64,000 nucleotides of DNA from Macrostomum lignano (taxonomy: Eukaryota), in contig NIVC01002618.1 in assembly GCA_002269645.1 (NCBI GenBank), forward strand, positions 1 to 64,000, in the 5' to 3' direction. The position numbers were made by a program, and so were the translations under genes. Below, in pieces: positions 1 to 64,000 of the stretch. Each line of letters opens with the position of its first letter. Within the stretch, counting starts at the first letter, position 1. The notes under the pieces are model-generated. The model ran no database searches. It saw only the letters and a program-made list of their open reading frames with translations, and was not told the DNA's origin.

Positions 1-476
1 AAATTTAAACTATGTGAACCGAAAACAATTAGTTTAATACCCAAACAATAGTCCCCATCGATTATTTCAAATGTAGGAGTAACTGCAATAGAGAGAGAAC
101 GATTGAATAAAATTATTCGATATTCCCGTGATTTCACAACATAAATAATAAAACTCCAGTGCTCTGATTCAACAACATACGGTATTCGTTGGCAACAAAC
201 AAAGCGGCAACTTAGGCAAGCGAAGTTAATCAACAAGCAAAATAGAGAATTATATAATCTAGAAAGGTAACGCTTTGAAATTGCATCAAGGATTTAAAAT
301 TGATTGCGAACCACATTTACAGAAGTGAAAGCATACAATTGGTTTACATGCAAATAAAAAGTTCTACTTTCATTTCTGGGCAAGCTGAGTATTAAATATT
401 GTTTTCAATCACTGCCACGATTCCAAGAAACTGCACTCAATAAAGCCAATCATGTAGAAAATTCAGTTTAATAGCA

Positions 477-801
477 TTGATTGACTTTATTGTCTATGGC
501 CAAGTGCAGTTCTGTGGCAGTGGCTTTGATTGGCTTTATTGTCTATGGCCACGAGTGCAGTTTTGTGGCAGTGGCTTTGATTGGCTTTATTGTCTATGGC
601 CACGAGTGCAGTTTTGTGGCAGTGGCTTTGATTGGCTTTATTGTCTATGGCCGCGAGTGCAGTTTTGTGGCAGTGGCTTTGATTGGCTTTATTGTCTATG
701 GCGCGAGTGCAGTTTGTGCAGTGGCTTATTGATTGATTATGTCTATGGCCACGAGTGCAGTTTTGTGGCAGTGGCTTTGATTGGCTTTATTGTCTATGGC
801 T
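477..801. repeat. 51-bp minisatellite, ~6 copies
   Basis: Unit GTCTATGGCCACGAGTGCAGTTTTGTGGCAGTGGCTTTGATTGGCTTTATT recurs (e.g. at 541 and 592); the ORFs here are 17-aa repeat read-throughs. Confidence 0.95.
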
Positions 802-1176
802 GAATCCAGTTCTGTTGCAGAGGCCGCTGCTACAGTGAATGGGGATTCGGAATGAATTTATCAACTTATTTATCAACTTCACTGAAAAATGCAATACTTA
901 AAAGTTTTGCGATAAAATGGTCACATCTTTCGTTTTTACCATAGACAAACCAAGGAGCCAATGAAAGCCAGAGTTCTTACTCAATATTCTACATGCTCCC
1001 ATAACAACACTTGCCTAAATTGTACTTTCATTATTGATAGTACTAAGGGAAGTGACTTATAAACAGTGAAGTGTTTTATTACCACTTTTTGTTGATTCAA
1101 ATGACACCAATTTTGAGCAAAAAGTTTCGTTATAGAATATAATAATTAGTTCACTTATTATGGCTTATCTATCAGA

Positions 1177-1422
1177 GGGCTGTCGCCTAGTGGTCTAGCG
1201 CGGTGCTCTCATGTATCAGCGGCCCAGGCTCGATTCCAAGTGCAGTCACATTAATTTGGGGCTAAATTGGAATCTCGGCTTGGCTCTGCTCGTGCAATTA
1301 ACGCCCTTGTGGGCCAACCCCCAAGGCACAGTGAAGTGTACATGCCTAACGATAGATAAAGTTAGGCCCGTTGTAGCACACTCCTGTGTGAGTGTGTGCC
1401 TGTGCGTATGACTGCGTACGTA
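1177..1422 (+). mobile_element. tRNA(Glu)-derived SINE, copy 1
   Basis: Head has an A-box (CCTAGTGGTCTAGCG), a CTC anticodon-like loop (GCTCTCA) and a B-box (GGCTCGATTCC). The non-tRNA body is shared with 5765-5962. Confidence 0.8.
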
Positions 1423-1496
1423 TCCTCTTTTAGATTTTCTTTTTATTGTCATGTAATATAGAAATTTGAGTAAATAGTTCGCGTCTCTTGACCCCT

Positions 1497-2026
1497 TACG
1501 CCGAAGTGGCACTTTGCCCTCCAGCGGGGCTAATCTTCAACAAGGTGAACTCCCTAGGGAACAGGGCATTCCCCCGGCGGGTATTAAATTCCCCGCCAGG
1601 TGCGGAGGACGACTCCATACTGTCGAAGGGGTTGTGTCGGGCTCGGAGAGGCCGAAGTCAGCAGCTGGGGACGGTTGCGAGCTGAAAGTTGCGGCGATTC
1701 CTGATTAACTTTCTGGGGCGATGTGAGGTGGACTGGGCTGTTGCTACGAGTTAAAAACTAAAAAAATAAAGGTTAACACCAAATTGTACGATTCTTACAG
1801 CATTGCGGGCTTCTCAACTTCCGGAAGACCCTTTGACGTCTGAAATTAGAGCGACAAGTCTCAGTGAAGTTTATTTGTACATAATTTAAATTGGGGAAAT
1901 TTCAAAAACTTCCTCGCTTGCTTACGGGGTTTGCGCTGCTGGTTTCGGAGTGGCTTCCTTGTCCGCCATTGGTCCCACTGAGTTGTCCTTGCTCCACGAA
2001 ATTGAAGATGACGAGGGCCGATGCGC
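1497..2026 (-). CDS. Possible cytoplasmic-tail exons of the cadherin (~2026-1925, ~1840-1799, ~1705-1497)
   Basis: GC-rich blocks with acceptor-like (TTTCAG, TAATCAG) and donor-like (GTAAG) boundaries. The reading frame across them could not be resolved. Confidence 0.35.
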
Positions 2027-2482
2027 TGAAAAATTTAGAAAATTTAGTATTTTCATTGTCTTGATTTTTTAATTTTTCATTTGCATATCCCCCAGCGTGT
2101 CACCCAAGCAACCGGTGCCATCAGCACAGACAGCTACGTCTGCCAAGGGCAACTGTCTCCTAAAGTCTCCGTCTGCACGTCTCAACAGCCAAACGGTGCT
2201 GTTAAATTTTGCAAGCCCAGCTGAGTGCCGTGGCTGCAGTGCCGCCGGTCCGGGCTTAGGCGACCCGCCAAGCGGTCGGAGGCATGCGGGAGAGGCAGGC
2301 CTCCCCCCAGGGAAAAATCTAAAAAAATGTTTCTAACAATTGACAAGGGTCCAATATGGCTGGGCATTGCTGTGCAGTAGCGCAGCGGCAGCGGCCTCAC
2401 ACCCCAACCCGCTCCGCCCTCTCAGCTGAAGCAGGCTTTCATTCTAAACAATTCAAGAAAGAAAGATTTCCCAGACACCTAC

Positions 2483-13619
<11,137 letters not shown>

Positions 13620-14149
13620 AACAGTAAAAACTGCAAATTTTTTACTTTTAAACTTTCTTCAGTCGAGTAGAGTCCAGAGAATAGCGCGGTGGAACTGGTA
13701 AGCTTAGTATAATTGAAAAAAAAATCGCTCTGCTTTATGGCAAAAGAAGAGGCGGTGAAAAACTGAGGTTGGGGGCGGGGTTGGGGGTTGGATTGGTTGG
13801 CAGGTCCGCATAGAGACAGCGAGCTTTGTGAGCCCCGGACGCGTTGCCAGGGTTACTAAAGCAAGGCTACAGCATCTCCTGCATCCTAGTGGCTGGCTAC
13901 TCCAGGCAGGGTCTTGATTTCTCGTCTTCATGCAGCAGGTCGATGCCGACAAATCCTCCGACTACTCAGCCTCCCGTCCGCTTGGACCTGGCCGCCGCCA
14001 GCTGATGCCTGGGGAAGATTGGGGAAATAGGGGATTGTGGCAAAAAATTAGATGGAGGGAAAGTATGCGCGGAAAAAAAGTGGAAGAGTGGAAGACAGGC
14101 ATTGAGGATCGTCTCTGTGATCTCTGTTTAGGTATAGACAATTAAACAT

Positions 14150-15558
14150 ACGAGAATAGACACTCTGATAGACACTTAGAGATAGACACTTGGGGATAGA
14201 CACAATTAGAGACAGATACAATTAGCGATAGACACTTAGAGATAGTCACAATTAGGGACAGACACTTAAGGATAGTCACATCCCCGGGCATTCGGGCCAC
14301 CCCGGCAACGAGTTGGCCGATCGCCTGGCCAAGGCTGGCTCGACCGGTTCTTTTACTGGTCCCCTGCCCGTGGCCCCCACCCTCATCGCCGTTGTCACCA
14401 CTCGGATCAACCAGTGGGTGGCTTCAAAGCACAGGGAGAGGTCGGCTGACACCCCCGACTGCCGGCAATCCCGCGCGGCTGTCCCCTGTCCTTCCTCCGC
14501 CCTGCGCAGGGCCCTGATTGGACTCAACCGCAGGGACATCAAGGCGGTGAACATGGCCCTCTCGGGTCATGGCTGCTTTGCCAGGCATCGCCCCCTCCAG
14601 GGAAAAATCTGCAGTGAGGAATGCCCAATCTGCCTCTCCGGTGTCAAGAATGCGGAGCACTTTATCTGTGAATGCCCCGCCTTTACTCAGGACAGGCTCA
14701 CCTACCTCGGCCCAAACCCGGACCTCTCCGACGTTTTCAGGCCCGAGAATCTCTGCCAGCTCGTCCGCTACCTGAGGGCTACAGGGCGAGCGACAGTCCA
14801 CCTCTTGGACTCTCCGGAGCGGGACCGCGCTGCGGACACCGGCACCACCGGAACTCCCTGCACGACACCGCAGCACCAGCTGCCGTGGTCACCAGGGGTT
14901 GGCGAAATGGGCGGCAACGCCTCCTCGCTCTTTCTGGACGCACGGAGCCCCCTGCAGCTAATTCAATTAAATAGGGATAGTCGCAATTAGAGACAGACAC
15001 TTATGGATAGTCGCAATTAGAGACAGACACTTATGGATAGTCGCAATTAGAGACAGACACTTATGGATAGTCGCAATTAGAGACAGACACTTATGGATAG
15101 TCGCAATTAGAGACAGACACTTATGGATAGTCGCAATTAGAGACAGACACTTATGGATAGTCGCAATTAGAGACAGACACTTATGGATAGTCGCAATTAG
15201 AGACAGACACTTATGGATAGTCGCAATTAGAGACAGACACATCTAGAGATGGACAATTAGAGACAGACACATCTAGAGATGGACAATTAGAGACAGACAC
15301 ATCTAGAGATGGACAATTAGAGACAGACACATCTATAGATGGACAATTAGAGACAGACACATCTAGAGATGGACAATTAGAGACAGACACATCTATAGAT
15401 GGACAATTAGAGACAGACACATCTAGAGATGGACAATTAGAGACAGACACATCTATAGATGGACAATTAGAGACAGACACATCTAGAGATGGACAATTAG
15501 AGACAGACACATCTATAGATGGACAATTAGAGACAGACACATCTAGAGATGGACAATA
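14150..15558. repeat. 30-bp minisatellite family, interrupted by a LINE fragment at 14281-14972
   Basis: TTATGGATAGTCGCAATTAGAGACAGACAC, then ATCTAGAGATGGACAATTAGAGACAGACAC; degenerate copies at 14150-14280. Confidence 0.9.
14281..14972 (+). mobile_element. 5'-truncated RNase H-bearing non-LTR retrotransposon (3' end: RNase H C-terminus and CCHC zinc knuckle)
   Basis: [19 protein letters not shown] is the RNase H C-terminal motif; [18 protein letters not shown] is a CCHC finger followed by DRLTYLG. This order is typical of I/R1/LOA-type LINEs. Confidence 0.85.
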
Positions 15559-16830
15559 GGATAAATAGACTCTCATATAGAATCCGCTCCTGCACGCAGC
15601 TACAAACTTACTGCATCTACTGTTAATATTTTTAAAATGCGCTGATGGAATCATAAAACACAGTGCTTTCTACGTAATAGAAAGAATTATCTGCAACAGT
15701 CACTAAATTTACGTAACTGCATGGCTGCAGAAAGCTGAAAATGAGGAATTTTGCCGCCCTCTGGGAAGCTGCGAGGGAAGCGCGGATGCTGGAGAGTCAG
15801 AGATGAGGCACAAAATTGACAATGCTAAATGGGATTTGACAGTCACGGTGAATGCAGTGAATGCGGGAGCTTGGTGACAGCTCTCAAATCCTTCGACAGT
15901 CGGTGTGGCGCATCCATAAGCCATTGGGAAGAGAAACAATGGGGAGTTATTGTCTAAGCAATTTGTTGTCCGTATGAATAGCTCTGCAGCCGGAGGTGGA
16001 TGTTGAAAAAAAGGCAGCACTAAAAATGTTCAGTCTTTTGCCAGCCAAGCTGCACATAACACACGGCATGAGTGTCGGTGGCAACTAATACCACTATAAA
16101 CCTATGCACGGCTCAAGGAATACTGCCTAGTTACCATCTGGATTGGGTGTGCAGAGACTGCAAGCACTTGATTATTAACGCAGTATTAATAGTTTTAAAA
16201 CTCCATGGAGGAATTTACAATCGATAGCTCTTTGCCTCTCTTCCATCCTGAACGGCTTCCAGCTCAACCGTCTCACTCCGTCTCTCTCGCTTTCCGTGCG
16301 CTAGGATTTTAACAATTTCTAAAGTAAAAAAGCGCTCCTTTTGACACACAGGAGGGGGGAGGCAACACCTATTAGTCAGGGTCGATGGAACTTCTTAATG
16401 TTTAACATCTTCACTCACTTGGCAATTTTTTCCACTATATTTGGCAAGCCCGAGCCATGTAGCCAGTGAGAGTTGCAGCAGCAGCCAACTTTGGCGTTTC
16501 ATCATCTTGGAAAATCTATTTTTAGTATTTCATCAGCGCGGCTCTTCTCGTTTCCGCTCCTCTCGTGTCCGCAAAGTTTCCGGTTGTATTTAAAAACATC
16601 AATTGTAGTCATGACAACGGCTTGATTAAAACTCTTCACCAATTCACAATAGACTGAGTGCAATTATTTCAATTAGTAAGAAGTTGTACTAAATGTGTGA
16701 AGATTTCACGGTTAATTTGTTATTGTTGAATCGATTGGCAGTGGGGGCTGGTTTGAATACAATTCCCTGTTAGAATTACGAATGGGCAGAAAACCATGAT
16801 ACTGTCAAAAAGCAGTTTAATTCTCTACAG

Positions 16831-17145
16831 TATTACCTCAGCGGTCTGGGTGGTTCCGGACGTCTGCGAGGATCTTTGGCGTCGCTTCTGGCTTGCAAGA
16901 CCCTATTTGACGGCTTGAGGGCGGCAATGTTTCAAATGGCGGTTGAGAACGTCCGGCTGTACAATTACGTCAAAGCGGACTCGCTGGAACAGAAAGCCGA
17001 CGCTTTGGACCCGCTCGGCTTTAAGATAGGCGACGAGCAAATTACCAACGGGAACTTTATCTTGGTCTACGCTGGCAGGCCACACATCATCCGCACCGCG
17101 TCGCACTGCTCCCAGCCGACAGTGCTGTATACACAGGATTTTTAA
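16831..17145 (+). CDS. Unidentified short GC-rich ORF or exon
   Basis: Acceptor TTCTCTACAG at 16821-16830 is followed by an open frame (YYLSG...MAVENVRLYNYVKADSLEQKADALDPLGFKIGDEQITNGNFILVY...); no family recognised. Confidence 0.4.
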   Translation, partial: YYLSGLGGSGRLRGSLASLLACKTLFDGLRAAMFQMAVENVRLYNYVKADSLEQKADALDPLGFKIGDEQITNGNFILVYAGRPHIIRTASHCSQPTVLYTQDF

Positions 17146-17199
17146 TTGGAGAAGGCGGCAAGCCTTTGGGGTACCAATATTTAGTGTCTTGGTGGCCAC

Positions 17200-17650
17200 A
17201 CCCCTGTCTCTTGGTTGGGCGCCCCTGTCTCTTGGTTGGGCGCCCCTGTCTCTTGTGAGCGCCCCTGTCTCTTGGTTGGGCGCCCCTGTCTCTTGGTTGG
17301 GCGCCCCTGTCTCTTGGTTGGGCGCCCCTGTCTCTTGTGAGCGCCCCTGTCTCTTGGTTGGGCGCCCCTGTCTCTTGGTTGGGCGCCCCTGTCTCTTGGT
17401 TGGGTGCCCCTGTCTCTTGGTTGGGACCTCTGTCTCTTGGTTGGGCGCCCCTGTCTCTTGGTTGGGCGCCCCTGTCTCTTGGTTGGGTGCCCCTGTCTCT
17501 TGGTTGGGACCTCTGTCTCTTGGTTGGGCGCCCCTGTCTCTTGGTGGGCCATCCCTGTCTCTTGGTGGGCCATCCCTGTCTCTTGGTGGGCCATCCCTGT
17601 CTCTTGGTGGGCCATCCCTGTCTCTTGGTGGGCCATCCCTGTCTGTCTCT
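17200..17650. repeat. ~21-bp minisatellite GCGCCCCTGTCTCTTGGTTGG
   Basis: Direct periodicity; accounts for the overlapping low-complexity ORFs. Confidence 0.95.
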
Positions 17651-19427
17651 TAGTGGGTTGCCCCTGGTGTCTTGGAGGATCCAACCCCTACTTTAAGCTG
17701 GTGGATGCCATGTCTAATAGAGACAAAAAATATGTTTGTTTCATTCGTCGAGCTTGTTTGCCATTTTTCCTTTACTTTTGTGAGGAGGCAATTGAGGGGA
17801 GGGGGCCCCTATTTTCTAATCTAATTCTATTCGAGTAATTCTAATTTTAATATGAACTTTAGAGTTTGTGGAACTGTCAAAACTGTGATACATCCGTGCA
17901 AGACTAATTAAATGTCATTACGAGCTGTACGAGCTATGATCGGTATAGCTACATGTACTTCCTGCAGGCATGCATAGCCAGATCGAGTTTCTTTCTATAC
18001 AAAATACTTCACGATTGTTTGTAAAATCCATTGTCAATGTGAATGTGGGAGATGAAGATGACTGTTGGACAGGGGGTTCATTTCTTTGTAATTTGTTATA
18101 GGTGGCGTTTAAATTTAAAATGAATCTTCATCTCGGTGCAGGTGAGCGTTAAAATGTAGGACTTGGAAATGTGAGACATTATAGGAATCGATGAGTAAGT
18201 CACTTTATTGGTTTTGTATTTCGCATTAGCTATTATTCATGTGAATTGCATGCTTTTTGAAAGCAAAGCAGAATCTGATTTTTCATTAGTTAAAATGTGT
18301 AATTGTACAAGGCCGCGGGGATTTCACCATGCTGAATACATATTGTGTACTGCATGTACTCAATTAAGTACAACCAGTGAAACGTGGTAAAATGTTTATG
18401 TACTCGCAACTTCAGCATAGCACTCATATTTTCAATAACAATAAATTATAAATACGTACTGTAACTAATTTTGAGAACAGTAGTGCGATAGATGAAGAGT
18501 GATTGATTAAAAGTACAAAATTAACAAATCTGAGTAGTTTATTATTGTCGTAGGTCGACCAATTGTGAGAAGATTATCAATTCATCACCTCGGCTCTCGA
18601 TTCAGGTCAGTTCGTCATCTTAATTAGCAACCACTATAACTCACACTAACTGAGGAGCCATTTTTGTCATCATCCACCATGATAATTTCAATTCCGAATG
18701 AAAATTGTACTGAAATGCAAAAATGTTGTGTACAATAAAATAAAGTTGATGGAGTCTATATTTTTATACGAATTTTTACATTAAAAGACTTTGGCATCCA
18801 TTTTATTGGCAAATTCGCTCTTTATAATGAATAGAGTATCAAGCCTTTACGTTACAAAAAATACTGCGTTTTAAAAAACCGGAAAAATAAGATTTTAACG
18901 AAGTAGTTTTAATTCATACCGCGTAGTAGAAATTCTTATCATGTGTTTGGGAACAATAAAGTAATATAGCCTTTTGTCTTTACAATCAAAAAATAGGTCT
19001 TTTGTCTTTAAAATAAATTTTCTGAAACATTACAATATTTCGCCGAAACTGGCAACTGGTACTTTGCTGCTGAAAGCTAGGTCTCGTACCCGCTTCCGCT
19101 TCCTCCCGCTTGCCGCTTATAATTGTATTAGGCCTAGGCCTAGGGCTTAATTAAAATGTACAGTCTAGGAGCCTAACAACAAGTCCAGTTGTTTTTACTT
19201 AGGTTGAAAGCCTGAGCATTCATTTTACAAAAAAATAATAGATAAATAACAAACCATCTAATTATAGAAACTGTCATACACTGATACACTGACTAGGCCT
19301 ATAACTGTAATGTACCCATTCTCAAAAATATTCCAGTGTTGCAACATTAAATGACCTTTTTAAATTGCGTAATAGACCTTTTTTGGTAGATAATTTGGTT
19401 GATTTGTATGCCTTTTGGCAATACTAT

Positions 19428-19670
19428 TGGCGCATGACCAAGACTGCCATACACCAAGACCACCACAGCTATTACTGGCTACTGGTATTGAGGGGGAGCT
19501 ACCAATCTTCTAGCATTGCTATTCCTCTCATAGGTTCTTTTCTCGCTGCTGGCTCTCCTACCCACTCATCTCCTCTCTAGCACCATCTAATAACACATAA
19601 ATTCAAATTCTCCCTAAGCTCCCCACCAAGTGTGGCGCTCTTGGTGTGTGGCAGTCTTGGTCCTACACCA
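19428..19670. mobile_element. 243-bp MITE with ~32-bp TIRs (TG...CA ends) and a 6-bp TSD
   Basis: Left end TGGCGCATGACCAAGACTGCCATACACCAAGA; right end reverse complement TGGTGTAGGACCAAGACTGCCACACACCAAGA; TACTAT at 19422-19427 and 19671-19676. Confidence 0.85.
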
Positions 19671-20770
19671 TACTATTTATAGCAAAAAATTAATACACAA
19701 AGATTTGTTAAAATGCTTTGTTACAAGTTCATAAACCAAAAGGCTTAAAATTAATGCTTAAACATAAACTTTTTTTCTTTTTTTCTACTTTACAATCACG
19801 AATCACTTTTCCACATAATTCTATAAAGTGCATGCTAGGTGTATATACATATTATTTTCTTAGGAGTCATGCACTGCACACACAGCACACCAACTATGCA
19901 TGCCCAATATAATCCCAAACGCAAGAAAAAAATTATTCCCAATCCTGATCCCACCCAAAGATTTCAATCATGTCCAACCTCTAATTATTAGTATATATTG
20001 TATTTTTTATTTTAAAGCTTATTATTAATAATGAGAGATTTGCAAGTCATAATCATATATAAAATAAAATATAGGGCCTATATTTCAAGTAAGATGTAAC
20101 TTTCAAGTTTTATAGGTTTAATTTTATTTGTCACAAAATTTCAAAGAAATATGATAGGCCTAGGCCTAACTTGTTATTTAAATCCTATAAAAAGACAATT
20201 TTAATTTTAACTATCTTATAGTTACATGATAGGTATTCAATTTTTTCGTTGTGTCATTTATAAATTTTAAATTTTTGTTCAGACGTGCACCTAGCATGAT
20301 TTGGACTATAATATTATTTTTAGTAATAGGGCCTAGCAATCATGAAAAATATTTTTAATTTTAATAAGTCATCTTATCAAGCTTTGTTTTCTATAGGCTA
20401 TATAGGCCTATTAAAAATCAATTATTTGAAAACAAAAAAACTTGTAATTATAAGTTTTTATTTTTTAGGCCTTTTTTACTTAGGACAAGATCAGGATTAT
20501 GTCTTTTTGCCCAATAAAATTCTGGCATATAGAAGCCTTTTCATGTCAATATATTAGAGCATATATTCAATAGTAAAAAAGCATAGAATGCAGCACAATG
20601 TAATTTACAAGTTGCACTATATTTAAAGTATATTATATCAAAACAAACATAAAAAAGATAAGAAACCTAGGTTTTTTTTGGCACTAAGCCATAGTTTAGA
20701 AAATAACATGTATACTAAGATTTCTTAGTATATAACAAGGGTATTCACCATTTTAATATATACTAATAAT

Positions 20771-21651
20771 CAGTGTTGGGCACTAGTCCGTTAATAAGCA
20801 TTAATCTGTTAATAAGCGTTAATAAGCATTAAGATTTTTCATTAATGTTAACGGACTGCCGTTAAGATTTTTTGAACTAATGGATTAACGAATTTGCGTT
20901 AAAAATTTTGTGAATTAACAATAAATTCATCGTTAATGGTAGTGTCTATGTCAATGACCAAAGACGCAAAGAAGGAACAAAAAATAGAAGTCTTACAAGA
21001 AGTTTAAACATTATGAACGTATTTGAGCTTACCTATATATATGCCTAAATATAATTTCTTTATTTATGACGATGATCATACAGACGTACATGTAATTAAC
21101 AACTTCTTACAAATAAACTAAATAAAATGATTTAAAATAGTGAAACTTTATTTCTCGCGCATGAGCATCAATCACTTTGATTCATTTCTGTCCCAATCTT
21201 TTGCAACTTTCTGCTGCGCCTGCTAATGGTACTGAAACAACCTTCCTATGCGTATTTAATTATGAATTTCTTGCTATTAGCTTTTAAGTTTCAAATAAAA
21301 TAAGTTACTTTTTTACCATATGCTTTACTTTTAGTAGTATTATGCATGCAAGTTTTTAAAATGATTATTTATTACTTTTTTAGCTTTCAAATTGCTTAGA
21401 TGACCTCTGTGTTTCGCTAAAAAGATGGAATAGCAAAGATGTGCAATAGAAAGTCTGTTTTGGAAAAAACGTGCAAGATTTCCATATTTTCTGTGTTAAA
21501 TTTAATGGATTAACGCTTATTAACAATTATCAATTAACTTTCAGTTAACTTAACGAAATTAGGAGTTAAAAAGTTAAGATTTTTTTGTTTTAATGCTAAC
21601 ACTTTTGCTATTAATGGAAGTTAAGATTTTTATTAACGGTGCCCAACACTG
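20771..21651. mobile_element. Non-autonomous hAT-like element (881 bp)
   Basis: TIRs CAGTGTTGGGCAC / GTGCCCAACACTG; 8-bp TSD CTAATAAT / TTAATAAT; subterminal GTTAA-type repeats. Confidence 0.85.
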
Positions 21652-21921
21652 TTAATAATATATTCTAACATACATGACATTGTAAAAACATTGTGTCAAT
21701 GACATTGTTTAGTTCCAGCATACAAACAGAGGTCTTATAATTTTTTTGGCATCAGACCTAGTCAGCTATGTACTAGTCATTTTGGTGACAAGTCATTTCA
21801 AGTCAAGACAAGACAAGTTTCAAGACAAGTCATTTTGCAGGGAATTGGTTAAATGCAAAAACTTTTAGAGTGACTTCTTATATATAATAAGTATATATAT
21901 GCATATATAGCACATACATAC

Positions 21922-22170
21922 ACAACAGTTGGCTAAGTTGGCTGATCTGGCTAACTGATTTGGTGGCCAACCAAGTTAAGTCGCATAAATGCCCACCCGA
22001 GTAAATACCCAAGTAGTACTAAGTTGATAATGAAGCATTTTGCCTTAATAAGATAGTCATAGTTACTCTTGCCATTTATCCAAAGTTACGTTAATTTTTC
22101 TTTTGGGTTTTTTTAATGTAAGTCACATTTTTTGGCTAAAAACTATATTACATTTTTTAATACTTAGTCA
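21922..22170. repeat. Dispersed ~250-bp repeat, copy 1
   Basis: Shares GATTTGGTGGCCAACCAA, AAGTAGTACTAAGT, AGTCATAGTTACTC and ATGTAAGTCACATTTTT in the same order with 59863-60125. Confidence 0.8.
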
Positions 22171-22701
22171 TTAGGCACATATAAACTATAGGAAGGCCAT
22201 AGGCCTAGCCTTGTGGTCTAGCATGACACTGATATGTCAGTAGCCTTTGCTAATGCATGATTTCAAATGTAGTTATATTAATTTAGGCCTTAGTAGAATT
22301 ATTTAAGCTTAGGTCTACTTATGCAATTAATACCCTTAAGTCATAAGGGTGAACTCTTAAGGCATAGTGACAATGAAATATATATGCTTAAATGATAAAT
22401 AAATTAGAGCTATTGTATATCTATATGAATATATGCATGGCTTAATAATATTGTTTTTGTTGTGGAACCTATTAGTATATTAAGCTTTACACTAATAAAT
22501 TACCTTGTAGTTAGATAGGCTTAGACCACTGTGATTCAAAATCACCTCACTGTAGCACTGGATGGTATAAGAGCATTTGCATGATACATATTTAACTGTG
22601 TGTTGGTACTAGATGAATTCTTATACACTTTATACACTTAGATAACCCTTTAAATACACTGCATGTAAATATTTTGAGCAGCTCTGAGCCTTATAAATGC
22701 C

Positions 22702-25700
22702 ATGCCACCACCTCGTAATCTGCCCTTATTGCAATGGCTACAACTGATTATGCTATTGACAGCCTCGTCTCAACTATTAGTCTGCTCAAGTGAGGAGCTA
22801 ACCAAGCTTAGCTTCTATCGCAATGCTCAGATTAATGGAGAAATTCTTGCTTACGTTGATTTCGATGCGGATGGCTGGATTGATTTTATAGCGCTGGAAG
22901 CTGCTAGTAACAGCGAGCGGAATAAGCAATCTAATGAACAGTTGATACGGCTGCATCTGTGGGAGCAGGTAATTCAACTCAAGGTGTGCTGTAAAGAAGT
23001 AGGGCCAGAAGGCATAGCAGGGAGCATAGAAAGAGGGAGGGACCAGAGACAGGGGGAGAGACCAGAGGGACAGGGAGAGACTAGAGGGACAGGGAGAGAC
23101 CAGAGGGACAGGGGGAGACCAGAGGGACAGGGGGAGAGACCAGAGGGACAGGGAGAGACCAGAGGGACAGGGGGAGAGACCAGAGGGACAGGGAGAGACC
23201 AGAGGGACAGGGAGAGACCAGAGAAACAGGGGGAGAGACCAGAGGGACAGGGAGAGACCAGAGGGACAGGGAGAGACCAGAGGGGAGAGACAGGGGGAGA
23301 GACCAGAGGGACAGGGAGAGACCAGAGGGACAGGGAGAGACCAGAGGGACAGGGAGAGACCAGAGGGACAGGGAGAGACCAGAGGGACAGGGAGAGACCA
23401 GAGGGACAGGGAGAGACCAGAGGGACAGGGGGAGAGACCAGAGGGATAGGGGAGAGACCAGAGGGACAGGGGAGAGACCAGAGGGACAGGGAGAGACCAG
23501 AAGGGCAGGGAGAGACCAGAAGGGCAGGGAGAGACCAGAGGGACAGGGAGAGACCAGAAGGGCAGGGAGAGACCAGAAGGGCAGGGAGGAAGACCAGAAG
23601 GGCAGGTAGAGACCAGAAGGGCAGGGAGGAAGACCAGAAGGGCAGGTAGAGACCAAAAAGCAGCAGACAAACGCACCAATAGATAGCGACTCTGGGAAAA
23701 GGCTTAAATCCGAATCATGTGCGGCCGCACATTCGACACTGCATTCCGCAGGAAGCCTCCGTCATGGTGCCCTCGATAGCGTCAAGCCACACTCTGTTGA
23801 GATCAACCGATCTTCTCCTGCCAGGCGGTGGGCAAGCCGTGATTGAAGCCACCTCGGTGGCAGACTTTAACGGTGACGCCCTGCCAGATTTGTTGATATC
23901 GGTGAGGGACAACTCTACTGATCGGCTGAGATTATGGATAGCCTATGGCCAGACAGATCGCCAGTCTGTTGGCCAGGTTGCCATGGTAACGGAGGCCGTT
24001 GATCAGCCCACGCTGTTCGACTACAATGCTGATTTGGTGACCGACTTTCTTGTTGAAGTGGCGCCCGGCAAGCCTGTGGTGTTTTGTGGCAGGCACAAAC
24101 AGTTGAGGTGAGCGACTGGAGGGGCTGCTTTTTATTGCTGCCGTTCTTTCTGTCCTCTGTGCCTGCCTGTGCGTAAGACTGTCTGTCTGTGTCTCCTTGC
24201 CTACGTAGCGGTCTGTCTACCTGTCTCAGTGTCTGCCTGTCTGTCTCATTGTCTGTCTGTGTCAGTGTCTGCCTTTCAGTCTCAGTGTCTGTCTATCTGT
24301 GTCTGTCTGTTGCCAGTCTCAGTGTCTGTCTATCTGTGTCTGTCTGTTGCCAGTCTCAGTGTCTGTCTAATTGTGTCTGTCTGTTGCCAGTCTCAGTGTC
24401 TGTTTATCTGTGTCTGTCTGTTGCCAATCTGTGTCTGTCTATCTGTGTCTGTCTATCTGTGTCTGTCTGTTGCCAGTCTCAGTGTCTGTCTATCTGTGTC
24501 TGTCTGTTGCCAGTCTCAGTGTCTGTCTATCTGTGTCTGTCTGTTGCCAGTCTCAGTGTCTGTCTATCTGTGTCTGTCTGTTGCCAGTCTCAGTGTCTGT
24601 TTATCTGTGTCTGTATGTTGCCAGTCTCAGTGTCTGTCTATCTGTGTCTGTCTGTTGCCAGTCTCAGTGTCTGTCTCTTTTGTCCCTTAATTTCATCGTT
24701 GATTGCAGTTATAATTGAAGGTTATTTATCTATATTTCATATCCTGCCCCTCATCTACGCTGTCCCAGCTTCACCAATTACACTGACGCGTTTCCCGGCC
24801 TGTCTCCGCAAGCCGCCCCGAACGCCAACTTGTTTGTCGACCTCAACGCCGATCTGCGCTCCGACATGCTGCTTCGCGTAGTTGTCGGACCGGCTGAGGA
24901 GAAATTCGTGCTGCTGTCGGCTTCGGCAGAGTCAGGCGGCTTTAAACGACAAACCGGCTTGTCAGCATTTGCTCTGCTGCCCAAATTTCTACTGGCTAAA
25001 GAGCTGAAGCACAGCGATAACCATACAAACAGCAGCAATGGGAGTAAGTTCAATGTTGCCGTTGGTCCGCCGGAGCCAATGTCGGCAGATTCCGACGCCG
25101 GCGTCGACCTGGCGCTGCCAGTCTGTCTGCAGGAATTTACTAGCGACAGTGTTGTCGGCTTAAAGACTCGACTTAAAACTGCTGCGTGGCGTTGTAGTAG
25201 CAACAGTTCGGCTGTGTGGATCTACAGCAGCGGCGCCGCCGCCTGGTGTCGCGTCGGTGTCGACGGTCTTGGGTCCAGGTTGGCGAGTTGATTTATAACT
25301 GCTTTAGTTAATATTGACTGTTTTTATTTAATAAAGATATCTAAACTCTTTACTTGGCTACTTGCAAGTTGGTCAGTAGTATAAAGAATCAGTTCATTCT
25401 CTTAAAAATCATTGGTAAAATGCGCTGCTTGCCTACTGATACTTGTCTGTAAGTAGTCTAAATCGAACATTTTCTTTTTTCTGTTACTTATAATTGCTCA
25501 TATTTCAAAAGCATTCCTGCAATAGTATACCTCGTAATCCTCATTCAGCTTCGCTCTTCATCCGGAGCTGCCATCGAGCAGTCAACTGCTGCTCCGTTTA
25601 CGAGCAGCCGACTTCGATCTTGACGGGCGTCAGGATCTGGTCTGTCTGTTGCGTCGCTTGTCGGACGGCGCCCTCGTTCCCGGCCTGCTTCGCTCCGTGT

Positions 25701-28700
25701 CGGACGACGATTCGACGCCTACGGCGGTTGATTGCGCTTCTGGCGCCAGCGCTAGCAGCTTCCGGTTTCGGGCCGAGGAGCTGCCTCTATTGGCCGCCTG
25801 CCAAGCTCACATTAGCGAGGGCGGCCAATGGGCTCTGGCGGCTGTGGCTCCAGCTGAGCTGGATTTGGACGGCTCGCCAGACCTGCTCACCCTGTGCCGG
25901 CACCCCACCGGTGCCGCTGTTAGTCGGACCTACTCTCAGGTGCGCTCAGATTGTCTTTGATAGGCGGACCTTTGTCTGAAATTCTCATTCTTCATTCATG
26001 ATTTCGTATCCCCTTTCAAAGTCAGTTGACCGTTTCCGAGATTTTGTTTAAATCTTAAGTCTGCTTTTCTGAGATATTTACTTCTTTTTGAAGTTAGGGA
26101 ATCCCTCCTTGCTAGTTTGGGAATCCCTTTGTCGAAGTTAGGGAATCCCTTTGTCGAAGTTAGGGAATCCCTTTGTCGAAGTTAGGGAATCCCTTTGTCG
26201 AAGTTAGGGAATCCCTTTGTCGAAGTTAGGGAATCCCTTTGTCGAAGTTAGGGAATCCCTTTGTCGAAGTTAGGGAATCCCTTTGTCGAAGTTAGGGAAT
26301 CCCTTTGTCGAAGTTAGGGAATCCCTTTGTCGAAGTTAGGGAATCCCTTTGTCGAAGTTAGGGAATCTCCTTTTTAAAGTTAGGGAATCCCTCTTTGCTA
26401 GTTGGGAAATCCCCCTTTTAAAGTTAGGGAATTCCCTTTTTAACTTAGGGAATCCCCCTTTGCTATTTGGGGCATCCCTTTTTAAAGTTAGGGAGTCCCT
26501 CTTTGCTAGTTGGGAAATCCCCTTTTTAAACTTAGGGAATCCCCCTTTGCTATTTGGGGAATCCCCTTTTCCGAGTTAGAAAGTTTCATTTTTGAAGTTT
26601 AGGAATTCCCCCTTTTAGAGTTAGGGAATCCCATTTTTAGAAATACCACTTTCTCTAGATTCGAAATCCATTTTTAAGTTCAAGGATCCCTTTCTTCTGT
26701 CGTGGGAAATCCGATTCTTCTTCCCTTCTTCCAAAGCAAGGAAATCTTCGGCTGCCTTTTTAATGCTACCGGAATATACAATGTTTAAACCAAATTATTT
26801 TCAAACGTTTCAATGTTCAGCCTCTGTAAGATGACGCACAGGTAACATTGCTATCTCACAACTCAGGTGCACAGTCAGCCTGGAAATTTCTTTCGCATTC
26901 AAAGCCTCAATTCCGCTCGCTGCTGGGGCCGCAGCCAGCAGTCCTGCACCTACGGCCGCCTGCCGCAGGGCCTCCCGGCGCCCGGGCCCTGTGTCCAGCT
27001 GTCCATCGAGCGGCGCAGCGGCGGCCATCGGGCCGAAACCGCCTGCCAGCTGGCGCAGTCCTCTGCTCACGGCCGCCTACCACTGCCTGAGATGCACTTC
27101 GGCCTCGGCCAGTATAGCAACTACATTGAGCGGCTGACTGTGGCCGTGCCCGACAATGTGCCCGGCGGAAGAGGTCTGTCTGTCTGTATCAGTGTCTGTA
27201 TGGCTGTCTGTCTGTATCAGTGTCTGTATCAGTGTCTGTATGGCTGTCTGTCTGCCTGTATCAGTGTCTGTATGGCTGTCTGTCTGCCTGTATCAGTGTC
27301 TGTATGGCTCTGTCTGTCTGTATCAATGTCTGTATGGCTGTCTGTCTGCCTGTATCAGTGTCTGTATGGCTGTCTGTCTGTCTGTCTGCCTGTATCAGTG
27401 TCTGTATGGCTGTCTGTCTGCCTGTATCAGTGTCTGTATGGCTGTCTGTCTGTCTGTCTGTCTGTATCAGTGTCTGTATGGCTGTCTGTCTGTCTGTCTG
27501 CCTGTATCAGTGTCTGTTCTACTGTCTGTGTGTTTACGTGGACTTTTTGGAAGTTCAGTAGCCTCGTTAGCTGGACCAACCGGTGTAGGTAGACCACTTA
27601 GGTGGACCACCAAATAATTTTGTCTCTGGTGGGGTTAAGACGTTGATGAGGATCTCACATTAATGTCAGGCGGGTCAAGAAAGGCTTAAGCAATTTTGGG
27701 ATGTCTAGCATGGTTTTTTCCAAAGTTATTTGCATTTCAGTTTAGCTGGACCTCCAGCCTGGTCTACCTAAACCGAGCGAGTCTGGTCCACGTAAACCGA
27801 AAAATTTTAGAAAATTTTTCGAAAATCGTCTGTTTGTGTCTGTTTGTGTCTGTTTGTGTCTGTTTGTGTATAGCAGTTATTAAGCACAGATTCAATGCAA
27901 AACTGATTTTTTTACAGATCATTACCTTACGAACAAAGGGCTATGTTGGCATCATATTATGACCGCTACTGGCTTTAAAACAATATGCGTTCAGTTCTTT
28001 GACATTCAAGTCGGTACGCAGGTTAATTAAAAATTCTGAAACCTCGTATGCGAAATGAATTTGATACAGTAAACTTTAAACTCCATTTAATTAGCTCAGT
28101 TCCAGCAATTCCGGTATCGTACTCTGAGCACAGACTCACAGAGTAAGACACCAACGTAAAGAAATCCAATTCGCGAACCAGATCAAACGATAAAGACTCC
28201 GAGACAAGAAAGATATTTAAGTGAAGCTTAAATAGTATTCTTCAATGACTTCTCAAGAACTCCCAGTGGTCCTTGATAGCCACACTGTGTAAATGCGAAT
28301 TTCTGAGGCTCTACCATTACACAAGAAGAAAATAGCAACTTCATGAATTAAGTGCTTGCCAATTCTATCCTAAACACTATGGGATATCCTGTTCTATCCT
28401 CCTCCAATTTTGGAAGAAGAAGATCCTAAGCTGCAGCCTTTCAAGTGCAAAGTTGAAGATGCAATTTACCTAATTGAAAAGGACAATTCATACATGTACA
28501 TGCAAAAGATTTGATCAAGAGGACGCAATTAAGAAGGGCCTTTTAGCTAGCGATCGGGTCTCTGACTCTCTAGCAAAAGGTCGACTTGATTGCGGTCCCA
28601 GTAAAACTAAGAACGCATTAACAGTCAGCCTAACACTCACTGTCTGTTTGGTCCACGTAAACACATGTGCAGGAGTATAGGGTTGGAACAGACAGACAGA

Positions 28701-31700
28701 CAGACCTCCCTTTCTATAATTGGCTGGTTAACACTTAGGAGGATAGATCCACCCCAACAATGGGACCGACCGCAGCCAATAGGAAACCCGCAAGCGTTCT
28801 GAAGGTAAGACAGTGGAGAGAGGGATATATAATGTCTAAGCGGGTGGTCCACGTAAACCATGGCGTAGTGAGACCAGACACAGACAGTTTAAAAGAAAGT
28901 ACTTATAATCCATACTATACAACTCTAAAGGATTGCAATTGTATAGATTAGAACGGTTTTTTATACTTAATAGGTCTAATGTTAATCCTTACTCCAAGTT
29001 TCATCCATATATAAATTTATTGTGCCAAAAACTGTAATCTACAACCAAGATATGATGACCCGCAAAAAAGGACGCCAAGCCTAAAATAAAAACTAAAAAA
29101 ACACCGTCGCAAAAAGCCACTGCGAAATCGAAGAAGCCGCATCGCCTGGTGAAAATCATCAGTCTGCTCGCAAATCCGTCGACACCGAGTCCAGAAAAGT
29201 GAGTTTCGTTTGATGATCTCAAAGTAGCTAGCTGCAAGGCCTGCAACTCAATTGCTGTAGAGAAGCTGGTCCACCTAACCTACAGACACAACTGAATCAG
29301 CTCTCTCAGTCTGTTTGAGGCTTTGGCTCTCAGAAGGTGGTCCACCTAACCTACAGACACAACTCGAACAGATTTCTCTGTCTGTTTGAGGCTCTGGCTC
29401 TCAGAGCCGCCGAGAAAGTTTAGTGCAGAAAATGCTTCAGTTTGTTAGAATGCAATCAGAACAGATTCCTAGAAAGTGAGCTAGTCCAGCATCAAGGCAG
29501 AACATCTGGATGTGTAACGAAAGTCTCTCGGAGACTCCTGGCTCAGATTATCGCCTAGAAGTGCTGTGGAGTAGCTGGTCCACCTAACCTACAGACACAA
29601 CTCGAACAGATTTCTCTGTCTGTTTGAGGCTGTGGCTCTCAGAGCCGCCGAGAAAGTTTAGTGCCGAGAATGCTTCAGTTTTTTAGAATGCAATCAGAAC
29701 AGATTCCTAGAAAGTGAGCTAGTCCAGCATCAAGGCAGAACATCTGGATGTGTAACGAGAGGCTCTCGGAGATTCCTGGCTCAGATTATCGCCTAGAAGT
29801 GCTTTGGAGTAGCTGGTCCACCTAACCTACAGACACAACTCGAACAGATTTCTCTGTCTGTTTGAGGCTCTGGCTCTCAGAGCCGCCGAGAAAGTTTAGT
29901 GCCGAGAATGCTTCAGTTTGTTAGAATGCAATCAGAACAGATTCCTAGAAAGTGAGCTAGTCCAGCATCAAGGTAGAACATCTGGATGTGTAACGAAAGT
30001 CTCTCGGAGACTCCTGGCTCGGATTATCGCCTAGAAGTACTGTGGAGTAGCTGGTCCACCTAACCTACAGACACAACTCGAACAGATTTCTCTGTCTGTT
30101 TGAGGCTGTGGCTCTTAGAGCCGCCGAGAAAGTTTAGTGCCGAGAATGCTTCAGTTTGTTAGAATGCAATCAGAACAGATTCCTAGAAAGTGAGCTAGTC
30201 CAGCATCAAGGTAGAACATCTGGATGTGTAACGAGAGGCTCTTGGAGATTCCTGGCTCAGATTATCGCCTAGAAGTGCTTTGGAGTAGCTGGTCCACCTA
30301 ACCTACAGACACAACTCGAACAGATTTCTGTCTGTTTGAGGCTCTGGCTCTTAGAGCCGCCGAGAAAGTTTAGTGCCGAGAATGCTTCAGTTTGTTAGAA
30401 TGCAATCAGAACAGATTCCTAGAAAGTGAGCTAGTCCAGCATCAAGGTAGAACATCTGGATGTGTAACGAGAGGCTCTTGGAGATTCCTGGCTCAGATTA
30501 TCGCCTAGAAGTGCTTTGGAGTAGCTGGTCCACCTAACCTACAGACACAACTCGAACAGATTTCTGTCTGTTTGAGGCTCTGGCTCTTAGAGCCGCCGAG
30601 AAAGTTTAGTGCCGAGAATGCTTCAGTTTGTTAGAATGCAATCAGAACAGATTCCTAGAAAGTGAGCTAGTCCAGCATCAAGGCAGAACATCTGGATGTG
30701 TAACGAAAGTCTCTCGGAGACTCCTGGCTCAGATTATCGCCTAGAAGTGCTGTGGAGTAGCTGGTCCACCTAACCTACAGACACAACTCGAACAGATTTC
30801 TCTGTCTGTTTGAGGCTGTGGCTCTCAGAGCCGCCGAGAAAGTTTAGTGCCGAGAATGCTTCAGTTTTTTAGAATGCAATCAGAACAGATTCCTAGAAAG
30901 TGAGCTAGTCCAGCATCAAGGCAGAACATCTGGATGTGTAACGAGAGGCTCTCGGAGACTCCTGGCTCAGATTATCGCCTAGAAGTGCTTTGGAGTAGCT
31001 GGTCCACCTAACCTACAGACACAACTCGAACAGATTTCTCTGTCTGTTTGAGGCTCTGGCTCTCAGAGCCGCCGAGAAAGTTTAGTGCCGAGAATGCTTC
31101 AGTTTGTTAGAATGCAATCAGAACAGATTCCTAGAAAGTGAGCTAGTCCAGCATCAAGGCAGAACATCTGGATGTGTAACGAGAGGCTCTCGGAGACTCC
31201 TGGCTCGGATTATCGCCTAGAAGTACTGTGGAGTAGCTGGTCCACCTAACCTACAGACACAACTCGAACAGATTTCTCTGTCTGTTTGAGGCTCTGGCTC
31301 TCAGAGCCGCCGAGAAAGTTTAGTGCCGAGAATGCTTCAGTTTGTTAGAATGCAATCAGAACAGATTCCTAGAAAGTGAGCTAGTCCAGCATCAAGGTAG
31401 AACATCTGGATGTGTAACGAGAGGCTCTTGGAGATTCCTGGCTCAGATTATCGCCTAGAAGTGCTGTGGAGTAGCTGGTCCACCTAACCTACAGACACAA
31501 CTCGAACAGATTTCTCTGTCTGTTTGAGGCTCTGGCTCTCAGAGCCGCCGAGAAAGTTTAGTGCCGAGAATGCTTCAGTTTGTTAGAATGCAATCAGAAC
31601 AGATTCCTAGAAAGTGAGCTAGTCCAGCATCAAGGTAGAACATCTGGATGTGTAACGAGAGGCTCTTGGAGATTCCTGGCTCAGATTATCGCCTAGAAGT

Positions 31701-34700
31701 GCTTTGGAGTAGCTGGTCCACCTAACCTACAGACACAACTCGAACAGATTTCTCTGTCTGTTTGAGGCTCTGGCTCTTAGAGCCGCCGAGAAAGTTTAGT
31801 GCCGAGAATGCTTCAGTTTGTTAGAATGCAATCAGAACAGATTCCTAGAAAGTGAGCTAGTCCAGCATCAAGGTAGAACATCTGGATGTGTAACGAGAGG
31901 CTCTTGGAGATTCCTGGCTCAGATTATCGCTTAGAAGTGCTGTGGAGTAGCTGGTCCACCTAACCTACAGACACAACTCGAACAGATTTCTGTCTGTTTG
32001 AGGCTCTGGCTCTTAGAGCCGCCGAGAAAGTTTAGTGCCGAGAATGCTTCAGTTTGTTAGAATGCAATCAGAACAGATTCCTAGAAAGTGAGCTAGTCCA
32101 GCATCAAGGTAGAACATCTGGATGTGTAACGAGAGGCTCTTGGAGATTCCTGGCTCAGATTATCGCCTAGAAGTGCTGTGGAGTAGCTGGTCCACCTAAC
32201 CTACAGACACAACTCGAACAGATTTCTGTCTGTTTGAGGCTCTGGCTCTTAGAGCCGCCGAGAAAGTTTAGTGCCGAGAATGCTTCAGTTTGTTAGAATG
32301 CAATCAGAACAGATTCCTAGAAAGTGAGCTAGTCCAGCATCAAGGCAGAACATCTGGATGTGTAACGAAAGTCTCTCGGAGACTCCTGGCTCAGATTATC
32401 GCCTAGAAGTGCTGTGGAGTAGCTGGTCCACCTAACCTACAGACACAACTCAAACAGATTTCTCTGTCTGTTTGAGGCTCTGGCTCTTAGGTGGTCCACA
32501 TAACCTACAGACAACTGAAGCAGCTCTCTCAGTCTGTTTGAGGCTTTGGCTCTCAGAAGGTGGTCCACCTAGCCTACAGACACAACTCGAACAGATTTCT
32601 CTGTCTGTTTGAGGCTCTGGCTCTCAGAGCCGCCGAGAAAGTTTAGTGCCGAGAATGCTTCAGTTTGTTAGAATGCAATCAGAACAGATTCCTAGAAAGT
32701 GAGCTAGTCCAGCATCAAGGTAGAACATCTGGATGTGTAACGAGAGGCTCTTGGAGATTCCTGGCTCAGATTATCGCCTAGAAGTGCTTTGGAGTAGCTG
32801 GTCCACCTAAACTACAGACACAACTCGAACAGATTTCTCTGTCTGTTTGAGGCTCTGGCTCTCAGAGCCGCCGAGAAAGTTTAGTGCCGAGAATGCTTCA
32901 GTTTGTTAGAATGCAATCAGAACAGATTCCTAGAAAGTGAGCTAGTCCAGCATCAAGGCAGAACATCTGGATGTGTAACGAGAGGCTCTTGGAGATTCCT
33001 GGCTCAGATTTTCGCCTAGAAGTGCTGTGGAGTAGCTGGTCCACCTAACCTACAGACACAACTCGAACAGATTTCTGTCTGTTTGAGGCTCTGGCTCTTA
33101 GAGCCGCCGAGAAAGTTTAGTGCCGAGAATGCTTCAGTTTGTTAGAATGCAATCAGAACAGATTCCTAGAAAGTGAGCTAGTCCAGCATCAAGGCAGAAC
33201 ATCTGGATGTGTAACGAGAGGCTCTTGGAGATTCCTGGCTCAGATTATCGCCTAGAAGTGCTGTGGAGTAGCTGGTCCACCTAACCTACAGACACAACTC
33301 GAACAGATTTCTGTCTGTTTGAGGCTCTGGCTCTTAGAGCCGCCGAGAAAGTTTAGTGCCGAGAATGCTTCAGTTTGTTAGAATGCAATCAGAACAGATT
33401 CCTAGAAAGTGAGCTAGTCCAGCATCAAGGCAGAACATCTGGATGTGTAACGAGAGGCTCTTGGAGATTCCTGGCTCAGATTATCGCCTAGAAGTGCTGT
33501 GGAGTAGCTGGTCCACCTAACCTACAGACACAACTCGAACAGATTTCTCTGTCTGTTTGAGGCTCTGGCTCTCAGAGCCGCCGAGAAAGTTTAGTGCCGA
33601 GAATGCTTCAGTTTGTTAGAATGCAATCAGAACAGATTCCTAGAAAGTGAGCTAGTCCAGCATCAAGGTAGAACATCTGGATGTGTAACGAGAGGCTCTT
33701 GGAGATTCCTGGCTCAGATTATCGCCTAGAAGTGCTGTGGAGTAGCTGGTCCACCTAACCTACAGACACAACTCGAACAGATTTCTCTGTCTGTTTGAGG
33801 CTCTGGCTCTCAGAGCCGCCGAGAAAGTTTAGTGCCGAGAATGCTTCAGTTTGTTAGAATGCAATCAGAACAGATTCCTAGAAAGTGAGCTAGTCCAGCA
33901 TCAAGGTAGAACATCTGGATGTGTAACGAGAGGCTCTTGGAGATTCCTGGCTCAGATTATCGCCTAGAAGTGCTTTGGAGTAGCTGGTCCACCTAACCTA
34001 CAGACACAACTCGAACAGATTTCTCTGTCTGTTTGAGGCTCTGGCTCTCAGAGCCGCCGAGAAAGTTTAGTGCCGAGAATGCTTCAGTTTGTTAGAATGC
34101 AATCAGAACAGATTCCTAGAAAGTGAGCTAGTCCAGCATCAAGGTAGAACATCTGGATGTGTAACGAGAGGCTCTTGGAGATTCCTGGCTCAGATTATCG
34201 CCTAGAAGTGCTTTGGAGTAGCTGGTCCACCTAACCTACAGACACAACTCGAACAGATTTCTCTGTCTGTTTGAGGCTCTGGCTCTTAGAGCCGCCGAGA
34301 AAGTTTAGTGCCGAGAATGCTTCAGTTTGTTAGAATGCAATCAGAACAGATTCCTAGAAAGTGAGCTAGTCCAGCATCAAGGTAGAACATCTGGATGTGT
34401 AACGAGAGGCTCTTGGAGATTCCTGGCTCAAATTAACGCCTAGAAGTGCTGTGGAGTAGCTGGTCCACCTAACCTACAGACACAACTCGAACAGATTTCT
34501 GTCTGTTTGAGGCTCTGGCTCTTAGAGCCGCCGAGAAAGTTTAGTGCCGAGAATGCTTCAGTTTGTTAGAATGCAATCAGAACAGATTCCTAGAAAGTGA
34601 GCTAGTCCAGCATCAAGGCAGAACATCTGGATGTGTAACGAAAGTCTCTCGGAGACTCCTGGCTCAGATTATCGCCTAGAAGTGCTGTGGAGTAGCTGGT

Positions 34701-37700
34701 CCACCTAACCTACAGACACAACTCAAACAGATTTCTCTGTCTGTTTGAGGCTCTGGCTCTTAGGTGGTCCACATAACCTACAGACAACTGAAGCAGCTCT
34801 CTCAGTCTGTTTGAGGCTTTGGCTCTCAGAAGGTGGTCCACCTAGCCTACAGACACAACTCGAACAGATTTCTCTGTCTGTTTGAGGCTCTGGCTCTCAG
34901 AGCCGCCGAGAAAGTTTAGTGCCGAGAATGCTTCAGTTTGTTAGAATGCAATCAGAACAGATTCCTAGAAAGTGAGCTAGTCCAGCATCAAGGTAGAACA
35001 TCTGGATGTGTAACGAGAGGCTCTCGGAGATTCCTGGCTCAGATTATCGCCTAGAAGTGCTTTGGAGTAGCTGGTCCACCTAAACTACAGACACAACTCG
35101 AACAGATTTCTCTGTCTGTTTAGGCTCTGGCTGTTAGAGCCGCCGAGAAAGTTTAGTGCAGAAAATGCTTCATTTTGTTAGAATGCAATCAGAACAGATT
35201 CCTAGAAAGTGAGCTAGTCCAGCATCAAGGCAGAACATCTGGATGTGTAACGAGAGGCTCTTGGAGATTCCTGGCTCAGATTTTCGCCTAGAAGTGCTGT
35301 GGAGTAGCTGGTCCACCTAACCTACAGACACAACTCGAACAGATTTCTGTCTGTTTGAGGCTCTGGCTCTTAGAGCCGCCGAGAAAGTTTAGTGCCGAGA
35401 ATGCTTCAGTTTGTTAGAATGCAATCAGAACAGATTCCTAGAAAGTGAGCTAGTCCAGCATCAAGGCAGAACATCTGGATGTGTAACGAGAGGCTCTTGG
35501 AGATTCCTGGCTCAGATTATCGCCTAGAAGTGCTGTGGAGTAGCAGGTCCACCTAACCTACAGACACAACTCGAACAGATTTCTGTCTGTTTGAGGCTCT
35601 GGCTCTTAGAGCCGCCGAGAAAGTTTAGTGCCGAGAATGCTTCAGTTTGTTAGAATGCAATCAGAACAGATTCCTAGAAAGTGAGCTAGTCCAGCATCAA
35701 GGCAGAACATCTGGATGTGTAACGAGAGGCTCTTGGAGATTCCTGGCTCAGATTATCGCCTAGAAGTGCTGTGGAGTAGCTGGTCCACCTAACCTACAGA
35801 CACAACTCGAACAGATTTCTCTGTCTGTTTGAGGCTCTGGCTCTTAGAGCCGCCGAGAAAGTTTAGTGCCGAGAATGCTTCAGTTTGTTAGAATGCAATC
35901 AGAACAGATTCCTAGAAAGTGAGCTAGTCCAGCATCAAGGCAGAACATCTGGATGTGTAACGAAAGTCTCTCGGAGACTCCTGGCTCAGATTATCGCCTA
36001 GAAGTGCTGTGGAGTAGCTGGTCCACCTAACCTACAGACACAACTCGAACAGATTTCTCTGTCTGTTTGAGGCTCTGGCTCTTAGGTGGTCCACATAACC
36101 TACAGACACAACTGAAGCAGCTCTCTCAGTCTGTTTGAGGCTTTGGCTCTCAGAAGGTGGTCCACCTAGCCTACAGACACAACTCGAACAGATTTCTCTG
36201 TCTGTTTGAGGCTCTGGCTCTCAGAGCCGCCGAGAAAGTTTAGTGCCGAGAATGCTTCAGTTTGTTAGAATGCAATCAGAACAGATTCCTAGAAAGTGAG
36301 CTAGTCCAGCATCAAGGCAGAACATCTGGATGTGTAACGAGAGGCTCTCGGAGACTCCTGGCTCAGATTATCGCCTAGAAGTGCTTTGGAGTAGCTGGTC
36401 CACCTAACCTACAGACACAACTCGAACAGATTTCTCTGTCTGTTTGAGGCTCTGGCTCTCAGAGCCGCCGAGAAAGTTTAGTGCCGAGAATGCTTCAGTT
36501 TGTTAGAATGCAATCAGAACAGATTCCTAGAAAGTGAGCTAGTCCAGCATCAAGGCAGAACATCTGGATGTGTAACGAGAGGCTCTCGGAGATTCCTGGC
36601 TCAGATTATCGCCTAGAAGTGCTTTGGAGTAGCTGGTCCACCTAACCTACAGACACAACTCGAACAGATTTCTCTGTCTGTTTGAGGCTCTGGCTCTCAG
36701 AGCCGCCGAGAAAGTTTAGTGCCGAGAATGCTTCAGTTTGTTAGAATGCAATCAGAACAGATTCCTAGAAAGTGAGCTAGTCCAGCATCAAGGCAGAACA
36801 TCTGGATGTGTAACGAGAGGCTCTCGGAGATTCCTGGCTCAGATTATCGCCTAGAAGTGCTTTGGAGTAGCTGGTCCACCTAACCTACAGACACAACTCG
36901 AACAGATTTCTCTGTCTGTTTGAGGCTCTGGCTCTTAGAGCCGCCGAGAAAGTTTAGTGCCGAGAATGCTTCAGTTTGTTAGAATGCAATCAGAACAGAT
37001 TCCTAGAAAGTGAGCTAGTCCAGCATCAAGGTAGAACATCTGGATGTGTAACGAGAGGCTCTTGGAGATTCCTGGCTCAAATTAACGCCTAGAAGTGCTG
37101 TGGAGTAGCTGGTCCACCTAACCTACAGACACAACTCGAACAGATTTCTGTCTGTTTGAGGCTCTGGCTCTTAGAGCCGCCGAGAAAGTTTAGTGCCGAG
37201 AATGCTTCAGTTTGTTAGAATGCAATCAGAACAGATTCCTAGAAAGTGAGCTAGTCCAGCATCAAGGCAGAACATCTGGATGTGTAACGAAAGTCTCTCG
37301 GAGACTCCTGGCTCAGATTATCGCCTAGAAGTGCTGTGGAGTAGCTGGTCCACCTAACCTACAGACACAACTCAAACAGATTTCTCTGTCTGTTTGAGGC
37401 TCTGGCTCTTAGGTGGTCCACATAACCTACAGACAACTGAAGCAGCTCTCTCAGTCTGTTTGAGGCTTTGGCTCTCAGAAGGTGGTCCACCTAGCCTACA
37501 GACACAACTCGAACAGATTTCTCTGTCTGTTTGAGGCTCTGGCTCTCAGAGCCGCCGAGAAAGTTTAGTGCCGAGAATGCTTCAGTTTGTTAGAATGCAA
37601 TCAGAACAGATTCCTAGAAAGTGAGCTAGTCCAGCATCAAGGTAGAACATCTGGATGTGTAACGAGAGGCTCTCGGAGATTCCTGGCTCAGATTATCGCC

Positions 37701-40700
37701 TAGAAGTGCTTTGGAGTAGCTGGTCCACCTAAACTACAGACACAACTCGAACAGATTTCTCTGTCTGTTTAGGCTCTGGCTGTTAGAGCCGCCGAGAAAG
37801 TTTAGTGCAGAAAATGCTTCATTTTGTTAGAATGCAATCAGAACAGATTCCTAGAAAGTGAGCTAGTCCAGCATCAAGGCAGAACATCTGGATGTGTAAC
37901 GAGAGGCTCTTGGAGATTCCTGGCTCAGATTTTCGCCTAGAAGTGCTGTGGAGTAGCTGGTCCACCTAACCTACAGACACAACTCGAACAGATTTCTGTC
38001 TGTTTGAGGCTCTGGCTCTTAGAGCCGCCGAGAAAGTTTAGTGCCGAGAATGCTTCAGTTTGTTAGAATGCAATCAGAACAGATTCCTAGAAAGTGAGCT
38101 AGTCCAGCATCAAGGCAGAACATCTGGATGTGTAACGAGAGGCTCTTGGAGATTCCTGGCTCAGATTATCGCCTAGAAGTGCTGTGGAGTAGCAGGTCCA
38201 CCTAACCTACAGACACAACTCGAACAGATTTCTGTCTGTTTGAGGCTCTGGCTCTTAGAGCCGCCGAGAAAGTTTAGTGCCGAGAATGCTTCAGTTTGTT
38301 AGAATGCAATCAGAACAGATTCCTAGAAAGTGAGCTAGTCCAGCATCAAGGCAGAACATCTGGATGTGTAACGAGAGGCTCTTGGAGATTCCTGGCTCAG
38401 ATTATCGCCTAGAAGTGCTGTGGAGTAGCTGGTCCACCTAACCTACAGACACAACTCGAACAGATTTCTCTGTCTGTTTGAGGCTCTGGCTCTTAGAGCC
38501 GCCGAGAAAGTTTAGTGCCGAGAATGCTTCAGTTTGTTAGAATGCAATCAGAACAGATTCCTAGAAAGTGAGCTAGTCCAGCATCAAGGCAGAACATCTG
38601 GATGTGTAACGAAAGTCTCTCGGAGACTCCTGGCTCAGATTATCGCCTAGAAGTGCTGTGGAGTAGCTGGTCCACCTAACCTACAGACACAACTCGAACA
38701 GATTTCTCTGTCTGTTTGAGGCTCTGGCTCTTAGAGCCGCCGAGAAAGTTTAGTGCCGAGAATGCTTCAGTTTGTTAGAATGCAATCAGAACAGATTCCT
38801 AGAAAGTGAGCTAGTCCAGCATCAAGGCAGAACATCTGGATGTGTAACGAAAGTCTCTCGGAGACTCCTGGCTCAGATTATCGCCTAGAAGTGCTGTGGA
38901 GTAGCTGGTCCACCTAACCTACAGACACAACTCGAACAGATTTCTCTGTCTGTTTGAGGCTCTGGCTCTTAGGTGGTCCACATAACCTACAGACACAACT
39001 GAAGCAGCTCTCTCAGTCTGTTTGAGGCTTTGGCTCTCAGAAGGTGGTCCACCTAGCCTACAGACACAACTCGAACAGATTTCTCTGTCTGTTTGAGGCT
39101 CTGGCTCTCAGAGCCGCCGAGAAAGTTTAGTGCCGAGAATGCTTCAGTTTGTTAGAATGCAATCAGAACAGATTCCTAGAAAGTGAGCTAGTCCAGCATC
39201 AAGGCAGAACATCTGGATGTGTAACGAGAGGCTCTCGGAGACTCCTGGCTCAGATTATCGCCTAGAAGTGCTTTGGAGTAGCTGGTCCACCTAACCTACA
39301 GACACAACTCGAACAGATTTCTCTGTCTGTTTGAGGCTCTGGCTCTCAGAGCCGCCGAGAAAGTTTAGTGCCGAGAATGCTTCAGTTTGTTAGAATGCAA
39401 TCAGAACAGATTCCTAGAAAGTGAGCTAGTCCAGCATCAAGGCAGAACATCTGGATGTGTAACGAGAGGCTCTCGGAGATTCCTGGCTCAGATTATCGCC
39501 TAGAAGTGCTTTGGAGTAGCTGGTCCACCTAACCTACAGACACAACTCGAACAGATTTCTCTGTCTGTTTGAGGCTCTGGCTCTCAGAGCCGCCGAGAAA
39601 GTTTAGTGCCGAGAATGCTTCAGTTTGTTAGAATGCAATCAGAACAGATTCCTAGAAAGTGAGCTAGTCCAGCATCAAGGCAGAACATCTGGATGTGTAA
39701 CGAGAGGCTCTCGGAGATTCCTGGCTCAGATTATCGCCTAGAAGTGCTTTGGAGTAGCTGGTCCACCTAACCTACAGACACAACTCGAACAGATTTCTCT
39801 GTCTGTTTGAGGCTCTGGCTCTTAGGTGGTCCACATAACCTACAGACACAACTGAAGCAGCTCTCTCAGTCTGTTTGAGGCTTTGGCTCTCAGAAGGTGG
39901 TCCACCTAACCTACAGACACAACTCGAACAGATTTCTCTGTCTGTTTGAGGCTCTGGCTCTTAGGTGGTCCACATAACCTATAGACACAACTGAAGCAGC
40001 TCTCTCAGTCTGTTTGAGCTTTGGCTCTCAGAAGTTGGTTCACCTCACCTACAGACACAACTGGAACAGATTTCTCTGTCTGTTTGAGGCTCTGGCTCTC
40101 AGGTGGTCCACATAACCTACAGACACAACTGGAACAGATTTCTGTGTCTGTTTGATTGTCAGTTAATTTTATTTTCTACCTTTGTAGGAGCCTGTGGTTG
40201 ATTTTGTTCGCCTGAGCTCGACGAGACTGACTGCGTTTCACCGAGATGAAGGTTAAAACGAACTGTAAAAGAAGATTCAAACCACTAATTGACGAGAAAT
40301 ATAGAAAGGTTCATCATAGAGCTGAGCTGACGAAAGCGGATTCGATGGCTGAGTAAGCTGAAATTCGTGAGAGAGGCAATGACAGATCAATAACAGAAGC
40401 GGTCCCGGACCACGGAGGCAGGGAAGGTCCAGGAGAATATTTCGTAGAAAAATAAGAAGATTAAGCCATCATCTGCGTGAACGAAAAGATGAAAGTCGGT
40501 AAAATGATAGGCTTATCATATGATTGCTCACCAACTCATTCAGTATAATAGGACTGATGTAGTCAAATCAATTTAATTTCAGTTTTAGTAACTTTTGTCG
40601 TTATTAAAAATGCCCTTCAACTTCTTGTAGGCTCGTACTCGGATGACCTTTTTTAACTAATGGAATCTTACGTTTGTTAACATGTATTTGAAGCATACAT

Positions 40701-42166
40701 TTTGACCTAAATTAGTTTTAATGAGTTTACAGTTAGTATTTGATATGATTCTGTATTTATTTTCAAAATGCTTTATTTTCATTCACCTTCTTGTATTCAC
40801 GCGACGCAACTAACTAATGCGATCGTACATTTGTTTAACCCGATTAACCCGATTAATAATGCTAAATAAATTGGTTTGAACTTGGGATATTTTCATTAAA
40901 TGACGTCGTAACCCTTTTATCTGTTCTTTTTGAGAATTTCTGTTTTAATTAGTTCAAAAGAACAGTTTAAAGCAATAAATTTTCTACAACGAAAGAGGTC
41001 TAACTAAACCAACTGTTTTTTTGCGGTCCACCTAACCCGGTCCCCAAAACGTAGTTAGTAAACCACCACAGTTTCCCCGAACTGGCTATTCCGTCAAGTT
41101 AACAAAAAGATAACCCTAGCTAGCCTTTCGCGTTGTCAAAACAGACTCTATTTTTTAACCGGAATTGCGTGGTCCACGTAACGCATTAACATAACTCAGG
41201 TCCCGCTAAACACACAGACAGTCGTAAGAGTGTATGGCTGTCTGTCTGTCTGTCTGCCTGTATCAGTGTCTGTATGGCTGTCTGTCTGTCTGTCTGTCTG
41301 TATCAGTGTCTGTATGGCTGTCTGTCTGCCTGTATCAGTGTCTGTATGGCTGTCTGTCTGCCTGTATCAGTGTCTGTATGGCTGTCTGTCTGTCTGTCTG
41401 TCTGTATCAGTGTCTGTATGGCTGTCTGTCTGTCTGTCTGTCTGTCTGTATCAGTGTCTGTATGGCTGTCTGTCTGTCTGTCTGCCTGTATCAGTGTCTG
41501 TATGGCTGTCTGTCTGTATCAGTGTCTGTATGGCTGTCTGTCTGTCTGTCTGTCTGTATCAGTGTCTGTATGGCTGTCTGTCTGTCTGTCTGCCTGTATC
41601 AGTGTCTGTATGGCTGTCTGTCTGTCTGTCTGCCTGTATCAGTGTCTGTATGGCTGTCTGTCTGTCTGTCTGTCTGTATCAGTGTCTGTATGGCTGTCTG
41701 TCTGCCTGTATCAGTGTCTGTATGGCTGTCTGTCTGCCTGTATCAGTGTCTGTATGGCTGTCTGTCTGTCTGTCTGTCTGTATCAGTGTCTGTATGGCTG
41801 TCTGTCTGTCTGTCTGTCTGTCTGTATCAGTGTCTGTATGGCTGTCTGTCTGTCTGTCTGCCTGTATCAGTGTCTGTATGGCTGTCTGTCTGTCTGTCTG
41901 CCTGTATCAGTGTCTGTATGGCTGTCTGTCTGTCTGTCTGCCTGTATCAGTGTCTGTATGGCTGTCTGTCTGTCTGTATCAGTGTCTGTATGGCTGTCTG
42001 TCTGTCTGTCTGTCTGTCTGTCAGTATCAGTGTCTGTATGGCTGTCTGGCTGTCTGTCTGTCTGTCTCTCTGTATCAGTGTCTGTATGGCTGTCTGTCTG
42101 TCTGTCTGTCTGTCTGTATCAGTGTCTGTATGGCTGTCTGTCTGTCTGTATCAGTGTCTGTATGGC

Positions 42167-42201
<35 letters not shown>

Positions 42202-42698
42202 ATCAGTGTCTGAATGGCTGTCTGCCTGTATGGCTGTCTGTCTGCCTGTATCAGTGTCTGAATGGCTGTCTGTCTGTCTGTATCAGTGTCTGTTGACAAT
42301 ATTTAACATTTATTTGCCAATAGTTGTCTGTCTTTCAGTCTGCGTCTGCCTGCCTTCTAGTTGCAGGGATAAATTCAAAGTAGGAATCGAAACAATTTTT
42401 TATTGATCCAGGCGATGCGGACGGTCCCAATCGGCGTCAACAGGACTTCGGTTTTATCATGCCAAACTCGCTACTATTAGTAGCACCCAGGCCGCCAGAC
42501 CAGCCGCACAAATGGCTGACGTGGCTCATTGTCCGACCGTTCAGTCATCCGCACGTGTGGGGCGTTGGGCTGGCCTTTCTGTTGGCCAGCGGTCTGGCAT
42601 TTGCCGTCGCCGGAGTGTTGCAGTTCGTTGAATACCGCCGAGACAAGGCGGATCGGGCGGCCGCGTCGCCCGCTGGCTTTATGTTCGATCCGCACTGA
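22702..42698 (+). CDS. ITFG1: Integrin-alpha FG-GAP repeat protein 1 (T-cell immunomodulatory protein / LINKIN)
   Basis: Exons 22702-22968, ~23683-24107, 24769-25278, 25549-25939, 26867-27173 and 42412-42698 have compatible phases. Signal peptide; FG-GAP motifs [51 protein letters not shown]-terminal [11 protein letters not shown]...[13 protein letters not shown]...W, then a TM segment and EYRRDKADR...FMFD, matching the ITFG1 layout. Confidence 0.92.
23030..23655. repeat. ~20-bp purine-rich minisatellite GAGACCAGAGGGACAGGG(G)A, ITFG1 intron 1
   Basis: Direct periodicity. Confidence 0.95.
24170..24680. repeat. ~37-bp TG-rich minisatellite, ITFG1 intron 2
   Basis: GTCTCAGTGTCTGTCTATCTGTGTCTGTCTGTTGCCA repeated. 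Confidence 0.9.
26090..26640. repeat. 22-bp minisatellite GTTAGGGAATCCCTTTGTCGAA, degenerating rightwards, ITFG1 intron 4
   Basis: Direct periodicity; the unit contains the palindrome AGGGA-A-TCCCT. Confidence 0.95.
27174..27515. repeat. Host minisatellite (TGTATCAGTGTCTGTATGGCTGTCTGTC...), left arm
   Basis: The same repeat resumes at 41231, on the other side of the large insertion. Confidence 0.92.
27521..41222. mobile_element. ~13.7-kb inverted-repeat-bounded element (putative DNA transposon, family unassigned) carrying a satellite array
   Basis: Left ACTGTCTGTGTGTTTACGTGGAC (27521-27543) vs right GTCCCGCTAAACACACAGACAGT (41200-41222) is a 20/23 inverted match. GGTCCAC(C/G)TAA-like motifs are inverted at the left end and forward at the right end. 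The same host minisatellite lies on both flanks. Confidence 0.7.
29262..40150. repeat. ~10.9-kb tandem satellite of a 238-bp monomer (236-bp variant), roughly 43-45 monomers
   Basis: GGTCCACCTAACCTACAGACACAACTCGAACAG at 29577 and 29815 (period 238); highly homogeneous, with interspersed 60-70-bp short units. Confidence 0.98.
41231..42295. repeat. Host minisatellite, right arm
   Basis: TGTATCAGTGTCTGTATGGCTG(TCTG)n units; accounts for the ORFs at 41230-42406. Confidence 0.95.
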
Positions 42699-42724
42699 TG
42701 TTGTAACTGTAGCAATTCACCCAT

Positions 42725-42960
42725 TATAAAGTTTGCTTTCCATACATATCGGATATGACAAAATACGCTTTGTAAAGTTGACTTTCGATACATATCGGAT
42801 GTAAAAATTTACGCTTTGTAAAGTTGACTTTCCATACATATCGGCTATAGCAATGTACGCTTTATAAAGTTGACATTCCATTGACCAGCGATATACCCTC
42901 AAGTTTACTTTCGATACATGTCGGCATAATAACGCTATATAAAGTTTGGTCTCTTTGATA
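42725..42960. repeat. Degenerate ~46-bp tandem repeat just 3' of ITFG1
   Basis: TAAAGTTGACTTTC(C/G)ATACATATCGG...TACGCTTTG, about 4-5 copies. Confidence 0.75.
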
Positions 42961-43444
42961 CATATGGGGAAAATGATTTTGTTGCTCTATGCATTTTTTC
43001 GTTTCATTTATAATCGCTATTAAAGTAGCTATCGTAGCAACGTCTGTCTATAATGCATTTTATTTTTTACTTTGCTGTCCCTAGCTTTAGTAATATTAAT
43101 TAATAGTACGCATTTCAAATTTGTACCAGAAGTATGACCTACCAGAAATAATCTATTTAGTATGATTTGTAATTGCATTGTGACAACTTGCATTTTCTGT
43201 TTGGTCGCTTTCCATTTCAATACTTTTTAAAATGTCTATTCTGTCCTCGAGTCTTTCACCGCTGACTTTAGAGATTAAAAATATAAGTTTTATTTTGGCG
43301 AAACGTTAATACCTTTTATTTGGAAAAATATTTGTTGATCATTTTTACTGATTTCTTTCATATTCTACGCTCGTATATAAAAAAATATTTCATAACTACT
43401 TTCAAGATGAGTAGTTAGTATGTATATAGGATAGGATTTAACAT

Positions 43445-43768
43445 GGGTTGCAGCCTAGTGGTAAGAGCGTCGGACTCACGACTTGAAGGTCGGGGGTTCG
43501 ATTCCCTATCCCGCTGGAAAAATTTGTGTCCTTAAACAAAACATTTAATTCTGCATTGCTTCAGTTCACCTAGCTGTAAAATGTGTGCCAGCATTAGCTG
43601 GGATAGTTAAGGAAGGGTGCGTGGCGACCCCCCTCCCGATTCTTGGACTGAACAGCCGTACGCAGCCTTCAGATGCGCCTCGCAATAGCTGCGGCTAAGC
43701 TGTCGGTTGCACATCTGGCCCAATTGGGGCAGGTGTAATCAATTATTATTATTATTATTGCTATTATA
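43445..43768 (+). mobile_element. CORE-SINE (tRNA head, CORE domain, (ATT)n tail)
   Basis: A-box GCCTAGTGGTAAG and B-box GGTTCGATTCC. TGTGTCCTTAAACAAAACATTTAATTCTGCATTGCTTCAGTTCACCTAGCTGTAAAATG resembles the MIR/CORE consensus GTGACCTTGGGCAAGTCACTTAACC...CTCAGTTTCCTCATCTGTAAAATG. The element ends in ATTATTATT. Confidence 0.8.
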
Positions 43769-43881
43769 TAGGGTTGTGAACATCGATGGACTAAGACTAA
43801 CGCTAATCATATTAATAAAAGAGGCCACACATAAAAATACATGTATGCATTTATTGATTCCAATATTTCAGCCAGGCAGCC

Positions 43882-46308
43882 ATGGGCACCGGCGACACCA
43901 GTAGTAAGAAAAGCGAGAAACGAAAGCGCCGCAGGCGTTCGCGCTCTGCATCGCCTGCTCCTCCGCCGCCAGCGCCGTCTTCTTCTTCTAGTCAGGCTCA
44001 GGCTTCCTCAAGCTCGTCCAGTCGGCGCCAGCAGAAGCAGCCGCAGCATCAGCAGGATGAGGAAGAGCAGCAGAGCAGCGGCGATGTGATCTCGTTGAGC
44101 ATCGAAGAGACGAACAAGTTGCGAGCTAAGCTCGGCCTGAAGCCTCTCGAGGTTGACTCTTCGGCCTCGGATCCGAAGGCGAAGCCGGGATCTTCGTCAA
44201 CGAATTTCCTGCACGCTCCGGCGAAGAGTTTGACCCAGGCTAAGCACTCCGCCAAAGTTCAAGAGCGAACTCTGATTGGCTGGCAGAAACGCGAGATGCG
44301 TGAGAAATTGACTCGACTCCGCGGGCTCGGTGACGACAGTGACGAGGAGGACAAAGACCTGTCCGCTGCCGCCTGGATTGAGCGCAGCAGGAATCTCGAG
44401 GCCGAGCGTCGGTTGGCTGAGCAGCGAGCCAAGGAGCTGGCCGAGCTGGACGCCGAGTTCGATGTCAGCCGGCTGGTCGAAGCTGACGTGGCTTCGTCGG
44501 CTTATTCTAGCAACGATCTGGCCGGCCTCCGGGTGGCGCACTCGGCCAAGAAGTTCAAAGAAGGCCAGACCACCGTGCTGGTGCTGCAGGATCGCGGAGT
44601 GTTGGACAGCAACGATGACGATGCGGCAGAGACGCTGATCAATGTCAACATGGTTGATGACGAGCGGCACGCTGAGAATGTCAGGAATCGAGCCCAGGTA
44701 GGCTCAGCTTGGCACGCCGCCAACGCCGGTCTGGAGGGAGAGGCTGGATTAGACGATGAAGATGATGAACTCGGAGGCGCGGCGGGGCCGTCAGTGTTGG
44801 CCAAGTACGACTCGGTGATTGCAGCGGACTCGGCCTCGAGGAAGAGGGCATTCGTGCTCGCTGGCGGTGAGACGGAGGCTCCGGCTGCAAAGTCGGCAGC
44901 GGCGCTGGCCAGAGACGCCGTGGCTGCCGCGTCGGTCTCGCTGGACGGTCCATCGGAGCTGAAGCTGGCGGCCGACTATCTGTCAGCTGCCGAGGTGGCC
45001 GAAGCCGCCAAGTTTAAACGGCGCAAGCGTAAAGTGCCGAAATCGCGCATGCTGAAAGCGGACGATTTGCTGCCCCTAGTAGACGATGAGGAGGCCAGCA
45101 AAGGTCGCCAAGAGGAGGGAGAATTAGTCGATGAAGCTCCAACAATGCCGGGCCTGACTGATGCCGAAATCATTGAGCAGACTCCCTCCGTGGCTGATGA
45201 AGCTCTCGAAGATTTGCAGCTGCTGTTGGAACGGGCTCGCCGAGTTCAACAGCAGGACGGCAGGAGGCGGCCCAGGCAGCTGCCAGTGGTGAATCGACGT
45301 GACAAACAGGACCAAGAAGAGGACAGCAGCGGCTTACCGTCGGCTTCCTCTGGCATGGTGTTTGACACCACTGCCGAGTTTTGCCGAAGTCTTGGCGACG
45401 CCTCCAAAGCTGCTACAGCTGTTGCGGTGGCCCAGGCTGAGGCCAGAGCAGCGGTGGCCGATGCCGCCGAGGCCGCATCGTTTGAAGCTTCGGCAGCAGC
45501 CGCGGATGTCGATGCTGGCGACGATGAGGACGGCTTAGAGGACGACTACAGCATTTATGGTCGGCGCAAGCAGCAGCAGGTTGGCACCTGGATGGAGGTT
45601 GATCCGGAGTCTGCGATGCGGCAACAGCAGCAGCAGCAGCAGCAGCCTTCTCGGGAGCAGTATCGAAGACGGACAGCAGCTGACGATGAAGACAGCATAG
45701 ACGTGTCGGACGCGGAGCAAGCCGGCGGCGGCGGTGCTGGCGGCATCCTCGAGGAGGAGCCGGAGCTGCGCAAAGGCGGCATTGGGGCGGCGCTGGAACT
45801 GGCCAGGCGCAAGGGCTACCTGGAGAGCTCCGGCGGGCGCCGCGACGCCGCTGCCGGCTCAAGCGGAGTGTCGGGCCTTCGGGCTAAGAAAGTGTTCCAA
45901 GAGGACCTACGACACGACGATATCGATGCTAAATTTGGTCGGCGCGATCGGCTGAGCTTCGGTGGCGGCGGCGGCGGCGGCGGAGTTCAGGAGTTCAAAG
46001 AGTTGAGAAACTACAAGCCCGACGTGAAGCTGGAGTACACTGATGATGACGGTCGAGTGTTGAACCAGAAAGATGCGTTCGACTATCTCAGCCATCGATT
46101 CCACGGCAAGGGTAGCGGCAAGAAGAAAACTGAGAAACGCTTGAAGAAGATTAAAGAAGAGGAGCTGCTGAAGTCGATGGGCAGCTCGGACACGCCGCTG
46201 GGCACGGCCGAGAAGCTGCACGCCAAGCTGGAGCGGCAGGGCACGGCCTACGTGTGCCTGAGTGGCCGGGCCGCTGCCGCCTCGCTACCGTCCGGTGTGT
46301 CGAAATGA
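43882..46308 (+). CDS. SART1: U4/U6.U5 tri-snRNP-associated protein 1 (Snu66 homologue), single exon
   Basis: HIND motif LSIEETNKLRAKLGLKPL; ETLINVNMVDDE; YKPDVKLEYTDDDGRVLNQKDAFDYLSHRFHGKGSGKKKTEKR; SSDTPLGT. Confidence 0.97.
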   Translation: MGTGDTSSKKSEKRKRRRRSRSASPAPPPPAPSSSSSQAQASSSSSSRRQQKQPQHQQDEEEQQSSGDVISLSIEETNKLRAKLGLKPLEVDSSASDPKAKPGSSSTNFLHAPAKSLTQAKHSAKVQERTLIGWQKREMREKLTRLRGLGDDSDEEDKDLSAAAWIERSRNLEAERRLAEQRAKELAELDAEFDVSRLVEADVASSAYSSNDLAGLRVAHSAKKFKEGQTTVLVLQDRGVLDSNDDDAAETLINVNMVDDERHAENVRNRAQVGSAWHAANAGLEGEAGLDDEDDELGGAAGPSVLAKYDSVIAADSASRKRAFVLAGGETEAPAAKSAAALARDAVAAASVSLDGPSELKLAADYLSAAEVAEAAKFKRRKRKVPKSRMLKADDLLPLVDDEEASKGRQEEGELVDEAPTMPGLTDAEIIEQTPSVADEALEDLQLLLERARRVQQQDGRRRPRQLPVVNRRDKQDQEEDSSGLPSASSGMVFDTTAEFCRSLGDASKAATAVAVAQAEARAAVADAAEAASFEASAAAADVDAGDDEDGLEDDYSIYGRRKQQQVGTWMEVDPESAMRQQQQQQQQPSREQYRRRTAADDEDSIDVSDAEQAGGGGAGGILEEEPELRKGGIGAALELARRKGYLESSGGRRDAAAGSSGVSGLRAKKVFQEDLRHDDIDAKFGRRDRLSFGGGGGGGGVQEFKELRNYKPDVKLEYTDDDGRVLNQKDAFDYLSHRFHGKGSGKKKTEKRLKKIKEEELLKSMGSSDTPLGTAEKLHAKLERQGTAYVCLSGRAAAASLPSGVSK

Positions 46309-46507
46309 CGGCATTAACAAACTGGCCAATCTAATCTGGTAAACTATTGAACAGTTGCTGCTGTAACTTGTACTGAGACGCTTTGTTAGACTTGACGGGT
46401 CAAAATGACATTAATGATGAAACTGCCCTCGATGCTTTTTTTTTCTCCAGCCGAACGATGCATTCTTTGAACTTTCAACATAGATTCGTTAGTTTTTTGC
46501 TTGGTTT

Positions 46508-46532
46508 CTTTAGTTAGTTAGCTAGTTAGTTG

Positions 46533-46611
<79 letters not shown>

Positions 46612-46664
46612 GGTTAGTTAGTTAGTTAGTTAGTTAGTTCGTTAGTTAGTTCGTTAGTTAGTTG

Positions 46665-46719
<55 letters not shown>

Positions 46720-46726
46720 CGTTAGC

Positions 46727-46767
<41 letters not shown>

Positions 46768-46795
46768 CGTTAGTTCGTTCGTTAGCTAGTTAGTC

Positions 46796-46842
<47 letters not shown>

Positions 46843-46843
46843 C

Positions 46844-46903
<60 letters not shown>

Positions 46904-46934
46904 CGTTCGTTAGCTAGTTAGTTAGTTAGTTAGC

Positions 46935-46983
<49 letters not shown>

Positions 46984-47012
46984 CGTTCGTTAGTTAGTTA
47001 GTTAGTTAGTTG

Positions 47013-47051
<39 letters not shown>

Positions 47052-47052
47052 G

Positions 47053-47097
<45 letters not shown>

Positions 47098-47121
47098 CTA
47101 GTTAGTTAGTTAGTTAGTTAC

Positions 47122-47190
<69 letters not shown>

Positions 47191-47296
47191 CAGCTAGTTA
47201 GTTAGTTAGTTAGTTAGTTAGCTAGTTAGTTAGTTAGTTAGTTAGTTCGTTCGTTAGTTAGTTAGTTAGTTAGTTAGTTAGCTAGTTAGTTAGTTG

Positions 47297-47329
<33 letters not shown>

Positions 47330-47346
47330 CTAGTTAGTTAGTCAGC

Positions 47347-47387
<41 letters not shown>

Positions 47388-47392
47388 CGTTC

Positions 47393-47435
<43 letters not shown>

Positions 47436-47436
47436 G

Positions 47437-47473
<37 letters not shown>

Positions 47474-47474
47474 C

Positions 47475-47505
<31 letters not shown>

Positions 47506-47519
47506 CTAGTTAGTTAGTC

Positions 47520-47550
<31 letters not shown>
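46508..47550. repeat. (GTTA)n microsatellite
   Basis: Directly visible. Confidence 0.98.
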
Positions 47551-47552
<2 letters not shown>

Positions 47553-48218
47553 TTTTAAAATTGAAAAAAAACGTTTGACAGTTGAATTGAGTGTTGAACT
47601 CGATGTGGTGAGGTTTGTCTGTTCGGTTGATGCAGATAATTGCGTGTCCTTGGCGCTAATAAGATTTTCAATAAAAAACTCTAAAGTTTATGTTGTACTT
47701 GAAAAAAACGCTGGGACCCGCGCGTCTTACTTATTCCGCAAACACAGTAAACTATAAGTACGTAAAAATGATTACGCAATTTTCTCGCACTGGCATCCCA
47801 AACCCCAATGTCTGTCAATTTCAGAAACGAGAAGTACCAATCTGCAGTCGACTTTCGACATTCGATTCGAAATTCGACTTCGATGTTTATATTGAAGCTG
47901 TCCTTGTCTCGCGTTTTAAACAGAAAAAGGATATTTCTTTTCCTTTGTCCTGTCTTTTTTAAATTACTGTAGTTAAAATAGCGTTACGCACTGTAACAGT
48001 TAGCTGTACATATCCGGCATGGCTAGCATGGTTTATTATTTAGCTACAAAATTCGCTTAAATATACTTTTGCGCGCATGAAGTGGCGTCCTTTTGAAAAA
48101 ATCACCTAATTGTGTTAATAATTGATTAATTATTATTTAGCTAAATACATATATATAGTATTATACATGCCACAGATACTAGAATAACGATGGGCCACGC
48201 AGCACATTTGCGTGTAAG

Positions 48219-48570
48219 CTACTTTCAGTTCAGTAGTAGGTTAAACTGCAGCATTTAGATGAACGAGTTATTTTTAAAGCCGAGGCTCATTTATTGGTTC
48301 TTATCACCCAGCTTAAACTCTCCAACTGCGCCTTTCCACTCTACCCCCCCCCTCCCGCCCGCCCCAATTTTTATTGACTTCTCGGAATTCCAACCTAAAG
48401 CTGCCATGTACATTTCAGTGGACTGGCTAATGTACATTATTGCTGAACTAATTAGCAAGTTGTTTACGTCTGCAAGCTTGTGGGCTTCTAAACTTATCAA
48501 AGTCATTTCAGCTGCCTTTATTTCTATAAAATAGCTTATGTATTCTTCCTTGCTACTGAACTGAAAGTAG
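48219..48570. mobile_element. ~350-bp MITE-like element
   Basis: Perfect 18-bp inverted repeats CTACTTTCAGTTCAGTAG / CTACTGAACTGAAAGTAG; no clear TSD. Confidence 0.6.
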
Positions 48571-48901
48571 AAAGCTGTTTTGCTAAGTATATGCCTGAGT
48601 GGACAATCCAGTTATTCTAGTATCTATCGTATACACTAAAGCTTAGCGGAGTCCAGTCCCACAATTCGTTGAAAAATTGATTCATATTTAAAAAATACTC
48701 TACTATTAGTACAGAAAACAGTAAATTATCCTTAAAAATAGATTTAAGTAAAAAAGAGCTGAAGCCAGTTATAGCTCCGCTTGAGATTTTGCCTACTGAC
48801 AAGTAGAAAGTGTGGAGCATGGCGCGAAAAACTTGCATATTTAAGTAGCAGTATAAAATAGATCAGTACGCAGAAACCCGTCACAACAAACATTATTTCA
48901 G

Positions 48902-51873
48902 GCCTACATATCAGTAGACGTTGGCACGTCCAGCGTTCGGGTGGGCATCTTCTCGGACGCCGGCGATTTGCTTGGCTACGCCACCGAGCCTGTGGAAATC
49001 TACCGGCCCGCTCCCATGATGTTTGAGCAGAGCTCAGATGGTGTCTGGGCTGCCGTGTGCGCCTGTGTGCGCAGCGTGCTGGCCAAGACTGGGCAGAAGC
49101 CCGCCGAGGTAAGCGACTGCAGCTTCACGCCTTGAGTCATCTGGGTGAGGATTGGCAGACTTCTCACCACCCTGAACACTCGGGCACTTTCCCACCTCCC
49201 TGAACATTTAGGCGCTTTCCCACCTCCCTGAACATTCAGGCGCTTTCCCACCTCCCTGAACATTCAGGCGCTTTCCCACCTCCCTGAACATTTAGGCGCT
49301 TTCCCACCTCCCTGAACATTCAGGCGCTTTCCTACCTCCCTGAACATTCAGGCGCTTTCCTACCTCCCTGAACATTCAGGCGCTTTCCTACCTCCCTGAA
49401 CATTCAGGCCCTTTCCAACCTCCCTGAACATTCAGGCCCTTTCTAACCTTCCTAAACATTCAGCCCCTTTCCCACTCTGAACATTCAGGCGTCTTCGTCT
49501 GATACCTCCCTGAACATTCAGGCCCTTTCCAACCTCTCTGAACATTCAGGCCCTCTTCTACCTCCCGGAACATTCAGGCCCTCTTCCACCTCCCTGAAAA
49601 TTCAGGCCCTTTCCAACCTCTCTGAACATTCAGGCCCTTTCCAACCTCCCTGAACATTCAGGCCCTCTTCCACCTCCCTGAACATTTAGGCCCTCTTCCA
49701 CCTCCCTGAATATTTAGGCCCTCTTCCACCTCCCTGAAAATTCAGGCCCTTTCCAACCTCCCTGAACATTCAGGCCCTTTCCAACCTCCCTGAACATTCA
49801 GGCCCTCTTCCACCTCCCTCAACATTCAGGCCCTTTCCCACTTCCCTGAAGTTTACTGTCCCCTATAGGCTCCGCCAACCCTCCCCCGCAGGTCAAGGCC
49901 ATCGGTTTCGCGGCCACCTGTTCCCTAGTAGTCCTTGACGACAATCGCCAGCCTCTGTCAACCTGCGGCTCCCACTCGCATCACAACATCATCATGTGGC
50001 TGGACCATCGGGCCACAGAGGAAGCCAGGTTCATCAACAAGACTGGCCACCGGCTGCTGCAACACGTTGGCGGTTTCCTGTCGCCCGAGATGCAGCCGCC
50101 AAAGCTGCTCTGGTTGAAGAAGAATCGCGGCACTGATTGGCTCAAATCCGCCGGCTACGTGCTGGACCTGTGCGACTTTCTGACCCTGAGGGCCACCGAT
50201 TGCGACAGCAGATCCCGCTGCTCAGTGGTCTGCAAATGGCTGTACGACTCTGAGAGGGATTCTTGGACGAATCGTTTTGGAAGACTATTGGATTGTCTGT
50301 GAGTTTTCTGCACTACTTATATCTCAGATATACTACTTATATTTAGTATACTAGTAGCAGCTGCCGGCCAGTGCAGTTTAGCAGCAATCTCAAATGTCGA
50401 GAAAAGTGCTCCATCTCGATGCTAGGGGGTCAGTGCCCGCATTTCGATGCTTGGGGGTCAGTGACCCCATCTCGATGCTAGGGGGTCAATGCCCTCATCT
50501 CGGTACTAGGGGGGTCCGTGCCCCCACCTCGATGCTAGGGCGGGTCAGTGCCCCATCTCGATGCTAGGGGGGTCAGTGCCCCATCTCGATGCTAGGGCGG
50601 GTCAGTGCCCCATCTCGATGCTAGGGCGGGTCAGTGCCCCCATTTCGATGCTAGGGGGGTCAGTGCCCCATCTCGATGCTAGGGCGGGTCAGTGCCCCCA
50701 TTTCGATGCTAGGGGGGTCAGTGCCCCATCTCGATGCTAGGGGGTCAGTGCCCCATATCTATGCTAGAGGGTCAGTGCCCCCATCTCGATGCTAGGGGGT
50801 CAGTGCCCCCATCTCGATGTTAGGGGGTCAATGCCCCATCTCGATGCTAGGGGGTCAGTGCCCCCATTTCGATGTTAGGGGGTCAATGCCCCATCTCGAT
50901 GTTAGGGGGTCAATGCCCCCATCTCGATGCTTGGGGTTAGTGCCCCCATCTCGATGTTTGGGGTCAGTGCCCCAATCTCGATGCTTGAGGGTCAATGCCC
51001 CCATCTCGTTGCGGGGTCAATGCCCCATCTCGATGCTAGGGGGTCAGTGCCCCTATCTCAAGCCTAGGGGAGGGGGTCAGTGCCCCCATTTCAATGCTAG
51101 GGGTCAGTGCCCCCATCTCGTACGTACAATGGTACGCGATCGCAGTCATAAAAATGATATGAGAATAATTGCTGCATTATTGCTATCAGGTGCTCCTAGA
51201 AGATGGGCATCGCCGAATTGGCAGCAAAATCTTGGAGATCGGCGATGCAGTCGGCACCGGACTGACTCAGCGGGCGGCCGCCGAGCTTGGCGGCCTCAGC
51301 CCCGGCACCGTGGTCTCCACGGGAATCTTGGACGCGCACGCCGGCGGTCTGGGCTCGATTCTGTGCAAGGCGCCCGGCCTGGACGACCTTCCAATACACC
51401 GCCGGATGGCCCTCATTGCCGGCACGTCGTCCTGCCATCTGGCTTTGAGCCGCAAGAAGGAACTTGTGCCCGGCGCCTGGGGACCCTACCTGTCCGTGAT
51501 GGTGCCGGCCCTGTGGCTGACTGAGAGCGGCCAGAGCGCCTCGGGGCTGCTGCTGGACTACGTTCTCAGGCGGATGGGCACTCTTGATGAGAAGTCCGTG
51601 AGCTACTCGGCTTTGGATGACGTCATCAAGTGCCTGGCCGGGATGGCTAAGGAGAAAGGCCTGTCCGAGATTGACAGATTGACAGCCGAGGTTCATGTCT
51701 GGCCGGATCTCCATGGCAACCGGTCGCCGTTGGCCGATCCGGACTTGTCCGGCATGCTGCTCGGCTGGCGGATGTACGACTCGGACGACGAGTGGGCTGT
51801 GCTGTACCTGGCCACCGTGCAGGCCCTGGCCTACGGCACCCGGCACATTGTGGAGAACCTCAGGTGGGGGCGG

Positions 51874-51917
<44 letters not shown>

Positions 51918-51919
51918 CT

Positions 51920-51961
<42 letters not shown>

Positions 51962-51963
51962 CT

Positions 51964-52017
<54 letters not shown>

Positions 52018-52019
52018 CT

Positions 52020-52081
<62 letters not shown>

Positions 52082-52083
52082 CT

Positions 52084-52117
<34 letters not shown>

Positions 52118-52139
52118 CTTTTGTCTGTCTGTCTGTCCT

Positions 52140-52190
<51 letters not shown>

Positions 52191-52199
52191 GGCTGTCTG

Positions 52200-52237
<38 letters not shown>

Positions 52238-52239
52238 CT

Positions 52240-52277
<38 letters not shown>

Positions 52278-52353
52278 CTTCTGTCTGTCTGTCTGTCTGT
52301 CCTTCTGTCTGTCTGTCCTTCTGTCTGTCTGTCTGTCTGTCTGTCTGTCCGTG

Positions 52354-52425
<72 letters not shown>

Positions 52426-52427
52426 CT

Positions 52428-52465
<38 letters not shown>

Positions 52466-52467
52466 CT

Positions 52468-52505
<38 letters not shown>

Positions 52506-52541
52506 CTTCTGTCTGTCTGTCTGTCTGTCTGTCTGTCCGTG

Positions 52542-52625
<84 letters not shown>

Positions 52626-52639
52626 CTTCTGTCTGTCCT

Positions 52640-52681
<42 letters not shown>

Positions 52682-52683
52682 CT

Positions 52684-52741
<58 letters not shown>

Positions 52742-52743
52742 CT

Positions 52744-52789
<46 letters not shown>

Positions 52790-52791
52790 CT

Positions 52792-52837
<46 letters not shown>

Positions 52838-52839
52838 CT

Positions 52840-52885
<46 letters not shown>

Positions 52886-52887
52886 CT

Positions 52888-52925
<38 letters not shown>

Positions 52926-52961
52926 CTTCTGTCTGTCTGTCTGTCTGTCTGTCTTTCCGTG

Positions 52962-53037
<76 letters not shown>

Positions 53038-53051
53038 CTTCTGTCTGTCCT

Positions 53052-53093
<42 letters not shown>

Positions 53094-53095
53094 CT

Positions 53096-53141
<46 letters not shown>

Positions 53142-53143
53142 CT

Positions 53144-53189
<46 letters not shown>

Positions 53190-53191
53190 CT

Positions 53192-53237
<46 letters not shown>

Positions 53238-53239
53238 CT

Positions 53240-53293
<54 letters not shown>

Positions 53294-53295
53294 CT

Positions 53296-53336
<41 letters not shown>

Positions 53337-53972
53337 TTTCTTTGTTTTCAGTGAAGCTGTTTTACTTGTTTAGTAGTTTTTCGGATCCATGCGTAGTATC
53401 ATTGAATTATACATTAGCAGATTGCACTATCAGCTGAATTGTCAACTATTGCCTCTCACCCCACCCATCTGCACCGCAGGCAGCACCGCATAGACGCCAT
53501 CTACCTGGCTGGCGGACTTCGGCGCAATCGACTGTACGTGCAGGCCCACGCCGATGTGCTTAACGTGCCGGTTGTCCTGCCCGCCTGCGACGAGTCGATT
53601 CTGCAGGGCGTGGCCGTCAGCTCGGCCACCGCTGCGGGACAGTTCAGCACCGTCAGCCAGGTCAGCGATGAGCACTTTAATTTGCTAATTTGATGTGTTG
53701 GTTCACACTTTGTGAAAGTTGGGTCTTGTGTGCATGGAAATTGGCCCAGGGGGTTGAATTAAACTACGTATTTAATCTACCTGATTAATCTACCTAAATC
53801 TCGCTCTCCCCGGCAGGCAATGGACGCACTCTGCGGTCAGGGCGAAGTGGTCATGCCGAATCCGGCCGTTCGCGAGTATCACGATCGAAAGTACAACGTG
53901 TTCATGGAGCTGATGCAGTGCCAGCACAATGTCCGCCGCATCATGACGGCGAGGAAGTCGGCGAACAATTAA
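48902..53972 (+). CDS. FGGY: FGGY carbohydrate kinase domain-containing protein (D-ribulokinase-like)
   Basis: Exons 48902-49108, 49892-50298 (1 nt short, frameshift near 50266), 51190-51863, 53480-53660, 53817-53972. Motifs VDVGTSSVR, ATCSLVVLD, IIMWLDHRATEEA, SPEMQPPKLLWLK, DAHAGGLG, GTSSCH, VPGAWGPY, ESGQSASG, PDLHGNRSPLAD. Confidence 0.95.
49190..49850. repeat. ~28-bp minisatellite, FGGY intron 1
   Basis: GGCGCTTTCCCACCTCCCTGAACATTCA and variants. Confidence 0.92.
50410..51120. repeat. ~28-30-bp minisatellite, FGGY intron 2
   Basis: CCCCATCTCGATGCTAGGGGGTCAGTG and variants. Confidence 0.92.
51873..53335. repeat. (TCTG)n microsatellite with CCTT interruptions, FGGY intron 3
   Basis: Directly visible; accounts for the SVCL-repeat ORF extensions. 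Confidence 0.98.
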
Positions 53973-55322
53973 ATGGGTAGAGAAGAATTCCTGGGAATTC
54001 AATATTAATTGTCACTATGTCTATACTACTATCAGATAGTCACTTTGAGTAGTATAAATCGACGCCTATTGTTAGAAAGAAATTGCAAGTGAGCGATCAG
54101 ATTTTTTGTTTAAATTCAAAACTTCCCAGCGCAAGCTTGTGGCCGCTGTTTCCATTATAGATCGGCTTTGCTCTTAGATCTTTGCTGGTTGTTATCGACC
54201 AAATCGATTTAACATAATTTATATTAAATGCTTTGCGTTTTAGAGTGCAATTTCATCACCCGAATCTATTTTTGATTGCGTAACCTGTATACAGCATTGT
54301 AAAATTTTATTTTATCTGAACCCTTAATTGCTTCTTTGAATAAAATTACCTATGTATTTTGTTTAAATGCGTTAATAAAATGATAGAACTACCAATAATA
54401 AGCCGGTTGTCTTTGTGGAGATTATAACCAGGTTATAACTACAGTACAATACAGGAAACAACATGCCAGTCAGTGAAATGACAAATTTAGCTAATTTAAT
54501 TTTAGAAAATTATTACACTAGGTCTTTCTATCCTGTTCGATTTTCTCTTTTTTTAAAACAGAAATATGTATGTAGAAAAAACAAAAAACATTTAATAGAA
54601 TCGCCCTAAAAACAATTAATATATAAAATCTAACGAGCCAAAAATAACTTGAGGAAACACATCGTTTGCATTTGCTTGAATAACTTCTTTTAAATACCGG
54701 GAAACATCCGCAGAATTATTTGCGGGCGGCTGAAGACCTTAGAGAGGGGGGCAGTCACTAAGTCACTACTTTCTTAGTCGACTAAGAAAGTAAGAATTTT
54801 TGGCAGATTTTACTGTGGCTGAACTACTATAAGCATAATTAAAATGCTAATTCACTTTAAGGACGACCTAGTCATTTACACGCACTTGCATTAAAACTAT
54901 TACAACAAGCACCATTGATCTACCTGGAGTCGTGCTTATGTAAATGCGCGAGAATCTACAACTCTTAATTCCCCTATTGTCGATTTCACAAAATTATAAA
55001 CTCCTAAAATTATTTTAGAAGCGCTTAAATAGTATCAGTAGTATTGCATATCTCCCGTTTTTTAATTAATTTTATGTATTTGGTATAGGAATGCTTTGGA
55101 CTTAACATGAAGAGTTCTAGTTATCGATGAACGGACGGCACGTTACAGTACTATTGTACAGCATGCGTGTATACACAGAGTGTAGTTTTCGTTTTGAAAA
55201 TATTACGTTATGCATTTTTCTCGTAGTTTAAAGGATAGTAAAAATTTTTATTACTTTACAGCTCGTATAGAGTTTTAGTTATATTGCGGTGGAATATTTG
55301 CAATTTAAAAAATCGTAATTAG

Positions 55323-57307
55323 AAATACAACTTCCACCTTGACAACTCTAAGCTCCTCAACCTTGATGACTTCAACTCTCCCTTCACACCTGATGAAATT
55401 AGGAAACACATCAAAAAACTTAAAGCAAACAAAGCATCTGGCAAAGACAAATTATACGCTGAAACATTGTTACATTTCGGAGTAGACTTATCAGAAGCTC
55501 TATGCCAGCTATTTAACAAGATCCTAGATAGAGGAACCTTCCCCTCCGACTGGATCACTAACATCCTGCACCCCATTTACAAAAACAAAGGTTGTCCCTC
55601 TGACCCAAACAACTACAGAGGCATCTGCGTTCAACCCATTCTAGGTAAGCTTCTCTGCTCGCTCATCAAAACGCGCCTTGAAAACCTCGCCCATTCGAAC
55701 AACCTCATTTCTAAATACCAGTATGGCTTCAAACAGAATCATAGCACAATTGACCAGTGCTTTAATCTATACAACATTATTAATAAAACCTGCGGTGAAA
55801 AGGAGACCCTTTTTATCGGCTTCATTGACTATGAAAAAGCATTTGATAGTATTAACCAACCAACACTCTGGTACAAAACAGCCAACCAAGGTATCAAAGG
55901 AAAGATGATGAACCTAATCGAGAACATGCATGAAAATGCATGCTTCCTCCTGCAAAAAAACGGCGACTTATCTGAGCCCATCCCAATCAACAAAGGTGTA
56001 CTTCAAGGTAACCCACTATCTACCGTTCTCTTTGAGATCTATATCAATGACTTAGTTGAATACCTTGAAACCTCTACTTATCGAAATTTTTTCGTCGCAC
56101 CCCCTTATCCACATATACTACTCTTCGCAGATGATCAAGCCATACTAAGCAAAAACAAAACTGACCTCCAACACATGTTCCGCACAATGGAAACCTACTG
56201 TAGACAGAACTACCTCAAAATAAATGCCAGCAAAACAAAATACATGCAAGCCTGCAAGGGTAAAAACAAGCAAATGCAAAACGACACCGAAATTCTTTAC
56301 GAAATGCAACAGATAGAAGAAGTAAATGAATTTAAATACCTGGGAATCATCTTTGAACCCAATAATAGTTTTAAAAAATGCATTGCTTATCAGATGAAAC
56401 AAGGTAACTCCGCCATGTTTTCACTGCTACACAAAGTAAAAGACACCACGCCGGATATTATACTTATCAGTAGACTATTTAATTCTTTGGTCACACCAGT
56501 TATAACGTATGGTTGTGAAATCTGGGGACCTCAGCAACCTGTACTGAACTCAAGAACATCGACAAAATCCAAACAAATTTCTACAAATACCTCCTTAACC
56601 TACCTAAAAGTACCTGCAACTCTGTTTTATACGCAGAACTTAATTTAACACCTATCTCACTTACCATCTCGAACTTTTTTCTTACATACTGGCTCAAAAT
56701 CAAACATAAAAAACTGAATAGTACCACTATAGGCATCTTCGAATCAAACAACTGCCCAAACAACCCATGGAAAACCAACATCACTAAAAAACTACAAAAC
56801 CTTGGTTTATCTCACCTGCTTAATTTACAAACATCGGACCCTGGTGACAGCTACAACAAAGATAAAACAACAATGACCACACAACTACTCATCTCCTGGG
56901 AGCGTGAACTCTTCAAAAAAATAGAAAACCACGCGAAAGTCATGCATTACAAAAATTGCTTCATCTATAAGAATATTTTCAAGCCTAACTTAAAAAACTA
57001 CTTTCCCAGTATTTTTAGAAATAAAAAACTCCTAGAAATTCTGCTTAAGCTTAAAACTGAGTTCTTACCAAGCAAATACACCCAAGAAAAATGCAAACTT
57101 TGTGGCAGAGATTCAGGCAATAATATCTTACACTATACAACTGAATGTGTCGGTATACTAGATGTCAGGAAAAAATACTTTAACCAAAGCCACCTGAGCA
57201 CAAGACACTTTTACAGTTTAGGCTATGCTACAAACGAAAACAAAAATAAAAAAGATTTGCTAGCTATTGAGAAGATCTATAAACTCATAGCAAATCTCCC
57301 TCCTTAA
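55323..57307 (+). mobile_element. 5'-truncated non-LTR retrotransposon ORF2 (RT and C-terminus; CR1/L2/RTE-X group), one frameshift
   Basis: KLKANKASGKD, NNYRGICVQP, QYGFKQNHST, FIDYEKAFDSI, GVLQGNPLS, LLFADD, FKYLG, PVITYGCEIWG. A frameshift near 56535 continues open (ELKNIDKIQTNFYKYLL...) into ORF 56873-57307, which has the Cys/His motif CKLC...HYTTEC. Confidence 0.93.
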
Positions 57308-58354
57308 CCGACATGAAAATTATAGAGAACACCATGTGTACCACGCTGTTGCTGACCGTCTTACACCAATTGAATCCCTGGTTACCTTGATACTTTACTT
57401 GCTACTATTCCCTCTTGCTACTATGCATCTCTTGCTATTAAGTCCCTACCCCTCTTCGAGTAAACAATACCGGTGCAATCTATCCCGTATTACGCGTTTA
57501 TTTATGTAAAAATTTTCTTTTTCTAATCGCGCCTTATTTTTATTTAAGCACTCTATTTTTGGTTATTTCTTTCTTACATATTTGCTTCAAAAATACCCTT
57601 CATATTTAATGCCTAATAATTGCCAGCAATCCTTTCATCTGATTTTTTTGTCTGATTAATACATATAAACTTATTTTTATCACCTACGAATTCAAGTGAC
57701 ACCATACTTGTCTTTTAATTCCTTACTTAAATACTTTTTGCTTTGTTTGCCGTTAAAGATTTTTGAAGTTTCGTAGAAAAAAAAATTGGCGCCCTTTCAA
57801 ATACTATATTATTGTAAAACTCGCCGCACAGATCCCATTCTATCGAAAAAATATTAATATTAAATACACTGACATATACTGGCCAAACAGGCTTCTTGCC
57901 TGAGCCAAACTTACTACTATCTAAGGCAAAGTTGTGTACACGTTCGGCCTAATCTTGATTCTTGAACACGGGAGATGTCCAGTCAGCCATTCACAAACGT
58001 AACAGTACAGTACATGTGCAAAAAATAATGTACAGTCCTTTATTAAAAAAGTAAATTTTAACTCCGTATTTGTCCGAAACAGAAAGAAAAAATAATCTTA
58101 ATCTATGACTTAATTACTAAGTCAAGTCTGTCTGACACTCTGACTGACTAGGCCTATATATGAGTATGACTTATGACTATAGATAGTTAGTATTATTAAT
58201 CTATAAAATAAAACATTTTCCTAAACATCTAAAGCCTAGTTAGTATTAGGCCTAGGCCTACTACACTACAGTGCTATTGCCAGAAGCTTGGAGAGCTCAA
58301 TGTGCCTAAATAATATTTTTTTTATATTTATAGGCCTAATACTAGGCCTAATAA

Positions 58355-58442
58355 TTTGGTTGAGCGGTTTGGGAGTCCATAGTGATCAAAATTGTCCACA
58401 GACAGACACACAGACAGAGTTTTGATTTTTATATGTAGAGAT
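58355..58442 (+). mobile_element. Possible Helitron/HINE-like non-autonomous element end
   Basis: GCGGTTTGGGAGTCC...ACAGACAGACACACAGACAG...TTTTATATGTAGAGAT resembles the ends of invertebrate rolling-circle non-autonomous elements; short and degenerate. Confidence 0.3.
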
Positions 58443-58499
58443 AACAACAAAATATACAACCCCGCATGTAGTCACAGTTAGAGCAGGGTATGTCAGATC

Positions 58500-59262
58500 T
58501 CAGATGGTGTGCCATAGAGCCTGGGAGTGAACAAAGTCCACTCGCTCTGTTGGCAGTGTTGGGCGCCCTAGTGTTGCATAGCAGGCAGTCCATGTATCAA
58601 TGGGTTTGGGCCTGACCCTGCCTGAATGGACCCTACAAGGTGAGCAGCGGCAATGGCTAAAGTTCTATTTTCTAATTCTAATGGCTAGGGCCTACTGATC
58701 TGGCAGTGCCATTATAATATAGATGGAACAATATAGATTGATATAGATGATATATGATATTGAGATTTTGTTCTAGATTAAAATTTAAGATGATATGATA
58801 AGATTCGGGGCGAGATGCTTTTAATATTCAGACTTCTTAAGATATGTTCTTAGCAGTCTTTATCTGCTTCTATACAGCACTGCCAGATCCCTAGTTGTTA
58901 TAAAGCGGGTTCCGGTGCTGGAACTCTAGCCATTACCATGAGCAGCAAGACATCCTGAACAGGTTGGAGGTAATAGCCCTTAGCTTAGATCACGTGACTT
59001 GCAAGTTGAGGTTGCCATTGGTGCAGAAGGATGGATGGGTGCTGCAGCTTGGCCCAATCATATAGGGCCTCAGTCCCAATGCTCTTGTTAGCTTGAAAGG
59101 CCACTTGGAGCAGCCCTGAGTATGCCAAGCCTAGCTGCCGCTCTAGTGTAACTATCAGTGTCGATGTCTTGGCATTGTATATCAGGATGGTTTTGACTAC
59201 CGCCTGACATAGCCGAGCCCTGAGCCTTCTAGCGGTCAGGCAGCACTTCAGATTAGAGGATG
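58500..59262 (-). mobile_element. Decayed RTE-type LINE 3' fragment, interrupted by a MITE
   Basis: Minus-strand translation LRARLCQAVVKTILIYNAKTSTLIVTLERQL...ALYDWAKLQHPSILL...LASHVI*AKGYY...DVLLL, resuming after the MITE as LLTL*GPFRQGQ. This is typical of an RTE ORF2 C-terminus; many substitutions fit CpG decay. Confidence 0.75.
58649..58937. mobile_element. 289-bp MULE-like MITE
   Basis: TIR GGCAATGGCTAAAGTTC vs right reverse complement GGTAATGGCTAGAGTTC; inner inverted GATCTGGCAGTGC / GCACTGCCAGATC; 9-bp TSD GTGAGCAGC (58640-58648) / ATGAGCAGC (58938-58946). Confidence 0.85.
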
Positions 59263-59862
59263 GTTTAGATTGAATGATTGATCAATTAATTGATTGATAG
59301 AATAATACTAAGCCCTAATAGTAATACTAATAGGCCTAATTTTTTCTATAGATTATAGACTTGTCTTTTGCCTTTAAGCCCTATACTAGGCCTAGGTTAT
59401 ACTACTATAGGCCTACCTTGGACTTGATTGAGCCCTATATACTATATAGTAGGCCTATATTGATGTTTAAAGCTTTGACAATAAAAAATTGTATTAGGCT
59501 TAAGTAGGGCCTAGGCCTATGCCAATAATATTGTATTTTTAATTAAAAACAAAAAATTATTATATTGAGCTGAATATTTAGACCCAAAACACTTTAGTTT
59601 AAGGGAGTTTATTATATAGTCCTTATGTTTTTTTAACATTCAAAATAAAACTGCCTTGGCCTAAGTTGTCAAGTATTATATTAAAACTATATTTATATAT
59701 TTATTTATATATTTATATTAAAGTTTGAACAAGTATAATAAAGTATTGTAAACTAATGATTGTGCTAAAAATTTGTATTTCCTCCTTCCAGATATCCATT
59801 AGCTAAATGTATTATACAGTAGAATTTTCTGGCATCTACTATACCTTTCACAACATACATGC

Positions 59863-60125
59863 CCAACAGTCAGCCGAGTCGGCCAAACCAGCCAACCGAT
59901 TTGGTGGCCAACCAATGTAAGTTGCAAAAATGCCTACTTTAAGTCGAATTAATATTAAAGTAGTACTAAGTAGATGACGAGGCATTTTGCCTCAATAAGA
60001 CAGTCATAGTTACTCCTGCCGTTTACCCAAAGTCTCGTTAATTTTGCTTTAGGTTTCTTTTACATGTAAGTCACATTTTTCACCAAAAACTATGTTGCAT
60101 TTTTGATAAAACTAAGTCGCATGGC
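59863..60125. repeat. Dispersed ~250-bp repeat, copy 2
   Basis: Collinear similarity to 21922-22170. Confidence 0.8.
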
Positions 60126-61914
60126 CGACCAAATTTTGGAGGTTGCACATGCATGTTTCACAATATAATATGCATATTGGCTCAAACAAACAAGCTCCAA
60201 GCAAAAATGGCCAAAAAGGTTAGAAAAAATAGTTTCCTGCTTTTTAATGATCGTAATATATATATATGAAAATATAAGATTAAAATAGCCTACAGCCTAA
60301 CCTAGATTTAGAAAATTTATAGCTTTTCCAAATAAGTTTCAATGCTGAGTTCAAAGTAGTCTAGGTGGAGTGATTTAAAACATGTATATATTTTCTATTT
60401 CTAAAGCTAAATTTTCTAAATATTTATTTATAAAAAAATGTCACTTTTAGTATGTATAAATAGTTTATATAATTATTTTTTGTCATTTTGATTTTATGTT
60501 ATTATGATACCTATGATAATTTTGCAAGTTAAAGACTAGTGCTAATATATTAGCTCTAGGCCTTATTCTTAGTATATTTTTACTTTAGATTTACCATTAT
60601 TTCAATTTGTTAGCATATACAACTAGAAGTTAACTAAGTCAAGAATAATGATTTATTATACTCAAATTCAAACAATGACAATGACTTGGCTAGAAATAAA
60701 ACAATGGCTTATATTTGCAATGAAGCTATATTGAAATATGGCTAAGCTGACTAATATGCATATATGCCTATATAGGGTTTTCTTTTTTACCAGAGACAAG
60801 GTGCAAAATTGCACCTTATGCTCTCTTTTCATGATGTAATTTTAAGGCTCAAGGTGCAGTTTCTCTTCTTATTTTAAGGCAGTGTGAATGTGGCTTCAAT
60901 GGAAAAATAGGTTATAAGACTGCATATAAACTGCACCCACTTTTCAATTTCAGAGTGTGATTTTAAAATTTAGGGTGCATATACACACTCTGTGCACAAA
61001 AAATAAACCCAGTGCCTATAAAAGTGTTACAAAAAGTATTGATTTAAAGTTAAAGTTATCTACCAGAGGTTAGATAAATTTCCTTTTTAAGATTGATGAT
61101 TTAAAGCTAGCCTTTTTTATTGTAATAAATTTTCAAAATGCACAGATGTACATCAAAGGTCTAGCAACAATGTACCAAGGGATCATTCTGCAAAGTACAT
61201 GGGCTGCATCAAGGGGTCACTTAAAGTTGCTCATAATGAGTCTTAAATATTTACATTAAACTTATTCAAAAATAGTTTGTACAGTCATGCTTAAATTGCA
61301 CTGAAAAACTTTCTTTTATACTTTGGCAGCAATACTTTGCTTTTAGTTATTGTTCCTATGATTTATTGGAATGAATTCTATGGTGTGTCTTTTTTATGGC
61401 CACAATGGCCATACCATATTTTATGGTGTGGCTATTTTGTTTGGCCATTTTGATGTGTGGCCATTCTGTGCATGGTTGTTTTGACATGGATTCTATTCCA
61501 AGCACTGCACCAAGTGTTGCACTGCACCACCCTGTGCCACACTGCGTTGCACTGCAAGGTCATTTTGAAAATGTGCTGGATGGCTATCTTGCCATTTAGC
61601 AACTTTTTCCAATAGGGTGAGGTTAGAATCCCTACCTAATGTTTGCATGTATATGGAAGCTAGGTAAATTATTAATTTTCAAGATTGGGAAGCATAAGAT
61701 CTTGTCATATCTATATTATTTTTGTATTTATAAAACTTTGATGCATTGTTGGCTTTATAGTCTAGAAAGTACATGTCATAATCAAATTTTCTAGACAGCA
61801 GATCTGAAGGAGATGATCTAGGTAGGAAAATAAATCTAAAAATGATTCACATAAGAAAATAGATCTAGAGAAGAAGAGGATCATGAGATTATTTAGGCAG
61901 GAGTCTGTCTAGAA

Positions 61915-62757
61915 ATGATCTAGGTAAGAGAGTAGATCAGCAGATGATTTAGGTAAGAGAGTAGATCTAGAGATGATGTAGGTAAGAGAGTAGATCAAGA
62001 GATTATGTACTCGTAGGTAAGAGAGTAGATCTAGAGATGATGTAGGTAAGAGAGTAGATCTAGAGATGATGTACTCGTAGGTAAGAGAGTAGATCTAGAG
62101 ATGATGTAGGTAAGAGAGTAGATCTAGAGATGATGTAGGTAAGAGAGTAGATCTAGAGATGATGTAGGTAAGAGAGTAGATCTAGAGATGATGTAGGTAA
62201 GAGAGTAGATCAAGAAATGATGTAGGTAAGAGAGTAGATCTAGAGATGATGTAGGTAAGAGAGTAGATCAAGAGATGATGTAGGTAAGAGAGTAGATCAA
62301 GAAATGATGTAGGTAAGAGAGTAGATCTATAGATGATGTAGGTAAGAGAGTAGATCAAGAAATGATGTAGGTAAGAGAGTAGATCAAGAGATGATGTAGG
62401 TAAGAGAGTAGATCTAGAGATGATGTAGGTAAGAGAGTAGATCAAGAAATGATGTAGGTAAGAGAGTAGATCTAGAGATGATGTAGGTAAGAGAGTAGAT
62501 CTAGAGATGATGTAGGTAAGAGAGTAGATCTTGAGATAATGTAGGTAAGAGAGTAGATCTAGAGATGATGTAGGTAAGAGAGTAGATCTAGAAGATGATG
62601 TAGGTAAGATAGTAGATCTAGAGATGATGTAGGTAAGAGAGTAGATCTAGAGATGATGTAGGTAAGAGAGTAGATCTAGAGATGATGTAGGTAAGAGAGT
62701 AGATCAAGAGATGATGTAGGTAAGAGAGTAGATCTAGAGATGATGTAGGTAAGAGAG
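61915..62757. repeat. 29-bp minisatellite AGATGATGTAGGTAAGAGAGTAGATCTAG
   Basis: ATGATGTAGG at 62101 and 62130; direct periodicity. Confidence 0.96.
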
Positions 62758-62973
62758 TTTTAGGTGGTGAAAAGGTGAAGTAGATACAAAAGCATTTTAG
62801 GGTTCAGTTCAGTGATGACTAAACTAGTAAAGGCTAAATTTGTTGCAATTATGGATCGAATATTTATTAATTCGAAATTTCAGGCGTGCAGCTCAGCATA
62901 ATCTAATTAATAATCAAAGCCGAAGCTGGCGGTTATTATTGCCGTAATATAAATAACCAAGTCTGGCTCACAG

Positions 62974-63358
62974 TAAAGGAACCCGAGGCAGCGGAGGCGG
63001 CGGCAGCAGCAGCGGGGGAGGCGGCAGCTGGGAGCACGATTTCGCTTACTGCGGCGTTGACCGAGATGTGGCCGAATACTACAGACCGTCTGCGCACCCG
63101 TCCACTCTGCAGGCCGCCGATCTGCGGCTGCACCTGGAGCACCGGGTTGCCATGCTGCCCGGCGGCCGGGACAGGCGAGGCGGGCCCATCATGTGCTTCC
63201 CCGGCCGTGCGGACACGGAGAAAATCCCTGTTGACGAACTCATGCGGCTTGTGAAGTACCTGAGCTATGTGCCAGATGCCAGAGTTCGATCCCTGCGGTT
63301 CACCGTGGTTATTGATATGCGGCATGCGGCTTGGAGCTCCATTAAGCCTATTTTGAAG
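62974..63358 (+). CDS. Exon encoding the N-terminal SEC14/CRAL-TRIO domain of a Trio/Kalirin (UNC-73)-like RhoGEF; gene continues beyond the window
   Basis: LEHRVAMLPGGRDRRGGPIMCFPGRADTEKIPVDELMRLVKYLSYVP...FTVVIDMRHAAWSSIKPILK parallels Trio KEKVAYLSGGRDKRGGPILTFP...FTVIVDMRGSKWDSIKPLLK. Acceptor CACAG at 62969-62973; donor GTGCGA at 63359. Confidence 0.85.
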
Positions 63359-63389
63359 GTGCGATTTCTATTGTTGAAATGGCCGGACC

Positions 63390-64000
63390 CTGCGGGGGAT
63401 GCGTTTTTTAGGGGGCGGATCCTGCGGGGGATGGGTTTTTTAGGGGGGCGGATCCTGCGGGGGATGCGTTTTTTAGGGGGGCGGATCCTGCGGGGGTTGG
63501 ATTTTTTAGGGGGCGGATCCTGCGGGGGTTGGATTTTTTAGGGGGCGGATCCTGCGGGGGTTGGATTTTTAGGGGGGCGGATCCTGCGGGGGGTTGGATT
63601 TTTTAGGGGGCGGATCCTGCGGGGGTTGGATTTTTTAGGGGGGCGGATCCTGCGGGGGTTGGATTTTTAGGGGGGGCGGATCCTGCGGGGGTTGGATTTT
63701 TAGGGGGGCGGATCCTGCGGGGGTTGGATTTTTAGGGGGGGCGGATCCTGCGGGGGTTGGATTTTTAGGGGGGCGGATCCTGAGGGGGTTGGATTTTTAG
63801 GGGGCGGATCCTGCGGGAATTGGATTTTTTAGGGGGGCGGATCCTGCGGGGGTTGGATTTTTAGGGGGGGGGGGCGGATCCTGCGGGGGTTGGATTTTTA
63901 GGGGGGCGGATCCTGAGGGGGTTGGATTTTTTAGGGGGGCGGATCCTGCGGGGGTTAGATTTTTAGGGGGGGGATCCTGCGGGGGTTGGATTTTTAGGGG
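63390..64000. repeat. ~31-bp G-rich minisatellite, intronic
   Basis: GGGGGGCGGATCCTGCGGGGGTTGGATTTTTA repeated to the window end. Confidence 0.96.

What the first reader, a model, noticed from the sequence alone, without database searches (positions are those of the whole stretch)
27521..41222. 13.7-kb inverted-repeat-bounded element carrying a 10.9-kb satellite, inside the last ITFG1 intron
Seen: ITFG1 exons 5 and 6 join in phase across a 15.2-kb intron. The intron's minisatellite stops at ~27515 and resumes at 41231. The gap is bounded by a 20/23 inverted repeat, has unique subterminal arms (~1.7 kb and ~1.1 kb) and holds ~45 near-identical 238-bp monomers. Inference: a mobile element that transports, or gave rise to, a satellite DNA. 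I cannot match the ends to a known superfamily; there is no unambiguous TSD (TGT is possible) and no CACTA, CAC or GG start.
Basis: partly seen in the sequence, partly recalled or inferred. Interest (0 to 1): 0.8.

Follow-up and report, generated by a model that had tools for sequence, protein, structure and literature searches.

The report
Transposon-like insertion carrying a satellite array
One copy of a flatworm (Macrostomum lignano) gene intron holds a 13.7-kb non-coding insertion with inverted-repeat ends and a 10.9-kb satellite array, absent from two sister copies of the locus; it looks like one more case of a mobile element carrying or seeding satellite DNA.

Summary
The window is the first 64 kb of M. 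lignano contig NIVC01002618.1. The last ITFG1 intron (27174-42411, 15,238 bp) has a TGTC-rich 40-bp minisatellite interrupted by a 13,713-bp insert (27518-41230).

Two paralogous or allelic contigs of the same assembly carry the minisatellite uninterrupted at exactly this point. Relative to them, TGT is duplicated.

A perfect 16-bp inverted repeat (20/23 extended) sits 3 nt and 8 nt inside the two junctions, and occurs nowhere else in the window. A motif, GGTCCAC(G/C)TAA(A)C, forms the inner part of both repeats, recurs in both arms and opens every repeat unit. Its core GGTCCAC occurs 62 times inside the insert and never outside.

The array has 41 monomers of 236-238 bp and 17 head-only units of 68-71 bp, all in one orientation, with block duplications. 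There are no genes, RNA families or protein domains.

Best reading: a non-autonomous inverted-repeat DNA transposon of unassigned superfamily, whose array is built from end-like units. Helentron/HINE and foldback membership tests fail.

Other copies in the genome could not be searched, so family-level mobility, and whether the array arrived pre-formed, remain open. It is a new member of a known kind, of moderate interest.

The parts
26966..27173 (+). 3' part of the penultimate ITFG1 coding exon (C2_ITFG1 domain); the donor GT follows at 27174.
   Evidence: Pfam PF23122, E 8e-14; in-phase join.
27174..27517 (+). Host 40-bp TGTC-rich minisatellite, left part. Its last 3 nt (27515-27517, TGT) are the left copy of the duplicated target.
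   Evidence: empty-site comparison.
27518..27543 (+). Left end: tip TCT, then a 23-nt inverted repeat ACTGTCTGTGTGTTTACGTGGAC. Its inner 12 nt are the GTCCACGTAAAC motif in reverse orientation.
27518..29267 (+). Left arm, unique and non-coding. It carries motif copies at 27598-27608 (-), 27761, 27785, 28650 and 28846 (+), plus (GTCTGTTTGT)4 at 27828-27869 and (CAGA)n at 28686-28705.
28650..28680 (+). Internal degenerate copy of the right end (GGTCCACGTAAACACA...GTATAG), 77% complementary to the left end.
   Evidence: pair I2.
28843..28898 (+). Second internal copy of the right end: GTGGTCCACGTAAACC, an 18-nt spacer, then ACACAGACAGT and a TTAAAAG tip.
   Evidence: (I12, I20).
29268..40155 (+). 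Tandem array of 58 units in one orientation: 41 monomers of 236-238 bp and 17 head-only units of 68-71 bp. Order: s F13 ss F9 ss F5 ss F5 ss F6 ss F3 sssss. Each unit starts with GGTCCAC(C/A)TAACCTACAGACAC and has the inverted box TGTCTGT 19-20 nt further on. A 2,583-bp block is duplicated at a 2,649-bp offset (33503-36085 against 36152-38734, 99.6% identical).
40156..41230 (+). Right arm, unique, AT-rich (37% GC) and non-coding, with motif copies at 41025 and 41171.
41199..41230 (+). Right end: GGTCCCGCTAAAC motif fused to ACACAGACAGT (inverted repeat 41200-41222), then the 8-nt tip CGTAAGAG.
41231..41233 (+). Right copy of TGT (a 3-bp target-site duplication, or the last 3 nt of the insert).
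   Evidence: the junction with a single TGT is found exactly in L001. The junction with two is found 0 times, against 99 normal unit junctions.
41234..42293 (+). Host minisatellite, right part.
42412..42698 (+). Last ITFG1 coding exon (transmembrane tail and stop).

Best explanation
The insert is a non-autonomous class II (inverted-repeat) transposable element of unassigned superfamily. It landed in the TGTC-rich minisatellite of the last ITFG1 intron in one of at least three copies of this locus in the M. lignano DV1 genome, duplicating TGT.

Its ends consist of a binding-site-like motif, GGTCCAC(G/C)TAAAC, fused to an ACACAGACAGT box and a short tip. I infer that a transposase supplied in trans recognises the motif.

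The same two boxes head every unit of the internal array. The satellite is therefore built from end-like (subterminal-repeat-like) modules of the element itself, not from captured foreign DNA. The array then grew by unequal exchange of multi-monomer blocks.

Shown: the insertion against the empty sites, the inverted repeats, the restriction of the motif to the insert, the lack of coding capacity, and the block structure.

Inferred: transposase-mediated insertion, the role of the motif, and the origin of the array from end modules.
For: Empty sites. L001 (NIVC01000070.1) and L003 (NIVC01001739.1) carry the uninterrupted minisatellite. The reconstructed empty junction with one TGT matches L001 exactly over 160 bp.

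Inverted ends. The 16/16 core (20/23 extended) lies at both borders and nowhere else in 64 kb; chance expectation is 0.07.

Motif. GGTCCAC occurs 62 times inside the insert. It occurs 0 times in the other 50 kb of the window and 0 times in the 44 kb of L001 and L003.

Shared boxes. The motif plus the ACAGACA box is common to both ends, to two internal copies in the left arm and to all 58 units.

No coding or RNA content. There is no ORF of 70 aa or more in the array, no Pfam domain in the arms, no Rfam family and no tRNA.

Array history. A block is duplicated at 99.6% identity, against about 98% between neighbouring monomers. 24 of the 25 variable columns are shared by two or more monomers.

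Precedent. Transposons with internal satellite-like arrays are well documented (PMC7492417, PMC4079207, PMC12628747).
Against: No second, independent copy of the ends or the monomer could be examined, so the multi-copy, mobile nature of the family is untested.

The outermost tips are not symmetrical (TCT against CTCTTACG, a 4-nt indel). That is unusual for a fresh cut-and-paste insertion.

A 3-bp duplication could equally be repair microhomology.

The termini match no superfamily I can name, and no autonomous partner was found.

The contig is a haplotype mosaic. Its left flank is essentially identical to L001, and its right flank from 44.3 kb on is essentially identical to L003. The age of the insertion therefore cannot be read from the flanks, and a haplotype switch by the assembler inside the array cannot be excluded.
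Confidence: 0.55

Rival explanations
1. It is a Helentron-type rolling-circle element (HINE/DINE-1-like). Such elements typically carry a central satellite-like array between two conserved modules. Here the array and the several 3'-end-like sequences in direct orientation would come from rolling-circle read-through.
For: The insert starts with TC. The 5' inverted repeat begins 3 nt from the 5' boundary (HINE: 2-4 nt; PMC4067079). GTCT-type microsatellite tracts lie in the left module (27828-27869, 28686-28705), as in oyster Cg_HINE (PMC7492417). The central array is in a single orientation. Three right-end-like sequences plus 58 unit heads all point the same way.
Against: The defining 3' module is missing. 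The 3' inverted repeat ends only 8-11 nt from the boundary (HINE: 38-60 nt). No palindrome or stable hairpin follows it (DNA folding z-score about 0). The target is not TT or T-rich. TGT is duplicated, whereas Helentrons leave the target unmodified. There is no CTRR end.
Confidence: 0.15
2. It is not a transposition event. A piece of extrachromosomal or ectopic DNA, for example a circle excised from a satellite-bearing locus, was captured during repair of a break in the fragile minisatellite. TGT would then be end-joining microhomology.
For: Only 3 bp of junction homology, and asymmetrical tips. The host site is a recombinogenic minisatellite. M. lignano readily integrates injected DNA at random, with multiple transgene copies in one line (PMC5730564). 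The flanks are a haplotype mosaic.
Against: Random capture does not explain why both boundaries fall 3-8 nt outside a perfect 16-bp inverted repeat that exists nowhere else in the window. It also does not explain why that repeat is fused to the motif repeated throughout the insert.
Confidence: 0.12
3. It is an assembly artefact: a chimeric or mis-expanded PacBio contig, with the insertion or its length not present in the animal.
For: The window and L002 are the same contig, so there is no independent assembly of the occupied site. The 10.9-kb array of 97-99.6% identical units is hard to span. The contig switches from L001-like to L003-like haplotype across this region.
Against: Both junctions fall in the same minisatellite unit in perfect register, with inverted ends. 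A random mis-join would not produce that. The stretch at 42300-43300 differs from both other contigs, so a genuine third haplotype exists.
Confidence: 0.05

Closest known systems
HINE / DINE-1 / Cg_HINE: non-autonomous Helentrons with central satellite-like arrays (PMC4067079, PMC7492417)
   Same: Non-coding. Two conserved end modules with short inverted repeats close to the 5' end. GTCT-type microsatellite in the left module. A central tandem array in one fixed orientation. Dispersal into gene-rich DNA.
   Different: There is no 3' palindrome, and no 38-60-nt tail after the 3' repeat. The target is not T-rich. A 3-bp duplication is present. The array has 58 units and spans 10.9 kb, whereas the oyster study describes short arrays. 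The arms are kilobase-sized.
Tetris / foldback elements of Drosophila virilis (PMC4079207)
   Same: A non-autonomous DNA transposon whose internal tandem repeats of about 220 bp also form kb-size satellite-like arrays. The repeats are associated with the element's terminal regions.
   Different: Tetris carries the repeats inside both long terminal inverted repeats, so in opposite orientations. Here all 58 units lie in one central array in a single orientation, and the inverted repeats are only about 23-30 nt long.
MITEs with internal satellites: Xenopus miDNA4 and Xstir, and the Donax tandem-repeat MITEs (reviewed in PMC12628747)
   Same: Inverted-repeat ends flank an internal array of variable copy number. 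The proposed route is from element-borne repeats to classical satellites.
   Different: Those are small elements, and miDNA4 is Tc1/mariner-type (per PMC12628747), which from general knowledge implies a TA target. This one is 13.7 kb with a TGT duplication and 2.8 kb of unique arms, and its monomer carries the element's own end motif.
CACTA (En/Spm) elements, which have 3-bp duplications and subterminal arrays of transposase-binding motifs (from general knowledge, not tested against a library)
   Same: A 3-bp duplication, and a short motif repeated in both orientations in the subterminal regions.
   Different: The termini are not CACTA/CACTG, and no transposase remnant is present.
Tandem dimers from double insertion of a transposon, later expanded by unequal exchange (PMC5932611, title and abstract only)
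   Same: Each unit head resembles a right-end/left-end junction: ACAGACA, 18-19 nt, then TGTCTGT. This matches the real ends if they were joined.
   Different: The similarity is weak. The local alignment scores z of about 3.8, and 1 or more of 300 shuffles beat it. The spacer alone gives P of about 0.02 for one unit type and is not significant for the others.

Membership tests
Class II inverted-repeat (TIR) transposon, non-autonomous | Terminal or near-terminal inverted repeats at both boundaries of the inserted DNA. | tested here: met
   16/16 core, 20/23 extended, 3 nt and 8 nt from the junctions. Unique in the window.
Class II inverted-repeat (TIR) transposon, non-autonomous | Target-site duplication of fixed length. 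| tested here: inconclusive
   TGT is duplicated relative to the empty sites. One insertion cannot separate a 3-bp duplication from microhomology or from element-borne bases.
Class II inverted-repeat (TIR) transposon, non-autonomous | An empty site at an orthologous or paralogous locus. | tested here: met
   L001 and L003.
Class II inverted-repeat (TIR) transposon, non-autonomous | Several dispersed copies sharing the ends, and an autonomous partner encoding a transposase. | not testable with these tools
   No DNA search of the M. lignano genome is available. Protein-level and collection scans returned nothing.
Helentron / HINE | A 5' subterminal inverted repeat 2-4 nt from the 5' end. | tested here: met
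   It starts 3 nt from the boundary.
Helentron / HINE | A 3' subterminal repeat 38-60 nt from the 3' end, followed by a 5-10-bp palindrome or stem-loop. | tested here: not met
   Only 8-11 nt remain after the repeat, and there is no stable hairpin (z-score 0.1).
Helentron / HINE | Insertion into TT or T-rich sequence without target modification. | tested here: not met
   The target is GTCTGT^ATGG, with TGT duplicated.
Canonical Helitron | 5' TC, 3' CTRR with a nearby hairpin, and insertion between A and T. | tested here: not met
   Only the 5' TC fits. The 3' end is ...GTAAGAG(TGT), the site is T^A, and there is no hairpin.
Foldback / Tetris-like | Long terminal inverted repeats composed of tandem repeats in opposite orientations. 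| tested here: not met
   All 58 units are in the same orientation, and the arms share only the 16-mer and motif copies.
CACTA (CMC) superfamily | CACTA/CACTG termini with a 3-bp duplication. | tested here: not met
   The termini read TCTACTG... and ...CGTAAGAG. The 3-bp duplication alone would fit.
Satellite DNA | Long head-to-tail array of a monomer over 100 bp with higher-order structure. | tested here: met
   10.9 kb, 236-238-bp monomers, block duplications.
Satellite DNA | Presence at many loci, or high genomic abundance. | not testable with these tools
   None in the rest of the window or in L001 and L003.

The most novel reading that the evidence does not exclude
The satellite is a concatemer of mini-transposon junctions. 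Each 68-238-bp unit would be a right end joined to a left end, made by tandem multimerisation (double insertion, or rolling-circle copying of an excised circle). The whole 13.7-kb block would then move as a macro-transposon using one true left end and any of about 60 right-end-like sites. A transposase would thus directly create, resize and disperse a satellite.
Probability: 0.12. Interest if true: 0.75.

Novelty: new member of a known kind. Interest (0 to 1): 0.5.

Why it matters
How satellites reach new chromosomal sites and where new satellites come from are still argued. Transposons with internal arrays are the leading candidates (PMC12628747).

Here an occupied site and two empty sites coexist in one genome. 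The boundaries are exact to the base. The array is much longer than the short arrays reported inside oyster HINE elements (PMC7492417). Its monomers carry the element's own end motif.

If genome-wide searches show paired ends around arrays of different lengths, this would be a clean system for watching a satellite being seeded in a gene intron. The animal is a transgenic-capable flatworm model. The intron grew from 1.5 kb to 15.2 kb, yet the public annotation still calls a full-length 705-aa ITFG1 across it.

The insertion is also a presence/absence marker between duplicated copies of a locus in a recently duplicated genome.

Tried and rejected
(1) Other copies, via proteins. I joined all arm and monomer ORFs (2,022 aa) and searched the 5.8-billion-protein collection. 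There were no hits, so no contigs could be fetched.

(2) Exact-pattern scans. The unit head and the terminus were scanned against JGI metagenome contigs, and a degenerate motif against viral contigs. All gave 0 hits. These collections are unlikely to hold flatworm DNA in any case.

(3) Known RNA genes in the monomer (spliced-leader RNA, 5S, snRNA, tRNA). Rfam at gathering and E-value thresholds, and ARAGORN, all gave nothing.

(4) Transposase remnants in the arms. There was no Pfam hit better than E = 0.09. A splice-donor-like site at 29200 and an acceptor-like site at 40176 flank the array, but no open frame joins them.

(5) Helitron-type 3' hairpins. None was found.

(6) Homology of the monomer body to the arms. 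Only the short boxes match.

(7) Dating the insertion from flank divergence. I abandoned this. The left flank is 0.06% diverged from L001. The right flank is 2-4% diverged from both paralogues for 2 kb, and then identical to L003. The contig is a recombinant or mosaic haplotype, so the contrast between 2% monomer diversity and the young left flank cannot show that the array arrived pre-formed.

(8) Literature on M. lignano satellites. Two searches of the open-access paper library returned nothing that describes this repeat.

(9) Random sampling of the genome through annotated proteins. I judged the yield too low (about 0.2% of the genome at best) and did not run it.
Full report
**Source and setting.** The intronless 808-aa ORF at 43882-46308 is SART1. 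It is 99% identical to Macrostomum lignano BOX15_Mlig011038g3. Fetching the contigs that encode the three members of that protein cluster gave three loci from assembly GCA_002269645.1. L002 (NIVC01002618.1, record range 33873-56308) is 100% identical to window 33873-56308. The window is therefore the first 64 kb of that contig. L001 (NIVC01000070.1) and L003 (NIVC01001739.1) are paralogous or allelic copies of the same ITFG1-SART1 region. The assembly is known to be redundant because of the duplicated karyotype of the DV1 line, and about 15% of the genome is simple and tandem repeats (PMC5730564).

**The observation.** ITFG1 lies on the + strand. The ORF at 26867-27175 hits Pfam C2_ITFG1. The exon ends at 27173 and joins in phase to 42412-42698. 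The intron is 15,238 bp.

The intron begins with a 40-bp TGTC-rich minisatellite (27174-27517), which resumes at 41231 and runs to 42293. The DNA in between has three parts:
- A unique left arm, 27518-29267.
- An array, 29268-40155.
- A unique right arm, 40156-41230.

Its 16-nt core, ACTGTCTGTGTGTTTA, occurs exactly twice in the window even with two mismatches allowed, once per strand at the two borders. Chance expectation is 0.07.

**Empty sites.** L001 and L003 carry the minisatellite uninterrupted. A colinear comparison shows 13,697 bp in the window against 21 bp in L001 at this point. Joining window ...27517 to 41234... reproduces L001 exactly over 160 bp. The alternative junction that keeps both TGT copies is found nowhere. 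The normal unit junction CAGTGTCTGTATGGCTG occurs 99 times and the variant with an extra TGT occurs 0 times.

The inserted DNA is therefore TCTACTGTCTG...CAGTCGTAAGAG (27518-41230), with TGT duplicated. The alternative is that the insert carries TGT at one end and there is no duplication.

The tips outside the 16-mer are unequal: TCT on the left, CGTAAGAG on the right. In inverted alignment, the right tip has a 4-nt insertion.

**Anatomy of the insert.** The heptamer GGTCCAC occurs 62 times inside the insert. It occurs 0 times in the remaining 50 kb of the window and 0 times in L001 and L003. It is the core of a 12-13-nt motif, GGTCCAC(G/C)TAA(A)C, often preceded by GT so that it reads as the palindrome GTGG-T-CCAC. 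The motif is found in these places:
- The inner half of both inverted repeats.
- The left arm, at 27598 (-) and at 27761, 27785, 28650 and 28846 (+).
- The right arm, at 41025 and 41171.
- The start of every array unit.

At 28650-28680 and 28843-28898 the motif is followed by an ACACAGACAGT-type box and a tip. These are degenerate internal copies of the right end.

The arms share nothing else with each other or with the monomer body.

Nothing in the insert codes:
- No ORF of 70 aa or more in the array.
- No Pfam hit in the arms.
- No Rfam family or tRNA.
- No relative of any arm or monomer ORF among 5.8 billion proteins.

**The array.** It has 58 units, all in the orientation of the right end:
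- 41 full monomers of 236-238 bp.
- 17 head-only units of 68-71 bp, in two subtypes.
- Order: s F13 ss F9 ss F5 ss F5 ss F6 ss F3 sssss.

A full monomer is a head of about 70 bp plus a body of about 168 bp. The head holds the motif, then ACAGACAC, a 19-20-nt spacer, the inverted box TGTCTGT, and a GGCTCTG/CAGAGCC hairpin.

Mean pairwise substitution divergence among the full monomers is 2.0%. Of the 25 variable columns, 24 are shared by two or more monomers. A 2,583-bp block is repeated at a 2,649-bp offset with 99.6% identity. This is the signature of growth by unequal exchange of multi-monomer blocks.

The head aligns with the real right end, TGT and left end laid tail-to-head. The score is 26, against a shuffle mean of 16.6 with sd 2.5 and a maximum of 33. 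The spacer alone gives P of about 0.02 for one unit type and is not significant for the others. I treat the idea that units are end-to-end junctions as a lead, not a result.

**What it most likely is.** The insert has exact boundaries against two empty sites. It has inverted ends fused to a motif found only within it, subterminal copies of that motif in both orientations, and no coding capacity. That is the anatomy of a non-autonomous inverted-repeat DNA transposon.

The array is made of modules that look like the element's own ends. The simplest origin is therefore amplification of subterminal, end-like repeats, followed by unequal exchange.

I could not assign a superfamily. A 3-bp duplication fits CACTA, PIF/Harbinger or Zator from general knowledge, but the termini do not read CACTA and no transposase remnant is present.

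**Rivals.**
- Helentron/HINE is the best-documented class of satellite-carrying elements, and several features fit: the 5' TC, the repeat 3 nt from the 5' end, GTCT-type microsatellites in the left module, and a central one-orientation array. The defining 3' module is absent, however. Only 8-11 nt follow the 3' repeat, no hairpin forms, the target is not T-rich, and TGT is duplicated.
- Foldback/Tetris fails because every unit points the same way.
- Capture of ectopic DNA during break repair would explain the 3-bp homology and the uneven tips. It would not explain inverted repeats unique to the two borders.
- A pure assembly artefact is unlikely, because both junctions fall in register in the same minisatellite unit. 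The array length and the haplotype phase are still unverified.

**What remains open.** It could not be run, because no tool searches the M. lignano genome by DNA, and scans of metagenome and viral collections gave nothing.

Whether the array was carried in or expanded in place is also open. The left flank is almost identical to L001: 3 substitutions in 4.8 kb. The first 2 kb to the right differ by 2-4% from both paralogues, and from 44.3 kb on the contig is identical to L003. The occupied haplotype is a mosaic, either natural or created by the assembler, and flank divergence cannot date the insertion.

**Verdict.** It is a new member of a known kind, a transposon-borne satellite, and is notable for three things:
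- The length of the array.
- The end-like motif in every unit.
- An occupied site and empty sites coexisting in the same genome.

Interest is moderate (0.5).

Noticed in passing
window 20200-27199, 42300-44300 and 44300-51300, against L001 and L003: The contig is a haplotype mosaic. Left of the insert it is essentially identical to L001 and 4-5% diverged from L003. For 2 kb right of the insert it differs from both (2-6%). From about 44.3 kb on it is essentially identical to L003 and 1-2% or more diverged from L001. This is either recombination or gene conversion between duplicated copies, or assembler haplotype switching.
   Followed up: partly
window 55331-57911 (ORF 55467-56648): A 2.6-kb insertion absent from L001. 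It carries a reverse-transcriptase ORF (Pfam RVT_1, E 6e-35) and abuts a (TAC)n tract. It is probably a truncated retrotransposon, and a second presence/absence difference between the paralogous copies.
   Followed up: partly
window 6994-9566, 46510-47551 and 51874-53336: Very long pure tetranucleotide microsatellites: (GCCT) about 643 copies, (TTAG) about 260 and (TGTC) about 366. The (TGTC)n tract is related in sequence to the ITFG1-intron minisatellite that received the insert.
   Followed up: no
whole window, e.g. 10277-11049, 11580-12282, 12538-13131, 14984-15557, 17201-17644, 23034-23655, 24211-24676, 26084-26642, 49161-49850, 50411-51120, 61908-62758, 63384-64000: An unusually dense series of unrelated minisatellites (19-51-bp units, 300-850 bp each), every few kb, in introns and between genes. 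This is consistent with the reported 15% tandem-repeat content of this genome.
   Followed up: no
window 43882-46308; L003 18639-21824: SART1 is a single 808-aa intronless ORF 1.2 kb downstream of ITFG1. L003 carries a second, partial tandem copy of the end of the minisatellite, the ITFG1 tail and the start of SART1.
   Followed up: no
window 29195-29205 and 40170-40180: The array is bracketed by a splice-donor-like site (AAAAG|GTGAGT) at the end of the left arm and an acceptor-like site (TTTCTACCTTTGTAG|G) at the start of the right arm. It looks as if the array sat in an intron of a decayed element-borne gene, but no open frame joins across it.
   Followed up: partly
window 2777-6924, minus strand: Two long ORFs with multiple cadherin domains (Pfam PF00028, E 3e-62 and 1e-20). 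They are exons of a large cadherin gene, separated by the (GCCT)n tract.
   Followed up: no
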